DNA from: a virus | Lineage: Duplodnaviria; Caudoviricetes | Direction: 5' to 3' (one strand) | DNA: 64,000 bases | Virus record (IMG/VR): IMGVR_UViG_3300023175_000012 | Location: 32,001-96,000 of that record | Made by a program: the position numbers and the translations under genes | The notes under the pieces: model-generated | What the model was told of the DNA's origin: nothing | The model's input: only the letters and a program-made list of their open reading frames with translations | Database searches by the model: none | Shown here: positions 1 to 64,000 of the stretch, piece after piece | Position numbering within the stretch: position 1 is the stretch's first letter | Layout of the letters: every line of letters starts with the position of its first letter

Positions 1-9
1 GTTTGCCAT
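1..9 (-). CDS. Start of next gene, truncated by window edge (M-A-N...)
   Basis: ATG at 9..7 on minus strand, preceded by GGAG ribosome-binding site (ctcc 20-23), just downstream of the stop of the 2337 aa gene. Confidence 0.55.
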
Positions 10-24
10 TTTATTTTTTCTCCA

Positions 25-3000
25 TTATCTTAAAAAGTACTGGTATGCTAAAGGATAACCTGTAACTGGACCAGTGAAGTTCATGTTTGCTGTAATATTT
101 ATCAACTCGCCTGACACCGTTGTTATAATGTTTGAGCTTATGAAAATGTCACCAGCTGTGACACTGTTAACGTTCAATGCAGCACCACCGCCACCAATTT
201 GTGCTTCAATGTATGCTTTAATAGCACGTTGCGTTGGCACAACACTGTCGCTGTTTGCTGTAAAGAATGGGTCTGTACTAAATTCGCTAATACTTGCTGA
301 GTTACCACCTAGTGTAACTTCACCTAGTGTAAGTTCTTGTAGACCTGCAATGTTAAATGCTTCAGCATTCAAGTTTGCAACACCTGTTGCCTGTTCAATT
401 TGGAACAGGTCACCAACCCTAAAGTTACCATCTTGGTCAGTTGATGTAAAGAACACTCGTCCTCCGTCAACATCATATGTTTCTTGAGCTTGGACCGGTA
501 TTTGTAATGGTAGTCCAGGATAATTTGTTTCTGCAAAACTACCTGTACCAACATCTAGGAAATCGTGTCCTGTTAGACGTACTTGTGAATAACGTATTCT
601 TGAAGTTACTCCGTCGCCGTCAGCTGGTGCATCTGCAATAGTCATACTTGGACTTAATTGTAAGAATGCTGTATGTGATCCTGGGTTAGTTCCTAAGAAA
701 CTAACAACAGTTACCAACTTAAAGTACTGTCCTGGTAAACTATCAAACGTAATATTTGATCCTGCTACTGGTCTTTCAGTTAAACGTCTAACAGCAACAA
801 ATGACCCGTTCTGTAAGAAATCTGCATTACCATTTGATGTTTGTCCATCAACTTCCATACTTGCTGCACTAAAGCCTGTTCCTCTATCTGCAAAACTAGG
901 ATTACCTAAAGCACCATTTCCGAGTCTATTTTGGAATACAACATCGTCAATGTTGTTTGGATCAGTAATAGTAATTGTTGGCGGAGTACCACCATAACCA
1001 CTTCCTGGTTCTGCTAGTTTTACTTCAAATATTTTCTCGTTAGCAATGTTTACTCGTCCTCTTGCTCTAGCACCAAGTTTGTTTGATGCTACTTGAGTAG
1101 TTGTTCCGTCTGCTATTGCTAACCAGGCAGGCTCTTGGTTTATGTTACCAAATGCCGCTAGTTTGTAGCCGCTTACGTTTGCTGTAACAGTTAAGTTTGA
1201 CCAAATTAATCCATAATCACTGTAACAAACACTATTTGTGTCTGCACTAGTTACCATAAACATACCTTGTCCGTAACAAATATCTGTTGGAAGAGCTGCG
1301 CCTTCTGTGCCTATGGTTAATGCATACCAAGTAATACCATCTAAACTATATGCACCGTTTACACTGTTGTTTGATATTGCAATAAATCTGCCGTTACCCC
1401 AAACAACTTTACTCCAGTTTGAACTTGCTGGTAATGTGCTTGCTGTCCATGTAATGCCGTCTACTGAATATGCTGCTTGGTTTGAACCTGTTCTTACAGC
1501 AACATATTTTCCTGCACCATTAGTAATACTTGTAAATCCTGTATTAGGCAATGCTGCACTTGATAGTGTCCAAGATGTACCTGCGTTGTCTGAATAAGCA
1601 ATATCAGTATCATTTTGGGCAATAACTACAAATCTGTTCGATCCAGCACCTAAATAGCCGTATTGTACATCAACTCCTGTTGAAGTATCTAATCCTGCTG
1701 GTAGAGCTGATGTACTAAATGTTGACAAGTCCTCACTTAGTACAGCATTACTAGATCCTGTTGCAACAGCAACAAATGCACTTGACTTATATTGAGAACT
1801 ACCATCGTTAAGTAGTCCAGTTGTAAATCTATCGCATTGTTGTGGAAGTGTTACATTACTCCAAGTTGCAACGTCTCCGCTTGTGGCTGCTGAAGTATCG
1901 TCACTTAGTGCAACAAATTTACCTTTAGCACCAATACCAGTGAAATCAAAGTCAATAACTTCTCCGCTAGTACCAATGCTTGTTAATGTAATAACTAGAT
2001 CATTTTCAGGGCTTGTGCCACCTAATGATGTACCTGCAACAGTAATAGTTTCAAGTCTTGTATATCCACTACCAGCACTGTTTAATGCAACATAATATTT
2101 TGCGCCAACTCTGTCAATGTTAAAAGTTGCGTTACTACCTGTTCCTGCATAAGTATCAGCACCTTGGTTGTTTACCTGTTGTGATGTTTCAAAGAATCCA
2201 AAGTCTTCGTAAATATTTGAAGTAATTACAACATTCTGTGTACTTCTTGTAGGTGCTGAGAATGATACCGCTGGCTCAATCTCGTATGTAGATGAAGCGT
2301 TTGGTGAAACAAATGGTGTGCCAGGAACAAAGTGATCCCAACCTGCTGTGCCGTCTGATTCTTTAATTACTGTAGCAACTTTTGTACCTGCATCATATGT
2401 ATCAATAAGTGCATATAAGCCTGCGCCTGCGCCACCTACAATCAATACCTTCATGCCAGGATAAGAAGTATTTAAGTTACCGTCAGTAGCTGAAAGTGTA
2501 ATACTTGTTGCGTTACCTGACTGTGCTGTGTTACTTGCTGTTAAGTATCCACTACCACCTGCATCGCCGTCAACTTGATCGTCAATAACACGAGCTTGTA
2601 TTAGTGCTTCGTCTCTAAATTCATCACCAATAACTGATTCGCCACTACCTGGACCAAACACATTAAATGTTACTTCTGTGTAATCATTACCAGCATGTGT
2701 AAATTCTGCTGTTAGAATAGTGTCTTGGTCTGTAACAGCTGATGCTATTGTAGCATTATATTGTGTCTTGTTATCTACTATACCAGTTGTTGGAGTTTCA
2801 TCTGGGTCAACACCTTCTGCAACTGAACCATAATCACCATATGAGTTGTTACCGTTAGTTGCACGTATACGTCCGCCTGTTTCTGCTAGATAACCAATGT
2901 GTGAGTAATATGTAAACACCGACACAAGTTCTGCTCTACCATTATTTAAAATGTGTGCTCCAATACCATCACTTATAACCTGTGTAAAGTCGTTTGAAAC

Positions 3001-6000
3001 AATACTGTCATTACCGCCGTTGTGTAATGCACCGTCAATTCTTTGACCAGTTGCGGCATTACCAAATGTTGTACAGTTTTGTACATACGGTGAACGTGCC
3101 GTAATCCAACATCTATCATCATCTGGACCCCAACCTGGATCTAGTGACGCATACGCACCTGCTGTTACACGACTTGTACCAGCGGCTGTTTCTGCTGTCA
3201 TATCACCCTGTAGGCCTTCTAATGTTTGTAGTCTGATTCCTGTACCATTGCGTAGATAGTAGAAGTCTTCTTCTTGTGAGCCTATTACGCTATTAACATA
3301 GTATCTTGATGCATATCTAGTTGCATATGTAGCAGGTACTGTTAAATTAATATTACCTGTATATGTTCTTCTATAATTAGGTGCATATTTTAGATCCCAA
3401 ATCATTCCATCTACAATAGATCTAATATCTCTCTCGCACAATGTTACGTTGTAGTCGTAATCTTTTTCGACATCCATTGCACCGCTATCGTCAGTTACTG
3501 TTACATCTGTTCCGCCTATTGTAGAACTAATAGTAAATGTTGTTGAACTTAAAATGTTTTTAACATAATAAGTTTGATTTAGTGTTAATCCACCTATTGC
3601 TGTTCCAGTAAACTTAATTGGTCTGTTTTGTCTTAACCATCCTGTACTTGTAACAGTAAGTGCGCCTGTTGCAGCTGTAGTTGCTGTAACACTATCTGCA
3701 TAATAATCGTTAACATAAGCAACCGCTTCTTTTGCAATAAACTCTTTGTTAAGTTCAAGTTGCTGTATGCCTGCATAAACGTCTTGATCTTCTGCAGCAC
3801 GGTTACTACCTTCGTTACTACCACCTAAAATAATATCGTTTGTTGTAACAAAAGTGTTGTTAATTTGTGCCAAACTTGCCGCTTCAGAAACTTCAGCTCT
3901 TGCCGCATTTCTAGCATATTCATAACTTGCAAGTGTTGCTTCTTTTTGGTCGCCTGTAACTTTAGCACTTGGTTTTCTCAAGTAACTAATTGCCGCCACT
4001 GTTGACGCAAATGTTGTACCTAAACACCAATCGTATCTTGCCGCATCTAGTAAGTAACCAATATCTCTTTCACATTTTGCACTATCATATGTTAAGTTAG
4101 GAAAGTTTGCTGTAATCCAGTTTGTTGTGTCTGTTTTAATTGTAGCAGCCGCTGACCCTAATAGTGAATGGTCAGTTTGTAAACCTGCCGCAGCACCAGT
4201 AATACTTGGATATACTATAGTCTCGCTACCAGTACCGTTATCAACAATATTAATAAAGTCGTCTAGTAAGTCGCCTATTGTTGTTGCGCTTGCAGCATCC
4301 CCTGGATCACCAACTACTTGTTCTACAGTAGACTGTGTGCCAGGAGTAACAGTAATGTTTCTACCTACAGTTTGCATAATACCTTTTAGGTACCCATAAG
4401 CTGCTAGTGTTGCCGCTTTCTGTGCCGCTGGTAAGTTCGAAGTTGCACCAACATAATATGCTTCACCGGCATTTACAGTTTGCCAGTTACCGCCATATGT
4501 TAAGTCGTATGCTACAGCATCAATTAGGTATCCAACATCTTTTTTACATGCTGTTCTGCTGTATTTTAAGTCTGGATAGTTTTCTGTAATGTAGCCAATT
4601 AATTCTGCTTTTAAAAATTCTCTGTTAGCAATAAGCAAGTTTCTAGCATAGCCTGCATTAGGATCAGCCATTTCGTCAGCTAATGTAAATGTTGCTATTG
4701 CTTCTTCTTTGCGTCCTAAAGCCCAGTCTGTTCTTCTTCTATAAAGTCTTGCTAATTGTTCAGTTGCTTGTCTAACATACCCTGTTTCGTTGTTTGCTAA
4801 AGGATAAAGAGTACTTTGTGTTTGTGTATTTCCTGTTGTTGCTGTTACAGCTACACCTTCTACAATGTCTCCAATAATTGCTTCAACTCTTTCAATTGCT
4901 GTGTTACTATACAAATAATCTTCTGCAGAAGTAAGTGTTGAATTGTTTGATTTTCTTGGGAATACGTTTGTAGAACGTAGTTCGTCACCAATTATACAAC
5001 ATTCTGCAGGTACAATTATAGGCAATACTTCGTAGTATTTTCCTGTTGCAACTTTTATAAGACTGTTACGTATTAATCTGTCTGGAATATTATCTGCATT
5101 ACCTGCTGTAATTGCATCTGTAATAATTTTTACAAGATTTGAAATTTCAGTATATACAGTTTCTGATGAAAGACTTGCATCAAAGTATTGTGCAACTATT
5201 GCTGTTGAATTATCTCCGTTGTTAACTTGATAATTTACAGCCGGTGCTTCTTGATTCAATACAGCCTGTATAACTTCTAAGCCATAATTTATACTTGCTA
5301 CAGTTTCTGCTTTTTGTGTAAGATATGGTGATCCAACAGTATCATTAATATAGGAAAGTGCAGCTTCTCTTGACTTTACATTTCCGCCGTGTGTAATATC
5401 CCATATTACAGCATCAATAATATAGCCCATGTCTCTTTCGCATTTAGCACTATCGTAATCAAAACCTGTAGTGAATGGTGAAATGTTACCTGTAATTTGA
5501 GCGTCAGTCCATTCTACAATTTCTCTTTGTATAAAATATCTGTTCAGTTCTAGTAAACGTCTTGCTTGGGGATTCTTTGCTCCTCTTTCTACTTGTTCTG
5601 CTGCGTATCTTATTGTTTTCCACGGTTTGTCAATTGAACGTCCATTAGTAGGAGCAGGTGTATCTGCGCCGTGTGTTGCTACATAATAAACATCGTCTGC
5701 GACGCCCATGTAAGCCCATTCAGGTGTTTGATTGTTGCTGACTTGTAAAAATTGTCCTTCAGCACCGACAGGTAATCTTGCTGGTCCGCCTGCTGCATAA
5801 TAAACTAAATCACCTTTTGTAGTTAGTACACTTGCTTCATTACCAATTGACAATACTTGCCAGTATGTACCTGTTGTATCTAAATCAGGACGTGAATTCT
5901 GTGCACCGCCGCCTCCGGGCTGTGTTTGTATTGTTGAAAAGTCGTCGCCTTCTGAAAAGTGTCCTTGAACACAAACGTAAGAGTTGTCTGTAAATCTTAC

Positions 6001-7038
6001 AACGTCACCTAATAGATATTCTTGATCATCTACCCACTCACCTCTCCATCTTAGGCCAGTGTTTAGTCGTTGCCAATAGTTTGTATCAGTAGGTGTTTGA
6101 TCTTGGTGATCTGCTGTACAAATATATGTGTAGCCACCGTATCGAACAACTTCTCCTACTCTATAATCTTGAAGTGTACTGTCATCTTGCCAGTCACCTA
6201 AAAATCTAATACCTTGTGAGAATAGTTGCCAGTCTGTAGTTTCTACGACAGGATTTTTCTCGCTATGGTTAGTAAGTGCAATATATTGGTTGCCGCCGTA
6301 TCTAACAATATCACCTTTTTGATATTGTCTTAGTGCTTCCCAGTCTGATTCAAATTGGAATCCTCTAACAAATTGTTCCCAATTTGCACTATCTGTACTA
6401 AACAATGTTGAGCCAGTATGTTCAGTAGTACAAATCCAAAGAGCTGCACCATACTGAACTACGTCATTAACTTTATATCTAGTTCCAGATGTCCATGTAC
6501 TTTTGTATTCGATACCTGCATTAAATACGTCCCAACTTGCCTGGTCTGCTTCTAGCCCGTCGGCTTCAGTTGCAGCAGATGTATGATATGTATTACACAC
6601 ATAAGTTTGGCCGCCGTATTTTACTAGATCATTTATTAGGTACTTTGTATCTACGGTCCAGTCGCCTTTCCATGCTAAACCGTCAGCATAGACATCCCAA
6701 TTAGCAATATCAGCTTCTAGGCCAGCTGCTACTGTTGCTTGTGATGTGTGAACAACTTTACAAATGTATAATCTTGCACCATATTGTACAATATCTCCGT
6801 AAACATATCCGGTGCTTGTTGCCCACTCACCCTTCCATGTTTGACCGTCACTTACAAGATTCCATTTAGGTGGTACTATTTCAAAATCTGTAAAGAAATC
6901 AGTTGCACTTGTGTGGCCAATCACACAAATGTATACCTTACCTCCGAATCTTACAACATCGTCTTTGTAATATGTAGTGGCAGAAGACCATGCGTCTTTC
7001 CACACAAATCTTATTCTACCTAGTTTAAATTCTGCCAT
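25..7038 (-). CDS. Giant virion structural / fibre-like protein (2337 aa), paralog of 7089..13091
   Basis: N-terminal Trp-rich repeats (W-x-G-x-W...Y-x-x-x-D-[VI]-V-x-Y-G-G-x-x-Y-x-C...H, carbohydrate-binding-module-like); repeated KCERD[IM]GY helical units; BNR/propeller-like YSxDGxTW repeats; C-terminal TGHDFLD...STDQDGNFR shared with its paralog. RBS and TATAAATA box upstream. Confidence 0.75.
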   Translation of the reverse strand: MAEFKLGRIRFVWKDAWSSATTYYKDDVVRFGGKVYICVIGHTSATDFFTDFEIVPPKWNLVSDGQTWKGEWATSTGYVYGDIVQYGARLYICKVVHTSQATVAAGLEADIANWDVYADGLAWKGDWTVDTKYLINDLVKYGGQTYVCNTYHTSAATEADGLEADQASWDVFNAGIEYKSTWTSGTRYKVNDVVQYGAALWICTTEHTGSTLFSTDSANWEQFVRGFQFESDWEALRQYQKGDIVRYGGNQYIALTNHSEKNPVVETTDWQLFSQGIRFLGDWQDDSTLQDYRVGEVVRYGGYTYICTADHQDQTPTDTNYWQRLNTGLRWRGEWVDDQEYLLGDVVRFTDNSYVCVQGHFSEGDDFSTIQTQPGGGGAQNSRPDLDTTGTYWQVLSIGNEASVLTTKGDLVYYAAGGPARLPVGAEGQFLQVSNNQTPEWAYMGVADDVYYVATHGADTPAPTNGRSIDKPWKTIRYAAEQVERGAKNPQARRLLELNRYFIQREIVEWTDAQITGNISPFTTGFDYDSAKCERDMGYIIDAVIWDITHGGNVKSREAALSYINDTVGSPYLTQKAETVASINYGLEVIQAVLNQEAPAVNYQVNNGDNSTAIVAQYFDASLSSETVYTEISNLVKIITDAITAGNADNIPDRLIRNSLIKVATGKYYEVLPIIVPAECCIIGDELRSTNVFPRKSNNSTLTSAEDYLYSNTAIERVEAIIGDIVEGVAVTATTGNTQTQSTLYPLANNETGYVRQATEQLARLYRRRTDWALGRKEEAIATFTLADEMADPNAGYARNLLIANREFLKAELIGYITENYPDLKYSRTACKKDVGYLIDAVAYDLTYGGNWQTVNAGEAYYVGATSNLPAAQKAATLAAYGYLKGIMQTVGRNITVTPGTQSTVEQVVGDPGDAASATTIGDLLDDFINIVDNGTGSETIVYPSITGAAAGLQTDHSLLGSAAATIKTDTTNWITANFPNLTYDSAKCERDIGYLLDAARYDWCLGTTFASTVAAISYLRKPSAKVTGDQKEATLASYEYARNAARAEVSEAASLAQINNTFVTTNDIILGGSNEGSNRAAEDQDVYAGIQQLELNKEFIAKEAVAYVNDYYADSVTATTAATGALTVTSTGWLRQNRPIKFTGTAIGGLTLNQTYYVKNILSSTTFTISSTIGGTDVTVTDDSGAMDVEKDYDYNVTLCERDIRSIVDGMIWDLKYAPNYRRTYTGNINLTVPATYATRYASRYYVNSVIGSQEEDFYYLRNGTGIRLQTLEGLQGDMTAETAAGTSRVTAGAYASLDPGWGPDDDRCWITARSPYVQNCTTFGNAATGQRIDGALHNGGNDSIVSNDFTQVISDGIGAHILNNGRAELVSVFTYYSHIGYLAETGGRIRATNGNNSYGDYGSVAEGVDPDETPTTGIVDNKTQYNATIASAVTDQDTILTAEFTHAGNDYTEVTFNVFGPGSGESVIGDEFRDEALIQARVIDDQVDGDAGGSGYLTASNTAQSGNATSITLSATDGNLNTSYPGMKVLIVGGAGAGLYALIDTYDAGTKVATVIKESDGTAGWDHFVPGTPFVSPNASSTYEIEPAVSFSAPTRSTQNVVITSNIYEDFGFFETSQQVNNQGADTYAGTGSNATFNIDRVGAKYYVALNSAGSGYTRLETITVAGTSLGGTSPENDLVITLTSIGTSGEVIDFDFTGIGAKGKFVALSDDTSAATSGDVATWSNVTLPQQCDRFTTGLLNDGSSQYKSSAFVAVATGSSNAVLSEDLSTFSTSALPAGLDTSTGVDVQYGYLGAGSNRFVVIAQNDTDIAYSDNAGTSWTLSSAALPNTGFTSITNGAGKYVAVRTGSNQAAYSVDGITWTASTLPASSNWSKVVWGNGRFIAISNNSVNGAYSLDGITWYALTIGTEGAALPTDICYGQGMFMVTSADTNSVCYSDYGLIWSNLTVTANVSGYKLAAFGNINQEPAWLAIADGTTTQVASNKLGARARGRVNIANEKIFEVKLAEPGSGYGGTPPTITITDPNNIDDVVFQNRLGNGALGNPSFADRGTGFSAASMEVDGQTSNGNADFLQNGSFVAVRRLTERPVAGSNITFDSLPGQYFKLVTVVSFLGTNPGSHTAFLQLSPSMTIADAPADGDGVTSRIRYSQVRLTGHDFLDVGTGSFAETNYPGLPLQIPVQAQETYDVDGGRVFFTSTDQDGNFRVGDLFQIEQATGVANLNAEAFNIAGLQELTLGEVTLGGNSASISEFSTDPFFTANSDSVVPTQRAIKAYIEAQIGGGGAALNVNSVTAGDIFISSNIITTVSGELINITANMNFTGPVTGYPLAYQYFLR

Positions 7039-7058
7039 TTTTTAATGCTCCGTTATTG

Positions 7059-7066
7059 TATTTATA
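7059..7066 (-). promoter_or_regulatory. T4-type late promoter TATAAATA
   Basis: Exact TATAAATA on minus strand about 20 nt upstream of the 7038 start; a gp55-like sigma factor is encoded in the window. Confidence 0.75.
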
Positions 7067-7088
7067 CATTTTTTACTGTCCTATAAAA

Positions 7089-10000
7089 TTACTTCATACC
7101 ATCATCAAAATTACGAAGTAACATCATTTGTCCAACATATGAACCGCTTATTCCTACAGGATTGCCGTTAGCGTCTGTACCTTCCATATTAACAGGCACA
7201 CCAACTAATATTTGTGCATCTTGTATGTTGTCAAATTGATTGTCTGGTCCTCCTACATAAATCTGTCCCGCTGAGAATGCATTTAACTCTAGATCTGAAC
7301 CGCCAACGCTTAATCTATCTGCAAGGAATGTTGCAATAGCTCTCTGTGTTGGTACTACATTATTACTATCCTCAGCAAATGTTGGGTCTGTACTAAACTC
7401 TCTAACAACCGCGCCCGAACCACCTAGTCTTACACCACCTAGTGATAGTTCGCTAAGGCCATCTAGATCAAAGAACTCGGCACTAATTGTCACAACACCA
7501 GTAGCCTGTTGTACTGAAAATAGTTCACCAGCTCTAAAGTTACCGTCTTGGTCTGTACTTACGTAGAATATACGTCCGCCTCCGGTTTCGTATACTTCAT
7601 TTTCAGGCGCACTAACAAAGTAGTTGCCGCCTGCATATATTTCTGGGTAATTTGTTTCTAAGAAATTACCAGTACCAATGTCTAAGAAGTCATGTCCTGT
7701 AATTCTACATTGGCTAAAGTTTTCGTTAATTGTTACACTTGTATTATGAACTAGATCGTATTCGTTACGCATTCTAGGACTGATTTGGAATTGTACTAGT
7801 TTTGTTCCATTACCAGTGCCATCATCACCTAAATCTGTTGCAACAGCAACTCTAAAACTTTTTAGATCGTCTGGATTGTCTGTTGTATCGTCTGGAATAT
7901 TAGGGAACAACAACTGGCTACCAATAGTTGGTACTCTCGGTAAACCTGCAATTTTTATAATGTTAGTTTCTGGTATAAAGTCAGCATAGCCATCGCCTGT
8001 AATATCAACTCTTGTAGTGCTTGATCTGTAACCAATACCTCTGTTAGTCCAACTTGGTTGTGCAAGAACTCCATTACCTACTCTATTTTCCCACCCAATG
8101 CCTACAGTGTATGCATTATCTGTAATTGTAAATACTGGTGGGTTTTGAGGAGAATATCCACTACCGCAATCAAGAATCTTTATTGTTTGTATTAAGCCGC
8201 CACTACCTAGTTTTGCACGGACTTTTACTTTTGCACCTGTTTCTACTTTTGCAATGCCTCCTATTGCGGTGTTTTTAGTTCCTATAATCCAACTACCTAC
8301 GTTATTAACAACACCAAAGCCTAGTCCAAAGTAAGTTTTAGACGCTGCAAGAGTTCTGCCTGTCCACAGTATTCCGTCTTCAGTAGTTGCCGCAAAATTT
8401 GTGTTATTACCGTCTATATCGCCGCCAACAATTTGATTGTTTGCATCACATATAGCAAAGAACACACCTTCTGCAAACTTCATATCATTCCAACGCATAG
8501 TTGTTGATCCGTCCTGTGTTGGAGCATCTGCTCCTTGTGTCCAAGTTGAACCATCAAAACTATAGTAAGTTTCGCCTGTTTCTAGTAGTGCAAGATATCT
8601 ATTATTACCGTATGCTAACCCTGCAACCTGTAAATTAGGTGTTGCTGGGAACCCAGTATCAAATGTCCATGTAGTTCCATCTGTACTATGACCTACTACA
8701 CCGTCGTTACCTGCTACAGCAACAAACTTACCTTTACCGTATGTAAGTCCTTGCCATTCTGCTGATGCACTGTCACCAACAGCATCGTTAGGCATGTTAC
8801 TAGATGTCCATGTTATACCATCTGCTGATTGAATAACATTTGTAGAGTTTTCAGCAATAACAACAAATCTACCTTCTCCAAAAGTAATGTCAATCCAATC
8901 TTCCACAAAAGGTAATGTTACAGAATTCCAATTTACTCCATCTAAACTATATGCAGCTTCATCAGTACCTTTAGCAATAGCAACAAATCTATTTGCACCT
9001 GCAGCTACTTTGATCCAATCAATGGCTGTAGAGTTTGGCAATAATACTTCATTCCAACCTTGTCCTGTATCACTTTCTAACACAAAATTTGGTTTTGCGA
9101 TAGCAACAAACTTACCACTACGTCCTGTACCTGTTACAACTACACTTGTAATCGAGTTTGAACTATCGTCAGTTACACCACTCACTTTAATATGACAGTC
9201 ATTAGTAACATCATCGCCGCCTAATACACTACCTAAAATTGTAATAGAATCACCAATAGCGTATCCTAAACCACCATCTGCAATAGTTACTTCATAGACA
9301 AGTCCGTTTTTAGTAATATCAAATCTTGCATTAGCAGGAGCAAGACCATCTTGCGTTATAACGTCACCTGTTCCTGGTTGTCCTTCAATGTCTGTAAATT
9401 CAAAAGTTGTATTACTAAATGCAACATCTATAATATCTCTACCACTTGCAATGTTATAGTTGTTTGCTGCATATGACGGTGCCGATGATACTATGCGTGG
9501 TTCAATTTGATATCTAGTATTTGAGCTCAGTGTTGTTTCAATTGTAGTACCAGGAAGTAAATGATCCCACCCTGGTTGACCTGTGCTTTCTTTGTTTATA
9601 GAAGCAATTTGATTAAGTTCGTTATAGGCAGATACATAACCATATTGTCCTGTACCATCACCTGAAATAATATAAAGTGCTTGTCCTACAATTTCTTCTT
9701 CAGTAATTGTTTCGTTGACGTTTAAGGTAATACTTGTACTATCTCCAATAGTTGCTTGGTTTTGAATATTTGTATATCCTACTCCGCCTATTGCTCCGCT
9801 GTCTGCAGGATTAACAATTCTTGATTGGAATAATGCACCGTGTCTAATATCTTCGTGTAATGCTTCAGCATTTGCTCCTGCACCTGTTATAGTGCTTGTA
9901 GCTGTGGTATAATTTTCGCCTGCATTTGCATATTCATAAATTAGGATTTCATCACCAAACGCTCCTGCAAACACCCCGTCTACCGTTGCTTCATTATCTC

Positions 10001-13000
10001 TGTTGAACACTGATGCTGTAATAGGTACTTCGTTAGGATCAATGCCGTCTGCAATACTACCGTATTTTCCGTATGAGTTGTTACCGTTTGTTGCACGAAT
10101 AACTCCTCCACGTTCTGCTAAATATCCAACTTGGTTATAGTATGTAAACACTGACACAAGCTCTGCTCTACCATTGTCTGAAATCCATGCACCAATACCA
10201 TCACTTAACACTTGTGTATAGTCGTTTGCTGTCATAGACTTGTTACCACCGTTATGTAATAATCCATCTACACGCATACCTGTACATGCTGTACCAATAG
10301 TTGTTACACCTTGTATGTAAGGTGATCTACGTTTAATCCATGTTCTATCATCTGCTGTTCCCCAACCTGGATCAAGTGCTGTAAAGGCACCCGATGTTGG
10401 TCTTTGGTATAAGTCGTAAACACCTGGTGGGTTTAGTGCTCCATCTAGTCCTTCAACAGTACATTGACGTAAGCCAGTTGTATCTCTCATTCTAAATAAA
10501 TCACTTAGATTACTACCTGTAATTGCATTGGCATATCTTTCAGCTGATAGTATTGATTTGTAAGTTCCTTCGTACCTTAAATCATAGCAGATAGCTTTAA
10601 AGAAGTGTATAAAATCTTCTGCTATTCTATTCATTCTAAATTGTTTAGTTGGATAGTTTTCACGCACCCATGCTTCAACTTGTTGAGAAAGATAACTTTG
10701 TAAACTTTCTAGTTTAGAAGCTGTTTGACGTCTAACACTGTTTGATGTAAGGGTGTTTGTTCCTGTCATAATAGGATCAACAGCACCGCTTTCTGCGTTA
10801 AATTCAACTTTATCTTTAATTACATCAATAAGAGTAATTGCTAAGTTAACTTCACTTAATCCTAAAGTTAAGGTAGTCTTAGGTTGTGTAAGTGTATTTC
10901 CAGGAAGTGGTGGAACGTCAACATTGCTAAACAAGTTAAGTAAAATACTTGTTACATAATCCCATGCAGCATTAAATTCTTCTGTTTCATTTTGATATTC
11001 GTCTAATCTCGGATTTGCAACAATAGTTACAGATCTAAGTTCGTCGCCCATTACCGCTGTACCTGCTGGTACGCTAATTGGGCCTATTTCTGTGTACCTT
11101 CCTGTATCAACTTTAATTTTTACAGGTGTTAATGCTGGAAATGTTTCTTCTACAAATTCACAAGCATATCTCACGGACCTAAATGGTCTATTTGGATCTC
11201 GTCCATATCCTTCTGTGTCCATGCCATGATGCCCAACATAAATTTCTTGCGCTGTTCTTAGATAATTTTTCCAAAATACAGTGTCGTCATCGTTAACTGA
11301 TAACAGTTGTCTTTCTTCGCCTATAGCTACTCCTGCAGGGCCAATAGTACTACCGTCGCCAACGTTTGTTCTACTTAAATTATAAGTTAGTAGATCGCCT
11401 TGGGCTGACAAACCTGACGGTTGTCCTGCTTCAACTAATGTATCCCAATAAAAGTATCCGCTACCGTTATCTCCAGGAAAGTTATCATTTGTACTAACGT
11501 GTGCTTCGTTACAAACATAAGCACTACCAAAGTGGTAAACAACTTCACCAACAAAATATGTACGTCCTGTAATCCATGCTTCGCCCCAAGTTTTACTTGG
11601 AACAAGTAATTGCCATTTTTCTGTTTGCAGATAATCAGATGTACTTCCGTCAACTTCTACTTTACCTATAGAAACTAGAGCCATGTATAGTTCGCCGCCT
11701 CGTTGAACTATGTCGCCTGGATTATATTCTGCGCCGTCTACCCATTCACCTCTAAAGTTGTAACCATATTGAAGTTCTACCCAACTTGATGTACTGTCTT
11801 GTGACTGGGCGGGTTGATCATCTCTATTGTATTTGGTTGCAAAATATAAGTAACCACCATATCGTACAACATCGCCTGCTTGATATTCTGCTGTGTCACT
11901 CCATTCTGACTCATATTGAAAGCCTGGTAATTCTATAGCAAATTTAGTAGTATCTAATTGATCTGCAAGATTGCCGTCACCATCTAAAAATCCTTGAGAA
12001 GCAGATTGGTGTGTTTCTGTACATCTCCATATACTACCGCCATATAATACTAAATCGTTTTTTCTATATAGAGTGTCTCTTGCCCATGCACCTACATATT
12101 CAATTCCGCTGTGGTAAACTTCCCATGAAACATCTGCAGATGTTTCAGTAGCAAGGGACGCACCCATTCCTGCATGATATCTACAATAGTAATAAAGTGT
12201 TTCTGGTGCGGTATATGGTACAGTAAATCTTACCTGTCTAGTTGTTGCTTGTGCAAAATTTGAAACATATACTTGCTGTGTAACTTCGTTACCGTTAAGA
12301 AAATATGTTACACCGTCTGCATAAGGAACTCCGCTATTCCAAAGCCCATCATCAGTAATACTTAATAATAATGGATGTGGATTCTGTACTGGATCGCCGT
12401 TCTGGTCAAAGCCGCCGCCAAAATATAAATTTGTATCATCGCTACCGTCTTGAGGAGCACTTTGATCAAATACATATGTTTTGCCAAATGCAAACGTTAA
12501 TTCTGCTTGAGGAATACCATTTAATGTATAAATGTTTGCTGTGTCTTCTGCATTTCTTACTACAGCAACTTGAATATTTGAAGGTGTAGTAACTAAGTTA
12601 TCTTCTAAAAACAATCCCGATACATGAGGAACTATACACTTGTATACGATGCCATTATATTTTACTAATGCACCTGTACCATAATCAGTTGCTGTTTCCC
12701 AATTAGTAGTATATTTTACTGACTCTGCAAGCAGGGCCCAGTCGTCTTTGTTTACATAAAATTCTGTTGAATCATGTTCGTTTAGACATACCCAAAGTGA
12801 TCCGTCTTTTAATACAATATCACTAATTGCATATGTAGTCGCTGTTGCCCACGCACCTTTAAAAGATCTACCATCTGTCATTAATCTCCACTTAGGGGCT
12901 GCTTGTGGTGGATTACTTCCAGGCAATGTAGCAAGTAAGTCGGTTTTAAATTTAGTATCAGCTGTATGTCCTTCTAAACACACATATGTTTTACCGCCAA

Positions 13001-13091
13001 CTCTTACAATGTCATCACGTTTGTATACTGTGGCTGCGATCCATTCACCTTTCCATGTATACTTAAAACGTTCTAGTTTAAATTCTGCCAT
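7089..13091 (-). CDS. Giant virion structural / fibre-like protein (2000 aa) with inserted cupredoxin-like domain
   Basis: Same MAEFKL start, Trp repeats, RSPY[VI]Q / GRAELVSVFTYY / RATNGNNSYG core and C-terminus as 25..7038; insert ending in LYYYCRYHAGMG. Confidence 0.75.
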   Translation of the reverse strand: MAEFKLERFKYTWKGEWIAATVYKRDDIVRVGGKTYVCLEGHTADTKFKTDLLATLPGSNPPQAAPKWRLMTDGRSFKGAWATATTYAISDIVLKDGSLWVCLNEHDSTEFYVNKDDWALLAESVKYTTNWETATDYGTGALVKYNGIVYKCIVPHVSGLFLEDNLVTTPSNIQVAVVRNAEDTANIYTLNGIPQAELTFAFGKTYVFDQSAPQDGSDDTNLYFGGGFDQNGDPVQNPHPLLLSITDDGLWNSGVPYADGVTYFLNGNEVTQQVYVSNFAQATTRQVRFTVPYTAPETLYYYCRYHAGMGASLATETSADVSWEVYHSGIEYVGAWARDTLYRKNDLVLYGGSIWRCTETHQSASQGFLDGDGNLADQLDTTKFAIELPGFQYESEWSDTAEYQAGDVVRYGGYLYFATKYNRDDQPAQSQDSTSSWVELQYGYNFRGEWVDGAEYNPGDIVQRGGELYMALVSIGKVEVDGSTSDYLQTEKWQLLVPSKTWGEAWITGRTYFVGEVVYHFGSAYVCNEAHVSTNDNFPGDNGSGYFYWDTLVEAGQPSGLSAQGDLLTYNLSRTNVGDGSTIGPAGVAIGEERQLLSVNDDDTVFWKNYLRTAQEIYVGHHGMDTEGYGRDPNRPFRSVRYACEFVEETFPALTPVKIKVDTGRYTEIGPISVPAGTAVMGDELRSVTIVANPRLDEYQNETEEFNAAWDYVTSILLNLFSNVDVPPLPGNTLTQPKTTLTLGLSEVNLAITLIDVIKDKVEFNAESGAVDPIMTGTNTLTSNSVRRQTASKLESLQSYLSQQVEAWVRENYPTKQFRMNRIAEDFIHFFKAICYDLRYEGTYKSILSAERYANAITGSNLSDLFRMRDTTGLRQCTVEGLDGALNPPGVYDLYQRPTSGAFTALDPGWGTADDRTWIKRRSPYIQGVTTIGTACTGMRVDGLLHNGGNKSMTANDYTQVLSDGIGAWISDNGRAELVSVFTYYNQVGYLAERGGVIRATNGNNSYGKYGSIADGIDPNEVPITASVFNRDNEATVDGVFAGAFGDEILIYEYANAGENYTTATSTITGAGANAEALHEDIRHGALFQSRIVNPADSGAIGGVGYTNIQNQATIGDSTSITLNVNETITEEEIVGQALYIISGDGTGQYGYVSAYNELNQIASINKESTGQPGWDHLLPGTTIETTLSSNTRYQIEPRIVSSAPSYAANNYNIASGRDIIDVAFSNTTFEFTDIEGQPGTGDVITQDGLAPANARFDITKNGLVYEVTIADGGLGYAIGDSITILGSVLGGDDVTNDCHIKVSGVTDDSSNSITSVVVTGTGRSGKFVAIAKPNFVLESDTGQGWNEVLLPNSTAIDWIKVAAGANRFVAIAKGTDEAAYSLDGVNWNSVTLPFVEDWIDITFGEGRFVVIAENSTNVIQSADGITWTSSNMPNDAVGDSASAEWQGLTYGKGKFVAVAGNDGVVGHSTDGTTWTFDTGFPATPNLQVAGLAYGNNRYLALLETGETYYSFDGSTWTQGADAPTQDGSTTMRWNDMKFAEGVFFAICDANNQIVGGDIDGNNTNFAATTEDGILWTGRTLAASKTYFGLGFGVVNNVGSWIIGTKNTAIGGIAKVETGAKVKVRAKLGSGGLIQTIKILDCGSGYSPQNPPVFTITDNAYTVGIGWENRVGNGVLAQPSWTNRGIGYRSSTTRVDITGDGYADFIPETNIIKIAGLPRVPTIGSQLLFPNIPDDTTDNPDDLKSFRVAVATDLGDDGTGNGTKLVQFQISPRMRNEYDLVHNTSVTINENFSQCRITGHDFLDIGTGNFLETNYPEIYAGGNYFVSAPENEVYETGGGRIFYVSTDQDGNFRAGELFSVQQATGVVTISAEFFDLDGLSELSLGGVRLGGSGAVVREFSTDPTFAEDSNNVVPTQRAIATFLADRLSVGGSDLELNAFSAGQIYVGGPDNQFDNIQDAQILVGVPVNMEGTDANGNPVGISGSYVGQMMLLRNFDDGMK

Positions 13092-13101
13092 TTATTTTCC
13101 C

Positions 13102-13545
13102 CTAGTATCCTGGTCCTGGTCCGCCTGTTTCACCAGGAAGCAATACCGCATTATCTACACCTTCACCGTATGCTGGTGAACTAATATTATCTTCGAATGT
13201 TACTTTTTCACTAACTGATTGTACAAAATGTCCTGTGCCTGCTTCAATATAATATGTTAAACTTCTACCGTCCCAACGTAGTTGAGGGTAACGCAAGTTA
13301 GGATAAACAATATCTTTATTTTCATCAATACCATCTAAGTAATCAATACCTTCTTCAAAATCTAAAAAGTTTTCTTCTGATATACCTAAATCGTTAATTG
13401 TAACACTGTTTGAGTCTCCGCCTGCAAGTTGATCAACTCTAACTAAAAATAATTCACCATCATCATTCCTACGTAAACCGTAAAAATATCTTTTGATAAA
13501 TCCGTTTTGTACGTCTGTTGGATTACTTCCTATATAATGACTCAT
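13102..13545 (-). CDS. Hypothetical protein in the structural operon (147 aa)
   Basis: Tightly packed ORF; start overlaps the stop of the upstream gene. Confidence 0.7.
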   Translation of the reverse strand: MSHYIGSNPTDVQNGFIKRYFYGLRRNDDGELFLVRVDQLAGGDSNSVTINDLGISEENFLDFEEGIDYLDGIDENKDIVYPNLRYPQLRWDGRSLTYYIEAGTGHFVQSVSEKVTFEDNISSPAYGEGVDNAVLLPGETGGPGPGY

Positions 13546-13874
13546 TATACTATCTCCACATAACTTGCTATAGCGTCTACAGCATCATCTGTACTTGCTA
13601 CTACTTGGACAATATTATCAGGTGCAACTATTAATTTTTCGCCTGTTGCAACAACTCGCAAACTAGTATTTGCTGGTAGCAACGTATCTTTAATATAATG
13701 TCCAGTTACACTTGTATCGTCTTTCATTAACACACTTACATAAACAAAACTATCAGTAAGATTTGTTAAACTTAACCCGATAACAGTGGCTCTAGTTGCC
13801 GAGTTAGTTTCAATAATGTCTATAGGTTGTGTGCCTACATTGTTAATAACTTTATTTTTAAATATCGTTGCCAT
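13545..13874 (-). CDS. Small beta-rich virion protein (109 aa), probably related to 25774..26145
   Basis: Shares the LPAxxT/S...EK[LI][IV]...SY[VL]EI pattern with the 123 aa ORF at 25774..26145. Confidence 0.65.
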   Translation of the reverse strand: MATIFKNKVINNVGTQPIDIIETNSATRATVIGLSLTNLTDSFVYVSVLMKDDTSVTGHYIKDTLLPANTSLRVVATGEKLIVAPDNIVQVVASTDDAVDAIASYVEIV

Positions 13875-13877
13875 TTA

Positions 13878-16800
13878 TTATCCTAAGTATAAAACTGTTT
13901 CAATTGCTAAGTCTGCTGCATCTGATGGATTAATACCAGATCCTGCACCAGCTGAAGAGGCCCAGTTTACTCCGTCGAATATTTCAACCCTGTCGTCTTC
14001 AGTGTTAAACCTGGCCATGCCTATTTCTCTATAAGCAACCGCAGGTCTTTCTGCACTAGTACCACTTGGTATTACAAGTCCACCTGTTCCACTAAACTTA
14101 ACATATCCGTTATTAGTGTTTTCAAAAAGAGTAATACTATTCGATACTGTATTTATAATCCTATTGTCTTCGAAGGCAAAGTTTTCTATTACTACTCTAC
14201 CAGTACCTGCGGCACTTAACACCAAGTCTTGATCAGTAGTAAGTGTGCTGATTGTGTTTTGCTCTATTTGTACATCATCTACTTCAAATCTATCTGCATA
14301 GAATCTATTTGAATCGATATTAGCTCTAACTGTATTATCTGTGTAGAATCTAATAATATTATCATTTTGGCCTTCAACAAGTTCTGCTGTAACTTTTGTG
14401 TTACCGTCTAAATCTTCAACACCTTGTAATATAATCCAATTAGTTCCGTTATATCCTTCGTATCTACTTAAATCTTGATTATAACGAATTTGTCCTACTT
14501 GTGGACTTGAAGGTCTTTGTAATGTTGTACCAACTGGAACATTTATAGCACCAGTACCAGCAAACTTTGTATAACCAGTAGCAGGGCTAATTGTCATATC
14601 ATCTGTTGTTGTAGATATTGTGCTTTCGTTGATGGTAAAGTTTTCTGCAATAATACCACCAGTGCCATTTGCACGTAGTTCTAAATTACTGTTACTTAAA
14701 GTTGTAGTAATAAAGTTATCATCAATTAATATATCACCTGTTGTAAAACTGTCAGCTTCGATAATACCTGTCGCTGTTAAGTTTCCAACAGTTAGTGTGC
14801 CTCCTACAACAAAATCATTTGTTACTTGTAAGTCATTGTTTGGAAATAATATATCTCCAGTACCGGATGTTTTAATTTCAATATCAGCATTTGATTGTGT
14901 GCCTATTATTGAATTTCCTGCAAGTCTAATACCTTCAAAATCGGCATCTCCTGTTACAGTTAAGTTTCCTGTAACATCTGTTGTACCAGTTTGTGTAAAG
15001 TTTCCAGTTTGTACTGTTGTACCTGTATGTGTAACATCTCCGTTAATAGTTACATCACTGTTTAAAGTAGTGTTTCCGCTTACTGTAAGGTCTTGTGTTG
15101 CTTGCAAACTGTCCTGGACTACTACTATGCCAGTTCCATTAGCCCTAAGCTCTAGGTCGCTGTTAGACGTTGTAGTTGTGATAAAATTATCATCAATTAG
15201 TATATCACCAGTAGTAAAGTTATTTGCTTCAATTGTTCCTGTGCTTTGAATATCACCAACTGTGAGTTGTCCAACAACAGTTAAATCACCAGTAACATTT
15301 ACGTTTGCACTTGGAATTAATACGCTACCAGTACCTGATGTTTTAAATTCTAAATCACTATTGCTAAGTGTAGTTTGTATAACATTGCCTGTAATTTGAA
15401 TATTTTCAAATTGAGAGTCACCTGATACAACTAAATTACCTGTATAATTTGCATTACCTGTTTGTGTGTAATCGCCAACTTGAACAGTATCCCCTGTATG
15501 ATTAAACGCACCATTTATGGTTGTATTAGATAATGTTGCACTACCGTCAACATTTAAATTATTATCAATTTGTACGTCATTATTAGGAATAAGAACTTCA
15601 CCAGTTCCATTAGCTCGTAATTCTAAATCGCTATTACTTAATGTAGTAGTGATAAAATTATCGTCAATTAAAATATCACCAGTTGAATAACTATTTGCTG
15701 TAATTGTACCTGAGCTGTTTATGTTATTAACAGTAAATGTTCCGTTAACATCAAGATCATTTGTAATAACAACATCATTATTAGGAACAATAACTTGTCC
15801 TGTGCCGTTTGCACTTAATTCTAAATCAGCATTTGAGCTAGTTGTTGTTATAAAATTATCATCAATTAATATTTCTTCTAATTGAAGAGTTTGATTTACA
15901 ACAACCTTGTCAAGTGTGCTTGTACCAATAACTTGAATATCACCGGTATGTGTTACATTTCCTTGTACTTGTAATGTTCCATTTACGGTTGTATCAGATA
16001 ATGTTGTTAATCCTTCAACAGTTACAGCATTTTGAAATGTTACATCATTATTAGGAACAATTATTTCGCCAGTGCCGTTTGCACGTAATTCTAAATTGCT
16101 ATTACTCTGTGTCGTTGTAATAAAGTTGTCGTCAATTAAAATATCACCAGTACTAAATCTATTTGCTGTTATGGTTCCTGAACTGTTAATATCATTAACT
16201 GTTAGTGTGCCTTGTACATCTAAATCATTTGTAATTTCAACATTTGCATTTGGTATTAAAACAATACCAGTTCCACTAGCACGTAGTTCTAAATTTGTAT
16301 TAGAAGTTGTTGTAGTAATGAAATTGTCGTCAATTAATATTTCTTCGAACTGTGCTGCACCCGAAACATCTAAATCTTGTGTAACTGTTACACTTCCTGT
16401 AATAGTTGCATCACCTGTTTGGTTTAAATCACCTGTAAGTGTAAATGTACCATTTACTGTAGTATCTTGTAGATCAGTTGTACCGCTTACAGTCAGGTTA
16501 TTATTAATTTGTACATTATTATCTGGAATTAATATTTCACCGGTTCCACTAGCACGTAGTTCTAAATCACTATTACTGTTTGTTGTAGTAATAAAATTAT
16601 CTTCTATTAGAATATTGCCATTACTAATTTCACCAGCAATATTAAAATTACCAGTCTGTGTAGTATCGCCAGTATGTGTTATTGTTCCTGTAATTTGAGT
16701 ATTCTGTAAACTGGTTGCTCCATTTACAGTTAGATTTTGCTGTATAACAACATCACTACTGTTGATTTTTACATCACCTGTGCCTGCAGCATCAATAAAC

Positions 16801-19532
16801 AAGTCAGTGTCTGCTGTAGTTACTTGTATGTGATTATTATCAATTCTAATTGTACCATTTATAAAATCAGTAGCATCTACTGTAGTTGCAACTAGTGTAT
16901 TTGCTTGCACAGAATCAGCAATTAAATCGTTACTGATTCTAAATGTGTTATTAGGAATTAATACTTCACCAGTTCCATTAGCTCTAAGTTCTAAGTCTGC
17001 GTTTGAACTAGTAGTTGTAATAAAGTTATCGTCGATTAGTATTTCTTCAAACTGAGCTTGTCCTGTTACTGATAGATTACCGCCAACAGCAACATCACCA
17101 ATAACTGTTTGGTTACCAGTTTGTGTAATATCACCGCCAATAGTCAAGTTACCAAGAATATCAACGTCTTGGAATGTAGAATCTCCTCCAACTATTAAGT
17201 CATTTGTAATTTCAACATTTGAATTTGGTACTAGTATCTTACCTGTTCCACTAGCACGTAATTCTAAATCTGCATTCGAAACAGTTGTTTCAATAAAGTT
17301 ATTTGTTATTCTAATGTCGCCAAAATCTGCTCCATTAGTATAAAGGTATTTCCACATCTTAGATGGATTACCTAAATTATATGTTGTATCTAGATTAGGT
17401 ATTAGGTCACTGTCAATACCTGCAACTATTTGTATAGTATCAGTTGCTTGATCACCTATTGTGATGTTGCCACCAATAGTTACATTACCAGTAACATCTA
17501 AACTACCTGCAACATTAACATCGCTGTTTAAATTTAATGTTTGTGTAAGTGGACTTATGTTTATATTACCACTTAAACTTTCTATAGTATTTCCACTTAT
17601 TCTTAAGTTACCAGTGTCAATTCTATCACCGCTTACAAAAGTTGAATTACCGCCACTTGTAAATGTTACACCTGAAGTTAAATCTACATTAAGTGCATTT
17701 GCAACAAAGTTTACAGTACCGTCATCTTGGTTAACATAAAATAGGTCACCAACTCTAAAATCACCTTTATGGTCTACTGAGTTATATCTAATCTTAGCAT
17801 CATTTAATTCAATAACTTCGTTATCTTGTAATACAGTACCTGGGTCATTAGTAACTTCTTTACCATTACCAATGTATGCTAGATTTTGTCCAATAGCATA
17901 AACAATTACACCCGGGCCGTCGCCGTATAATCCATAATTACCGTAAACCGATGCAGAGCCAATCATTCTTATTTCTGCACCAAAGTCTCTTACATCATGA
18001 TTAAGTATTGTTGTTGCTGTTACGCCCGAACCGTTTGAAATACTTTGCGGTGTTGTATCAAAATCTATAAAGTCAATATTTTTGCCGTCAATTACAAGTA
18101 CATCGTTGTCTACACTTTCAACATTTACATTTAAAACAGTTGAACTGTCTGTACTTGTAAATGTAACTGTATCGCCTGCTTGGAATGTGCCGCCGCTTAT
18201 GCCGCCTAGTCTAACAAACGTTTTACCATCGTTATACTTTCCTGCTGTGCCGTCAAACGCATACAAGCCTCTATTAGCAAAATATGTAAATGAGTTAAGC
18301 CATTCTACTCTAACACCGTTAGTTGCTTGTAGTGTGTCAACACCGGGTGTTATAAATGTAACAGCATGGAATAAACAACTTGCTTCTTTTGAATTTGCAT
18401 TTACAACACTACCGTCTAAATATGCGCCGCCACCTGCGTCTCCTGCATTAAATCCTCTTGGATCTTCTGCTGTAAGTGTTGAACCTTTTGTAATAACTGT
18501 AACGTTTCTAATGTAAGGACTTCTGCTTGTAACAGTCATATTGTTTGCAAATTTAAATGCAAATCCTGGACTATAAAAGTCTTTAATTGTAATATCTTCT
18601 ACAGTAGTTTCACCATTTAGTAAAAATGCATCATTTGTATTCGTGCCTGCTGTAGGAGTTATTGTAACGCTTCTTAATGAGTGTCCTTTAACTGTTACTC
18701 CTACTGGAACAGTTAAAGGAAATACTTCTTCATAAGCGCCTGGATAAATGTAAACAGTATCGCCTGTTGTTGCTACACTTAATGCTTGTTCTATTGTAGC
18801 AAACGGATCTTGAGGATGTGTTCCTGTTCTAGTATCATCTCCATTTTCAGCAACATAATAAATGTTACCTTGACGTAGAGTCATGTCAATACCGTCAACA
18901 AGAAGATCTGAACTGTTAATTGTTGTTGCGTTTAGATTTTGTAGCCAGACATCATCCCATCTTTTAACACTGTTACCTAATTTATAAGTGTCTGTTTGAT
19001 CTGGAATAATATCACTTGCAACAGCGGAGTTAAAAGTAACATTATCTGTATCTGCATCACCTAGTGTAATATTGCCATCAGCACTAATATTACCCGTTGC
19101 ATGTATATTACCTTCAACTTGTAAATTTGAATAAACTTCTACTTGGCCTGTGCCGTTAGGACGTAATTCTAAATTTGCATTAGAATCGTTTGTATTAATT
19201 ACATTGTCAAATATTGAAATGCTTTGAATGTCAAGTTGACGTTGATAAACAACACTATCGGCGCCAGTTGTAAGAAGATTAAGAGTATTTGCACTTTGAA
19301 TAGTATTACCAGAAATAGTAATATCAGCAATTTCTGCTATATTGTCTACTATTAAGTTGGTTGTACGTGTTGTGCCGTTAACGTGTAAGTCGTGTGATGG
19401 AGCATTAGTTTTAACACCAATTCGCTGATTGTTAACATCTAGATATAATAAGTCTGTCTCAAAAGCTAAATCGATTCCATTACGAATCAAATTAGACTTC
19501 AAGAGCGGACCTGATATGCGACCTACAGCCAT
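13878..19532 (-). CDS. Giant repeat-rich virion fibre-like protein (1884 aa), paralog of 19674..25214
   Basis: Starts MAVGRISGPLL; many repeats of ILIDDNFITTTxSNxDLELRA[NS]GTG; C-terminal P-x-G-T-T-x-x-R-P...G-x-x-R-[YF]-N...E-x-Y-x-G-x-x-W fibre-type motif; AGGAG RBS. Confidence 0.75.
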   Translation of the reverse strand: MAVGRISGPLLKSNLIRNGIDLAFETDLLYLDVNNQRIGVKTNAPSHDLHVNGTTRTTNLIVDNIAEIADITISGNTIQSANTLNLLTTGADSVVYQRQLDIQSISIFDNVINTNDSNANLELRPNGTGQVEVYSNLQVEGNIHATGNISADGNITLGDADTDNVTFNSAVASDIIPDQTDTYKLGNSVKRWDDVWLQNLNATTINSSDLLVDGIDMTLRQGNIYYVAENGDDTRTGTHPQDPFATIEQALSVATTGDTVYIYPGAYEEVFPLTVPVGVTVKGHSLRSVTITPTAGTNTNDAFLLNGETTVEDITIKDFYSPGFAFKFANNMTVTSRSPYIRNVTVITKGSTLTAEDPRGFNAGDAGGGAYLDGSVVNANSKEASCLFHAVTFITPGVDTLQATNGVRVEWLNSFTYFANRGLYAFDGTAGKYNDGKTFVRLGGISGGTFQAGDTVTFTSTDSSTVLNVNVESVDNDVLVIDGKNIDFIDFDTTPQSISNGSGVTATTILNHDVRDFGAEIRMIGSASVYGNYGLYGDGPGVIVYAIGQNLAYIGNGKEVTNDPGTVLQDNEVIELNDAKIRYNSVDHKGDFRVGDLFYVNQDDGTVNFVANALNVDLTSGVTFTSGGNSTFVSGDRIDTGNLRISGNTIESLSGNINISPLTQTLNLNSDVNVAGSLDVTGNVTIGGNITIGDQATDTIQIVAGIDSDLIPNLDTTYNLGNPSKMWKYLYTNGADFGDIRITNNFIETTVSNADLELRASGTGKILVPNSNVEITNDLIVGGDSTFQDVDILGNLTIGGDITQTGNQTVIGDVAVGGNLSVTGQAQFEEILIDDNFITTTSSNADLELRANGTGEVLIPNNTFRISNDLIADSVQANTLVATTVDATDFINGTIRIDNNHIQVTTADTDLFIDAAGTGDVKINSSDVVIQQNLTVNGATSLQNTQITGTITHTGDTTQTGNFNIAGEISNGNILIEDNFITTTNSNSDLELRASGTGEILIPDNNVQINNNLTVSGTTDLQDTTVNGTFTLTGDLNQTGDATITGSVTVTQDLDVSGAAQFEEILIDDNFITTTTSNTNLELRASGTGIVLIPNANVEITNDLDVQGTLTVNDINSSGTITANRFSTGDILIDDNFITTTQSNSNLELRANGTGEIIVPNNDVTFQNAVTVEGLTTLSDTTVNGTLQVQGNVTHTGDIQVIGTSTLDKVVVNQTLQLEEILIDDNFITTTSSNADLELSANGTGQVIVPNNDVVITNDLDVNGTFTVNNINSSGTITANSYSTGDILIDDNFITTTLSNSDLELRANGTGEVLIPNNDVQIDNNLNVDGSATLSNTTINGAFNHTGDTVQVGDYTQTGNANYTGNLVVSGDSQFENIQITGNVIQTTLSNSDLEFKTSGTGSVLIPSANVNVTGDLTVVGQLTVGDIQSTGTIEANNFTTGDILIDDNFITTTTSNSDLELRANGTGIVVVQDSLQATQDLTVSGNTTLNSDVTINGDVTHTGTTVQTGNFTQTGTTDVTGNLTVTGDADFEGIRLAGNSIIGTQSNADIEIKTSGTGDILFPNNDLQVTNDFVVGGTLTVGNLTATGIIEADSFTTGDILIDDNFITTTLSNSNLELRANGTGGIIAENFTINESTISTTTDDMTISPATGYTKFAGTGAINVPVGTTLQRPSSPQVGQIRYNQDLSRYEGYNGTNWIILQGVEDLDGNTKVTAELVEGQNDNIIRFYTDNTVRANIDSNRFYADRFEVDDVQIEQNTISTLTTDQDLVLSAAGTGRVVIENFAFEDNRIINTVSNSITLFENTNNGYVKFSGTGGLVIPSGTSAERPAVAYREIGMARFNTEDDRVEIFDGVNWASSAGAGSGINPSDAADLAIETVLYLG
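16540..16640. repeat. 101 bp near-identical dispersed repeat, copy 1 (copy 2 at 22420..22520)
   Basis: Direct comparison by eye gives 98/101 identical positions, offset 5880 bp. Confidence 0.85.
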
Positions 19533-19650
19533 CTCTTCTCCTTACACGGGGATCCTGTCCCTCTAGCCTAAATTTTCAGCTCTCGCTCTTTGCTGGCTAA
19601 CCACAGTTTGACCCTGCAACATTGGTCTATGCTGCATTAATAGTATTTAT
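19533..19650 (-). promoter_or_regulatory. Late promoter (GATAAATA) followed by a ~100 nt structured 5' leader
   Basis: ATAAATA at 19650..19644; leader is GC-rich relative to flanks, with a UGCAGCAU/AUGUUGCA stem and further stems before the AGGAG RBS. Confidence 0.55.
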
Positions 19651-19659
19651 CGTTTTAGA

Positions 19660-19680
19660 GAAAAAGGGTGGACTTACCCT
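19660..19680 (-). terminator. Possible weak intrinsic terminator
   Basis: AGGGT-aagtcc-ACCCT followed by TTTTCT on minus strand, overlapping the stop of 19674..25214; stem is only 5 bp. Confidence 0.3.
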
Positions 19681-22600
19681 AGTATAAGAGTCCATTCGTC
19701 AAAGGCTTCGCCGAGAACTATCGCATCTGCATCACCAGTATCACCTGCAACAGATACCCATTCTGTACCGTTCCATATTTCTGCACCAGGTGCTTCTGTA
19801 TTATATCTAATTTCTCCAACAACCGGAGTTGCATCTCTAGTTGAATTGTCACCGGTAGGTAATACTATACCGCTAACTTGAGTATCAATTTTTACATATC
19901 CGTTATCAGTAGTTACAATATGTAAACCATCGTCGTTTGCAAGATTTTTAATCTTGTTGTCGTCAAACGACATATTATCAAACATCTTAACAGTACCCGC
20001 TCCATTTGGAACTAATTGCAATGCTGTATTATTTTCAGATGTAACTATGTTATTAGATATAGTAATATTTGCTGTTTTTAATGATGTGCTAATATTAACA
20101 CCGTCATAGGCTACGCTACCTACTTTAGTACCTGCTACTCTAAATTCAACTTCGTCATTGAGTGCTTGAACATTAGTCTGTGCGTCTTCACTAAACACAC
20201 CGCCAAAATACTGGTTTGCTTGACTGAATCCTTCAAATAGTCCATAATCAGTATTAAATCTAATGTCGCCGGCGTTACCGTTAGGCTCTAGCGAAGTTCC
20301 ACCGTCGTAGAACGTATCCGTTGGACCAAATACTGTTACAGCATCACCACCATCAACAGTGATAGGCTGTGGATCATTTACACCGTTACCACCATCTAGA
20401 ACTATTGTTGCTACAGATGCTACAATACGTTGTGAGCTATCGCCTATTGGAATCTGTATACTATGAGTACTATCAAACAATATTTCGTTACTGGTTATAG
20501 TTAGATCATTTCCACTAAACGTTTGTAATGTACTGTCTAACGCCCTTATACCTTCTAGATATATTTCTCCTGAGCCGCTTGTGCGTAATTCTAGATTACT
20601 GTTACTGTTTGTTGTTGTAATAACATTTTGAAATATTTCAATATCATCTGTAACTATAAACTTGTTAGCAGCTACAGCTTTTTCAATAAAAAATCCGTTA
20701 CTTGTTGCACTTGTAGCTGTTAAATTTTTATCTGCTCTACCTTGTTCTATAACAACATTTCCAGTTCCAGAACCAGTTATAGTCATGTCTCCGATATTGT
20801 TATTAAGTATTGTGCTATCTTCGAATGTAAAGTTTCCGAGATCGGTTCTTCTGTCAACAATTAAGTTTGTAGCAGAATAATCACCTGTAATATCTCTATT
20901 ACCAGTTTGTATAATATTTGCATTTACTGTTATAGGAGCATTAATTTCAGTACCTTGTAAAGATGTAGTTCCATCTATTTGAGATGTTCCGGTAACACTA
21001 AAGTTGTTGTCAATTTCAACATTTCCTGCCGCTCTAAGTTCTAAATTACTATTACTATTTGTTGTTGTAATTACGTTATCAAATATTTCTATGTCAGTTG
21101 AACTAACCATATTTTCTAATGCAACACTATCTAGAATTCTTAGACTACCAAATGACGCACTTGCTGCTGACATATCTCTACTTACAACAGTATCAGTAAA
21201 CACTACATCACCTGTGCCTGCGGTGTCAAGCACTACATCACCTGTCTGTGTATATTCTAAAACATTTCCGTCAATAGTCCAGTCTCCTAAATCAGTTTTT
21301 CTATCAACTGTTAAGGCTCCATTAATTGTGTAATCGCTTGTAAGTGTAACCGTAGAATTACCTGTACGAACAGTATCACCGTTTATGTTTAACGATCCTG
21401 TTACTGTAGTATCATCATTTATTACTGTTTGATCATTTACTGTAAAATTATTTGATATATTTAAACTAGCGTTATCAACAATAACCTGCCCTGTGCCATT
21501 AGCACGTAATTCTAAATCGCTATTGCTAAGAGTTGTTGTTACAACATTACCAAACGCTTCTATGTTTTCACTATCAATTAACGCCGCTTCAAAACTTTGA
21601 TCAGCAATAATGTTATTTGCATTTAGATCATTTACTGTAACATTTCTATCAAAAGTTGCATTATCTATTACTACCCTGCCTGTACCACTTGCACGTAATT
21701 CTAAGTCTGTGTTAGTTTCTTGAGAAGTAATCTTGTTGCCATGTATACCTACTCGTTCAAAGTCTTGATAATTTTCAGTAAGAACTAATTTGTCTGTTGT
21801 TAATTGTCCTGTTAAGTTATAGTCTTGTGCAAAGTTGGTATTGCCAACAATATTTGTAGTCCCTGTAATTTCTATATTTTCAGTATTTGTTTGGCCATTA
21901 ACATTTAAATTGTTAGAAATAGTTGTGTTGTCAACATATAATATGTTGCCACTTCCGTTAGCTCTTAAATCTAAACTTTCATTAGAAACTTTTGTGCTGA
22001 TAAAATTATCATCTATTTCTATAATACTAGGCGGAATAACAATTTCATTAAGTAGTATATCTTGAGCAACTGTAACATTTACAACATTTGCGTCATTTAC
22101 TGTTAAATTATTATTAATAACAACATTGTTGTTAGGTATAAGAACTTTGCCAGTTCCACTAGCACGTAGTTCTAAATCTGTGTTCGATGTAGTCGTAGTA
22201 ATAAAATTATCATCAACTAGGATTTCTTCAAACTGTGCAAATCCAGTTACATCTAAATTTTGTGATATTGTAAGATTACCATTAAAACTTCTATCACCTG
22301 TTTGATATGAAAACCCTGGTAGGAATGTTCCATTAACTGTTACATCTTGAAAATCACTTGCTCCAGTTACAGTAAAATTATTATTAACTTGTACATCATT
22401 GTTAGGTATAAGAACTTCGCCGGTTCCACTAGCACGTAGTTCTAAATCACTATTACTGTTTGTTGTAGTAATAAAGTTATCTTCAATTAGAATATTGCCG
22501 TTACTAATTTCACCAGCAATGTTATAGTTTCCAGTTTGGGTTAAGTTACCTGAATGAACAAGTGACCCTGTTATATCAGTTCCTTGTAGTGTTGTGTTAC

Positions 22601-25214
22601 CGTTAACAGTTAAGTCTTCTTGAATAATAACATCACTACTGTTAATTTGAACTTCGCCGGTACCGTTTGCATCTAAGTTTAAGTCTTGATTAGTGTTAAA
22701 TGCTTCTATTGTGTTGTTATTAATTCTTATTTCGTCAGTTTCTAAAGTTCCAAATGTCACAGTTCCAGCAATGTCTACATTTCCAGTCTGTAGTGTACTT
22801 TCGTTAATTAATAACCCGTTAACTCTTACTAATTCTTGTGTAGTAACTTCGCCTGTACCTGCAGCTCTTAATTCTAAATCGCTATTACTTTGTGTAGTAG
22901 TAATAAAATTATCATCAATTAGTATATTCTCTAGTTGGGCTTCTCCTTGAATGTCAAGATTTCCTTGGATATTAAAATCGTTAATACTAAAGTTTGTTGC
23001 TTCTAAGTCTGCATTACTTGTTAACACTTGTAGTGAAACATTTTGAAAAGTACTTGTTCCTAATGCTGTAAGTTGATTATTAATATTAACTTGATCTGTA
23101 ATATTAACTTTACCAGTTCCACTAGCTCTAAGTTCTAAGTCTGCATTCGATTCGTTTGAAGTAATATAATTTGTTTCTATAGTGACGCCGTCTATTTCTG
23201 CATCATTTACATAAGTCCAATTCCACCTTTTTGTTTCGTTACCTAAAGTAAAAGTTAAGTCTTGATTGGGTTCTAAATCTTGACTAAATTCTGTATTAAA
23301 CGTTACTGTGTCTGTAGGTTGATCGCCTGCTAATGAAAGTGTGCCATCAAACGTAAAGTTATCTGTAATGTCTAAATTACCTACAAGGTTAGTATTGCCG
23401 TTTAGATTTATAAAGGTACTAGCAGGACTGTCAATATTAATTTCGCCTGATAGGCTTTCAATTGTGTTGCCGCTAAATCTTATATTTTGATTTTGAACTT
23501 TATTGCCATCAATAATTGCAATATTTCCGTTAGTTGTAACAGTTAGTCCTGCTAATGCATTAACTGTAGATTCGTCAATAGTTAGTGTACTGTTACCAGT
23601 TTCTAGATCAACAAAAAACTGATCGCCTACTCTAAAATTTCCTAAATGGTCCGTAGAACTGTAATAAATTTTACCCGAGTTTAATTCAATAGTTTCATTT
23701 GTCTGTATAACTCTGCTAGGATCATTGTCTACAAATTTTCCAGATCCTATATAACCAAAGTTGTGTTGAATAAGATACATTAATGTATCAGCGCCATCTG
23801 CTTCAGCGCCTTTGTTACCGTATACGTTTGCTGAACCAATTGAGCGTAGTTCTGCACCGTACTTAATTGTACTTCCGTCTGTGCTTAAATGTCCTGTTGC
23901 ACCATTAACAGCATATAAACCTCTGTCTGCAAAATATGTAAATGAATTTAACCACTCTACCCTAACACCATTTGTCATTGTAAGTGCATCTACACCTGGT
24001 GTAATAAATGTTACAGCATGGAACAACATGCTTGCTTCATTGCTTGTACCTAATACACTTGCTCCGTCTACTAACGCACCTTTACCAGCATCGCCACTAG
24101 CATATCCTCTAGGATCGCTTGCACTAGTTGTGCTACCTTGTGTGCTTACTGTAACGTTTTGAACATAAGGACTACGTGTTGTAATTGTTGCATTAGGAGC
24201 AAATCTAAAAGCATAACCTGTGTCATTTACACTGTCATAAAAGAAATCTTTAATTGTAAAATTTGCTACGGTACTTTCGCCGTTAAGATGAAATATATCT
24301 GTAGAGCTTTGACTACTTGGCGGTGTAATAACTGTGTTTCTTAAATCGTGACCAACTACTGTAACACCTGCAGGAACAACAATTGGTGTAGATTCTTCGT
24401 ACTCTCCAGGAAATACATGGATAGTATCTCCTGCCGTTGCTTGCGTTACAGCATAATCAATAGTTTCAAATGGGTGTTGTACATGTGTACCAGTGTAGTC
24501 ATTGTCGCCATTTTTAGATACGTAATAAGTTTTACCTGGTCTATTATTAAGGTCAACTCCGCCTAATATAAAACTACTAGATTCAACAGCAACACCATTA
24601 ACAAGCCTAGTATTCAATTCTAACCAACGCTTGTTATACTTTCCTAAATCGTATACTTCTGTGACTGTAGGATCTATATTACTGTTTACATCAGTTTGAA
24701 ATGTTACAGTATCATTTAATGCTGTTGAATCATCACCGGTGTCGCCAAAAATAATGTTACCATCAAGAGTGATATTGCCTGTTGCATGTATATTACCGTC
24801 TGTATGTAGATCGCTGTAAACTTCTACACGACCCGTTCCGTTAGGACGTAGTTCTAAATTAGAATTGCTATTTGTAGTAGATATGTAATTATCATCTATA
24901 AAAATGTCGCCTGTTTTAGCGTTTGAAGATGTTATCTTATATCTAGCATCAAGAAATAATTGTCCCGGAAAAGGCTGTATTGTTGAGTTTTGAAAGTTTA
25001 TATTAGCAATATCTGCTTGTGTATCGCCGTATAATGTAGTAGTTCTAGTAGTATCTAAAACATGTAAATCGTTAGTAGGAGCATTATTTCTTATACCTAT
25101 TTTGCCATTATTAACATCAAGGTAAAGTAAGTCTGTTTCAAAGGCCAGATCAATGCCGTTTCTTTCTAGATTAGCGAATAATAGTGGTCCTGAGATTCTA
25201 CCTACTTGCGACAT
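19674..25214 (-). CDS. Giant repeat-rich virion fibre-like protein (1846 aa)
   Basis: Starts MSQVGRISGPLL; same LELRA[SN]GTG repeats and NGVRVEWLNSFTYFA core as 13878..19532; AATAAATA box (25233-25240) and AGGAG upstream. Confidence 0.75.
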   Translation of the reverse strand: MSQVGRISGPLLFANLERNGIDLAFETDLLYLDVNNGKIGIRNNAPTNDLHVLDTTRTTTLYGDTQADIANINFQNSTIQPFPGQLFLDARYKITSSNAKTGDIFIDDNYISTTNSNSNLELRPNGTGRVEVYSDLHTDGNIHATGNITLDGNIIFGDTGDDSTALNDTVTFQTDVNSNIDPTVTEVYDLGKYNKRWLELNTRLVNGVAVESSSFILGGVDLNNRPGKTYYVSKNGDNDYTGTHVQHPFETIDYAVTQATAGDTIHVFPGEYEESTPIVVPAGVTVVGHDLRNTVITPPSSQSSTDIFHLNGESTVANFTIKDFFYDSVNDTGYAFRFAPNATITTRSPYVQNVTVSTQGSTTSASDPRGYASGDAGKGALVDGASVLGTSNEASMLFHAVTFITPGVDALTMTNGVRVEWLNSFTYFADRGLYAVNGATGHLSTDGSTIKYGAELRSIGSANVYGNKGAEADGADTLMYLIQHNFGYIGSGKFVDNDPSRVIQTNETIELNSGKIYYSSTDHLGNFRVGDQFFVDLETGNSTLTIDESTVNALAGLTVTTNGNIAIIDGNKVQNQNIRFSGNTIESLSGEINIDSPASTFINLNGNTNLVGNLDITDNFTFDGTLSLAGDQPTDTVTFNTEFSQDLEPNQDLTFTLGNETKRWNWTYVNDAEIDGVTIETNYITSNESNADLELRASGTGKVNITDQVNINNQLTALGTSTFQNVSLQVLTSNADLEATNFSINDFNIQGNLDIQGEAQLENILIDDNFITTTQSNSDLELRAAGTGEVTTQELVRVNGLLINESTLQTGNVDIAGTVTFGTLETDEIRINNNTIEAFNTNQDLNLDANGTGEVQINSSDVIIQEDLTVNGNTTLQGTDITGSLVHSGNLTQTGNYNIAGEISNGNILIEDNFITTTNSNSDLELRASGTGEVLIPNNDVQVNNNFTVTGASDFQDVTVNGTFLPGFSYQTGDRSFNGNLTISQNLDVTGFAQFEEILVDDNFITTTTSNTDLELRASGTGKVLIPNNNVVINNNLTVNDANVVNVTVAQDILLNEIVIPPSIIEIDDNFISTKVSNESLDLRANGSGNILYVDNTTISNNLNVNGQTNTENIEITGTTNIVGNTNFAQDYNLTGQLTTDKLVLTENYQDFERVGIHGNKITSQETNTDLELRASGTGRVVIDNATFDRNVTVNDLNANNIIADQSFEAALIDSENIEAFGNVVTTTLSNSDLELRANGTGQVIVDNASLNISNNFTVNDQTVINDDTTVTGSLNINGDTVRTGNSTVTLTSDYTINGALTVDRKTDLGDWTIDGNVLEYTQTGDVVLDTAGTGDVVFTDTVVSRDMSAASASFGSLRILDSVALENMVSSTDIEIFDNVITTTNSNSNLELRAAGNVEIDNNFSVTGTSQIDGTTSLQGTEINAPITVNANIIQTGNRDITGDYSATNLIVDRRTDLGNFTFEDSTILNNNIGDMTITGSGTGNVVIEQGRADKNLTATSATSNGFFIEKAVAANKFIVTDDIEIFQNVITTTNSNSNLELRTSGSGEIYLEGIRALDSTLQTFSGNDLTITSNEILFDSTHSIQIPIGDSSQRIVASVATIVLDGGNGVNDPQPITVDGGDAVTVFGPTDTFYDGGTSLEPNGNAGDIRFNTDYGLFEGFSQANQYFGGVFSEDAQTNVQALNDEVEFRVAGTKVGSVAYDGVNISTSLKTANITISNNIVTSENNTALQLVPNGAGTVKMFDNMSFDDNKIKNLANDDGLHIVTTDNGYVKIDTQVSGIVLPTGDNSTRDATPVVGEIRYNTEAPGAEIWNGTEWVSVAGDTGDADAIVLGEAFDEWTLILG
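22420..22520. repeat. 101 bp near-identical dispersed repeat, copy 2
   Basis: Matches 16540..16640 with 3 substitutions. Confidence 0.85.
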
Positions 25215-25243
25215 TTAAAGTTCTCCTACTTGTATTTATTGGA

Positions 25244-25774
25244 TTACTTGTCGAAGTTATGTAGTACAGTTACTGGCTTATTAAGGTCTGGTGCTGATGT
25301 AAATTTAAGATACCAACCATCAGCGTATGGAGCATTAGGGCCTGTTAAACTTCCGCTAACGCTTTGTTCTAATGTATAGTTTGTTGTGCTTATTTGAAAC
25401 ACGTTTTCAACAAATACTAGAACGTTTTGTGCGGCTACTGGAACCGGATATTCAGGATCGTTGCTTGCTAATGGGCCGAATACTGTTTCTGACGCATCGC
25501 CATTACCTAAGCTCTGTTGGGTTATTCCAACGCCAACCGGGGCTACAGCTCTAACACCGCGCCAGGCTCCGTTTTCATACACTTCAAATCTAGTATCATC
25601 TGTATTATATCTAAAGTGTCCTTCTTCAGGATTTGCTGGTCGCTGAGCTGTAGTACCTTTGGGCACACGTATACTATTAGTACTTTCCATATAGACTTGA
25701 TCGTCTACATCAAACTGTACTCCTCTTCCGTAAATTGTTCTACGGTTTGTATTTTGTGCCTTCAATAATCTCAT
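25244..25774 (-). CDS. Virion structural protein (176 aa)
   Basis: Contains VPKGTTAQRP...GHFRYNTDDTRFEVYENGAW, the same fibre-type motif as the C-termini of the giant proteins. Confidence 0.7.
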   Translation of the reverse strand: MRLLKAQNTNRRTIYGRGVQFDVDDQVYMESTNSIRVPKGTTAQRPANPEEGHFRYNTDDTRFEVYENGAWRGVRAVAPVGVGITQQSLGNGDASETVFGPLASNDPEYPVPVAAQNVLVFVENVFQISTTNYTLEQSVSGSLTGPNAPYADGWYLKFTSAPDLNKPVTVLHNFDK

Positions 25775-26145
25775 TATGTAATTTCCAAATAACTAACTGT
25801 GCAAGCAAGTCTTCCTGTTCCGCTTGCTGACGGTCCTCCGTTAATTTGAACAGAGTCGCCTGCGTCTAATACTATTTTTTCTGTATCTAATGTAAATGTT
25901 TCGCCTGCTGGTAATGACAAGCGTCTAACTACAGATGTAATAGTGTCACTGTATGATCCGTTTGATGGAACAAAATGTAAATCAAATTCACAAGTTTCGT
26001 TTTCTGGATTAGACGCACTTGGGTCATAAGTATTGCAAACTAAAATATTAGTAATAGCATATGACTTATTAGCAGGAACAGTTAACATAATGTGTCTATA
26101 ATCTCCGCCACCTTGATCAATTATTGCTGTATTAACTATTGCCAT
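25774..26145 (-). CDS. Small virion protein (123 aa)
   Basis: Translationally coupled ORF with AAGGAA RBS; resembles 13545..13874. Confidence 0.65.
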   Translation of the reverse strand: MAIVNTAIIDQGGGDYRHIMLTVPANKSYAITNILVCNTYDPSASNPENETCEFDLHFVPSNGSYSDTITSVVRRLSLPAGETFTLDTEKIVLDAGDSVQINGGPSASGTGRLACTVSYLEIT

Positions 26146-26154
26146 ATTATTTCC

Positions 26155-27168
26155 TTAAAAGAGCATACTATAAACTAGTGCTCTATTTCTACTTATAATT
26201 TCATCTCGTTGGTTTTGTGCATTTACGAAATACATACCTGTGCCTGCTGATTGAGATGGTTTAGCATACAACAGTATTCCGTCATCTGGTTCTACTGGAT
26301 CGGTTATTCCGTCAACACCTTCGTGTGGAGTATAACCTAATCTTAAGTTGTCGTCAACTACAACATGTCCGGTACCAGTTGCACTTAATATTAAATCTTC
26401 TTGACTTGTACCAAGTGTTTTAATTTCAGTACCATGAACAGTTTGTTCAATACGTATTCCATGTGTATCAGTCCAAGTTGCTCTAACATCTTGAACTAAG
26501 TTACCGTCAACAACAGTTTCTGCTCTACTAGGACCCGAAACACTGTCATCATACACATGTACCTTAGTATCGCCTACTTGAACTCTGTTAGGTACAACAG
26601 TACCAAAGAAGTTAAAGATAGCATCATCTACATATTTTTTGTTAGGTATATGGTCGTCATCAGTAACTCGTTGCTCATAGTTTGCTGTTCCTGTAACAGT
26701 AACAACTCCGGGGTTTGCTGTACTTACACCTGATAATGTATATCTACCAAGTAAGTTTAAATCTACGCCCGGTGTTGTAATACTTACAGTTTCAATGCCT
26801 CCGATTCTACCTCCTGGGTATCTCGATGACCAAGCACCTTTATCAACTGTGCCTCCGTTAGCTGTATCTGTCCAAGTTACATTTTCTACAAATAAGAATT
26901 GAGCGTCTTGTATTGTACCCCTATCAACACGAATACCGGAAGCGCCATCTCTAGTAATGCCGTTTCCGGTTTCGCCTTTGTTAAGTTCAATGATATTGTC
27001 TTCAACAACAGTGTTGACTGTATCAAGAGTAGTAGTAGTGCCTTCAACAACTAGGTTGCCGGTGATGTAAACATCTCCAACTTCCGTACCTGTATCAAGT
27101 GTAATTCTACCACCTTCTTTAACAACTACTCTGTAGTTGCCGTCAGCTACTCTTAAATACTTGTCCAT
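26155..27168 (-). CDS. Virion structural protein (337 aa)
   Basis: Beta-rich ITGNLVVEGTTTT...EDNIIELNKGE and HIPNKKYVDD motifs typical of phage fibre or structural proteins. Confidence 0.65.
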   Translation of the reverse strand: MDKYLRVADGNYRVVVKEGGRITLDTGTEVGDVYITGNLVVEGTTTTLDTVNTVVEDNIIELNKGETGNGITRDGASGIRVDRGTIQDAQFLFVENVTWTDTANGGTVDKGAWSSRYPGGRIGGIETVSITTPGVDLNLLGRYTLSGVSTANPGVVTVTGTANYEQRVTDDDHIPNKKYVDDAIFNFFGTVVPNRVQVGDTKVHVYDDSVSGPSRAETVVDGNLVQDVRATWTDTHGIRIEQTVHGTEIKTLGTSQEDLILSATGTGHVVVDDNLRLGYTPHEGVDGITDPVEPDDGILLYAKPSQSAGTGMYFVNAQNQRDEIISRNRALVYSMLF

Positions 27169-27180
27169 AAGTTATTATCC

Positions 27181-27636
27181 TTATGCGTCTTCAGTGAAGT
27201 CGTCGTCGTCAGTACCAAGTAGTACGTCATCATCACCAGCTTCTTCAACTTGTACAGCACCGTCAACAGCACTTACTGTGAAGTTCCATGGAATCGATTG
27301 TCCGTTTAATGCATTCGAACCTGTTGCACTGTGAGCAATGATAGTTGCCTTACGTCCTGAAATTTTACTAACGCCGTAAGTTTCACCGTCATCACCTTTA
27401 ACACTGATGCACATTTCTTCGCCTGTTAAAGCAGCAGGTAATTTTCCTGTAGTTAAAAAACGATCGTATGTAGTTCCTGGTGTGCCAATTGCGGCAACAC
27501 GAAACTTTTTAGATCCTAATTGTTTTACAATGTAGCCTTCTAGAACAGCTGATGTGCCATCATAGAAATCTACTTTGATTTCATTGCCACCTGCTGTAGC
27601 AGGTCCAAAGTATCTTTTATTAAGTGGTCTTCCCAT
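27181..27636 (-). CDS. Hypothetical late (likely structural) protein (151 aa)
   Basis: Starts MGRPLNKRYFG; strong AGGAG RBS; first gene after a late-promoter box. Confidence 0.7.
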   Translation of the reverse strand: MGRPLNKRYFGPATAGGNEIKVDFYDGTSAVLEGYIVKQLGSKKFRVAAIGTPGTTYDRFLTTGKLPAALTGEEMCISVKGDDGETYGVSKISGRKATIIAHSATGSNALNGQSIPWNFTVSAVDGAVQVEEAGDDDVLLGTDDDDFTEDA

Positions 27637-27738
27637 TTGTTTTCTCCTATAAAGTAGTCCTATCCGGGTTCTATCCGGTACGCTGTGGGTAACAGCATAA
27701 GTCCGCCTTGCGGCACACTATCTGACACAAGTATTTAT
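27637..27738 (-). promoter_or_regulatory. Late promoter (GATAAATA) with ~90 nt structured 5' leader
   Basis: ATAAATA at 27738..27732; hairpins GCC-GCAA-GGC, UGCUGU/ACAGCG and CCGG/CCGG precede the RBS. Confidence 0.55.
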
Positions 27739-27749
27739 CAAATAAGAAG

Positions 27750-27773
27750 AAAGCCCGCACAGTGGCGGGCTTT
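27750..27773 (-). terminator. Intrinsic terminator closing the upstream ncRNA
   Basis: AAAGCCCGC-6nt-GCGGGCTTT followed by CTTCTTATTT on minus strand. Confidence 0.8.
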
Positions 27774-27775
27774 AA

Positions 27776-27995
27776 GAATAAGCAAAATAGGTAGGACTCG
27801 GTTACACCTACAAGCCACGGACCAAATACCATTTCATCTCCGCGACAACCTGCTTCCGCTCGGTAGAGCGATGTGACATTGCCTGTTTCCAGTACAACAC
27901 CTGGGTACCACCCCTAAACAGTCAAGTTCGACGCTCTGGTAAACGCCTCTTCCTTGCACTATAAACATTGACTAGCTAAGTCTTTGTTGCTTATG
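27776..27995 (-). ncRNA. Unidentified ~220 nt structured ncRNA
   Basis: Bounded by a sigma70-type promoter and a terminator; ends pair (AUAAGCAA/UUGCUUAU); several internal stems; GC-rich relative to flanks; no credible ORF. Confidence 0.65.
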
Positions 27996-28000
27996 TTATT

Positions 28001-28028
28001 AATATAACATCTTTAAAATAAAAGTCAA
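28001..28028 (-). promoter_or_regulatory. Sigma70-type (early) promoter driving the ncRNA
   Basis: TTGACT-16 nt-TATATT with extended -10 TG; same GTGGTTGAC context as the gp47 promoter. Confidence 0.6.
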
Positions 28029-28110
28029 CCACTTTTTATGAAAAATTAATGATTTTCTGCAAGATTTTTGTCAAAAAGTGTGTTTAAATAATAATTGAAA
28101 GGAGATTGTT

Positions 28111-28182
28111 ATGTGGACAAAACCTAGCTATACAGAAATGCGTTTTGGCTTTGAAGTTACAATGTATGTAATGAACAAGTAA
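28111..28182 (+). CDS. pqqA: Pyrroloquinoline quinone precursor peptide PqqA (23 aa, MWTKPSYTEMRFGFEVTMYVMNK)
   Basis: Hand translation; W-x-K-P leader and G-x-E-V-T-x-Y core with the Glu-x3-Tyr pair; AAGGAG RBS 6 nt upstream; TTAAATA box at 28084-28090; terminator downstream. Confidence 0.92.
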   Translation: MWTKPSYTEMRFGFEVTMYVMNK

Positions 28183-28192
28183 AACCGTAGTC

Positions 28193-28222
28193 AAAAAAAT
28201 AGGGCCCTAAGGCCCTATTTTC
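28193..28222. terminator. Bidirectional intrinsic terminator between pqqA and the major capsid gene
   Basis: AAAATAGGGCC-ctaa-GGCCCTATTTT, with an A-run on the left and a T-run on the right. Confidence 0.85.
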
Positions 28223-28238
28223 TCGTTTTAAGTAAAAC

Positions 28239-29417
28239 TTAGCTAAAGCTCACGCTTCCGTTAGTAATCGCAACTTTACCTAAGTAATCTGCTGCGTTAC
28301 CAAGTGATGAAGCTGTGTTTGATAGCTCAACGTAACCATATCTGGTCATAAATGACACAGTTGGCTCGAATGTTGCTGGATCAAGCACAACACCACTTGA
28401 CATTAGTGGAATGTATGGGCAATAGAACGCTGGTGCGTCTGATTCACTTGAACCCTTATAACCAACAAGTACTGGTGCATCGTCTGCACTGTATGTGTTG
28501 ACGTACACTTTCATTGCGTTATTCAATGTACCAACCATTTTAGTGTTAGTTGGTGCTTCGAATGTACCTTCAGTTGTTCTTGCGAACGCAGAAGTTGTAG
28601 CACTTTGTAGAATTGTTAACGCAAATGGGCTAACAACAGCGTAGTTACCTGCGCCTCTACGTGTACGCTGTGCAATCAAGTTTGCAACTCTGTTGATTTG
28701 AACAGCTAATGCAGCATGCTCGTCACCAACGAATGTTGCTGTACCTGATACAGCACTTTGGTCATATGTTTCAGCAGCATTACCAGCTAGGCTGTTTAGG
28801 CTTGCTAAAACTTCTTGGTCAATCTCAGCGGTAATTTCTTGTGCTAATGCAGCCATAATTTCTGCTTCAACATCAATACCGTGCATTGATTGTGCATCCT
28901 GTGCAGCTTCAAAAGTCCAACGAGCTGATAGCTTTCTGGATTTAGCTTCTACAGTTTGCTTTAAGATTTGGATGGACAATTTACGTCCAGCTTGACCTTC
29001 TAAAGCTGCTGTTGTAGCGGCTTTATCGTCAGCTGCACCGGAATATCCTTCCGCAATCTTGAATGGGCTAAGTGCCTCTTCACCTGCTACAGTATCAGTT
29101 CCGCTTGTGCTATCAAAAGCTTCAGCGTAACGAACACGTAGAGTGTGGATTTGGCCAACTGGGCCAGTCATTGGTTGAACACCAACTAGCTCGTTAGCAA
29201 TAACAGTTGGCATAACACGTCTGATAACTGGTAGGATTACACGGTTTAGTGTAGCTACGTTACCAGCGGATGTTGCTCCAGCTGTTGCACTCTCAGACAA
29301 ATACTTACGAGTGTTTTCTAGTGTGGCAGCCATTACCGCCTTCTTGTTACCGTCCAGGCCTTCAAGAAGAGCGTCTTTGGTTTCTGTCCAGCGACTTTCT
29401 AATAGTTCTGACATCAT
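28239..29417 (-). CDS. gp23: Major capsid protein (T4 gp23-like)
   Basis: GVQPMTGPVGQI, VEAKSRKLSARWTFEAAQD, EITAEIDQE, FYCPYIPL and FMTRYG gp23 motifs. Confidence 0.95.
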   Translation of the reverse strand: MMSELLESRWTETKDALLEGLDGNKKAVMAATLENTRKYLSESATAGATSAGNVATLNRVILPVIRRVMPTVIANELVGVQPMTGPVGQIHTLRVRYAEAFDSTSGTDTVAGEEALSPFKIAEGYSGAADDKAATTAALEGQAGRKLSIQILKQTVEAKSRKLSARWTFEAAQDAQSMHGIDVEAEIMAALAQEITAEIDQEVLASLNSLAGNAAETYDQSAVSGTATFVGDEHAALAVQINRVANLIAQRTRRGAGNYAVVSPFALTILQSATTSAFARTTEGTFEAPTNTKMVGTLNNAMKVYVNTYSADDAPVLVGYKGSSESDAPAFYCPYIPLMSSGVVLDPATFEPTVSFMTRYGYVELSNTASSLGNAADYLGKVAITNGSVSFS

Positions 29418-29424
29418 TTTCTCC

Positions 29425-30519
29425 TTATTTAATTCCAGCTAGACGGCGTATATCAAGTACTTTTGACTCGTCTGCTTTGATATGTGTCGTGTTTTCTTTT
29501 CTGTTGCCTGTAACTTCTGTTGCCTCTGATAATATAGCCTTACGCTTTGCTGGAGCCTGGCCATCGATAACTGATGGTAAGTACTTGTCAAATGATTTTT
29601 GAAGTCTATCTGTTTGTACTGATTCCAGTAAGTCTGTCATAATCTCTTGCTGATCTCTGCTCAATGGAGCAATTAGACCACGCATGATCTTTTCGCGGTT
29701 TGCTGATTCTACAAGTTTATTGTTTTCTGCCTTTTGAGCTTCTGCAATATTCTTTGCTTTTTCAGCAAATGCTTTTGCTTCTGCAAGTTGCTTGTCTTTC
29801 AACTCAACAACTTTTAGTAACTTAGCACTTTCGCTTTTTTCATTTAGGTAGCTATTTGAATACTCATTGCTGAATGCTTCAAATATTTTGCGCCCAAAAT
29901 CATTTCTTCGTGCTTCTTCAATATCTTCTTTAAGTTGAGTAATTTCTCCTTTAAGGACTTTATCAACTGTTTCTGATACCGCTGTAGCACTTCTTTCAAT
30001 AAAGTTAGATTTAACCTTCTTGAAGTGTTCTTTAGCTTCACGTACTAAACGTACTTTCGTTTCTGCTAAATCTTTTTTATCTTCATAGAACTCTGCAATT
30101 TCTTTAGAAAGAGCTTCAACTACAAATTCTTCCAACTGAGCGGCTTTAATAGCCATTGCTTTTTTGTCTTCGTGTAGTTCGCTTACTTCTTTTTGTAGCT
30201 GCTCTAAAACAAAATTCTTCATTAGGTCTGCGTTTTCGCGCATTGCTATTGCATATTTTGCTTTTGCTTCAGCTAGTTGTTTACGATCATCTGCAAACTC
30301 TGAAATTTCTTCAATTAGCTTTTCAGACAACATTGCATCGATTGCTTCAACCATAGTTGATTTATCATGCTCGTATTTTTTAGCGAATTCTTCACGAAGT
30401 TCAGCTGTAACTTGTTGACGATTCTCGTTGATCTTCGCTTCCCAAGCTTCTTGTATTTCTGCTTTTACTTCTTCAGAAAGTGCTGTGCTCTCGAAGAGTG
30501 ATTTTAATGCTTCCAACAT
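29425..30519 (-). CDS. gp22: Prohead scaffold/core protein (T4 gp22-like)
   Basis: E/K-rich coiled coil lying between the protease and capsid genes; ends RRLAGIK. Confidence 0.8.
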   Translation of the reverse strand: MLEALKSLFESTALSEEVKAEIQEAWEAKINENRQQVTAELREEFAKKYEHDKSTMVEAIDAMLSEKLIEEISEFADDRKQLAEAKAKYAIAMRENADLMKNFVLEQLQKEVSELHEDKKAMAIKAAQLEEFVVEALSKEIAEFYEDKKDLAETKVRLVREAKEHFKKVKSNFIERSATAVSETVDKVLKGEITQLKEDIEEARRNDFGRKIFEAFSNEYSNSYLNEKSESAKLLKVVELKDKQLAEAKAFAEKAKNIAEAQKAENNKLVESANREKIMRGLIAPLSRDQQEIMTDLLESVQTDRLQKSFDKYLPSVIDGQAPAKRKAILSEATEVTGNRKENTTHIKADESKVLDIRRLAGIK

Positions 30520-30535
30520 ATTATTTTCTCCTCAT

Positions 30536-31162
30536 TTATCGGAGCCCGCTTATTATTTTTAATAAGCTCTCTTTTAAGTATTTCTGTGCCTTTTGGTCTT
30601 CTTTAGTTGCCTGTGCTAATTCAAATGCCTGGTACCCTCCGCGGGTGTTCATCAAGTGTTCGTATATTGGCGTAGGGTACGCACCTGGAGCACTGGGTTG
30701 TGCAACAACGTCCACCGTTATGATTTCAAAGTCGGAAACTTGACCGCTTCCGTCTTCTGATACGTTACCAGATCCCCTAGACGAGACACCTAGTTTAACT
30801 CCGCTCTCGAGCATTGTTTTAACTAGTTGCCCCATCGGGGTTGGTAATATTTTAAGTTTACCGTAACCATTTGGTCCGTCCATCCATGTTTCAGTTATCA
30901 TGTGTGATACACGGTCCAGGTTAATGTTAAGTCCTTCTGGATGATCTACCTCTCCGAGAACACTATATCCTCCTTGAATTTGATCGTTGAGAGTTTTGAC
31001 AGCCCTGCCAATTTCTTCTACAGGATACACACGCTGGTTTGCATTGCGTACACCGCCCTGGATGCAAATACCTTTTAGGTAAAGATCCTTTCCTTCGTTA
31101 GCAGACTCAACAACCATTTGTGCTTGGTCGAATGTCAGATGCTCTCTTAGTAGGTTTCCCAT
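30536..31162 (-). CDS. gp21: Prohead protease (T4 gp21-like)
   Basis: NANQRVYP, GEVDHP, LGVSSRGSG and DVVAQPSAPGAY motifs. Confidence 0.93.
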   Translation of the reverse strand: MGNLLREHLTFDQAQMVVESANEGKDLYLKGICIQGGVRNANQRVYPVEEIGRAVKTLNDQIQGGYSVLGEVDHPEGLNINLDRVSHMITETWMDGPNGYGKLKILPTPMGQLVKTMLESGVKLGVSSRGSGNVSEDGSGQVSDFEIITVDVVAQPSAPGAYPTPIYEHLMNTRGGYQAFELAQATKEDQKAQKYLKESLLKIISGLR

Positions 31163-31175
31163 TCAGCTTCCTTAT

Positions 31176-32156
31176 TTACTTGCCGACTACAGATGATTTG
31201 TTATCAGCGTTTTCTGGCTTACCTTTTTTCTCTGCACCGTGTCCTGGCTCGCTTTTGCCAGCTTTAGACGCTTTACCGCCTGGTACATTGATGTTTCCGC
31301 CATCTTGGTCTTTTGCGTTTAAATCACCTAGACCAGCATGGTCGCCGCTTCCTGCTTCTCCGCCTTTAGCGATGTTAGCTGAAGTGCCACCCATGTCATT
31401 TGCTCCTGCTACTGGTGACTTTGTGTTGTCGCCATTGTCGCCTGAGCTTTTCTTTTCTGCGCCGTGTCCGCCTGCTACTTTGTCAACGTACTCGCGCATT
31501 TGTTCTCTTTCTGATTTTGCAGACTTAGACTCTTCTACTTCTTTTTCATCAGCTTCGTCAACTTCTTCATCAGATGCTTCGTCTACTTCTTCGTCAGCAG
31601 CTTCGTCTACTTCTTCGTCAGTTGCTTCAAATGCAAATGCTTCTTCTGGCTCTTCTTCACCAGCTTCGTCGCCTTCGCCTTCGTCGCCCATCATTTTTTC
31701 AAATTCAGCTTTTAGGTCGTCTAGTGCATCTTCAAGGTCAACTACGCGATCTTCAAGGTCTTCATCTTCTTCACCTTCTTCGTCGCCTTCTTCGTCGTCG
31801 CCTGCTTCGATGTCACCCATCATGTCGTCTACTGGATCTCCGCCCATTTCAGGCTCACCTTCGACTTCAAATTCGTCTAAATCAAAGTTTTCGTCAACTT
31901 CTTCGTCGCTTGACTCATCTACTTCTTCATCAGATGCTTCATCTACTTCTTCGTCAGTAGCTTCATCTACTTCTTCGTCAGTAGTTTCTTCGACTTCTTT
32001 GTCTTCTTCTTCGATTTCTAAATCTTGTTCAATTAAGTTTGCATAGATGTCTCTTGACTTCTCTACAACAATTTCGTGGAATAGTTCTTCTGCACCAGCT
32101 TTGTCTTCATTAACAAGACGCTCGAGCATTTCTTCGAACTTGTTTTTATCTGCCAT
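31176..32156 (-). CDS. Highly acidic prohead core / internal protein (326 aa)
   Basis: D/E-rich with DEEVDEA tandem repeats; lies in the head operon; TTAAATA box at 32203-32209 and AGGAG RBS. Confidence 0.7.
   Translation of the reverse strand: MADKNKFEEMLERLVNEDKAGAEELFHEIVVEKSRDIYANLIEQDLEIEEEDKEVEETTDEEVDEATDEEVDEASDEEVDESSDEEVDENFDLDEFEVEGEPEMGGDPVDDMMGDIEAGDDEEGDEEGEEDEDLEDRVVDLEDALDDLKAEFEKMMGDEGEGDEAGEEEPEEAFAFEATDEEVDEAADEEVDEASDEEVDEADEKEVEESKSAKSEREQMREYVDKVAGGHGAEKKSSGDNGDNTKSPVAGANDMGGTSANIAKGGEAGSGDHAGLGDLNAKDQDGGNINVPGGKASKAGKSEPGHGAEKKGKPENADNKSSVVGK
31548..31625 (-). repeat. 21-bp coding tandem repeat (DEEVDEA[ATS]), second block
   Basis: About 3-4 units of tcttc[ga]tca...gcttc[ga]tc[ta]act. 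Confidence 0.7.
31890..32000 (-). repeat. 21-bp coding tandem repeat (DEEVDE), first block
   Basis: About 4-5 imperfect units encoding TDEEVDEATDEEVDEASDEEVDESSDEEVDE. Confidence 0.7.
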
Positions 32157-32265
32157 TTTTGTTCTCCTATAAAAGTTATACCTATGGTAAGGCTGTCACT
32201 ATTATTTAACAAAATGGGGGAAATATGCGTAGATATAGGCTCAAAAGAGGCCTTTTTTGCATATG

Positions 32266-32979
32266 TTAGGAAAAATTGAAGATTTTTTTAAAATCTCCAA
32301 GCTCTATTGTACTAAAGTTATCAAAATTATTTAGTTCTATAGGCTGATAATTATCTGGTGCTATAACTCTATGAAAGTTTGTTTTTTTGTTATCTCTTAT
32401 AACTTGTTTGGTTTGTCGTAGCCAATTACCGTAAAATGTTGCGGCTTCATTGCTTTTTTTATAGTTTTTTGTATCGGCGTATAGGTTATTAAATTTAGAT
32501 CCGTTATCTAATCCTTGGAAGTCAAACCCTAATATGTAAATATCTTCGTATTCGTGTTCAGCTGCTAGCCATAATGCTGTTGGACCACTACTCCAGCCTT
32601 TACTTGGTTGAAAATAATTAATGTTTTTAATTTCTGAATATGCTTTATTATGATTTGTCCATACTTGATTTGTATTTTGATACCCACTACGTGATATTTC
32701 TAGTATCATTTTAACGTCTACAGCAATTAAATAGTCAGGAGAAAAGGTCCTGTACAAAGCATTACAACCATAAACTCGGCCATGCTTTTGTAAATCCTCT
32801 GGTAATATCGACTTTCTGCTAACACCGTTGCCTAAGACAAAGGCAATGCTAGTTTTCGCTGAATGCTTTGTTTCAGCAATACGTTGTTTTTGTTTTTGGA
32901 GTTCTTTTTCTAGTCTGCGGCGGTTTTTAATAATCCGCCATTCCTCTTTTGTATAAAGAGTCTTATCTATTTTTGCCAT
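32266..32979 (-). CDS. Glycosyltransferase-like / Maf (DUF115)-like Rossmann protein
   Basis: AFVLGNGVSR, YGCNALYR, PDYLIAVD, SSGPTAL and IYILGFD motif order typical of sialyltransferase-like/Maf folds. Confidence 0.55.
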   Translation of the reverse strand: MAKIDKTLYTKEEWRIIKNRRRLEKELQKQKQRIAETKHSAKTSIAFVLGNGVSRKSILPEDLQKHGRVYGCNALYRTFSPDYLIAVDVKMILEISRSGYQNTNQVWTNHNKAYSEIKNINYFQPSKGWSSGPTALWLAAEHEYEDIYILGFDFQGLDNGSKFNNLYADTKNYKKSNEAATFYGNWLRQTKQVIRDNKKTNFHRVIAPDNYQPIELNNFDNFSTIELGDFKKIFNFS

Positions 32980-33230
32980 TAAACAGCACCGCCGGCCTCC
33001 GCTTGTGCTGCTATTCCGTACATCTGTCTAATAAAGTCTAATTCGTTGTCTACTTCTTCTTGATGTAACTCAGACGCTTTACGAATTCTATTAATTTGAC
33101 CGAGCGTTAATCTAGTTTGCCTTGTATCAGTTGCTTTTACAGGTGAATCGTCGTGTTGCGGCTCGTAGCTCTTGTCTTCTACGGGCTCAATAGTTTCTCT
33201 ATCAAAATAAAATAATTCTCTAAGTATCAT
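32979..33230 (-). CDS. Small head-module protein (83 aa)
   Basis: ORF directly after portal, with TATAAATA at 33242..33235; starts MILRELF. Confidence 0.7.
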   Translation of the reverse strand: MILRELFYFDRETIEPVEDKSYEPQHDDSPVKATDTRQTRLTLGQINRIRKASELHQEEVDNELDFIRQMYGIAAQAEAGGAV

Positions 33231-33237
33231 ATTGTAT

Positions 33238-34986
33238 TTATACCGTTTGGTCTGTAGTTGCCGGACTAGCGCCTAGCTCTTGGCCTGTTGTAGTTTCTGG
33301 AGGAGTTCCTTCTCCACCGTCTTCTGATGGGACAGATGCGTCTACATCTTCCATTCCGCCCATATCTGCATCTATTCCTGCTCCTGAAATACCACCACTA
33401 CGCATTTCTCCTGCGGCATCTGTTGCTGGAGTTTCAAGATTTTCGTCATTTTCTTCACGCCATAAACGTTCATTCTCTGCAATTTCTTCTTCTGTCATGC
33501 CTAAGAACCTTTTTAGTGCAAATCTATTAGAAATATATGGTATTGCACTCATTTGTGTGTATGTAGGTACTCTAGCATTGTCAACTTCGCTTTGTCTGTA
33601 TGCTGCAAAGTTCTGTGGAGGTTGAAATTTAAGATCAAACATTGAAGTATCAACATTTACACCTTTTTCTAACAAGTATTTTTTAAATTCTTGATCAAAT
33701 TCTTCGATTAGCATGTTTTGCAGGCGTTCGCAATATGTATTGAATCTTAATTCTTGTATATACGCTGTTCCTACTCTTCCATCGTTGTACTGACTACTTG
33801 CATCTTCAGCACCTGTGGGCAAATATGAGGACGGAATACGTAAACCACGCACGAGCTTATTAGTAAAGTAACGTAAATCGTCAATTTCACCTAAATTAGT
33901 ACCACCAGGCAACGTTTCTACTTTAGATCCTCTACCTTCTGCTGTTTGCGGAAAGAAATAATCTTCATTTATGCTTAACGGGTTGTAACTACTGTCTATA
34001 ACATTCGTACCCCCGCCTGTTTGGCTTGGAATACGTCTCTGGTGGATCTCGGTTTTAACTCTTTCTACGAATTGCATTGCTAAGTGACTAGGCATGTTAC
34101 CTACATCAACATAAAATACACGCCTTTCTGGAGCACGTTGTACTCTGTATATAATAATTGCATCTTCAAGTAGTTCTTTTTGCTTATAAACTTTAAAAAT
34201 AGTTTCTAGCAAAGAATTACCAAATGGATAATTGTTGTCTAAACCTTCACTCATACTTAAATGAACTACATGTTTAGCATCAACAGCAATTTCTGCTTCT
34301 TCTCTGCTCCATCTAGTACCTGCTTGACTTGCAGATTGGCTTCCTATGTAACCTTTACCAGCACTTGCACTTTGATGACTACCCATTCCGCCATTGTTTA
34401 CTTGGCCATTTGTTTGATGTGGTGTTGTTGCTACAAGATCTTTAAAATTTAGATTAAAGTCTTTTATAACATATTGCTCTGGTGTTTTACCTTCTGACTC
34501 ATTAACAATAATTTTTGTTAAGTTGGCCGCATCAACATGGAAAAGTTTGGCAGTTTCTGGATCTCTAACAAAAATTTGATCGCCGTATTTGAAAGCGTTA
34601 CGTATTAATCTAAACATACGTGTTTCAAACTTGTTTAGTTTACACCATTGTTGTAAATATTTTTGTAAAATTGTTATTTCTGTATTTGTTGCTTTATTTT
34701 TAAACTCAAAAGAGAAATTTGTATTGTTTTGATCGTTCTTTTGAGTACAAAACTCAGCGAGAATGTCTAGTGCAGCATTGACTTCCGAATCACTGTCCAT
34801 TGTGTTGTATTGACCATAACGTTCAACACGATTAGGACTACCAACATATACATCAGGTAAGTGTGAGTTATAGTTTCTAGCCGCCGGACCTGGCTGTAAT
34901 CCGCTATTTAAACCAGCAAAAGGACTGTAACTTCCGTCTGCATTGTTTCCTGTTGGTACAGGTGTAAAATATTTCTTCCAGCTCAT
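33238..34986 (-). CDS. gp20: Portal protein (T4 gp20-like)
   Basis: LLEDAIIIYRVQRAPERRVFYVDVGNMP, EDYFFP and GRGSKVETLPGG gp20 motifs. Confidence 0.95.
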   Translation of the reverse strand: MSWKKYFTPVPTGNNADGSYSPFAGLNSGLQPGPAARNYNSHLPDVYVGSPNRVERYGQYNTMDSDSEVNAALDILAEFCTQKNDQNNTNFSFEFKNKATNTEITILQKYLQQWCKLNKFETRMFRLIRNAFKYGDQIFVRDPETAKLFHVDAANLTKIIVNESEGKTPEQYVIKDFNLNFKDLVATTPHQTNGQVNNGGMGSHQSASAGKGYIGSQSASQAGTRWSREEAEIAVDAKHVVHLSMSEGLDNNYPFGNSLLETIFKVYKQKELLEDAIIIYRVQRAPERRVFYVDVGNMPSHLAMQFVERVKTEIHQRRIPSQTGGGTNVIDSSYNPLSINEDYFFPQTAEGRGSKVETLPGGTNLGEIDDLRYFTNKLVRGLRIPSSYLPTGAEDASSQYNDGRVGTAYIQELRFNTYCERLQNMLIEEFDQEFKKYLLEKGVNVDTSMFDLKFQPPQNFAAYRQSEVDNARVPTYTQMSAIPYISNRFALKRFLGMTEEEIAENERLWREENDENLETPATDAAGEMRSGGISGAGIDADMGGMEDVDASVPSEDGGEGTPPETTTGQELGASPATTDQTV

Positions 34987-34995
34987 TGTTATCCT

Positions 34996-37680
34996 TTAGT
35001 CAACCATCTCTCTTGTTAGATTTCTATGCTGTCTGTTTATGTCTCTTATTTCAGATAGTAATGTATTCATTGTTTCTAGTCTAGTATTTAACTGATTTGC
35101 TACTTCTTCGCCCATTCCTGAACCCATGTTCTTAATTACATCAGCCGCTGCTACTCCAGATCCTCCACCAAACAAGCCGCCGCTGTTAGTTTCTGCTAAT
35201 GCGTCATTCATGTCTTCAAGAGCTCTTGCTAGTTCTTGCATATTTCTATTATACTGTGAAAGTGCTGTTGTGTCAAGTCCATTTTCAAAAACTTCTATAT
35301 TATCTTTGAAGTTTTCTAAAGCATTGATTCTCTCAAATGCTCCTGCAACTCTCTCCATGCCTGCACCGATGCCACTTAGTTTCTCTAAATTCGCAACAGC
35401 GTCCTCTGAAATTCCTAATTGTTCAGCAACTTGGGCCTGTTCCGGAGTAGCACCATCTGCTGTCAATGACTCGTTTATTGCACCGCCAGCTGCTGAACCG
35501 CCCCACCAACCTAGTGCGCCGCCTAATAAACCACCAATTGCTGTACCTACTATTGGAACTACTGAACCTGCTAACGCACCTGCCGCTGCACCTGCCGCTG
35601 CACCTGCCATGCCGCCGCCTGTTTCTGCTACACTTTGTTGTTTTTCTTCTCTTGTAAGTGTATCGTCGGTTAGAGTACTACCAATTTCGTATGCACCTAA
35701 TAATAAACCTAACGGACCAAGCCTTCTAAGTATACCTTTAGCGGCACCCATTCTTCCTGTTGTTCCTGCCGCACTGGTACCAGTACCAGTAGTAGGGGTG
35801 CGGCCTGGCATTAGTCTTCCAGCAAGACTAGTTGCACCTGCAGCCAATGCACTTACTACCGCTCTTGCGCCAAAAAGTCCGGTTATAGCGGCTACTAACC
35901 CTGCTATTACTAGCGGATCTGAAAACAGTGCTGTGAATCCATCTTTAATTGCTGTGAATACACCGTTCATTAGCGTAGTTCCTAGTGCTTCAAGATGTGG
36001 ACTTAGTGCAGCACTTATATCTGCAAATGCATCCGCTATTGCTTGCTTTGGATCTTCAGCAAATGCCTCAAGAAAGTCTTTAACAGCGCCTGCGGCACCG
36101 CCTGATCCGTCTGTTCCTACTAAAAATTCTTTAAATGTTGTTAAAGCCGTTTGGAATTTTGATCCTTCACCTTCTTCTCCTACAAAACCTTGGAACCAAG
36201 AAGTAAATTCGTTTAATACTGGAGTAAGAACACTTACTAACGGATTAATAAAGTTTTCCATGAGAGCTTTTTTAGCTTCGCCGACCGCTGTTAAGAATTC
36301 ACCCATTGCATTTAGTTCACCGTCATCAGGTGGGGTAACTCTTCCAGCTTCGTAATCTTCCATGAATGCATCTCTTGCAAAGATAAGTCCTTCACCTGTG
36401 TCTCGAAAATACCTTGATAGTAGTTCTTGGTTACCAGAAAACAAGTTTGCTATTTCACTAGGTACACCTTCAGCACCTGCGGCCGCAGCTTGTAATAGAT
36501 TTTCTAAGTTTCCTGCACTTCTTACTTGTGATTCTAAATAGTCGGCTATTCTGTCGCCTTGCGTTGACCTAAACTGTTCTAAAGTTACACTTTCGTCTAG
36601 TGCTTGTCCTAATTGATTTCTTAATATTGCCGCAGACTCAGATTGTGTTGCATTATATAATTGTAAATCTCTTGTTATTGGCGGCATTCCTAAAAATTCA
36701 GCTTTTAGAGCATCAACAGCAACTTGGCCTCCTTGTGCCATAGCATCTGTCATAAGAGCATTCATTTTATCACGCTCATCTTTGTCCATTCTTGCAAGTT
36801 CCATTTGGAAAGCCAGGTCCATTTGGGCTTGTGCAATTTTATCTTGCTGTGTTTTAATATCTTCGCCTGTTAACTTTGAAAGTGTTAACATGTTTTTGGT
36901 TAAACTGGCCGCTGCTTCTGCTTGAGCGGCTCTATCTTGAACTTCTGCTCTCGATCCTGCCCTGTTTAAATAAGCAGATAAACTCATTTGTTCGTTTATC
37001 TGTTCCATTGACAAGCCCATTGCTTGTAGTTGAACTAGTGTTTCACCACCTAAATTGTCAGTCATTTGTGCAACTTGTCTTGCACCTTGTGTAACATTAC
37101 CACCAAATGCGGCTAACATTTTGCTGTTGTTGGCTACCATTGAAGAAAATTCTTCTAGTGGTAAACGTGCATCAGCTGCGGTCTGCCTTAGATCTGCTAA
37201 ACTGTATCCAAAGTCTGCACCACTTGCAGCCATCATTTTAAAATTAGAATAACTGTTATCAATTATTCCGGTAAACATAGTCAATGCACTTCCAACTATA
37301 GGAACATGCTGTGCAAAACTACTAAGTGTATCTCCTCCGTGTAAAAGCTCTTCTGCAAAACCTTTAAGTGATCCAACAGCTGCACCAATACCATTCATAG
37401 CGAGGCGCATTAACCCGCCTCCCATTAGATTTAGATATTTGGTATTTTCTTGTACAGCGTCGGTATTATCTTTTACAGCATCTCTATGTTTTGTAGATAC
37501 TTTAATACCTTCTTTTTGTGCGTCATTGTAGGCTTTTTGTGTTTTAGCCGCTTGGCCTTGGCCGTCGCCGCCATTTGCTTTGGCCATTTTTTCCATGGCC
37601 GTGACTAGTCGAGCTAGTGTTACTTCACTTGCAACACCGCTTTCGCCACCTACATTTTCAATTTTAATTTCGTCAGCCAC
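34996..37680 (-). CDS. Tape measure-like protein (894 aa, GTG start)
   Basis: Long Ala/Gly/Met-rich helical protein with a glycine-zipper hydrophobic C-terminal region; adjacent to the hub chaperone gene. Confidence 0.7.
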   Translation of the reverse strand: MADEIKIENVGGESGVASEVTLARLVTAMEKMAKANGGDGQGQAAKTQKAYNDAQKEGIKVSTKHRDAVKDNTDAVQENTKYLNLMGGGLMRLAMNGIGAAVGSLKGFAEELLHGGDTLSSFAQHVPIVGSALTMFTGIIDNSYSNFKMMAASGADFGYSLADLRQTAADARLPLEEFSSMVANNSKMLAAFGGNVTQGARQVAQMTDNLGGETLVQLQAMGLSMEQINEQMSLSAYLNRAGSRAEVQDRAAQAEAAASLTKNMLTLSKLTGEDIKTQQDKIAQAQMDLAFQMELARMDKDERDKMNALMTDAMAQGGQVAVDALKAEFLGMPPITRDLQLYNATQSESAAILRNQLGQALDESVTLEQFRSTQGDRIADYLESQVRSAGNLENLLQAAAAGAEGVPSEIANLFSGNQELLSRYFRDTGEGLIFARDAFMEDYEAGRVTPPDDGELNAMGEFLTAVGEAKKALMENFINPLVSVLTPVLNEFTSWFQGFVGEEGEGSKFQTALTTFKEFLVGTDGSGGAAGAVKDFLEAFAEDPKQAIADAFADISAALSPHLEALGTTLMNGVFTAIKDGFTALFSDPLVIAGLVAAITGLFGARAVVSALAAGATSLAGRLMPGRTPTTGTGTSAAGTTGRMGAAKGILRRLGPLGLLLGAYEIGSTLTDDTLTREEKQQSVAETGGGMAGAAAGAAAGALAGSVVPIVGTAIGGLLGGALGWWGGSAAGGAINESLTADGATPEQAQVAEQLGISEDAVANLEKLSGIGAGMERVAGAFERINALENFKDNIEVFENGLDTTALSQYNRNMQELARALEDMNDALAETNSGGLFGGGSGVAAADVIKNMGSGMGEEVANQLNTRLETMNTLLSEIRDINRQHRNLTREMVD

Positions 37681-37707
37681 TTATTTTTAGATCCAGTTAA
37701 GTACGTA

Positions 37708-37746
37708 TATAAATAAATATGGTATATACATTTACATAGTATTTAG
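37708..37746. promoter_or_regulatory. Overlapping divergent late promoters
   Basis: TATAAATA on plus strand (37708-37715) and CTAAATA on minus strand (37746..37740) within a 78 bp spacer. Confidence 0.6.
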
Positions 37747-37758
37747 CCAGGAGAAAAT

Positions 37759-38613
37759 ATGGAAAACAAAAAAACAAATCCGTTACAGAAATATTTTAGG
37801 CAACCTAAGATTTATCTAACGTTACCTAGTGGCGGCCAATTTTACCCTGCGGGAAGTCTTGAAGTATCTGAAAGCGGCGAGTATCCAGTATTTCCAATGA
37901 CGGCTAGGGATGAAATTATGATTAAAACTCCAGATGCATTGCTTAACGGTGAAGCAACTGTTGAAGTTATTAAAAGTTGTATACCTGCGATAAAAAATCC
38001 GTGGGATATGCCAGCGATGGATCTTGATGCTTGCCTTATTGCAATACGAATTGCAACATATGGCGAAAAAATGGAAGTGTCAATTAAAGTTCCAGTTATT
38101 GGTGAAGAAAAAGATTTTGATTTAGATCTTAGAGTGATGCTAGATCAATTTTCAAATGTAAACTACAATAGAGAAGTTGAAGTAAATGGCATGAAAGTGT
38201 TACTACGTCCTTTATCATATGCAGAGTTTACAGAAACAAGTCGTAAAACTTTTGAAGAACAAAGAATATTTAAAGTTCTAAATGACAGTAATATTAGCGA
38301 AGGTGATAAACTTTCTACTTTTAATGAAAGTTTTAAAAAGTTAACAGACCTAACTATGCTTACACTTGAAAAGTCTATTGCAGAAATTCAAGTTGAAGAC
38401 GAAACAGTTTCAGATAAAGAGTTTATTCGTGAATTTATACAAAATTCTGATAAGACGTTGTTTGAAAAAGTTAGTGATCACGTTGAACAAGAAAGATCTA
38501 AGTTCCAAGTTAAGCCTTTAATAGTAGATGCTACTCCTGAAGAACTAGAGAAAGGTGTTCCGGCAACGTATGAAGTTCCTGTAACCTTTGATCAATCAAG
38601 TTTTTTCGTATAA
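37759..38613 (+). CDS. Baseplate hub assembly protein (T4 gp26-like)
   Basis: NPLQKYFRQPKIYLTLPS, PMTARDEI and DLDACLIAIRIATYGE pattern of gp26-like hub subunits; AGGAG RBS. Confidence 0.7.
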   Translation: MENKKTNPLQKYFRQPKIYLTLPSGGQFYPAGSLEVSESGEYPVFPMTARDEIMIKTPDALLNGEATVEVIKSCIPAIKNPWDMPAMDLDACLIAIRIATYGEKMEVSIKVPVIGEEKDFDLDLRVMLDQFSNVNYNREVEVNGMKVLLRPLSYAEFTETSRKTFEEQRIFKVLNDSNISEGDKLSTFNESFKKLTDLTMLTLEKSIAEIQVEDETVSDKEFIREFIQNSDKTLFEKVSDHVEQERSKFQVKPLIVDATPEELEKGVPATYEVPVTFDQSSFFV

Positions 38614-38837
38614 GGATATTAGCCTTACCTCTAAAGCAAATTCTTCACGAAGTTGATATCCTAGAAAAAGAAGTGAAGCAAATGCGTTACAATCTGTTCA
38701 AACTAGCATGGTACATGCGTGGTAGTATGAGCATCGATGAAGCGTGGGAGCTTCCTCCTGAAGATAGAGAAATTATCAGCGATATTGTAAAAGAAAATCT
38801 AGAAACTACTAAGAAAAGCGGATTGCCTTATTTTTAA
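38607..38837 (+). CDS. Unannotated gp51-like hub assembly ORF, open in the -1 frame from the slippery site
   Basis: Hand translation RIRILALPLKQILHEVDILEKEVKQMRYNLFKLAWYMRGSMSIDEAWELPPEDREIISDIVKENLETTKKSGLPYF*; fills the gap up to the convergent gene. Confidence 0.7.
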   Translation, partial: RIRILALPLKQILHEVDILEKEVKQMRYNLFKLAWYMRGSMSIDEAWELPPEDREIISDIVKENLETTKKSGLPYF

Positions 38838-40609
38838 ACTTTTAATAAAAGTTGTTTTACTTGCGCAGCTACGCCTGCTTTCTTAATTTCATTTGCAAGA
38901 GCCTTTAAGTCGATCATTGGTTGTTGACTTTTAGGCTGTTGTTGTGGAACTGTTTCAGGTTTAAGTTCTACATTTGAAGACTGTCCAATTTGTGCAATTT
39001 GATCATTTGACATTCCTACATCTTGTAGGATATTCATAATAGATCCTGTATCTAAAGGTTCGCCTGCGGCTTTCCATTTTTTAAATAATTTATTTGCTGT
39101 AACTACATTGCCAATGTCTTTGGCTTTTTGTTTTATTGCGCCGCCAACAGCACCTGCAGCTTTGCCGATACCTCTTTTAAATTTTGCACCCATTGTGTTT
39201 GGGTTGTTTAGTGGAAGTTCTCCTTGAGCAGGATCTGCTTCTGCAAGGAATAATGCAAAACGTTCTTCCATGTCAATTGATTCTGCTTTGTCTCCTACAG
39301 GACCAAAGTCACTTAGTTTTTGACTTTTATCAAAGTTTTTATCTACTGGTGTTGCTGTACTACCGCCTTTTAGATCTAATTCTAATTGTTTTTTCTCACT
39401 TGATGGAATTGGTTTTGCTTTTTGAGCATCTGTTACTTTACTATCAACAGCGGTCATAGCACCAGTTACAGCAGCCGCTGCTCCTTCGCCCGATGCTTCA
39501 ATTGTGTTTAAAAGTTTGTCTAAATTGTCACTTGCAGCTGACCATTGCTGTACTTGTTCTGGTGACCATTCTTGTTCTGGAATATTTCCAAGTGCTTCCC
39601 AGAGAGCTGTAAGTTCTTTGTTTTGTTCTTGCACTCCTAGCATAAAGTCATGAAACTTTGCAGCTTCTTGATAATATTCAGGAGTAAAGTTTCCTGCGTC
39701 TTGTAATGAAAGTTGAAAACCTTCAAAATCACTTATTTGTTCTGGAGTTAATACTGTATCATAGTTGTAATAAAAATTGTTTATATTACCACTCATTGTA
39801 AGTTTAGTTGAACCTTCTAGTACATCAGGAGTAAATCCTTTATCTGCAAAGATAGCTTCTTGTGCTGATTCTAAATTTGCTTTATCAAAACTATCAGCCA
39901 TGCCTGCTAACTGTTCGTCACCTGCTGTTGCAATGTTTTCCCAAACAGCATCTTCAATATATCTAAAGGCTGCACCAGCAAGAGCACCATATGCCGCTGT
40001 TTTAAGAGATTTGCCAACAGCACTTGAAAGTTTAGAACCTTGGAGTAAGTCTTTTGTTGAACGTAAAATTAAACCTGCTGCGGCACCGCCTGCAGGTCCT
40101 CCTGCAAAAGCCGCTACTGTTGTTAAAATAGCAACACCTAGTGTTGCTTTACCTGGATTTTCTTTTGCCCAGTTACTAACAGCTTCTATGCCTTTTACAA
40201 TTTTACTGTCGCTATTTTTTGATTTAATATCTGCTTTTAATTTTTCAAATTTTGCATCAGCATTTTGTACAGGTCCTGCATTTTGAACCATTTTGCCAAG
40301 TTGGTTAATTTTTTGATCAACTTTCTTTGCAAGATCAACTGGTAATTTTGCAACGTCTGCAGCTTTGCCAGCAAGTGATCTATTCTTGCCACCTGCCATA
40401 GCAACTTCTTCTGCACTTCTAAAAATATTTTTTACTTGATCCGGAGTAAGTGTTGCTTCACAAACTTTCACATACTGTTCTAGCAAAGGATGTAATTCTT
40501 TTTCCCAACGATTTAATTCAATTTTTTGAGATTCAGTTAAGTCTTGCCAACCTTCTAGCAATATTTTTTGTGTGTTAGGTGCAAATGATTCTACTTCTGT
40601 TAGTTTCAT
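38834..40609 (-). CDS. Hypothetical protein (591 aa), possible head-internal or ejected protein
   Basis: Starts MKLTEV...LLEG; helical, with a hydrophobic Gly/Ala segment; coupled to the upstream gene. Confidence 0.65.
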   Translation of the reverse strand: MKLTEVESFAPNTQKILLEGWQDLTESQKIELNRWEKELHPLLEQYVKVCEATLTPDQVKNIFRSAEEVAMAGGKNRSLAGKAADVAKLPVDLAKKVDQKINQLGKMVQNAGPVQNADAKFEKLKADIKSKNSDSKIVKGIEAVSNWAKENPGKATLGVAILTTVAAFAGGPAGGAAAGLILRSTKDLLQGSKLSSAVGKSLKTAAYGALAGAAFRYIEDAVWENIATAGDEQLAGMADSFDKANLESAQEAIFADKGFTPDVLEGSTKLTMSGNINNFYYNYDTVLTPEQISDFEGFQLSLQDAGNFTPEYYQEAAKFHDFMLGVQEQNKELTALWEALGNIPEQEWSPEQVQQWSAASDNLDKLLNTIEASGEGAAAAVTGAMTAVDSKVTDAQKAKPIPSSEKKQLELDLKGGSTATPVDKNFDKSQKLSDFGPVGDKAESIDMEERFALFLAEADPAQGELPLNNPNTMGAKFKRGIGKAAGAVGGAIKQKAKDIGNVVTANKLFKKWKAAGEPLDTGSIMNILQDVGMSNDQIAQIGQSSNVELKPETVPQQQPKSQQPMIDLKALANEIKKAGVAAQVKQLLLKV

Positions 40610-41373
40610 AATATACTTGCCAATTCTTTTTTCTGTTGCGGATTAAGTGCTTTAATTTTTTTCATTAATTCTGGTGAAATCTTAGGTTGTGCCTGCTTTG
40701 CTTGTTTTGGCATAGGCTTACCAGTTTTATCATCCTTGCCATCTTTATTTGCATCAACAGGTGCAGGCCCTCCAGCCGCTTGCGGCGCACCGCTAGATGC
40801 GGGCGCAGGTTTTTGTACGCCAGCCTTACCAAGCATAGCGTCTTTAGCCGCTTGCATAATAGCGGCATTAATCTGTTGTTTAGTAACTACTCCTGTAGGA
40901 ATATTAGGAACGTTAGCACCTTTAGATTTTAAAAATCCAGCAAGCTCTTCACCAGTTGCTGTTTTTACATCTTTTCCTTGTGTGCCAAGAAACTTTCTAA
41001 ATTCATTATAAAGATTATTTGCGGTATCAGATAAATCAGCTTTACCAGCAAGGTTACCTGCTTTACCTTTCATGCCAATTTTGCTAAGAACTTTAGCACC
41101 AACAGCTTGTCCTGCTTTTTTCATCATTCCAACAGGTGCTTCTTCAATGCTTTCATTTGGAGGATCATAGTCCCACATATAAGAACCAGCACCCATATAA
41201 CTACCACGCTTATAACCTGCTAGTTGCATTGCGTCATCAGAATCAATGCCTTTTTCTTTAGCCCATTGATATATGTAATAAGATCTTTGGCTATCACTAA
41301 TATCAGCAAATTTTGCCACTATTTTTGGATCAGCTTCTTTATCTTCTTTAAAAATTACATCAGTTACTCGCAT
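40606..41373 (-). CDS. Hypothetical protein (255 aa), possible head-internal protein
   Basis: K/A/G-rich; CATAAATA box at about 41399-41406 and AAGGA RBS; contains DANKDGKDD. Confidence 0.65.
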   Translation of the reverse strand: MRVTDVIFKEDKEADPKIVAKFADISDSQRSYYIYQWAKEKGIDSDDAMQLAGYKRGSYMGAGSYMWDYDPPNESIEEAPVGMMKKAGQAVGAKVLSKIGMKGKAGNLAGKADLSDTANNLYNEFRKFLGTQGKDVKTATGEELAGFLKSKGANVPNIPTGVVTKQQINAAIMQAAKDAMLGKAGVQKPAPASSGAPQAAGGPAPVDANKDGKDDKTGKPMPKQAKQAQPKISPELMKKIKALNPQQKKELASIL

Positions 41374-41399
41374 GAAAACATCCTTATTATACTTAATAT

Positions 41400-41908
41400 A
41401 TTTATGTGTTTCGTTTCACGAAACAAGTTTTCGCTATCGCTCAAACTGTTTACTTCGTATTTAATTATGTATGATAGAAGTGAATTATATATGGAACTCA
41501 TTATCACGTAGTGATAATGTTTAAGTTTCATGTAGATTGTTTCAGTCAGACGGAACCTGTTACGGTTCCATCTAATCTCAAGGTGCTTCATGTGAGTCCG
41601 CTCCAGCCGAGACTTGGAAGTAGGTGTTTATCCGCTGTACAATGGGCTCTGACCTTTCCCAACCTACGTCGACATCAAAATATAGCTTATAAGCAATAAT
41701 TTCTAAATTATAGCTAATACACTATATTTTTACCCGTTGCTTCGTTCCTAGTGCATACGGTTTTTATGTACAATGTGCGGTGTTTCGATTGCCAACAATC
41801 AACCTACGCCAATCAAACGCTCTACTACCGAACGCCGCTCAACGTGTTACGTGTGCTCCTATACGGATGCTTTTTCCACAGCGGTATTTCTAAACTGGCC
41901 CGCTAACC
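41400..41908 (-). ncRNA. Large structured noncoding element downstream of the GIY-YIG nuclease (putative ncRNA; origin-like element not excluded)
   Basis: About 500 bp without a credible ORF in a gene-dense genome; at least 8 hairpins identified by eye. Confidence 0.55.
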
Positions 41909-42358
41909 TTAGGTGTTGGATTGTTTTGCCTTAATGGTGTGTTCTAGCAAAGCCTTGCGCAATTTATCGGAACCGCCAACTCTAACATTAATAATTCCAT
42001 TGTAATACTCGTCGCTCTCTAATACACGGCGGTCAAATTGCTCTCTTGCCTCAATGTAGGACATTTCGCCCCTGCCTCTGCATAGGTATAATATTTCTCT
42101 TGTAAAGTTTTTTTCGCCTAGTGCTTTAACGTCTGCATTTAATCTATCAGAACTACCCCAATAGGTTTTCCAGTCGCTTTCTTTATAGCCTCTACGTTTA
42201 TTCTTTTTGCCTTTAAGAGGTGGCTTTGTAGTTTTAAACTTTGCTAGTTTTTTGCCTATATATTTTTGCCCTGTTTTTTTATTCGTTATTAGATATACGA
42301 AGCCTTCAAATTCTTCTGGTATGGTTTCAATTTTTTTGCCTTTATAAGTCCACTCCAT
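41909..42358 (-). CDS. GIY-YIG family endonuclease (149 aa)
   Basis: GFVYLITNKKTGQKYIGKK (GIY-YIG variant), YWGSS, F-x-R-E-I-L, conserved Glu in YIEARE, and YYN. Confidence 0.8.
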   Translation of the reverse strand: MEWTYKGKKIETIPEEFEGFVYLITNKKTGQKYIGKKLAKFKTTKPPLKGKKNKRRGYKESDWKTYWGSSDRLNADVKALGEKNFTREILYLCRGRGEMSYIEAREQFDRRVLESDEYYNGIINVRVGGSDKLRKALLEHTIKAKQSNT

Positions 42359-42377
42359 GTAGGTACTTACCTAGCAT

Positions 42378-42587
42378 TTAATCGTCGCTAGGTTCGTTTT
42401 GACTTTTTTCCTTGTTTAAGTGTTTTTCGTGTATTTCATCCATGCGTAATTTTGCAAGTGTACGTATGTTACGTAATGCACGTCTTGCACTTCCGTGTGT
42501 TCGCACAGAATTACGAGATTCAAATTTTTCGTTCTCTTCAAAATATTCTAAATATGCTTTTACAAGTTTATCGTGAGTATCATCCAT
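42378..42587 (-). CDS. Hypothetical protein (69 aa)
   Basis: Start overlaps the gp46 stop; basic helix ARRALRNIRTLAKLR. Confidence 0.7.
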   Translation of the reverse strand: MDDTHDKLVKAYLEYFEENEKFESRNSVRTHGSARRALRNIRTLAKLRMDEIHEKHLNKEKSQNEPSDD

Positions 42588-44359
42588 TATTCAACTACAT
42601 CAATATCGTTTTCGTAACTGGTAAATCCATTTTCTTTTACAACTTTAAGAACGTTGTTAACTCTGCCAATAAGTTCATCTTTATGACTGATTAAGTAGAT
42701 ATTTTTTTCTCTTTCTCTGCCCATTTTCTTAAGTACAGCAAGACTGTTTTCAACACCGTTGGAATCCATACCGCTGTCTATAAGTTCGTCAATGAATAGT
42801 AAGTTAACATTTTGATATAAACTTTCCCAAACGTCACGGAAGGCAAAACTTAGTCCTAGTATAAGTCTATTACGTTCACCACGTGATAGATTATCAAAGT
42901 CTAAGTCTTGACCTAACTGTGTAATTTCAACAGAAAGGTCATTTAAGAATGTTACGGTGTGCGGCAAACCTAGTTTATCTAGATAGTATGTTAATCTATT
43001 GTTTAGATATGCTAGATTTTGATCGATAATTTTTTTACGTATAAAACTGTCTTTGTTTGTTAGAAGTTTTAACAAGAATTCTTGGTGCTCTTTTGTAGAT
43101 GTTATATCGTTAACTGTTGACCAATCAATATCTTGTTTTGCACTAGCTTCAAGATCGTCAATCTGTTCCTGATACGGGTCAACTTCATCTTTTCTGTTTT
43201 CGTAAGCATTTTTTAAAGTGTCTACATTGTTTCTATGATCATATGCTTCTTTAGACGTTTCGTAGTACGTGTTCGGACGTCCGTTGATATCACCTATATC
43301 GCCGAGCTCTTTTTCAACACTGTTTAGTTTGTCTGTAATTTCTGTAAGATATGCGTCTGCATCAACTAATTCTTTAGATTTTTTATCTAAAATTTCTGCT
43401 TTTTTGTCTGCATGTAAAGACTGTCCGCATGTATAACAAGTAGCACTATCTAGTTCTAAGATGTCTTTTTCGACTTTTTTAACAGACTTACTGGCACGTA
43501 ACTGTGCTGTCTCGAGTGTGCTTTTTTCTTTATTAAGAGCCAAAATAGCATTGTTTAGCTCAGTCCAGTTTGCTAGTTTTTCGTGCGATTCGAGTTCTGC
43601 ATCAATATCAAGGTGTTCAAGTTCTTCGATAGATTCCTTTAGCTTTACAACATCTGTAGTGCGTTTTGAAAGCCATGCTTTTTGCTTGCTTTTAAGACCT
43701 TCTATAGTTTCGTCAATTTTAGAATTAGCAGATTGTATTGCATCAATACGCATAGTTTCTTGCGTAAGTTCGTCTTTAGATTTTCGTACTTCTTCTTTTA
43801 AAAGATCTGCTTTTTCAGAAAGTATAGTTATTCCGAGTAACTGTTCTATAATAGCACGTTGATCGTTTGTTCGCATGCTTAAGAACGGTTCTGTATAAGT
43901 GTTAAGTGCTACAACATGTTTGAACATGTCGTGACTCATACCTAATAAAGAATCAATCGATTCCTGTGTTTTACGACTATCACCTTGAGATTCGTCTATG
44001 TCAACTTGCTCTTCGTTGTTGACATAGAACTTTAAAACATTTGGCGATCTACCTCTCTCAATTCGGTACTGAACACTGTCTTTTTCAAAAGCAAGTGTAA
44101 CTAACATTCCTTTAGAATTAGTCTTGTTAATTAAATTGTTTTTTCTTATGTTCGTAAGAGCGTTGCCGTAAAGAGCATAACTTAACGCATTAATTATAGT
44201 TGTTTTACCAGTACCATTACGGGAGCCAGAATCGTCACCTCCTTGATCTAAGTTTTCGCCTAGTACTAGTGTGAGTTGTTGTTTATCAAAGTCAACCGCT
44301 TGTGTTTGGTTGCCAACACTCATAAAATTTTTAACGGTTAGGTCCTTAATTTTAATCAT
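42587..44359 (-). CDS. gp46: Recombination endonuclease ATPase subunit (gp46/SbcC/Rad50-like)
   Basis: KNFMSVGN, Walker A NGTGKTT, CYTC zinc hook, LSRGE signature, LLFIDELID and ISHK. Confidence 0.93.
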   Translation of the reverse strand: MIKIKDLTVKNFMSVGNQTQAVDFDKQQLTLVLGENLDQGGDDSGSRNGTGKTTIINALSYALYGNALTNIRKNNLINKTNSKGMLVTLAFEKDSVQYRIERGRSPNVLKFYVNNEEQVDIDESQGDSRKTQESIDSLLGMSHDMFKHVVALNTYTEPFLSMRTNDQRAIIEQLLGITILSEKADLLKEEVRKSKDELTQETMRIDAIQSANSKIDETIEGLKSKQKAWLSKRTTDVVKLKESIEELEHLDIDAELESHEKLANWTELNNAILALNKEKSTLETAQLRASKSVKKVEKDILELDSATCYTCGQSLHADKKAEILDKKSKELVDADAYLTEITDKLNSVEKELGDIGDINGRPNTYYETSKEAYDHRNNVDTLKNAYENRKDEVDPYQEQIDDLEASAKQDIDWSTVNDITSTKEHQEFLLKLLTNKDSFIRKKIIDQNLAYLNNRLTYYLDKLGLPHTVTFLNDLSVEITQLGQDLDFDNLSRGERNRLILGLSFAFRDVWESLYQNVNLLFIDELIDSGMDSNGVENSLAVLKKMGREREKNIYLISHKDELIGRVNNVLKVVKENGFTSYENDIDVVE

Positions 44360-45374
44360 GCGTTAATCCGTTGTATATCTCCAAAAGTTTTTTCTTATCA
44401 AATGAGTCTGTGTCTAGTTCAGATATCTCACTTGCAACGATTTGATCAACACTAACAAATGAACTAATGTCTAAGTCTGTGCTAATTTCTTCAATATGTG
44501 ATTTAGGTATAAGTGTAATTTCTCTACAGTTATACTGATTGATAAATGTTTCTTTTATAAAACTTGCTTCTTCATAACTGATATCAATGTCAAGTTCTAC
44601 TCGCAGGTACATTTTGCTTTTTATAAGTGTGTCTTGTTCGTCGATTAGTTTAGAAAGTTTAACAGTTCTATACTTAGGACAATCCGGCCAATTGATGTAC
44701 TCTGGTTCTTTGTTGTTTTCTTTGTCAAGAATCATCATACCACGTTCGTCATCCCATGCATCTGCATAGTTGTGAGGGAAAGCATTACCGATATAATGTA
44801 TTTTGCCTTGATTTTGACGCTTATGAAAATGTCCACTAAAGACATAGTCTTGATTAGCAAAGTGTTCTTTGTTTAAGTCACCACCGTGATCAGGCATTTT
44901 AACCATAGCATTCATGTAAAAACTTGGAAGTTCAAAATGTCCAAACATGTATTTTGCCTTACATTTTTGTATTTTTTTCCATTCGTCTGCTACAAGCCAT
45001 GGGACAATAGCAACATCGTCTTCTACAGTTAATTCATCGATAAATGTAATTCCTGGTATGTGTTTTGCAAACGCTGTAGAGTTTACATCTCTTTTATCTT
45101 TGTAGTACAAATCATGGTTGCCATCGAAGAATATAAACTTGTCAAATGCTTTACCAAGTTTTTCCATACTTCTAATAGTAGCATCCATGGTCGTGAGGTT
45201 AAGACTGTTTCGATTGTGATGCCAATCTCCACAGAAAATACCAGTTTCACATCCGTTTTCTTTTGCTGTTTTGATATACCAATCTATAAATTCTTCGCAA
45301 TCGTCATTGTGAACGCGACTGTTACTTTTTAGACCAAAGTGTATATCAGTAAACACAGCGGCTTTTTTAAACAA
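44352..45374 (-). CDS. gp47: Recombination endonuclease nuclease subunit (gp47/SbcD/Mre11-like)
   Basis: DIHFG, GDWHH, GNHD, GHFE and SGHFH metallophosphoesterase motifs; TTG start with GGAGG RBS. Confidence 0.93.
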   Translation of the reverse strand: MFKKAAVFTDIHFGLKSNSRVHNDDCEEFIDWYIKTAKENGCETGIFCGDWHHNRNSLNLTTMDATIRSMEKLGKAFDKFIFFDGNHDLYYKDKRDVNSTAFAKHIPGITFIDELTVEDDVAIVPWLVADEWKKIQKCKAKYMFGHFELPSFYMNAMVKMPDHGGDLNKEHFANQDYVFSGHFHKRQNQGKIHYIGNAFPHNYADAWDDERGMMILDKENNKEPEYINWPDCPKYRTVKLSKLIDEQDTLIKSKMYLRVELDIDISYEEASFIKETFINQYNCREITLIPKSHIEEISTDLDISSFVSVDQIVASEISELDTDSFDKKKLLEIYNGLTHD

Positions 45375-45402
45375 ACTGAGTCCTCCGTAAGGCTTTTAGT
45401 TT

Positions 45403-45431
45403 ATAATATAACAAAAGTTAATCTTTGTCAA
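45403..45431 (-). promoter_or_regulatory. Sigma70-type promoter for gp47-gp46
   Basis: TTGACA-17 nt-TATTAT. Confidence 0.7.
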
Positions 45432-46278
45432 CCACTTTTCTTTCTTGGAAAATTGAAGTTTTTAGTTCTTCATTTCTTTTTACAGCGGCTTCCCATTCAC
45501 CTTGTGCTTGTCGTGTGTATGATGGGTTTAAGTCGTTCATCTCTAAAATATCGTCTCTAATATTTTGATTACGTTTTTCTATATTAATGACACGAACAAA
45601 TGAATTAGTAACAGCAGCGGTATAGTAAGCAAAAGGATTATTACTTTTAGATTCATCGAACTGTAGTCCTATCTGTGCTAGTTGTAGTATTGCTTGCCCC
45701 TTCATTTCGTCGTTGTAAGTATAACCTCTAACGTTACCTCTAGTTGCATACCTATCAACTAATTTTAACCACATAGTTGCTAGTTTGTTAGTTGCTTTAC
45801 CGTGTTTATGATCAAAATGTCCGTTTTCCATGCCGCCTTGCCAATGACTTTTGCCTACACACACTAGTTCATCATTTTCGTTAAATTTATAGTGTTGAAA
45901 TGGAGGAAAATTTAATTTTACCTTGTGATCTGCTATAGTTTTAGGATTTTTCTTTCTTCCAGGTTCATCTGGAATATGATCAAATGTCATAATACGGAAG
46001 ATTAGTTCTTCTTTTGTAATCTTTTTCCAGTCAACTTCGCAATCTGCTTGTTTTACCTTTTCACCGGCCATTTTGCGGGTTTCGTAGTCTGCATTGCTTA
46101 GACGCTTTGCTTTGTTTCTTTTTGCTTCTGCAATAGTTAATCTGTTTACCTTTTCTATATCTGTAAGAATAATATCGTACTGATGGTATTCTGGGTCTAT
46201 ATAGCTATTAAACGTATTCTTTGATTTGTGGATTTCTGATAAGATATCCTTGTTGTTTAAATAATTTCTAGATCGCAC
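45418..46278 (-). CDS. gp55: Late-transcription sigma factor (T4 gp55-like); probable GTG start at 46278
   Basis: NYLNNKD N-terminus, NVRGYTYNDEM and FDESKSNNPFAYYT motifs; adjacent to gp47/46 as in T4-like phages; GGAG lies upstream of GTG 46278 rather than TTG 46290. Confidence 0.82.
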   Translation of the reverse strand: MRSRNYLNNKDILSEIHKSKNTFNSYIDPEYHQYDIILTDIEKVNRLTIAEAKRNKAKRLSNADYETRKMAGEKVKQADCEVDWKKITKEELIFRIMTFDHIPDEPGRKKNPKTIADHKVKLNFPPFQHYKFNENDELVCVGKSHWQGGMENGHFDHKHGKATNKLATMWLKLVDRYATRGNVRGYTYNDEMKGQAILQLAQIGLQFDESKSNNPFAYYTAAVTNSFVRVINIEKRNQNIRDDILEMNDLNPSYTRQAQGEWEAAVKRNEELKTSIFQERKVVDKD

Positions 46279-46303
46279 ATGTTTCTCCAAGTTTAATAGT
46301 CAT

Positions 46304-46332
46304 ATTATAAACTACATACTTAATTATGTCAA
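46304..46332 (-). promoter_or_regulatory. Perfect consensus sigma70 promoter for the late sigma factor
   Basis: TTGACA-17 nt-TATAAT. Confidence 0.85.
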
Positions 46333-46339
46333 CTAAATA
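46333..46339 (+). promoter_or_regulatory. Late promoter box for the baseplate operon
   Basis: CTAAATA followed by AGGAG and ATG 46359. Confidence 0.6.
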
Positions 46340-46358
46340 ATACATATAGGAGAACTGA

Positions 46359-47249
46359 ATGGCAACTAATCCCTTTGACAGTATAGGCAGAGCGGTCAGG
46401 ACACAGGCTAATAGAGCCCTGACTCAACTACAAAATGATGCAGAAGCGTCAGTACAAAACTTTATTGGAGATAAACTCAACACAGGTGTAGGATTCATTG
46501 ATAATGCAATTAAAGATGCAGCATCGTTTGCCTTTGGCGCTACTGGATTTAACAAACTTATAAGAAGTATAAATTTACCGTCAGCTGAGACAGGTCGTGT
46601 AGAATCAAATGTTAGTAAAAGTTTTTCTGCTACAGCAAAAGATGCTGATTGGCGTGTAAAACTATCAATGCCAACTTCTCCAAATGTAAAAGATGCTAAA
46701 CTACTGTCTCCTTTAGCTGCAACAGGCGGGCTATGTTTTCCTTTAACGCCTACTATTATTATAAGCCACAGTGCAAATTACAATACTTTACAGCCTGTGC
46801 ATACAAACTATCCATTCCAGGTTTACGAAAACAGTCAAGCAGACGATATTATTATTACAGGCGAATTTCCTGTAGAAAATGCAGACGAAGGAAGATATTG
46901 GGTAGCTGTTATACATTATCTAAGAACAGTTACAAAAATGTTTTATGGTGAAAGTTCTGAAAACGCAGGAGCACCTCCTCCTGTTGTTAGATTAAACGGA
47001 TACGGAGATTATGTTTTTAACAATGTTCCTGTAGTTATTTCAAACTTTACAGTAGACTTACCAGCAGATGTTGATTATATTGCTGTTGATTTGCAAGGAG
47101 CAGAAAATGGTGCAACAACTTGGGCGCCATCAAACTCACAAATAAGTATAACACTCAAACCTACATTTTCAAGAAGACGTGTTAGTGAATTTAATTTACA
47201 AAAGTTTGTTAACGGTGGATATGTTAACGGCGGGGAGGGCTTTATTTAA
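46359..47249 (+). CDS. Baseplate tail-tube cap / tube initiator-like protein (gp48/gp54-like)
   Basis: FPLTPTI...ANY...HTNY and GAPPPVVRLNGYGDYVFNNVPVVISNFTVDLP motifs; first gene of the baseplate operon. Confidence 0.65.
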   Translation: MATNPFDSIGRAVRTQANRALTQLQNDAEASVQNFIGDKLNTGVGFIDNAIKDAASFAFGATGFNKLIRSINLPSAETGRVESNVSKSFSATAKDADWRVKLSMPTSPNVKDAKLLSPLAATGGLCFPLTPTIIISHSANYNTLQPVHTNYPFQVYENSQADDIIITGEFPVENADEGRYWVAVIHYLRTVTKMFYGESSENAGAPPPVVRLNGYGDYVFNNVPVVISNFTVDLPADVDYIAVDLQGAENGATTWAPSNSQISITLKPTFSRRRVSEFNLQKFVNGGYVNGGEGFI

Positions 47250-47551
47250 TGGCTAATTATAAAAGTTCTAGTCCTTGGCATAAAACAGGCTATACAAGAA
47301 CAGGTGCATTAGATGTATTACGAATACGTCCAATTCCGTCATCTTCAGATGATGTACAATATACAATAGAAACACAGTATACTTACAGACCAGATTTACT
47401 TGCATATGACTATTATGGTAGTCCTAAACTATGGTGGGTATTTGCACAGCGCAATATGAATATTTTAAAAGATCCTGTATTTGATATGGTTGCAGGAACA
47501 ACTATATACCTGCCAAAACCAGATAGTTTAAAAAGAGTGTTAGGAATATAA
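47249..47551 (+). CDS. Baseplate wedge protein (gp53-like, LysM-related)
   Basis: YRPDLLAYDYYGSPKLWWVFAQRN motif. Confidence 0.8.
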   Translation: MANYKSSSPWHKTGYTRTGALDVLRIRPIPSSSDDVQYTIETQYTYRPDLLAYDYYGSPKLWWVFAQRNMNILKDPVFDMVAGTTIYLPKPDSLKRVLGI

Positions 47552-50500
47552 ATGATTAATCCTAGTGCAATTATTTCAAACAAAGCTCAGACATTAGCAA
47601 GTAGTCTAGGCGAAGCTGTTGAAAGCGTCGATACCGCAGCGTTAACTGAACAATTTGATTTAGTTTCACGCAATGTGTTTGATGCATCGTCTAAGATTAA
47701 CATACAACTTCCAGATAGCATTGGTCTTGACACAGCTGGGTTACAAAATAGAATAGCAAGTCTTGGAAACAGCATACCGTCTTTGGCAAATATTGACGAT
47801 CCTAGTGCTATTTTTCCTCCTAGTTTAAATCAGTTTGCAAACGGCTTTGGCAATTCATTAGCAAGCAAAGCACAGAATTTAGTAGATCAAGTAGTTCCGT
47901 TAACAGGAAGTTTAGCAAATGGAATAGACTCGGCTGTTGCAGATCTAGAAAGTCAAATCAATAGTCTAACACTACAGTCTGTAGAACAAGAAGTTGAACA
48001 ATTTGTAGAAAAATTTACAGAGTCTGCTAGAGGAAGTCTAAGTGCTCCAGAAAGAGAGCCTTCTGCACCAGGTGTTACAATAAAAAATCCGCTAAGACAA
48101 TTTCAAAGTTACAACTGTATTTTTAGTTTAGGTGTATTAACAGCAGACAGTGCAAATAATCCATCAGAGACGTATATTAAGCGTGGTGCAGATTTTACTA
48201 TACTAAGATCCGGTGGCGGCGGTATAGATAATAAACGTATACAAACTTATTATGATTCTATAGGAGAGGAAGCAGGTAACTTAGAATATTTTATAGATGA
48301 TTTTGAAATGACATCTATAATATCTCCTAATAACAGAACAGGTACTTCACAGGCTATTAATTTTAGTTTTAGTGTAAAAGAGCCATACTCTATGGGGTTA
48401 TTTTTACAATCTTTACAAAGTGCGGCTTTTGATGCAGGATTTCAAAACTATTTACAAGCACCGTATTTGTTAGAATTAGATTTTGTAGGCTGGGACGACG
48501 ACGGCGGCAAACCAGTATCGTACAGTAATAGAAAATTGCCTTTTAAACTAACAACTGTTGAATTTGATGTAGAGTCGGGCGGTAGTACATATCAAGTAAA
48601 TTGCATTCCATGGAATGAACAAACATTTCAAGATGATGTAATGACACTTCAAGATACTGTTAGTATTACAGGAAATGATCTTGTAGAATGTTTGTCTACA
48701 GGAGAGCAAGGACTGTCTACAATTATAAATGACAAATTAAAACAAATTGCCGAAGACACTTGTTCACCGGCTTCAGATTATTATTTGATTAGATTTCCAA
48801 CTACAAGAGCAGGAGATATTGGAAATATAAGTCCAACAGCAACAGAAAACAGAGCTACTATTAGTGATGCTGAAGCATTATCTTCTAGACGAGGAGAGCA
48901 AGCTGCCGAAGTTGAAGAAGACGGCCTTACAACATTTTTTAGAAATATTGGTATAGATACAAGCAGCAATTCTTTGCTACAGTCACTTAAAGGAGATAGT
49001 ATAACTAATCTTAATGCTATTGGTGCTAGTTCTATGATATCAGAATTTACCGCAGGCGGAGATAGTCCTTTTGGCTTAGGATTATATACATATGACGAGG
49101 AAGCTAATGTCTACAAACGTAACGGTGTAGAAATGACAATTAGCGATACTAACAGAACGTTTAAATTTACACAAGGAACACCAATTACTAAAGTCATAGA
49201 AGAAATGGTGCTTGTTAGTGAATACGGTAGATCTGCATTACAACGAGTAGACAACAAGGGCGAAATAGATTGGTTTAAAATTGAAGCTAAATGTTATGTA
49301 GTACCAGATTCAGCACACGAGACAGAAACAGGTGAATCACCAAAAATATATGTATTTGATGTAGTACCTTACAAAGTTGATGCAAGTAGATTTAGTGCTC
49401 CTAGCCAAGCAAATTCTGGATTGATACAAAAAGCAAGGCATTGTGTAAAAACATACAATTACATTTACAGCGGACAAAATGAAGATGTGTTAGGATTTGA
49501 AATAAAATTTAATGCAGCATTCTTCCAAGCAATACGCATGGATATGGGCCAATTACAAGCATCTGATGTTGTTAATGATAGAGAAAGTATTACTGTTACT
49601 CCAAGAGATCCTGCACTAGGTAGACCTACACCAGGACAAACTGTGCCTGAAGGTAGAACAAGGAGTGTAATGAGGGCCGGTAATTTTAATGGCGGTAGTT
49701 ACAATAAACAATACGGCGAAGCTGTTGCTAAGATGTTTCATAATGCATTGTTGAATAGTAAAGCAGATCTTATAACAGCAGAATTAGAAATTTGGGGTGA
49801 TCCGTATTTTATACCTGATAGCGGAGTAGGTAACTGGACAGCACCGAGAGGAGGCTCAAAAAATATTACAGCAACCGGCTCTATAGATCATCAAAGAAAT
49901 GAAATAGATGTTATTATAAACTTTAGAACTCCTATAGACTATAACAATAATGGTACTATGTTTTTTCCAGGACAAACTATTGCTGTAGATAGTTTTAGCG
50001 GAGTATACCAGGTCATAACTGTTAATAGTAGAATAAGTGGAAATAAGTTTACTCAAACCCTTGAATTGGTAAGAAGACGAAATCAAAGTACAGAAGGTAT
50101 AAGTAACGATCAAGCTCTTGTAGAGTTACCTGCATGCGAGGGTGTTAATACAGCAGACGGCGAACCAACTGAAGAAGTAGGTACTGATCCGCAAGAAAAT
50201 ACAACGGTAAGAGACAGCGAAATTGTTCCACCAAGTGGTTCAAACGGAGCCCTTGCAACTATAAGATCTTCTACAGGTAAAACAACACAGGTTGCGGCAA
50301 TCTATGCAGAAAATTTTCAAGGACTTATTGACGAACTAGAAAATGACTACGGATACGAAATTAGATCACTCGGCGGTTATGTTCAAAGAAACGCTAGAGG
50401 AAGTACAAGTCCTAGTTACCATGCAAGTGGCTTGGCCATTGATATAAACGCTACACAAAACCCTATGATTAGACCTAGACCTGAAGATGCTCCTGAACCA

Positions 50501-51196
50501 TACACAGATATGCCAGAAGGCGGCACAGGGTCGCAAATGAAAGCACTTGCTGAAAAATACGGATTAGGTTGGGGAGGAGACTGGCGAAGCTCGATTGATG
50601 CGATGCATTTTAGTGCGGCAAAACGAGAAGGCGGTCAATTAGATTGGCCTAGAAATGGTTTAATACCAGGCACACCGGAAAGTGGTCAACGTGTACCGGA
50701 AGATGCTCCAGAGACAGCACCTTCTGAGCCAGAACAAAGACAACCTCAACCATCATCTGAAACAGTAAGAAGAAGACCTGCATCAGGACAAAATGCACAA
50801 GAAACTTGGGATCGTAGATATGCCGCAACTCATAACCCAGATGGAACTCCTAAAGCAAGTTTTGTAGCAGCATCTGGTTCTAGAGTTAGCGGAGTAAATT
50901 CGGTTGCTAACGATTTTGCATTAAGAGAGCAACAATTCCAATCAGGACAATTTGGTGAATCCACATTGCGTCCTTATTTCCCTACAGATGCACTAGATAA
51001 CTTATATGATGTAAAAGCAGGAAATAAAATTAGAGCTATAGCAAATTTTTATACTAATCAGGGTGTAGAAGTAAGTACACCTGTTACAACTACTAGTAGT
51101 GGTGTAACGTATAATGAATTCGGCGACGAAGTAGCTGTAAGTAGTAGCACACCTGTTTCAACATATGATGAATTTGGTGACGAAATTGAAATCTAG
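47552..51196 (+). CDS. Baseplate hub protein with M15-family peptidase domain (1214 aa)
   Basis: Hub-like LEIWGDPYF and FSGVYQVITVNSRISGNKFTQTLELVR; peptidase motifs SYHASGLAIDIN and GWGGDW...DAMHF. Confidence 0.72.
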   Translation: MINPSAIISNKAQTLASSLGEAVESVDTAALTEQFDLVSRNVFDASSKINIQLPDSIGLDTAGLQNRIASLGNSIPSLANIDDPSAIFPPSLNQFANGFGNSLASKAQNLVDQVVPLTGSLANGIDSAVADLESQINSLTLQSVEQEVEQFVEKFTESARGSLSAPEREPSAPGVTIKNPLRQFQSYNCIFSLGVLTADSANNPSETYIKRGADFTILRSGGGGIDNKRIQTYYDSIGEEAGNLEYFIDDFEMTSIISPNNRTGTSQAINFSFSVKEPYSMGLFLQSLQSAAFDAGFQNYLQAPYLLELDFVGWDDDGGKPVSYSNRKLPFKLTTVEFDVESGGSTYQVNCIPWNEQTFQDDVMTLQDTVSITGNDLVECLSTGEQGLSTIINDKLKQIAEDTCSPASDYYLIRFPTTRAGDIGNISPTATENRATISDAEALSSRRGEQAAEVEEDGLTTFFRNIGIDTSSNSLLQSLKGDSITNLNAIGASSMISEFTAGGDSPFGLGLYTYDEEANVYKRNGVEMTISDTNRTFKFTQGTPITKVIEEMVLVSEYGRSALQRVDNKGEIDWFKIEAKCYVVPDSAHETETGESPKIYVFDVVPYKVDASRFSAPSQANSGLIQKARHCVKTYNYIYSGQNEDVLGFEIKFNAAFFQAIRMDMGQLQASDVVNDRESITVTPRDPALGRPTPGQTVPEGRTRSVMRAGNFNGGSYNKQYGEAVAKMFHNALLNSKADLITAELEIWGDPYFIPDSGVGNWTAPRGGSKNITATGSIDHQRNEIDVIINFRTPIDYNNNGTMFFPGQTIAVDSFSGVYQVITVNSRISGNKFTQTLELVRRRNQSTEGISNDQALVELPACEGVNTADGEPTEEVGTDPQENTTVRDSEIVPPSGSNGALATIRSSTGKTTQVAAIYAENFQGLIDELENDYGYEIRSLGGYVQRNARGSTSPSYHASGLAIDINATQNPMIRPRPEDAPEPYTDMPEGGTGSQMKALAEKYGLGWGGDWRSSIDAMHFSAAKREGGQLDWPRNGLIPGTPESGQRVPEDAPETAPSEPEQRQPQPSSETVRRRPASGQNAQETWDRRYAATHNPDGTPKASFVAASGSRVSGVNSVANDFALREQQFQSGQFGESTLRPYFPTDALDNLYDVKAGNKIRAIANFYTNQGVEVSTPVTTTSSGVTYNEFGDEVAVSSSTPVSTYDEFGDEIEI

Positions 51197-51206
51197 AGGT
51201 TAAAAA

Positions 51207-53639
51207 TTGCCACAAAGTAGACGTACAAATTATAGAAACTTAGATGATATAGGAACTGGTCCTTACGAGGCTATAGTTGTAAGTAACCTTGACCCTACCT
51301 ATATGGGTAGTCTTAAAGTAGATGTTTTGAAAAATAATACTTCGGGTAGTTTACCTGAAAAAATTGGAACGTCTATTGAGGTTAGGTATCTGTCTCCGTT
51401 TTACGGAGTAACATCATTAGATACAGCAACGGCAAATGACGGTTATGCAAGTACTCAAAAAAGTTATGGTATGTGGTTTGTTCCTCCTGATATTGGATCA
51501 CGTGTTCTAGTTATTTTTGCAGAAGGTGATATATCAAACGGATTTTGGATAGGATGTGTTCAAGATAAGTTTATGAATTTCATGGTTCCTGATGGAAGAG
51601 CATCAACTGAAATAACTACCGCAGCAACACCCGACAATCTACAAGGATTAAAATTACCTGTAGGCGAATATAATAAAAAAGTTGAACGAGGCTCTGGCAG
51701 AGACCCAACAAGATATCCTAAACCATATAATAAAGATTTTTCACAAACTTTAGAAATACAAGGTTTAATTAGAGATGAAAACAGAGGAACAACAACTTCT
51801 AGTGCTAGAAGAGAAGCTCCGAGTTCTGTTTTTGGTATTAGCACCCCAGGACCAATTGACAAGCGTTCAGGCGCACCAAGAGGATTACAAGGTGAAGCAG
51901 GACTAAAATACTCGGCATTTGTTAATCGCTTAGGCGGCTCTAGTTTTGTTATGGACGACGGTGATGACAAATTACTAAGAGTATCTCATGCATCAGCAGG
52001 ACCTCCTATATATGCAAACGTAGAAGGCGGTGAATTATTTGGGGATAAAACTATACCCCATAATGAGGTAATGAGATTTAGAACTCGAACCGGTCATCAG
52101 ATATTAATGCATAATGCAGAAGACTTTATCTATATTGCTAACAGTAGGGGAACAGCATGGGTTGAATTAACTAGTGATGGTAAAATTGATGTTTACGGAT
52201 TAGACAGTATTTCTATTCATAGTGACTCGGATATAAATTTAACAGCAGATAGAGATGTTAATATTGAAGGCGGCAGAAATGTTAATGTAAGAGCAAGTGC
52301 TAGGTATACTGGCTTTCAAAGTAACGGAGGTAGCGGTAACGTACAAATTGAAAGTAAGTTTGATACAAAAATGCTTTCAGAACAAAATATGCTTGTAAAT
52401 GTAAAAGGATATCAAGAAACTAAAGTTACTGGATATCAAAAAACACTTGTAGAAGGAGATATACATCATCACACAAATGCAAATTTATATGTGTTAGCAG
52501 ATGCCCAAGGTCATGTCCGCACAGTAGAAGATTTACACGTTAACACAGATGAAACTTTACACCTAGTTGGTAAAGTAGGAAAATTAACAGCAACAGATGG
52601 TTTAATAGATTTAAATGCATCAGCAGATGTTAACGTAGATGGTGCAAATGTATATCTTAATAGTGATATAGCAACAAACGGAACAGCGGCAACTGACGCA
52701 GAAGATGCTGTAGATTTTATCTATCTTAAAAATTGGACAGTTCCAAAAACATCACCCGGAACAGACATATCCTCAGATATTTCTACTTTCGTAAAAAGAA
52801 TGCCGACACACGAGCCATATTATCAACATGAAAATTTAGATCCAATAATGGTAAAAAGCGAAAGAACAGATATTACTAATCCTGTTGTTCTTAGTGTTGC
52901 ACAATATAGAAGTTCAGCAGATACGTTTAGAAAGAGTTTTTCTGGAGGATCAGGAGCAACAGCAGCAGGAGCCGCAGGAGACGGAACACGTGGCGGCACT
53001 AATCCAAACTTAGATCCTAACACTAGTGGAGTTAATCCAGTTACAGAACAAGGAGGATCCGGCGGAGATACTCTAACACCACCACAATCATTCTCAACAG
53101 TTGGCCCAGACGGTAATTTATTAGATATGATTAGTAGAGCAGAAGGCGCAGGTTACAATACTGTATTTGGCGGAAGCAGGATTACTCCTGAAACACTTTA
53201 TGGAAAAAGTCTAACACAGCTTACTATACAAGAAGTTATCGACTGGCAGACAGCATCAGTAGATGCAGGCTCTGCGAGCTCTGCTGCAGGTAGGTATCAA
53301 ATTATTAAAAGAACCTTAGTCTACCTAGTAGATCAGTTAGGTGTTGCATCTAGAACAGATAAATTTGATCCTACTACACAAGATGCTATGGCTAGACGAT
53401 TGCTACAAGGCAGAGGACTTGACAGATACGTTGCAGGATCTCTTTCAGAGTCAGCATTTTTAAAAGCTATTGCACAAGAATGGGCAAGTTTACCAGTTAC
53501 ACAAAGAACACAAGGTGCATCACGTATTGTAAATCCTGGAGAAAGTTATTATGCAGGTGATGGATTAAACAGGTCATTAATAAGCACTACAGAGTTAGTT
53601 GCAGCGGTCAGAAATGCACGAGAATCAGGACTTGCATAG
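51207..53639 (+). CDS. Central spike (gp5/VgrG-like) with C-terminal lambda-type lysozyme
   Basis: OB-fold DPTYMGSLKV...YGMWFVPPDIGSRVLVIF; RTRTGHQI beta-helix; ISRAEG, AAGRYQI, TQD and EWASLP muramidase motifs. Confidence 0.8.
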   Translation: MPQSRRTNYRNLDDIGTGPYEAIVVSNLDPTYMGSLKVDVLKNNTSGSLPEKIGTSIEVRYLSPFYGVTSLDTATANDGYASTQKSYGMWFVPPDIGSRVLVIFAEGDISNGFWIGCVQDKFMNFMVPDGRASTEITTAATPDNLQGLKLPVGEYNKKVERGSGRDPTRYPKPYNKDFSQTLEIQGLIRDENRGTTTSSARREAPSSVFGISTPGPIDKRSGAPRGLQGEAGLKYSAFVNRLGGSSFVMDDGDDKLLRVSHASAGPPIYANVEGGELFGDKTIPHNEVMRFRTRTGHQILMHNAEDFIYIANSRGTAWVELTSDGKIDVYGLDSISIHSDSDINLTADRDVNIEGGRNVNVRASARYTGFQSNGGSGNVQIESKFDTKMLSEQNMLVNVKGYQETKVTGYQKTLVEGDIHHHTNANLYVLADAQGHVRTVEDLHVNTDETLHLVGKVGKLTATDGLIDLNASADVNVDGANVYLNSDIATNGTAATDAEDAVDFIYLKNWTVPKTSPGTDISSDISTFVKRMPTHEPYYQHENLDPIMVKSERTDITNPVVLSVAQYRSSADTFRKSFSGGSGATAAGAAGDGTRGGTNPNLDPNTSGVNPVTEQGGSGGDTLTPPQSFSTVGPDGNLLDMISRAEGAGYNTVFGGSRITPETLYGKSLTQLTIQEVIDWQTASVDAGSASSAAGRYQIIKRTLVYLVDQLGVASRTDKFDPTTQDAMARRLLQGRGLDRYVAGSLSESAFLKAIAQEWASLPVTQRTQGASRIVNPGESYYAGDGLNRSLISTTELVAAVRNARESGLA

Positions 53640-53654
53640 GGGGTAAATATAGAT

Positions 53655-54101
53655 ATGAGCACGTTAGAAAAAAATATTTACAAAAGAGTAAATGTATCAA
53701 GTCAAAAAGTACAAAAGAAACCTGCAAGTAGTGCGGCTTATAGGTCCATTAGCACAGTAAACCCTGCTAATGATGGTTTTAGATTATACGATCTTGCGGT
53801 TATTAAGCAAGACGTAATAAATCATTTTCATATACGTCAAGGCGAAAAACTAGAAAATCCTGAATTCGGTACAATAATATGGGATGTTCTTTTTGATCCT
53901 CTTACAGAAGCATTAAAATCTGCTATTGTAGAAAATGTTGAACAGATCATAAACTATGATCCTAGAGTTCTAGTAGACAATGTAGTAGTTGATACTTATG
54001 AAAGTGGAATACAAATTGAGTGTACATTAATATACTTGAACTACAGTATAGCTGAATCTATGAGACTACAGTTTGATAGAGAAGCAGGGCTTCTTGCGTA
54101 A
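53655..54101 (+). CDS. gp25: Baseplate wedge subunit (gp25-like)
   Basis: IRQGEKLENPEFGTIIWDVLFDPL and YDPRV; TAAATA box just upstream. Confidence 0.85.
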   Translation: MSTLEKNIYKRVNVSSQKVQKKPASSAAYRSISTVNPANDGFRLYDLAVIKQDVINHFHIRQGEKLENPEFGTIIWDVLFDPLTEALKSAIVENVEQIINYDPRVLVDNVVVDTYESGIQIECTLIYLNYSIAESMRLQFDREAGLLA

Positions 54102-54156
54102 AGAATTAAACACGTACTTAACACATTATAATAAATACGTTATACGAGGAAAATAG

Positions 54157-57100
54157 ATGTCAGCTACCGATAGACAAAACAGATTATTAGTTGCAGAAGA
54201 TTGGAAGAAAGTCTACCAATCTTTCCGTAATGCCGATTTTCAAAGTTACGATTTTGATAACTTAAGAAGAACAATGATAGAATATCTCAGGACTAATTAT
54301 CCTGAAGATTTTAACGATTACATTGAATCTAGTGAATATCTTGCACTAATTGACTTAATTGCTTTCCTCGGGCAAAACTTATCATTTAGAATAGACTTAA
54401 ACGCTAGAGAAAACTTCTTAGAACTTGCAGAAAGACGTGAATCTGTTTTAAGATTAGCTAGGCTATTAAACTACAATCCTCGTAGAAATCAATCAGCGAA
54501 TGGTCTACTTAAATTTACAGGTATTAAAACTACAGAAGATATTATAGATTCTAACGGTACAAACCTAGCAGGACAAACAATTCAATGGAATGACAGTACT
54601 AACTCTAACTGGTATGAACAGTTTATTAAAGTACTTAATGCTTCATTACCAGTAAATGGCGTATTTGGCAAACCAAATAAAAGCGAAGTAGTAGGCGGAA
54701 TTCAAACTGATCAATATAGAGTAAACGGTGTTAACACAGATGTTCCTGTCTTTAGTTTTGAAAAACCTGTAGAAGGAAAAAGCACACCATTTGAAGTTGT
54801 GTCAATGGATATAGAAGATGGCAGTCTAGTTGAAGAGCCACCTGTACCTGGAAATAACTTTGCATTTACTTATAGGAATGATACACAAGGTCCAGGAAGT
54901 AGTAATACAGGATTTTTTGCACACTTTAGACAAGGTAGATTAGAAAGCGGACAATTTAGTGTTACACAACCTTCACCGAATCAGACTGTAGGTATCGATG
55001 CTGAAAATATTAATGATTCTGATGTGTGGTTATTTAAATTAGACGGTAACAACAACGAGTCAGAGTTGTGGTCAAAATTAGATGCTGTAGAAGGCAACAA
55101 TGTAATCTATAATAGTATAAACAAAAAAATTAGAAACATTTACAGTGTTTTAACTAGAGTCGATGATCGCATTAACTTAATTTTCTCAGACGGTGTGTTT
55201 GGAAACCTACCAAAAGGTAACTTTAAAGCCTATTATAGAGTTAGCGAAAATAGGAATATGGTGATAACACCAGCAGCAATTAGTAACATTACTGTTAGTA
55301 TTCCTTATCTTAGCAAAAAAGGTAGAGTACAAACTTTAACAATTACACTAAGCCTGCAAACTACAGTAGCTAACGGTAGCAGAACAGAAACAAATTTAAG
55401 CATTAAACAAAATGCGCCTGCAACATACTATACACAAAATAGAATGATTACAGGAGAAGATTACAACGTTGCTCCTTTAGGAGTAAGTCAAGAAATTGTA
55501 AAAGTTAAAAGTGTTAACAGAACATCTAGTGGTATATCTAGATATTTTGATATAGTTGACGCAACTGGAAAATATAGTAATACAAATTTATATGGCAATG
55601 ATGGTGTAGTTTATAAAGAATACACGATTGATAAAACAAGTTTTAACTTTGACACACAAACAGACATCGAAGGCATTATTATAAATCAAATTGAGCCTAT
55701 TCTTGATAACAAGCGTGTCAAGCATTTTTATCTAGACAAGTTTCCTAAAATTAATACGTTTGATTTGAATGTATTTTGGAAAGTAGTAAGTGAAGACACA
55801 AATACATTTACAGGACAGTTTGAATCGAGCACCGGTGAAGCATACAACGTAGGAACTTTTACTACTAACAGTTTAAAATATATTGAAGCAGGAACATCAG
55901 TTAAATTCCAAGCACCTGAAGGATATCATTTTATGAGTGATGGAAGTTTAATGGCTGGTACTCCTGATCATGTAGGTAGTAGTTTGTATAAATGGACAAA
56001 AGTAGTTGCTGTTTCAGGCAACGGTATTCAACCAGGATTAACTGAGATACAAGGTGCGATTGCACTAGGTGATAAAATACCTACAGGATGTAGACTAGTT
56101 CAAGTGAGACCAAGACTTGCAGAAAGTCTTACTGATGATGTAAAAGTTGAAATAATTGACCAGGCATTTGCCTACAACGATTTTGGCTTGCGTTATGACC
56201 AAACAAACAGAATTTGGCGACTAATTAAAGCATCGGATATAGATAAGCGTAGTAGTTTTGGTACAGGCTTTTCAGGTAATGTAACTAATAGTAACCTTGA
56301 TGCAAGTTGGCTCATATTATTTGAAACAAATGGCGAAACATACAAAGTTACTTACCGTGGCTTACAATATGTATTTGAAAGCGATAAAGAAATTAAATTT
56401 TATTATGACAGTGCTGACACAATGTACAATAATAAAACAGGAAAAACTAAAAAAGATAAAATTACAGTACTGAATATAAACACCCAGCCTGATAATACAT
56501 CACCGTTTACAAGCGATTTTACTTTTGATATCTTAGAAGCATATAGAGACAAAGAAGGTTATGTAGATACTAAGAAAATAGAAATTACATTTGCTGACAG
56601 AGATAATGATGGTATCATTGACGATCCTGAATTATTTGATCATATCGTAGCTGAAGATATAAATCCTCTTACAAAATTAATCATGCAAGAAAAATATATT
56701 ACTGGCACAGGAGTAGAAGACTTCAAATACGTAGATGCAACTAGTGCAAACATTAAGATATTTTTGAACCAAACAAGTATAGGTCCTCTTAGTGCATATA
56801 CTGACGGTGATATTTTTTACTTACAGTCAAGTGATACCTTCAAACAGTATAATCAATCACAAAATGAATTAGTTACTATTAGTGATTATAAAGCATTTAT
56901 AGGTAGAGATAAACTTAAATTCCATTATTTACACACAGCTGATAGCAATAACAGAATTGATCCTAGTGCAAGTAATCTAATTGATACGTTTATGCTTACT
57001 AAGACATATGATAGAAATTATAGATTGTGGATTGATGGCCAACTTTCACAAAAACCGCTTCCACCAAGTTCGGACGAATTATTTAGAACTTATGGAAGGG

Positions 57101-57624
57101 AATTAAACAAAATAAAATCTATTAGTGATGAGGTAATTTATCATCCTGTAAAATATAAAGAACTATTTGGTTCTACAGCAAAGACTGATTTACAAGCAAC
57201 ATTTAAGTTAGTTAAAAATAAAGACTTAGTTTTAAATGACAACGATATTAAGACAAGATGCATAGAAGCAATAAATCAATATTTTGCATTAGAAAATTGG
57301 GATTTTGGAGATACTTTTTACTTTCAAGAATTGGCAACATACATAATGAGCAGACTTGCTCCTGATCTTGTAAGTGTAGTAATTGTACCAAATCAAATTA
57401 CACAAGCATTTGGAAGTTTGTTTGAAATAAGAAGTGAACCGGATGAAATTTTTATCAATAGTGCAACAGTAGCAAACATAGAATTAATAGATGAAATTAC
57501 AGCAACTAGACTGAATGCTTCAGGTAATGTTGTAACTTCTAGCGACACAGACAATGTAGGCATAACTAGTTCTACTTCTTTTGTAAGTTCAACTAGTCCA
57601 AATAGTGGAGGAAGTTATTACTAA
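54157..57624 (+). CDS. gp6: Baseplate wedge protein (gp6-like, 1155 aa)
   Basis: DFDNLRRTMIEYLR...FNDY, ENFLELAERRESVLRLARLLNYNP, FSDGVFG and TQNRMITGEDY; ATAAATA box upstream. Confidence 0.85.
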   Translation: MSATDRQNRLLVAEDWKKVYQSFRNADFQSYDFDNLRRTMIEYLRTNYPEDFNDYIESSEYLALIDLIAFLGQNLSFRIDLNARENFLELAERRESVLRLARLLNYNPRRNQSANGLLKFTGIKTTEDIIDSNGTNLAGQTIQWNDSTNSNWYEQFIKVLNASLPVNGVFGKPNKSEVVGGIQTDQYRVNGVNTDVPVFSFEKPVEGKSTPFEVVSMDIEDGSLVEEPPVPGNNFAFTYRNDTQGPGSSNTGFFAHFRQGRLESGQFSVTQPSPNQTVGIDAENINDSDVWLFKLDGNNNESELWSKLDAVEGNNVIYNSINKKIRNIYSVLTRVDDRINLIFSDGVFGNLPKGNFKAYYRVSENRNMVITPAAISNITVSIPYLSKKGRVQTLTITLSLQTTVANGSRTETNLSIKQNAPATYYTQNRMITGEDYNVAPLGVSQEIVKVKSVNRTSSGISRYFDIVDATGKYSNTNLYGNDGVVYKEYTIDKTSFNFDTQTDIEGIIINQIEPILDNKRVKHFYLDKFPKINTFDLNVFWKVVSEDTNTFTGQFESSTGEAYNVGTFTTNSLKYIEAGTSVKFQAPEGYHFMSDGSLMAGTPDHVGSSLYKWTKVVAVSGNGIQPGLTEIQGAIALGDKIPTGCRLVQVRPRLAESLTDDVKVEIIDQAFAYNDFGLRYDQTNRIWRLIKASDIDKRSSFGTGFSGNVTNSNLDASWLILFETNGETYKVTYRGLQYVFESDKEIKFYYDSADTMYNNKTGKTKKDKITVLNINTQPDNTSPFTSDFTFDILEAYRDKEGYVDTKKIEITFADRDNDGIIDDPELFDHIVAEDINPLTKLIMQEKYITGTGVEDFKYVDATSANIKIFLNQTSIGPLSAYTDGDIFYLQSSDTFKQYNQSQNELVTISDYKAFIGRDKLKFHYLHTADSNNRIDPSASNLIDTFMLTKTYDRNYRLWIDGQLSQKPLPPSSDELFRTYGRELNKIKSISDEVIYHPVKYKELFGSTAKTDLQATFKLVKNKDLVLNDNDIKTRCIEAINQYFALENWDFGDTFYFQELATYIMSRLAPDLVSVVIVPNQITQAFGSLFEIRSEPDEIFINSATVANIELIDEITATRLNASGNVVTSSDTDNVGITSSTSFVSSTSPNSGGSYY

Positions 57625-60600
57625 TGGCTTACGATAACGATCAGACAGAATCACCATTGCCAACAGGCGATCAAGAGAAAAGAAAAAGCACTGATCTCTT
57701 ACCTAAGTATTTTAGAACGCAAGCAAATAAAAAGATTCTATCTAGTACATTAGATCAGTTAGTACAACCTGGATCAGCAGAAAAAGTTAATGGCTATATG
57801 GGCAGAAAAAATTCTAAAGCTCATAGGCTTAATGATACTTACATAGAAGATGTAACTGTACAACGACAAAATAGGCAATTAGAACCGGCCACAGTATCTG
57901 TAGATGATTTAGGTAATGTAAATTTTTATGCTGATTATGCAGACTATGTAAACCAAATTAAAAACTTTAATGGTAGTAATGCTAATCATAGTTTAATGAA
58001 TAGCCAAGAATACTATGCTTGGAACCCTAATATTTGTTTTGATAAATTTACAAACTTTAGAGAATACTATTGGCTACCTAATGGCCCTCAAACTGTAACA
58101 GTTTTTGGCAAGTCGGAAGATGAAACTAGTACTTACACAGTAACTACTGAAGTACAAGATGACAATACAGTTTATAAATTTGATCCTCCAGGATTTGAAC
58201 CTAATCCTGCTTTAACATTATACAGAGGACAAACTTATACATTTGATATTGATACTCAAGGCCATCCATTTTCGTTTTCTACTAACAGAAGATTTTCAGA
58301 TGCTCCGTTTACACTTGAAAAACAAAATGACGGAAGTTATAAAGTTATATCTGGAGATTCTGAAAATATTTCTAGCCTATATGTTCAAGGAATTACAGCC
58401 GTTGATTTAGAAGGTAATGAAATTGACCCAGTTAATGTTGAACAAGGTAAAATTACATTCACCGTTCCGTATAATGCACCTGATCAATTATATTATGTAA
58501 GCCAAAGTGATATAAACACAAGTGGGTATATTAAAGTATTTGATATAATTGAAAATACATCAATAGATGTTAACGAAATTGTTGGTAAAAAGCAATATAC
58601 AAGTGCTAACAAGGTTGCATTATCAAATGGACTAAAAATAAAATTTGCTGGAAATGTAACTCCTGAGTTTTACAAAGATAAAGAATTTTTTGTAGAAGGT
58701 GTAGGCGAAAGCATTAGATTAATTAACGAATTAGATTTAGTTATTCCTGCCAGTTATGTCGGAAATAAATTAGTACCATTTGACAGCGAAGGATTTGATA
58801 GATTGCCATTTGGTAATGCTAGTGCCTTTGCAGAAACAAAAGATTATATTGTAATTAATAGAGCTAGTCCTGATAGAAATGCATGGTCAAGATATAACAA
58901 ATGGTTCCATAGAGATGTTATAGAAAAGTCAGCAGAATATAATGATAGTGTTCCTAGTATTGATCAATCTGCTAGGGCGTCAAGGCCAATTATTGAATTT
59001 AATGCAGGACTAAAATTATTTAATTATGGTACTCAAGCAAAACATGATGTAGACTTAATTGATTATAAAACTACTGATGCTTTTAGTACAGTAGAAGGTT
59101 CTACAGGTTATAATATTGATAATGTAAATCTTGCAGACGGAATGCGTGTTATTTTTAATGCAGATACTGACCGTCTTGTTAGAGGAAAAATTTACAAAGT
59201 TAAATTTATTTTAATTGACAATATAAGGCAAATAAGTTTAATTGAAGATGATGATGCAATACCAACCGAAAATGAAACTGTTCTAGTTAAAAGCGGAGAC
59301 ATATACAAAGGTAAATTATTTTACTTCGACGGAACATCGTGGGTTGCATCACAAGAAAAAGTAAAGGTTAACCAACAACCAAAGTTCGATGTATTTGATA
59401 CAATGGGAAATAGTTTTTCAACTTATAATGCATCAACATTTGCAGGAACAGAACTTTTTGCTTACAAGATTGGAACTGGTACTAACGACAGTGAATTAGG
59501 ATTCCCTCTTTCATACAGAGCTATAGAAAACTTTGGTGATATACAATTTAATTTTCCGCTAGTAACTGATGCCTTTGTATACGAACAAGATAACGAAAAA
59601 ATTAAAGTCAATACAGAAACGGGTTACTTGAGACAGTACAGTAATATTACGAACTTTAAAAGTAAAAATGGTTGGGAAAAAGCAAATCAACTTAGTAAAC
59701 AGGCTGTAATTAAACAATATGATGTAGAAGATCAACTTAATGATTTTGCTGTAGATGTATTTGACCGTAGTGGTGACTTAAATGATTTAGAAGTAAAAGT
59801 TTATGTTAATAGTTACTTTAGGAAAGAAGAAGTACATTATACTATCAACAGAATTAATGGTATTGCGTATATTACTTTTACTGATAATCTTAAAACTGGA
59901 GATATTTTAATTTTAAGATGTTTTTCTAAGACACCATCTAATCAAAATGGGTATTATGAACTTGCTTATAATTTAGAAAGAAATCCTTTAAACGAAAATA
60001 TTAAAGATTTTACTATTGCAGAAGTAAATGACCATGTAGGTACAATAATAGAAAATACCTTTGATTATAATGGAAACATTTTTCCAGGATCAAGCAACCT
60101 AAGAGACTTAGGGTTTATTGTTAAAAACGGAACAAGATTTGTTAAACATACTGGCCCAATTGCTCTTGCAAGTTATCATCTTACAGATAAAAACGCAAAC
60201 ATTATAAAGGCATTAAAATATGCAAGATTAGAATACGCAAAGTTTAAAAGATTGTTTATTCAAGTTGCTGAAAATTTAGGATATGACGGTCCAATAAAAC
60301 AACATGTTGATAACATTATAGCAGAAATTAATAGTCAAAAAACTGAAGGTATGCCATTTTACTTTTCAGATATGATACCACATGGTGCATCAAAAGGCAC
60401 AACTCATATTGTAAGAGCAAGTGATAGCGAATTTTTTGCATTATCAGAATACTTTGACTTAGACCAATTAAGTAACAGAAGCGTAATGGTTTACCTAAAT
60501 GGTAAATCTCTTTGTTACGGCTCAGATTACGAGTTTACACAAGAAGGTTTCGTAAAAGTACTTACAACTTTACAAGTAGGAGACGAGCTTGAAATATACG

Positions 60601-63600
60601 AATACGATACAACAGACGGTTGTTTTGTTCCTGCAACTCCTACAAAGTTAGGACTGTATCCTAAGTACAAACCAGAAATTTTTATCGACGATACCTATGA
60701 AACACCTAGAAAAGTTATTCAAGGACACGACGGTAGTATTGTGTTTGCATATGACGATTTTAGAGACGATTTAATATTAGAATTTGAAAGAAGAGTTTAC
60801 AATAACTTAAAGCAAGAATATAATCCTGATATTTTTAATATTCATGATTTTGTAGGCGGAAACTATAGAGACACAGGATTTGAAAGAGCAAACATAGATA
60901 CAGGCATGGTATCTGATTTTGTACAATGGACTGTTATCGCAGGCGATCCTAATTATACCAATAACGATTTTTATAAAGACACTTTTACATTTAGATACAA
61001 TTATAAAAATATGTCTTCACCTACTGGTAAAAAATTACCAGGTTTTTGGAGAGCTGTTTATAAAGATGCTTATGATACAGATCGTCCTCATACTCATCCT
61101 TGGGAAATGCTCGGCTTTACAATTAAACCAAAATGGTGGGAAGAAGTATACGGGCCGGCACCCTACACAGCCAACAATTTTGTATTATGGGAAGATTTAC
61201 AAAATGGTGTAATTCGCCAACCTGGCGTACCTACAGTAGTAAATTCTAAATACAAAAGACCAGGTTTACTAAATCATATTCCAGTAGATTCCAACGGAAA
61301 ACTTTTAAGTCCGTTAGATAGCAACTATGCAAAAAATTATGTTGCTATTAGAGCTAGAGATGCATATACATTTGGCGACGAAACACCTACTGAAACAGCA
61401 TGGAGACGTGGTAGTGAATATCCATTTGCGTTAATTACATCTTGGATATTAAATCAACCAGCAAAAGTAATCGGACTAGGCTATGATTTATCAAGAATGT
61501 CAAGAAATGCTGTAGGCAACATTGTATACAGTGAGTCAAATACTATTTTAAGATTAAGAGATTTGGTATTTCCAAATACATATACAGATAATCAGCGTGT
61601 CATAACTTCTGGATTAGTAAACTACATTTACAATTATATTGTAAGTGATATAAACACAAATTATGACGAATATCAAAATACATTAACTACTCTAAAAAAT
61701 AAACTTGCATTAAAAGTTGGAGGATTTACTGATAAAAGTAAATTTAAATTAATTTTAGATAGTAGAACACCTCTAAATGAAGGCAATGTATTTGTTCCAC
61801 CAGAAAACTACAAATTATTTTTAAATACCTCTACTCCAGTAACTATTGCAAACTACAGTGGTGTTGTTATTGAAAAAGCAACTGGCGGATTTATTATAAA
61901 AGGATACGATCAGGCTAAAAGTTCGTTTGATTATTTTGAAGCAATTGAAACACAATCAGATCCTAGTATCAATGTTGGAGGCATATCGGAATCATTTGTA
62001 GATTGGGATAATGGAAAGCAATATATTAAAGGACAAAATGTTAGGTTTGATAGTTTCTTTTATAGAGTGAAAGAAAGTCATGTTAGTGGAACAACATTTG
62101 CAGATGATAAAATGTCTAAACTTGCTGCATTGCCACAAGTAGGCGGTAGAGATAGTGTTCTAAGACGTAAATTTACTAACCGTGTTAAAACAATATCATA
62201 TGGAACTCAACTTAATAGTGTACAAGCGGTTGTAGACTTCTTGTTAGGATATGAAGCATATTTAAAAGCACAAGGATTTATATTTGAATATTATAATAAT
62301 GATATCGAAATAGTTGAGGACTGGACATTTAGTGTTAAAGAATTTATGTTCTGGACTACACAAAATTGGGCCGCAGGAAGTGTGCTTACGATTAGTCCTG
62401 GTGCTCAACAAATTAAATTTAATAAACCCTATCATGTAGTTGATAATATATTTGATGATTTTTATGATTATAGTTTATTAAAGGCCGACGGCAGAAAATT
62501 AGACAGATCGTTTAGTAGCATTGCACGAGACAGTGAAAATGATTTTGGGTTGTCTGTAAAAAATACAGCAGATGGCATTTATAGTATACGTTTGCCGTTA
62601 GTACAACGAGAACATGTAATTCTTTTAGACAACGTAACAGAGTTTGGTGATGTAATTTATGATCAAGAAGCGGGCTATAGACAAGAACGTATAAAGGTTA
62701 CAGGGTATAGAAGTGACAACTGGAGCGGTGGCCTTAATATTCCAGGATTCATTTATGATGAAGCTGAAGTAAGAGATTGGGAACCTTGGAAAGATTATGG
62801 TATCGGCAAACTAATTAAGTACAAAGAATTTTACTATGTAGCAACTAACAATATCAGTGGCACAGAAGTATTCATCGATAATCAATGGGAAAGATTAAGT
62901 GAAAGACCAGAATCTAAACTATTAACAAACTTTGAATATAAAGTTAATCAGTTTGCTGACTTTTATGATCTTGATACAGATAATTTTGATATTGAACAGC
63001 AAAAACATGCTCAGCATTTAATAGGATATCAAAAACGTAAGTATCTTGAAAATATTATTAATGATGATGTAAGTCAATATAAATTTTATCAAGGCATGTT
63101 GCAAGATAAAGGAACAAAAAATAGTTTAACAAAACTGTTTGATGCTTTAGCAAGCGCAGATAAAGAAAGTTTAGAGTTTTATGAAGAATGGGCTATTAGG
63201 TTAGGACAATATGGTGCTACAGATAACTTTGAAGAAGTAGAATTTCTAATTGACGAAGCAGAAATAAAAACTAATCCACAGCCTATAGAGCTTGTGTTAA
63301 GTAAACCGGCTAACGATACCGACACTATTTATAAACTAACTCCTAGTGACATATATAAAAAGCCTCAAAACTACGATCATAAACCATTTCCAGTAGTAGA
63401 TCTTTATAATCAATACACAAGAGATGCTGGTTATGTTTACGAAGGTGATGTAGTTTACAGAATTAACGACAGAAATGATATATTAACAGCAAATATTGAT
63501 AGAATAGGCGCAAATGATTATATATGGATAACAGGAAAAACTGGAGACTGGGATGTAGTACAGCATATTACTACAGATATAAGAGTTACTAAAATTGAAG

Positions 63601-64000
63601 CATTTAGTGCAAGTGCTGATGCACGAGAATTACCTGCAAATCCTGGAGGTACTTTCTATCTTAATAAAGCACATTCATTTAAGGTTGGCGATATTATAGG
63701 AGTATCTAACACTTCAACAGCAAATGATGCGTTTTACATTATAGAAACAGTTAGACCTACACAAATTGATGTATTTGCTAGTGCAAATCAAAGCATAGAA
63801 GCATTAGAAGAAGTAGACGGATATATCAGTAAATTAAGATCAGTCAAATTTGATACAGTTAAAAATGCAAATTATGTAATGGAAGATCGAGTTGCAAATC
63901 AACAAAAGATTTGGATAGACGGAACTACTAAAGATTGGCTTGTTGCTGAAAGAACTGATGCATTTTTAGATGCAGATCACTATAATAACCCTGCAAATTA
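57624..64000 (+). CDS. Very large baseplate wedge protein (gp7-like), >2125 aa, truncated by window end
   Basis: ATG overlaps the gp6 stop (TAATG); begins MAYDNDQTESPLP...DLLPKYFRTQANKKILSSTLDQL; later NFREYYWLPNGP. Absent from the ORF track, consistent with no stop before the window end; frame spot-checked, not read in full. Confidence 0.8.
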   Translation, partial: MAYDNDQTESPLPTGDQEKRKSTDLLPKYFRTQANKKILSSTLDQLVQPGSAEKVNGYMGRKNSKAHRLNDTYIEDVTVQRQNRQLEPATVSVDDLGNVNFYADYADYVNQIKNFNGSNANHSLMNSQEYYAWNPNICFDKFTNFREYYWLPNGPQTVTVFGKSEDETSTYTVTTEVQDDNTVYKFDPPGFEPNPALTLYRGQTYTFDIDTQGHPFSFSTNRRFSDAPFTLEKQNDGSYKVISGDSENISSLYVQGITAVDLEGNEIDPVNVEQGKITFTVPYNAPDQLYYVSQSDINTSGYIKVFDIIENTSIDVNEIVGKKQYTSANKVALSNGLKIKFAGNVTPEFYKDKEFFVEGVGESIRLINELDLVIPASYVGNKLVPFDSEGFDRLPFGNASAFAETKDYIVINRASPDRNAWSRYNKWFHRDVIEKSAEYNDSVPSIDQSARASRPIIEFNAGLKLFNYGTQAKHDVDLIDYKTTDAFSTVEGSTGYNIDNVNLADGMRVIFNADTDRLVRGKIYKVKFILIDNIRQISLIEDDDAIPTENETVLVKSGDIYKGKLFYFDGTSWVASQEKVKVNQQPKFDVFDTMGNSFSTYNASTFAGTELFAYKIGTGTNDSELGFPLSYRAIENFGDIQFNFPLVTDAFVYEQDNEKIKVNTETGYLRQYSNITNFKSKNGWEKANQLSKQAVIKQYDVEDQLNDFAVDVFDRSGDLNDLEVKVYVNSYFRKEEVHYTINRINGIAYITFTDNLKTGDILILRCFSKTPSNQNGYYELAYNLERNPLNENIKDFTIAEVNDHVGTIIENTFDYNGNIFPGSSNLRDLGFIVKNGTRFVKHTGPIALASYHLTDKNANIIKALKYARLEYAKFKRLFIQVAENLGYDGPIKQHVDNIIAEINSQKTEGMPFYFSDMIPHGASKGTTHIVRASDSEFFALSEYFDLDQLSNRSVMVYLNGKSLCYGSDYEFTQEGFVKVLTTLQVGDELEIYEYDTTDGCFVPATPTKLGLYPKYKPEIFIDDTYETPRKVIQGHDGSIVFAYDDFRDDLILEFERRVYNNLKQEYNPDIFNIHDFVGGNYRDTGFERANIDTGMVSDFVQWTVIAGDPNYTNNDFYKDTFTFRYNYKNMSSPTGKKLPGFWRAVYKDAYDTDRPHTHPWEMLGFTIKPKWWEEVYGPAPYTANNFVLWEDLQNGVIRQPGVPTVVNSKYKRPGLLNHIPVDSNGKLLSPLDSNYAKNYVAIRARDAYTFGDETPTETAWRRGSEYPFALITSWILNQPAKVIGLGYDLSRMSRNAVGNIVYSESNTILRLRDLVFPNTYTDNQRVITSGLVNYIYNYIVSDINTNYDEYQNTLTTLKNKLALKVGGFTDKSKFKLILDSRTPLNEGNVFVPPENYKLFLNTSTPVTIANYSGVVIEKATGGFIIKGYDQAKSSFDYFEAIETQSDPSINVGGISESFVDWDNGKQYIKGQNVRFDSFFYRVKESHVSGTTFADDKMSKLAALPQVGGRDSVLRRKFTNRVKTISYGTQLNSVQAVVDFLLGYEAYLKAQGFIFEYYNNDIEIVEDWTFSVKEFMFWTTQNWAAGSVLTISPGAQQIKFNKPYHVVDNIFDDFYDYSLLKADGRKLDRSFSSIARDSENDFGLSVKNTADGIYSIRLPLVQREHVILLDNVTEFGDVIYDQEAGYRQERIKVTGYRSDNWSGGLNIPGFIYDEAEVRDWEPWKDYGIGKLIKYKEFYYVATNNISGTEVFIDNQWERLSERPESKLLTNFEYKVNQFADFYDLDTDNFDIEQQKHAQHLIGYQKRKYLENIINDDVSQYKFYQGMLQDKGTKNSLTKLFDALASADKESLEFYEEWAIRLGQYGATDNFEEVEFLIDEAEIKTNPQPIELVLSKPANDTDTIYKLTPSDIYKKPQNYDHKPFPVVDLYNQYTRDAGYVYEGDVVYRINDRNDILTANIDRIGANDYIWITGKTGDWDVVQHITTDIRVTKIEAFSASADARELPANPGGTFYLNKAHSFKVGDIIGVSNTSTANDAFYIIETVRPTQIDVFASANQSIEALEEVDGYISKLRSVKFDTVKNANYVMEDRVANQQKIWIDGTTKDWLVAERTDAFLDADHYNNPAN

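Follow-up and report, generated by a model that had tools for sequence, protein, structure and literature searches.

A probable stand-alone manA-type RNA gene, possibly self-assembling, in a marine T4-like phage

The window analysed here, i.e., the whole stretch of 64,000 nucleotides from an IMG/VR virus contig of a marine T4-like phage, carries on its minus strand a short RNA gene divergent from pqqA, and the adjoining gene families are gp23 and prohead protease; the nearest named relative is a Kyanoviridae pelagiphage. The locus raises the question of which family this RNA belongs to, and whether it works by itself or as a switch for the next gene. An initial annotation placed the gene correctly, in both coordinates and strand, and described an independently transcribed structured RNA with no recognised family, an early promoter, and a possible 6S-like or protein-sponging role. 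The reading favoured below, to which we assign a probability of roughly 0.55, is an early-transcribed stand-alone manA-type RNA gene whose product possibly self-assembles. Table 1 gives the positions of its features.

Table 1. Features of the RNA gene and its neighbours, in window coordinates
Feature	Position	Strand	Details
151-aa 'MGRPLNK...' gene, neighbour outside the RNA	27181..27636	-	189 relatives in viral contigs
freshwater-2 RNA (RF02980)	27634..27717	-	leader ending on the ATG of the 151-aa gene; 76.6 bits, cut-off 49.9
GATAAATA, putative late promoter of downstream gene	27732..27739	-	resembles T4-type late promoter
Intrinsic terminator (predicted)	27741..27773	-	stem-loop 27773..27750, then U-rich tail
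manA-type structured RNA body, ~220 nt	27776..27996	-	covariance model R1, 235.9 bits
Outer closing helix, 3' strand GCUUAU	27778..27783	-	helix 1 of the alignment
Loop L9, UGUAACCGAGU	27796..27806	-	pairs with L8 in the complementarity test
Loop L8, core AUGGUAU	27826..27832	-	
Loop L7, CUACCG	27861..27866	-	complementary to L5 (UGGUA/UACCG)
Loop L6, GAAA	27886..27889	-	GNRA tetraloop
Loop L5, GUGGUA	27906..27911	-	complementary to L7
Loop L3, UACCAG	27936..27941	-	complementary to UGGUA of L8
Loop L1, UAGCU, apical	27974..27978	-	with the next A, palindrome UAGCUA
Outer closing helix, 5' strand AUAAGC	27989..27994	-	pairs with 27783..27778
Sigma-70-type promoter (predicted)	28001..28028	-	-35 TTGACT 28028..28023; -10 TATATT 28006..28001; spacer 16 nt
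pqqA (23 aa), divergent neighbour of the RNA gene	28111..28182	+	Pfam PF08042 (PqqA), 46 bits

Family and fold of the RNA

According to Rfam, the RNA matches manA (RF01745) with 47.4 bits over model positions 1-192 of 192 (E-value 5.3e-11 in 701 nt and 2.1e-12 over the whole virus record). The match covers 27781..27981 on the minus strand and includes all helices of the model. The score lies below the gathering cut-off of 55.2 bits, which is why a default Rfam scan misses the window copy: in the window such a scan reports freshwater-2 only, and manA appears in E-value mode only. As for relatives, an unannotated stretch of Pelagibacter phage Mosig (locus L001) is 75.5% identical to the window RNA over 236 nt and reaches 64.0 bits for manA, above the cut-off. 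Two further copies, L147 (69.2 bits) and L107 (55.9 bits), come from a scan that listed matches at or above the cut-off only. The cut-off is thus passed by 3 of the 28 homologous loci scanned, and the other 8 loci of the nine-locus set that includes Mosig score 41.1-54.7 bits. The window, Mosig, and L147 copies are all matched by model R1 (235.9, 219.4, and 104.7 bits, respectively). The window RNA is a divergent member of the manA family and not a new motif. The initial annotation had allowed for a new motif and proposed an Rfam search, and the result of that search, a full-length match accompanied by homology to copies above the cut-off, removes the novelty of the motif, albeit with a window score below the cut-off. 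ARAGORN, which looks for tRNA and tmRNA, reports 0 genes in the window.

The R1 model yields 135 matches in the viral contigs examined (27 in the first 82 sources); with nhmmer and the single window sequence as query, the RNA is detected in no more than 17 of 81 loci. This manA clade is frequently found in pelagimyophage-like viruses of marine and estuarine origin. For the alignment, 100 sources were taken from the 135 matches. The 35 left out were cut by contig ends (L081, L047, L139, L138, L116, L126, L198, and L161), came from the same contig or had an identical score (L062, L078, L067, L068-L070, L077, L140, L184, L173, L150, L178, L114, L131, L158, L200, L160, L163, L151, L155, L175, L100, and L199), or were weak (L027, L165, L191, and L174).

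The description as a structured non-coding RNA of ~220 nt is borne out by covariation among these 100 homologs. In alignment A3, which is fitted to its own covariance model and favours that model's pairs, 89.5% of the paired cells are complementary vs 63.5% in shuffled alignments and 37-47% with the partners slid. None of 500 shuffles reaches the observed level, and 61 of the 70 pairs show changes on both sides, so that the covariation check suggested earlier gives a strong result among the aligned homologs. Regarding a coding role of the same region, just 4 of the 100 homologs keep the 44-aa internal ORF intact, which indicates that the region is non-coding. The fold energy is not significant (MFE -80.5 kcal/mol, z -1.63, 11 of 200 shuffles as stable) and is not used as evidence.

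In the model, 13 of the 14 helices are 75-100% paired. The exception is helix 13, drawn as a distal P8 stem AGAU/AUUU at L8, which is unsupported with 39.6% paired. Most helices read from the window alone stand, namely the 5'/3' closing helix AUAAGC/GCUUAU (88.7% paired, with 6 of 6 pairs covarying), GGCGUU/GAGCGUC (99.3%), CUG-GAAA-CAG (93.3%), CGCUC/GAGCG (93.8%), and GUAGG/CCUAC (100%). The helix given as GGGU/ACCC is real, but its register is GGG/CCC with the loop GUGGUA (99.3% paired). AGUCAA/UUGACU has to be dropped, as its pairing of 55.8% is no more than the mean of the shuffled alignments, of which 255 in 500 reach this level. Compared with the manA motif, the window RNA has all the helices, the GUGGUA and ACC loop motifs, and the GNRA loop, and the habitat is the same, i.e., marine T4-like phages. 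It differs in the core junction (GUGCAAGGAAGA vs GUGaCUGAAUAA in the consensus) and in the outer closing helix, an extra element absent from the Rfam model.

Transcription signals and neighbours

The promoter TTGACT-16-TATATT is found as first described, with 10 of 12 consensus positions matched and an extended -10 (TG at 28009..28008, giving TG-n-TATATT at 28009..28001). In the surrounding 2-kb stretch, promoter-like sites number 4 vs 4.4 +/- 2.1 in shuffles, so the single window site taken alone is no better than chance. The call owes its weight to conservation at the RNA 5' end across homologs. A site matching at least 9 of 12 positions abuts this end in 92 of 100 homologs vs 167 of 2000 windows of 80 nt drawn at random from these loci, and one matching at least 10 of 12 in 89 of 100 vs 30 of 2000. 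In 55 of the 92 promoter-bearing homologs, the -10 element ends 3-4 nt before model position 1, and the predicted transcription start lies near A27994. The early-type promoter assigned at the outset is thus of sigma-70 type and conserved in 92 of 100 homologs.

The strong terminator reported directly after the RNA is also present. Its stem has 9 pairs, 6 of them G-C, and follows the folded domain by 2-3 nt; the scanned stretch holds 5 terminator-like sites vs 1.3 +/- 1.1 in shuffles. Among 98 homologs, a terminator begins 0-18 nt past the RNA in 57, with 48 distinct 5' arms, and none is detected in 41. At least 16 of the terminator-less copies precede a gp32 gene at 57-96 nt; for others, a rubrerythrin or redoxin gene begins 11-21 nt downstream. 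In L147, the RNA comes immediately after a permuted tmRNA and lacks its own promoter. Judged by eye, the L105 and L092 copies are followed at once by a tRNA-like sequence.

Between the window RNA and the next ORF lie the terminator, a late-type promoter motif, and the freshwater-2 leader. The motif ATAAATA occurs within 200 nt downstream in 44 of the 57 terminator-bearing loci; the late-promoter consensus is given as TATAAAT in the available text of PMC9004378. All 8 related viral-contig loci carry the freshwater-2 leader, and a literature search on this RNA returned nothing relevant. The 151-aa protein encoded behind it has no match in Pfam or PHROG.

On the other side, pqqA is a real gene, with nucleotide identities of 82.7-89.7% to four Methylophilales phages, one Methylophilaceae phage, and one Caudoviricetes record. 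The proposed island of the RNA and pqqA holds less well, as their association is loose. Among 6 other loci with a PqqA-like peptide, the RNA is present in L111, L114, L137, and L197 and absent in L044 and L048. In most relatives (7 of 8 viral-contig loci) the place of pqqA is taken by a glutamine riboswitch, which precedes the manA-type RNA by ~250 nt. Melnitz/Mosig-like phages, which belong to the same virus group, likewise carry small structured RNAs, a glutamine riboswitch and a tmRNA (PMC9004378), but these families differ from manA, which has 0 mentions in the available text of that paper. A second pelagimyophage/methylophage genome paper found no riboswitches with Riboswitch Scanner and did not report manA.

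As for expression, 2 of 4 salt-marsh metatranscriptome runs (X2 and X4) have RNA-library contigs from relatives over the RNA body. An exactly matching X2 contig (27693..27816) crosses the terminator, and an X4 contig of a relative (27923..28037) extends 43 nt upstream of the predicted start. Either overrun could reflect read-through, a different promoter, or carry-over of DNA into the library. In runs X1 and X3 the RNA body is without a contig, which for contigs proves no absence. Similarly, 28037..28097 has no contig cover in three runs, and contig depth is unable to rank genes.

Leader or free-standing RNA

According to the available text of Weinberg et al. (2010; PMC2864571), manA was proposed as a riboswitch candidate in 5' UTRs, and the family is typed Cis-reg in Rfam. 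A cis-acting leader or riboswitch, in which the domain would sense a metabolite or condition and the terminator would be the expression platform at which early transcription is either stopped or let through to the freshwater-2 leader and the downstream structural genes, is the first alternative to be weighed. It agrees with the promoter lying flush with the domain and the terminator following so closely, with the one exact RNA-library contig that spans the terminator, and with the high conservation of the core, where UAGUGCAAGGAA, for example, is unchanged in 10 of 10 sequences, as a binding pocket would be. The terminator-less copies before gp32, rubrerythrin, and redoxin genes (11-96 nt from their starts) do have the classic cis-regulator position in a 5' UTR. 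The window copy, in contrast, is separated by its terminator from a next gene that has a late-type motif, and so does not lie in a 5' UTR.

The terminator itself may also speak against a switch. Complementarity to the last 70 nt of the RNA is not in excess for either the 5' arm (4.96 vs 4.82, with 23 of 300 permutations as high) or the 3' arm (5.34 vs 5.35), and a search for anti-terminator pairing, admittedly a crude test, was not significant. No conserved alternative pairing of the RNA with the terminator arms is seen in this test, the terminators vary freely whereas the RNA 3' end is conserved, and body and terminator form together in the MFE fold of the window RNA. Moreover, the downstream gene is provided with a late-type motif and a leader RNA of its own, and what lies behind the RNA varies among the copies (a structural gene, gp32, redox genes, or an apparent tRNA), one copy being placed after a tmRNA. 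No ligand report was found in the literature searched. Regulation of the next gene in cis is on this evidence rather unlikely.

The window RNA looks like a free-standing RNA, not a switch for the next gene, since it has its own promoter and terminator. The independent transcription unit claimed at the outset looks right for the same reason, the downstream gene being provided with a late-promoter-like motif and the freshwater-2 leader. In the favoured reading of an early stand-alone gene, host RNA polymerase would start at the sigma-70-type promoter, ~7 nt before the closing helix, make the ~220 nt multi-helix RNA, and stop at the intrinsic terminator, giving a transcript of ~250 nt; both start and stop are predictions from sequence. 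The downstream gene would apparently rely on a late-type promoter and a leader of its own, and the RNA would probably act as a free, abundant, early-made molecule instead of a sensor for the adjacent gene.

Loop contacts, possible assembly, and significance

Large structured RNAs of bacteria and phages include ROOL, GOLLD, and OLE, some of which multimerise, and the stable RNAs C and D of phage T4 are transcribed alongside tRNAs in a tRNA cluster. All of them differ from the manA-type RNA in size and fold. A closer comparison is offered by a preprint (10.64898/2026.07.01.735769), the available text of which describes the assembly of manA RNAs into pentamers, decamers, and a 60-mer cage. The contacts it gives are L5-L7', L8-L9', L3-L8', and a GNRA-receptor contact of L6. 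The oligomers were seen in vitro, in 10 mM Mg2+ after heat annealing, with other members of the family. The loop numbers of the preprint were mapped onto the window RNA via helix order and the identity of L6 as the GNRA loop.

In the window RNA the loop pairs of the preprint are complementary, and across the 100 homologs they covary. Complementarity within the molecule exceeds that of permuted sets for L5-L7 (z 6.2), L8-L9 (z 5.0), and L3-L8 (z 11.8), none of 500 permutations reaching the observed value for any of these pairs, and the homologs use 21 distinct duplexes for L5-L7 and 44 for L8-L9. The complementarity of L5/L7, L8/L9, and L3/L8 is therefore kept through sequence change. As for L1, a palindrome of at least 6 nt is found in 52 of 100 copies vs 723 of 5000 shuffles; L5, taken as a control, is palindromic in 34 of 100 copies simply via its closing pairs, which makes this a weak control, and the palindromic L1 is a hint of a further contact.

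By analogy with the preprint RNAs, copies of the stand-alone RNA might bind one another through L5-L7, L8 with L9 or L3, and the GNRA loop L6, and build pentamer-based particles, whose role in the infected cell could be that of a scaffold, sequestration, or a decoy. A more far-reaching version, in which manA-type RNAs are early stand-alone phage genes and their products come together during infection as particles or cages built of pentamers, is somewhat doubtful. It would explain the covariation of L5-L7 and of L8-L9 or L3-L8, and perhaps the palindromic L1, by selection for assembly.

The same loop contacts might instead be intramolecular and lock a monomer, e.g., a ribozyme or a 5' stabilising element, in which case cages would not be the cellular form. 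Loop covariation is compatible with this, as it does not separate intermolecular kissing from intramolecular tertiary contacts; a possible pseudoknot is drawn in manA in the available text of Weinberg et al. (PMC2864571), and the assembly conditions in that of the preprint (10.64898/2026.07.01.735769) are non-physiological. In its available text, however, the preprint has L5-L7', L8-L9', and L3-L8' joining adjacent subunits in several members of the family, and a locked monomer seems improbable. Alternatively, the RNA might be produced early to titrate a host factor, either as a decoy or sponge that binds a protein or as a 6S-like regulator of RNA polymerase. This would suit a stand-alone gene with a strong early-type promoter and several exposed conserved loops as potential protein sites, but it has equally poor odds: the 23 Rfam matches listed with E-values up to 10 include no 6S family, which leaves the 6S-like suggestion in the initial annotation unsupported, the fold is multi-branched and globular and not a rod with a central bubble, and the loops covary with each other instead of staying fixed as a protein site would.

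Since 2010, manA has been an orphan 'riboswitch candidate', and the 2026 preprint, in its available text, reports in-vitro cages without biological context. The window locus and its relatives add a natural context, i.e., a strong promoter of its own nearly always, a terminator of its own often, the company of a tmRNA and, in two loci, of an apparent tRNA, and loop contacts kept by compensatory change. Regarding annotation, default Rfam thresholds hide this clade, as the few passing loci among the 28 scanned demonstrate. The natural relevance of manA oligomerisation becomes testable, and the cultivated pair Mosig/Pelagibacter HTCC1062 carries a copy. If the reading with assembly in the cell is true, this would be the first RNA-only cage with a biological role, and the 16-year 'riboswitch candidate' label would be wrong for at least this clade.

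Assignment to the manA family

The default Rfam scan of the window reports freshwater-2 as its sole match, and manA (RF01745) appears only in E-value mode, as the second-best match with 47.4 bits (E 5.3e-11), below the gathering score of 55.2 bits. This match spans 27981..27781 and covers model positions 1–192 of 192. Among phage genomes blastn finds a sole relative, in Pelagibacter phage Mosig: an unannotated stretch directly upstream of the rubrerythrin gene. It is 75.5% identical to the RNA over 236 nt and exceeds the cut-off (64.0 bits). Eight viral-contig homologs score 41.1–54.7 bits, each over the full model, and when 19 more loci are scanned with the gathering score as threshold, L147 (69.2) and L107 (55.9) alone pass. 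From the full-model matches below the cut-off, together with the passing copies, we judge that the window RNA is a member of a divergent manA clade, mostly missed by the curated threshold; it is almost certainly a genuine RNA of the manA type. Since the family is already known, the new motif hoped for in the initial annotation did not materialize. Weinberg et al. (2010; PMC2864571), who found manA in marine metagenomes, T4-like cyanophages, and two gamma-proteobacteria, described it as a riboswitch candidate that is probably cis-regulatory.

Relatives were gathered via the downstream protein (189 found, 80 loci kept) and via the conserved RNA pattern (at least 120 loci). A covariance model, R1, built from 7 sequences whose structure (70 pairs) was mapped by hand, gave 27 matches in 82 sources, 54 in 60, and again 54 in 60. 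Covariation across homologous loci, by which the initial annotation had proposed to judge the structure, is strong: in the alignment of 100 homologs (35 matches left out), which is fitted to R1 and thus biased in favor of its pairs, 89.5% of cells are paired vs 63.5% after shuffling and 37–47% with slid partners, 61 of 70 pairs have double-sided changes, and none of 500 shuffles attains any of the five measures. The same core helices also emerge when RNAalifold is run on a plain MAFFT alignment of 10 sequences, where 15 of 32 pairs are compensatory. The predicted pairing of the RNA ends is real (88.7% paired, 6 of 6 pairs covarying); the Rfam manA model lacks this closing helix. Five more of the originally proposed helices are confirmed, one in a shifted register, while AGUCAA/UUGACU is not supported. 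As for coding, 4 of 100 homologs retain an intact 44-codon ORF within the RNA, and the lengths of the aligned span divide evenly among the three residues modulo 3. ARAGORN detects no tRNA or tmRNA in the window.

Promoter, terminator, and transcription

Features of the RNA gene and its surroundings (window coordinates)
Feature	Position	Strand	Remarks
-35 TTGACT	28028..28023	-	16-nt spacer to -10; read from sequence
Extended -10 TG-n-TATATT	28009..28001	-	Read from sequence
Closing helix, 5' strand AUAAGC	27994..27989	-	First bases of the RNA; partner GCUUAU
Closing helix, 3' strand GCUUAU	27783..27778	-	Partner AUAAGC
Terminator hairpin	27773..27750	-	9 bp, G+C-rich, then U-rich tail; sequence and scan
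T4-type late promoter lookalike GATAAATA	27739..27732	-	About 15 nt upstream of freshwater-2
freshwater-2 (RF02980)	27717..27634	-	76.6 bits; leader ending on ATG of 151-aa "MGRPLNK" gene
151-aa gene	27636..27181	-	Downstream of RNA; without Pfam or PHROG family
pqqA	28111..28182	+	23 codons/23 aa; between gp23 and RNA gene; Pfam PqqA, 46 bits
gp23 major capsid gene	28239..29417	-	Upstream of RNA; Pfam Gp23, 329 bits
Scaffold-like gene and prohead protease		-	Upstream of RNA, same strand

The promoter and strong terminator claimed initially are both present and both recovered by a promoter/terminator scan (promoter 10 of 12 positions, with TG). With 4 promoter-like sites found vs 4.4 expected, the window promoter match alone is at chance level, and the fold energy is unremarkable (z −1.63; 11 of 200 shuffles equally stable), so the case for an RNA gene is built on comparison with relatives. 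Within the 80 nt immediately before the RNA 5' end, a sigma-70-type promoter matching at least 9 of 12 positions is present in 92 of 100 homologs and one matching at least 10 in 89, vs 167 and 30 of 2000 random windows of the same loci, respectively. Its usual form is GGTTGAC(A/T), 16–17 nt, and TG-n-TATATT or TATAAT. Of the 92, 55 have a -10 that ends 3–4 nt ahead of model position 1, which indicates that the RNA begins at the closing helix. Eight copies have no such promoter, among them L134, L120, L190, and L147 (L147:5282-5830), where a permuted tmRNA stands immediately before the RNA, no more than about 10 nt away.

An intrinsic terminator starts 0–18 nt past the RNA end in 57 of the 98 homologs with enough flank, followed within 200 nt by ATAAATA in 44 of these 57. 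The terminators are varied (48 distinct 5' arms among 57) and show no excess complementarity to the last 70 nt of their RNAs, and in the window RNA body and terminator form together in one fold. On these grounds we read them as constitutive ends of a discrete RNA and not as riboswitch platforms. Against a self-contained gene stand the 41 copies with no terminator detected, at least 16 of which lie 57–96 nt before a gp32 gene (Pfam gp32, 148–152 bits), others having rubrerythrin or redoxin genes 11–21 nt downstream, as well as two loci (L105 and L092) with a tRNA-like sequence, judged by eye, directly after the RNA. Among the 83 listed loci found via the RNA pattern alone, a terminator is accompanied by the 151-aa gene in 26 and by something else in 16; terminator-less copies precede gp32 in 16 and the 151-aa gene in 5, and 20 have other contexts. 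The spacer between terminator-less copies and gp32 is A/U-rich in L130, L166, and about 14 more; L001 (Mosig)/L187 and L124 precede rubrerythrin or redoxin genes, and in Mosig gp32 follows the rubrerythrin gene. A link of terminator-less copies to gene-32 leader control is conceivable. The window copy is probably its own transcription unit.

Nineteen RNA runs, all labelled salt-marsh metatranscriptomes, contain part of the 1-kb stretch, and contigs of four (X1–X4) were compared with the window. Exact-match contigs cover 27000..27634 in X1, X2, and X4 (depths about 8–13) and 27000..27637, in two pieces, in X3 (about 4–6); thus, sequence identical to the window over this part is present in all four. 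Over the RNA itself, X2 has cover at 27793..27914, and X4 has close-relative contigs, with 5 differences each, at 27797..27952 (depth 525) and 27923..28037 (depth 114). One exact X2 contig (27693..27816) bridges the terminator and the X4 contig at 27923..28037 extends to 43 nt upstream of the predicted start, which misfit a clean stop and a clean start, respectively. As contigs give no ends, strand, or level and DNA is possible in these libraries, they point only weakly to transcription of the RNA region.

Composition of the spacer and the source record

The window, part of a linear 115,784-base IMG/VR virus record, has a single copy of the RNA. For that record CheckV gives a completeness of 31%; a Mosig/Melnitz-like phage of ~141 kb should yield a higher value, which means that the estimate or the kinship is wrong. 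An 1846-aa ORF (19674..25214, minus strand) with many repeats of a "...TTTNSNSDLELRA(S/A)GTG..." unit is likely a fibre or other virion protein.

The pqqA gene has its own RBS and promoter-like site and is convergent with gp23, with which it has a two-way terminator (28196..28221) in common. Its DNA is 82.7–89.7% identical to four Methylophilales phages, one Methylophilaceae phage, and one Caudoviricetes record, where the matching stretches are unannotated or "hypothetical"; this identity may point to a methylotroph host. Over pqqA, RNA-library contigs reach summed depths of 7,000–9,800 in three of the four runs and may derive from host pqqA. A PqqA-like peptide occurs in 6 other viral loci. 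All 8 related viral-contig loci have freshwater-2 before the same 151-aa gene and, given also the upstream GATAAATA (compared with the T4-type late promoter as quoted in PMC9004378), this RNA may be the late-mRNA leader of a phage structural-region gene. In seven loci (L050, L054, L056, L061, L064, L065, and L076) a glutamine riboswitch aptamer (RF01739, 43–51 bits) lies about 250–300 nt upstream of the RNA, the place of pqqA in the window. The spacer between gp23 and the 151-aa gene seems to be a hot spot for swapping small RNA/peptide cassettes.

Loop contacts and possible self-assembly

According to the 2026 preprint on manA cryo-EM structures (10.64898/2026.07.01.735769), pentamers form decamers, octamers, or a 60-subunit icosahedral-like cage, through L5-L7' and L8-L9' kissing loops or, alternatively, an L6 GNRA-receptor contact with L5-L7' and L3-L8'. 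Counting helices in Rfam order makes L6 the GNRA loop, as in that preprint. In the window L6 is GAAA, L5 (GUGGUA) and L7 (CUACCG) are complementary as UGGUA/UACCG, L8 (AUGGUAU) and L3 (UACCAG) as UGGUA/UACCA, and L9 is UGUAACCGAGU. Across the 100 homologs, complementarity within molecules exceeds that of permuted pairings for L5-L7, L8-L9, and L3-L8 (z 6.2, 5.0, and 11.8, respectively; values that none of 500 permutations reaches), and at least 4 contiguous pairs are formed in 49, 89, and 84 copies. The duplexes themselves vary, for L5-L7 (UGUC/GACA, UGC/GCA, UAU/AUA, UAGU/ACUA) as well as L8-L9 (AUGGAAU/AUUCCAU, AAUGAUC/GAUCAUU, AGGAU/AUCCU, CUGAU/AUCAG, CGAGA/UCUCG). Such changing complementarity argues that these contacts are under selection, whether intramolecular or intermolecular. 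In 52 of 100 copies the L1 apical loop forms a palindrome of 6 nt, with at least four variants (UAAUUA, UAGCUA, GAUAUC, UUAUAA), for which the control is weak. That the RNA acts as an oligomeric particle is a tentative reading, and a somewhat doubtful one.

Overall, the slightly favored reading (probability about 0.55) is a manA-type RNA that stands alone, is made early, and may self-assemble. As for earlier work, Riboswitch Scanner gave no riboswitches in pelagimyophages (PMC7029224), and PMC9004378 does not mention manA. In comparison with the literature found, what is new is that pelagimyophage-like viruses carry a large manA clade scoring under the Rfam cut-off, that this clade has a self-contained gene organization with an added closing helix, and that the loop contacts covary in nature.

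What the first reader, a model, noticed from the sequence alone, without database searches (positions are those of the whole stretch)
41400..42358. GIY-YIG nuclease followed immediately by a ~500 nt hairpin-dense noncoding element: candidate nuclease-RNA system
Seen: the longest intergenic stretch in the window starts right at the nuclease stop codon and is full of stems (plus-strand coordinates): AGCGG/CCGCT 41880-41904, GATTG/CAATC 41787-41800, a long AT-rich arm AAAATATAG/CTATATTTT 41677-41730, GTAGGT/ACCTAC 41620-41667 enclosing TGGG/CCCA, AGACGGAACC/GGTTCCATCT 41548-41573, CATTATCAC/GTGATAATG 41499-41519 and GTTTCGT/ACGAAAC 41408-41424. The C/A mismatch in the 41548-41573 stem becomes a G-U pair on the minus strand, favouring an RNA co-oriented with the nuclease. 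The nuclease is a minimal catalytic domain with a basic loop (KFKTTKPPLKGKKNKRR) and no evident C-terminal DNA-binding domain. Established: some compact nucleases (IscB/HEARO, TnpB) use an adjacent structured RNA. Inference: a nuclease-RNA pair, a large phage ncRNA, or a replication/packaging origin next to the gp46/47 genes.
Basis: partly seen in the sequence, partly recalled or inferred. Interest (0 to 1): 0.8.

Follow-up and report, generated by a model that had tools for sequence, protein, structure and literature searches.

The report
Twin-box phage RNA behind GIY-YIG nuclease
The gene-free stretch behind a small DNA-cutting enzyme gene of this uncultured marine T4-like phage encodes a real, knotted non-coding RNA of about 500 bases that shows one 7-letter word twice; it is not a programmable guide of the known kind, and its job is still unknown.

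Summary
Window 41404-41908 (minus strand) encodes a structured RNA of about 505 nt that starts at the base after the stop codon of a 149-aa GIY-YIG nuclease. On 43 distinct relatives, 92.9% of cells pair, against about 35% in slid controls. 36 of 92 pairs carry compensatory changes, including a long-range pseudoknot. G-U pairs fix the strand. The core is 89-92% identical where the nuclease's third codon positions are 66%.

Rfam finds nothing here. In relatives with other twin words, the first third is the orphan motif Polynucleobacter-1 (RF01718): 15 of 20 loci.

The RNA carries the word ACAUGAA twice. Across the family I saw 14 words, nearly always as identical pairs.

Every testable RNA locus had the nuclease upstream: 106 of 106, 61 of 61 and 74 of 74. 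The nuclease family often lacks the RNA.

I found no guide-like end segment and no target match.

This scan has found the same "twin-box" family before on other DNA.

Best reading: a conserved RNA gene at the gp47-gp46 locus that reads one outside partner twice. Function is unknown.

The parts
41909..42358 (-). 149-aa single-domain GIY-YIG nuclease gene; the stop TAA (41909-41911) abuts the RNA
   Evidence: Pfam PF19835 SegE_GIY-YIG, E 6.5e-35, residues 3-123. PHROG 447, full length. AF2 pLDDT 96.9. VIA Z 8.2, rmsd 2.6, 82 aligned to the I-TevI catalytic domain 1LN0_A. Y22, Y33, G35, E103 and N120 are invariant in 66 sequences.
41404..41908 (-). Twin-box RNA, about 505 nt (RNA position p = 41909 - window coordinate)
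   Evidence: Conserved in 43 further distinct relatives, beyond the level of the flanking coding DNA. 92 pairs in 17 helices, 92.9% paired against 35-44% when slid, 36 pairs compensatory, 0 of 500 shuffles. The strand is set by G-U pairs.
41731..41908 (-). 5' domain: P0 5' strand, H1, H2a/b, H3, H4, PK 5' strands (41768-41780), H5
   Evidence: Compensatory changes in H2b (5 of 5 pairs), H3 (5 of 9) and H5 (3 of 4). Model R2, built from it, finds only class I relatives. RF01718 does not score it.
41677..41730 (-). AT-rich variable hairpin (expansion segment)
   Evidence: Mean pairwise identity 0.38. Length in relatives runs from a few nt to more than 100 nt.
41525..41676 (-). Core: helices A, B, C, D, the PK 3' strands (41632-41640) and both boxes
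   Evidence: 41641-41660 is identical in all 44 nuclease-anchored sequences. PK pairs: UA:22/CG:18, GC:25/AU:15, UA:31/CG:12. Model R1 scores 193.6 bits, and there is one copy in the 115.8-kb record.
41586..41596 (-). Box 1, CUCACAUGAAG
41526..41536 (-). Box 2, UCUACAUGAAA; its first half is the 3' strand of helix A
41499..41519 (-). P6 hairpin
   Evidence: 8 of 9 pairs compensatory.
41427..41446 (-). K hairpin, GUUUGAGCG-AUA-GCGAAAAC, shared by all classes seen
   Evidence: 3 of 6 pairs compensatory. Present in class II and in L325.
41407..41425 (-). T hairpin, the last conserved structure of the RNA
   Evidence: 6 of 8 pairs compensatory, although only 58% of cells pair in this alignment.
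41399..41406 (-). CATAAATA, a T4-type late-promoter-like box for the next gene. It marks the 3' limit of the RNA and is not part of it.
   Evidence: TAAATA lies behind the T hairpin in 77 of 88 loci. The consensus TATAAATA is recalled, not tested.

Best explanation
Shown:
- This is one member (a marine 'class I') of a large family of 400-520-nt pseudoknotted RNAs.
- The family sits on the coding strand directly behind a small I-TevI-like GIY-YIG nuclease gene, at the end of the gp47-gp46 (Mre11/Rad50-like) gene block of uncultured aquatic T4-like phages.
- The next gene has a late-promoter-like box of its own.

Inferred:
- The RNA is made by read-through from the nuclease gene, because I found no promoter of its own.
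- It folds into a compact, knotted body. That body holds two single-stranded copies of one 7-nt word about 60 nt apart, each directly 3' of CUC or UCU.
- Fourteen different words occur, almost always as identical pairs, while the neighbouring protein hardly changes. The words are therefore most simply read by base pairing with one outside nucleic acid, twice.
Nucleases of that kind settle beside invariant RNA genes.
- What the RNA does after binding is unknown.
For: Structure and selection:
- 92.9% of cells pair against about 35% when slid, and 36 of 92 pairs are compensatory.
- The pseudoknot appears in mutual information.
- The RNA core is 0.89-0.92 identical, against 0.656 at nuclease third codon positions.

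Twin words:
- In 92 distinct class I RNAs, 20 carry one of 6 concerted variants and 3 are discordant.
- 13 words were counted and one more. In one search, 82 of 87 new loci had identical pairs.

The protein does not track the RNA:
- Class II loci have a nuclease 83-88% identical to the window's over residues 1-140/141.

Fixed locus:
- gp46 lies upstream in 131 of 138 class I loci and in 46 of 47 testable other-class loci, 45 of them GAAUAAU.

The nuclease occurs elsewhere without the RNA:
- Melnitz and a single-cell genome lack it.
- In 40 of 80 P0122-anchored loci an ORF follows at once and no twin box is found.
- One homologue lies beside 7 tRNA genes.

Other points:
- The downstream gene has its own late-promoter-like box in 77 of 88 loci.
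- Relatives of both the nuclease gene and the RNA stand in contigs of 4 RNA libraries from 4 studies. This shows presence only.
Against: - The RNA was never found without the nuclease gene upstream: 106 of 106, 61 of 61 and 74 of 74 testable loci. An independent RNA gene beside a selfish nuclease should sometimes be nuclease-free. All my RNA patterns came from nuclease-linked examples, so this may be sampling.
- No partner for the words was found. Their complement is at chance frequency in the 115.8-kb record, which CheckV rates as 31% complete.
- No internal complement covaries.
- Transcription, ends and abundance are not shown. The runs were assembled contigs, and DNA carry-over cannot be excluded.
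Confidence: 0.4

Rival explanations
1. A functional nuclease-RNA module. The RNA is a cofactor, regulator or substrate-former for the GIY-YIG enzyme. For example, it could tether the enzyme, which has no DNA-binding domain, to two copies of a 7-nt site. Or it could form an R-loop whose displaced strand the enzyme cuts, as single-domain GIY-YIG Ssn enzymes cut single-stranded DNA motifs that flank their own genes.
For: - RNA-to-nuclease adjacency holds in 241 of 241 testable loci across three pattern searches.
- The RNA starts at the base after the stop codon in 67 of 92 distinct sequences.
- The enzyme is a bare catalytic domain.
- A conserved scaffold with a short variable word is what a specificity RNA would look like.
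- Ssn precedent: PMC11893778, passages read.
Against: - The nuclease is nearly unchanged between loci with words ACAUGAA and GAAUAAU and with unrelated 5' and core sequence.
- Most of the nuclease family has no RNA.
- Genes can lie between nuclease and RNA: L221, and 4 loci at 1100-1382 nt.
- Adjacency is no tighter than that to gp46, so it may be plain synteny.
- A 7-nt word is too short for a unique target.
- There is no enrichment of the word or its complement in the record.
- In the passages read, SsnA does not bind RNA.
Confidence: 0.25
2. A cis-acting primer or R-loop RNA of a replication origin, in the manner of ColE1 RNA II or T4 oriF/oriG (both recalled). Box 1 in the RNA would pair with the template strand at box 2. 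That pairing requires the two words to be identical whatever they are.
For: - It explains the identity of the words without any outside gene (inference).
- The locus lies in the replication-recombination block, between early-type genes and a late promoter.
- There is one copy per record.
Against: - About 500 nt of pseudoknotted structure, with invariant single-stranded stretches, is far more than known phage R-loop origins need (recalled).
- No AT-rich unwinding element is conserved: the AT-rich hairpin is the least conserved part, at 0.38 identity.
- GC skew shows no turn at the locus, and skew here follows gene direction.
- Nothing ties the site to DNA ends. Contig ends inside the RNA fit assembly breaks at variant junctions.
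Confidence: 0.15
3. A cis-regulatory untranslated region. It would be either a 3' UTR that stabilises or gates the nuclease/gp46 transcript, or a leader for the downstream gene. Rfam's source paper rated Polynucleobacter-1 as probably cis-regulatory.
For: - It abuts the upstream stop codon, and no promoter of its own was found.
- In the table of PMC2864571, the Polynucleobacter-1 row reads 'y y ?'. My reading of those columns (RNA / cis-regulatory / switch) is recalled; the passage shown does not give the headers.
Against: - The downstream gene has its own late-promoter-like box behind the RNA in 77 of 88 loci.
- The downstream genes differ between loci: an orf255-like gene in 52 of 120.
- The size, pseudoknot and twin words exceed those of known UTR elements.
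Confidence: 0.1

Closest known systems
Polynucleobacter-1 RNA motif (Rfam RF01718; Weinberg et al. 2010, PMC2864571, one table row read)
   Same: In relatives with twin words GGAUAAU, AGAUAAU or GAAUAAU, RF01718 scores 54-116 bits (gathering score 37). It lies directly behind the nuclease homologue and 150-290 nt upstream of box 1, so it is the first third of the same kind of RNA: 15 of 20 loci, and L325 at 79.3 bits. By eye, the window's 5' end (GGUUAGCGG-GCCAG...CCGCU) resembles the model's first hairpin. The type-B form of H3 seen in relatives, an outer stem around two hairpins, resembles the model's 3' multi-stem.
   Different: - RF01718 does not score the window at E<=10.
- It does not score 12 class I loci at E<=5.
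- It does not score 16 further class I loci at the gathering score.
- It does not score class II locus L260.
- My 5' model R2 does not hit RF01718-positive loci.
- The catalogued motif is 141 positions. It has no core, no twin boxes and no stated link to a nuclease.
GOLLD (RF01998) and ROOL (RF03087) large ornate RNAs (accessions as given in the scan's notes; biology recalled; abstract of bioRxiv 10.1101/2024.12.08.627333 seen in the listing)
   Same: Several hundred nucleotides long, multi-domain, pseudoknotted, phage-borne, of unknown function, and found by comparative genomics.
   Different: No sequence or model similarity: the Rfam scans are blank. The twin words and the fixed place behind a nuclease gene are not features of those families.
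IscB/HEARO and TnpB omega/reRNA guide RNAs
   Same: A compact nuclease gene with an adjacent conserved structured RNA on the same strand.
   Different: There is no 16-20-nt guide at either end, no transposon ends, and a different nuclease fold (GIY-YIG). Most relatives of the nuclease have no RNA. The variable part is a 7-nt word present twice inside the fold.
Free-standing GIY-YIG homing endonucleases of T4-like phages (Seg family; I-TevI catalytic domain)
   Same: Pfam SegE_GIY-YIG. The best structural match is the I-TevI catalytic domain (Z 8.2). Family members sit at different conserved loci: behind nrdB-like genes in Melnitz, beside tRNA genes in L362, and behind gp46 here.
   Different: It is only 149 aa with no DNA-binding domain, which holds for the whole PHROG 447 family (148-position profile). 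It is under long-term purifying selection (codon-position identities 0.88/0.93/0.66) at one fixed locus. No nuclease-free allele of the RNA was seen. Homing is not shown.

Membership tests
GIY-YIG nuclease superfamily (SegE_GIY-YIG, PF19835) | Profile match above the curated cut-off | tested here: met
   120.5 bits against a cut-off of 25, E 6.5e-35, profile positions 1-123 of 123.
GIY-YIG nuclease superfamily (SegE_GIY-YIG, PF19835) | GIY and YIG tyrosines, catalytic Glu and Asn conserved (residue roles recalled) | tested here: met
   Y22, Y33, G35, E103 and N120 are invariant in 66 aligned family members. The Arg is a majority residue only.
GIY-YIG nuclease superfamily (SegE_GIY-YIG, PF19835) | GIY-YIG fold | tested here: met
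   The top four structural matches are all GIY-YIG enzymes: I-TevI Z 8.2, PD-T4-3 Z 7.0, UvrC N-terminal domain Z 5.6, T4 EndoII Z 5.4.
Homing endonuclease (Seg type) | C-terminal DNA-binding domain and presence/absence polymorphism at the site | tested here: not met
   149 aa, one domain. 77 of 80 gp46-anchored relatives carry it, and 2 of the other 3 contigs are too short to tell.
Polynucleobacter-1 (RF01718) | Covariance-model score at or above the gathering score of 37 bits | tested here: not met
   No match at E<=10 in the window or in its whole record. It is met in relatives of other twin-word classes.
Polynucleobacter-1 (RF01718) | Same place and architecture as RF01718-bearing RNAs: behind the nuclease, followed by core, twin boxes and K and T hairpins | tested here: met
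   L325 and 15 of 20 loci show nuclease - RF01718 - twin boxes on one strand. R1 gives weak hits exactly over the twin-box region of L464 (E 0.045), L489 (E 0.062) and L320 (E 0.079).
Twin-box RNA family (this scan's working name) | CUC-N7 ... 35-80 nt ... UCU-N7 with identical N7, flanking a hairpin | tested here: met
   ACAUGAA twice, 50 nt apart, around helix D. About 2 chance hits are expected in all the sequence held (my estimate), and 3 to 4 odd words were seen.
IscB/TnpB-type guide RNA | Variable guide of 16 nt or more at an RNA end that matches a target | tested here: not met
   Both ends are conserved structure. There is no match of 16 nt or more elsewhere in the record, and 12-mers number 17 against 13.5 +/- 5.6 in shuffles.
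Group I intron | Rfam model match and flanking exons of one gene | tested here: not met
   No Intron_gpI match at E<=10. The flanks are separate genes with their own start signals. The pseudoknot topology differs from P3/P7 (my reading).
tmRNA / tRNA | ARAGORN or Rfam detection | tested here: not met
   0 genes in the window. No Rfam match.

The most novel reading that the evidence does not exclude
The RNA is a twin-headed specificity RNA. Its scaffold presents the same freely evolving 7-nt word twice, so that it bridges two copies of one site on DNA or RNA. Those could be two homologous phage chromosomes, or the RNA and its own template. The bridging would serve the adjacent domain-less GIY-YIG nuclease and the gp46/gp47 recombination machinery. 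This would be a bridge-RNA-like principle in a lytic phage, and the first RNA-directed GIY-YIG enzyme.
Probability: 0.12. Interest if true: 0.95.

Novelty: new variant of a known kind. Interest (0 to 1): 0.72.

Why it matters
The nuclease's clusters at 90% identity or more number above 8000 in public metagenomes. The RNA behind it is more conserved than the protein. This is therefore one of the commoner large non-coding RNAs of aquatic phages, yet only the first third of some relatives is catalogued, as an orphan motif from 2010.

Two features are, as far as my searches reach, undescribed. One is a word that may be almost anything but must be the same twice. The other is an RNA never seen apart from a bare GIY-YIG domain.

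If the words are read by base pairing, the family offers a natural, compact two-site recognition RNA. If not, it is still a new large ornate RNA with a clear handle for experiments: mutate one box, or both.

No deposited phage genome carries it at blastn sensitivity. That explains why it has gone unstudied.

Tried and rejected
Rejected readings of the stretch:
- Decayed coding sequence or lost C-terminal domain. There are stops in all three minus-strand frames. The conservation pattern is of RNA type. The whole PHROG 447 family is about 148 aa.
- The 75-aa ORF at 41364-41591(-), which starts at the AUG of box 1. It is not conserved, because indels occur between the boxes.
- Group I intron, RNase P, tmRNA or a riboswitch. 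I noticed by-eye likenesses (GGGAAAGGUCAG...) to recalled P4/J4-5 and CR-I motifs. Rfam gave nothing and the topology does not fit.
- Boxes pairing with each other through the palindrome CAUG. The words CAUA-type (ACAUAAU, ACAUAAA) break that pairing.
- Boxes as mimics of the nuclease's own start site. The window has CUACAUGGA there, but start contexts do not track the word in about 260 loci.
- Boxes as initiator-codon mimics. Positions 3-5 are AUG, GUG or AUA in most words, but ACAGGAA occurs.
- An internal complement of the word. None covaries.

Searches that came back blank, which are no evidence of absence:
- Rfam at E<=5 on 12 class I loci and at the gathering score on 16 more.
- RF01718 on class II locus L260.
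- R2 on RF01718-positive loci.
- PDB by sequence: only one weak, unrelated hit.
- Foldseek against PDB: nothing at E<=0.001.

Expression: laid contigs give no cover at 41337-41521 at 85% likeness. That part is the variable 3' region, so it says nothing.

Earlier notes: they say the RNA also occurs without the nuclease, in small phages, and beside DNA-joining enzymes. I did not see this. The one twin match without a nuclease (L455) lies inside an ORF and is chance. The 5 non-identical matches also lacked the nuclease.

Literature: I found no paper on this RNA. Searches were made, all listings. I read passages of PMC10690425, one table row of PMC2864571, and passages of PMC11893778. PMC10690425 lists thousands of short phage RNA candidates in supplements that I could not open, and pieces of this RNA may be among them.
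Full report
**What is there**

The window is part of a 115.8-kb IMG/VR virus record that CheckV rates as 31% complete. Around the finding, all genes run on the minus strand:
- A late sigma factor, gp55-like, at 45418-46290 (PHROG 12791, E 7e-79).
- A gp47-like phosphoesterase at 44352-45374.
- A gp46/Rad50-like ATPase at 42587-44359.
- A 69-codon ORF at 42378-42587.
- The 149-aa GIY-YIG gene at 41909-42358.
- 535 nt without an open frame.
- A 255-codon ORF of no known family, from 41373.

ARAGORN finds no tRNA or tmRNA in the window. Rfam finds nothing credible at E<=10, either in 4 kb around the site or in the 551 nt alone.

The stretch folds better than dinucleotide shuffles on both strands, with z -4.1 and -5.8. 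Far stronger evidence comes from relatives.

Eighty IMG/VR loci anchored on the nuclease (85-93% protein identity) align without a break from gp47/gp46 through the nuclease and on to about window 41400-41450. They then diverge. Among the 44 distinct sequences with enough downstream DNA, 20-nt blocks of the 'non-coding' stretch are 80-100% identical. 41641-41660 is invariant. Two AT-rich segments are hypervariable in sequence and length.

In 67 sequences with an intact 149-codon ORF, nuclease codon positions 1/2/3 are 0.88/0.93/0.66 identical. The RNA core is 0.92 and 0.89 identical. The core figures are inflated somewhat, because part of this set was chosen by a 21-28-nt core word. The nuclease-anchored set shows the same conservation without that bias.

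**Structure and strand**

RNAalifold on the 44 sequences gives 64 pairs, 18 of them with double changes. A mutual-information scan of 92 distinct RNAs adds a long-range pseudoknot. RNA positions 129-132 and 138-141 pair with 274-277 and 269-272, which lie inside the loop of helix C.

My 92-pair, 17-helix model was counted on the independent alignment A1 (43 distinct rows):
- 92.9% of cells pair, against 86.1 +/- 0.3 in column shuffles and 35-44% when partners are slid.
- 36 pairs carry double changes, against 23.9 +/- 2.2.
- The covariation score is 0.242 against 0.125. For each of these three measures, 0 of 500 shuffles reach the observed value.
- 'Further pair types' does not exceed the shuffles (73 against 76.1).
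- Helices A, B, C and D of the core hardly vary, so they rest on energy and conservation only.

Pairs that are G-U in 25-43 of 43 sequences would be A-C on the other strand. Examples are columns 12/36, 76/128, 77/127, 81/123, 341/490, 350/482 and 452/475. The RNA therefore runs with the nuclease gene.

The RNA starts at the base after the stop codon. It ends with a hairpin (41407-41425) just before a CATAAATA box, an AAGGA and the next ATG. A TAAATA box lies there in 77 of 88 loci, so the next gene probably has its own late promoter. No sigma-70-like promoter precedes the RNA, so read-through from the nuclease gene is the simplest source. That is an inference.

**Twin boxes**

CUCACAUGAAG (41586-41596) and UCUACAUGAAA (41526-41536) share the 7-mer ACAUGAA. 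In 92 distinct class I RNAs, 69 have ACAUGAA twice. Twenty have one of six other words twice: ACAUAAU 9, ACGUGAA 5, ACAUGAU 3, and GUAUGAA, ACAUGAG and ACAUAAA once each. Three are discordant.

A class-blind scan of all sequence held, for CUC-N7, then 35-80 nt, then UCU plus the same N7, found 218 loci. Many of these are the same contigs fetched twice. They carried 13 plausible words and 3 odd ones, about what chance predicts.

A wider IMG/VR scan added 87 loci. Eighty-two have identical pairs: GGAUAAU 54, AGAUAAU 19, GAAUGAU 4, AGAUGAU 4, GGAUGAU 1.

The first half of box 2 is the 3' strand of helix A. In L106, the change from CUAC to CUGU keeps that helix through two G-U pairs, and box 1 changes in the same way.

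I found no internal partner for the words. They do not track the nuclease start site, and they are not enriched in the record.

**Linkage**

Going from the RNA to the nuclease:
- A 28-nt core word found 117 new loci. All 106 with any room upstream have the nuclease gene 190-576 nt before the word. The other 11 have 273 nt or less upstream.
- The class II pattern found 69 loci. Sixty-one of 61 testable have the nuclease 259-329 nt upstream.
- In the wider pattern, 74 of 75 identical-pair loci with 900 nt or more upstream have it. The exception lies inside an ORF and is chance.

Going from the nuclease to the RNA:
- Close relatives all have an RNA.
- Melnitz (67% identity, gene behind an RNR small-subunit gene) and a single-cell genome (67%) have none.
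- Of 80 loci anchored on a 60%-identical family member, 17 have twin boxes and 2 more have a core hit. In 40, another ORF follows within 25 nt and there is no twin box in the DNA held.
- One homologue lies beside seven tRNA genes.

The module sits behind gp46 in 131 of 138 class I loci and in 46 of 47 testable other-class loci, 45 of them GAAUAAU. The adjacency may therefore reflect old synteny as much as function.

**A second class in the same slot**

Six gp46-anchored relatives carry a different RNA of about 500 nt behind a nuclease that is 83-88% identical to the window's over residues 1-140/141. Their word is GAAUAAU. Their 3' domain (P6, K and T hairpins and the late box) is close to that of some class I loci. 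Their 5' half and core share only short motifs with class I: GUAGG...AGGUCA, UGACU, GGCUG...GACUC and CAAUCU. The likeness of architecture is judged by eye. R1 gives only weak hits, but exactly in place: L320 at E 0.079, L464 at 0.045 and L489 at 0.062.

**Link to a catalogued motif**

Earlier notes of this scan call the family 'twin-box RNA'. They say its first third is Polynucleobacter-1 in freshwater relatives.

I could not get RF01718 to score in four tests:
- the window or its whole record at E<=10;
- 12 class I loci at E<=5;
- 16 further class I loci at the gathering score;
- class II locus L260.

It does score 79.3 bits directly behind a nuclease homologue in L325, followed by twin boxes, K and T hairpins and CATAAATA. 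It also scores 54-116 bits in 15 of 20 loci with other words. The claim therefore holds for the family. This window's 5' domain is either a diverged or a replaced version.

**The nuclease**

- It matches PF19835 and PHROG 447 over its full length.
- There are 2246 representative clusters at 50% identity, mostly 135-150 aa.
- The AF2 model has pLDDT 96.9.
- The best structural matches are I-TevI's catalytic domain (Z 8.2, rmsd 2.6, 82 residues), PD-T4-3, the UvrC N-terminal domain and T4 EndoII.
- Foldseek alone found the I-TevI domain only weakly, at E 0.19.
- The catalytic tyrosines, Glu and Asn are invariant.

That is true of the whole family, with or without the RNA.

**Expression**

Twenty-one of the 24 listed runs are on record as RNA libraries, and all hold 9-25% of the sampled words. 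Contigs of four of them, from four studies, cover relatives of both gene and RNA between 41527 and 42369. One 2793-nt contig spans both. Contigs show presence only. DNA carry-over is possible, and neither strand, ends nor level can be read from them.

**Reading**

The element is a conserved RNA gene of an uncatalogued class within an extended Polynucleobacter-1 family. The IscB/TnpB analogy fails on every testable point except adjacency.

The twin words are the key unexplained feature. Many words occur, always the same twice, beside an almost constant protein. This argues for base-pair reading by one partner.

I rank the readings as follows:
- An RNA gene with a nuclease neighbour: 0.40.
- A true nuclease-RNA module: 0.25.
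- An R-loop/primer origin, in which box 1 RNA pairs with the box 2 template: 0.15.
- A UTR element: 0.10.

The remainder is left open.

Noticed in passing
L260, L266, L271, L273, L274, L279 (behind the nuclease); L365-L433: The same slot holds a second RNA class with twin word GAAUAAU. Its 3' domain is close to that of some class I loci and the nuclease is nearly unchanged. It looks like a swapped cassette of the 5' half plus core, with the nuclease's last ~9 codons swapped along with it.
   Followed up: partly
L362:2295-3343: A homologue of the nuclease lies beside seven tRNA genes. From memory, this resembles SegB in the T4 tRNA cluster.
   Followed up: no
L002-L081, ends of contigs: 22 of 80 nuclease-anchored contigs end 30-280 nt behind the nuclease stop. 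Nine of them end at RNA positions 123-146, where three alternative pseudoknot strands occur. Many gp46-anchored contigs end there too. The likely cause is assembly breaks where an invariant island meets variant cassettes.
   Followed up: partly
L215:4270-6100: In one gp46 relative, a hemE-like ORF (my reading of its N-terminus) and a second ORF follow gp46 in place of the nuclease-RNA module.
   Followed up: no
L221:3958-4400: About 120 extra codons are inserted between nuclease residue 140 and the RNA start. The old C-terminal codons and stop are still visible in front of the RNA.
   Followed up: no
window 41364-41591 (-): A 75-codon ORF starts at the AUG of box 1, and the AUG of box 2 is in frame. 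It is not conserved in relatives.
   Followed up: yes
window 27637-28238: By ORFs of 100 aa or more, this 602-nt gap is longer than the one studied. Other notes of the scan place a pqqA-like mini-ORF and a ~220-nt RNA candidate there.
   Followed up: no
window 25-25214 and 47552-63998: Six ORFs of 1155 to over 2300 codons fill much of the window. Together with the 31% completeness, this points to a genome of several hundred kb.
   Followed up: no
window 40606-41373 (-) and homologous positions in loci: The gene behind the RNA keeps a similar N-terminus (M-K/N/R-V/I-x-D-I/V) but otherwise diverges fast. tblastn recognises it in only 52 of 120 loci.
   Followed up: partly
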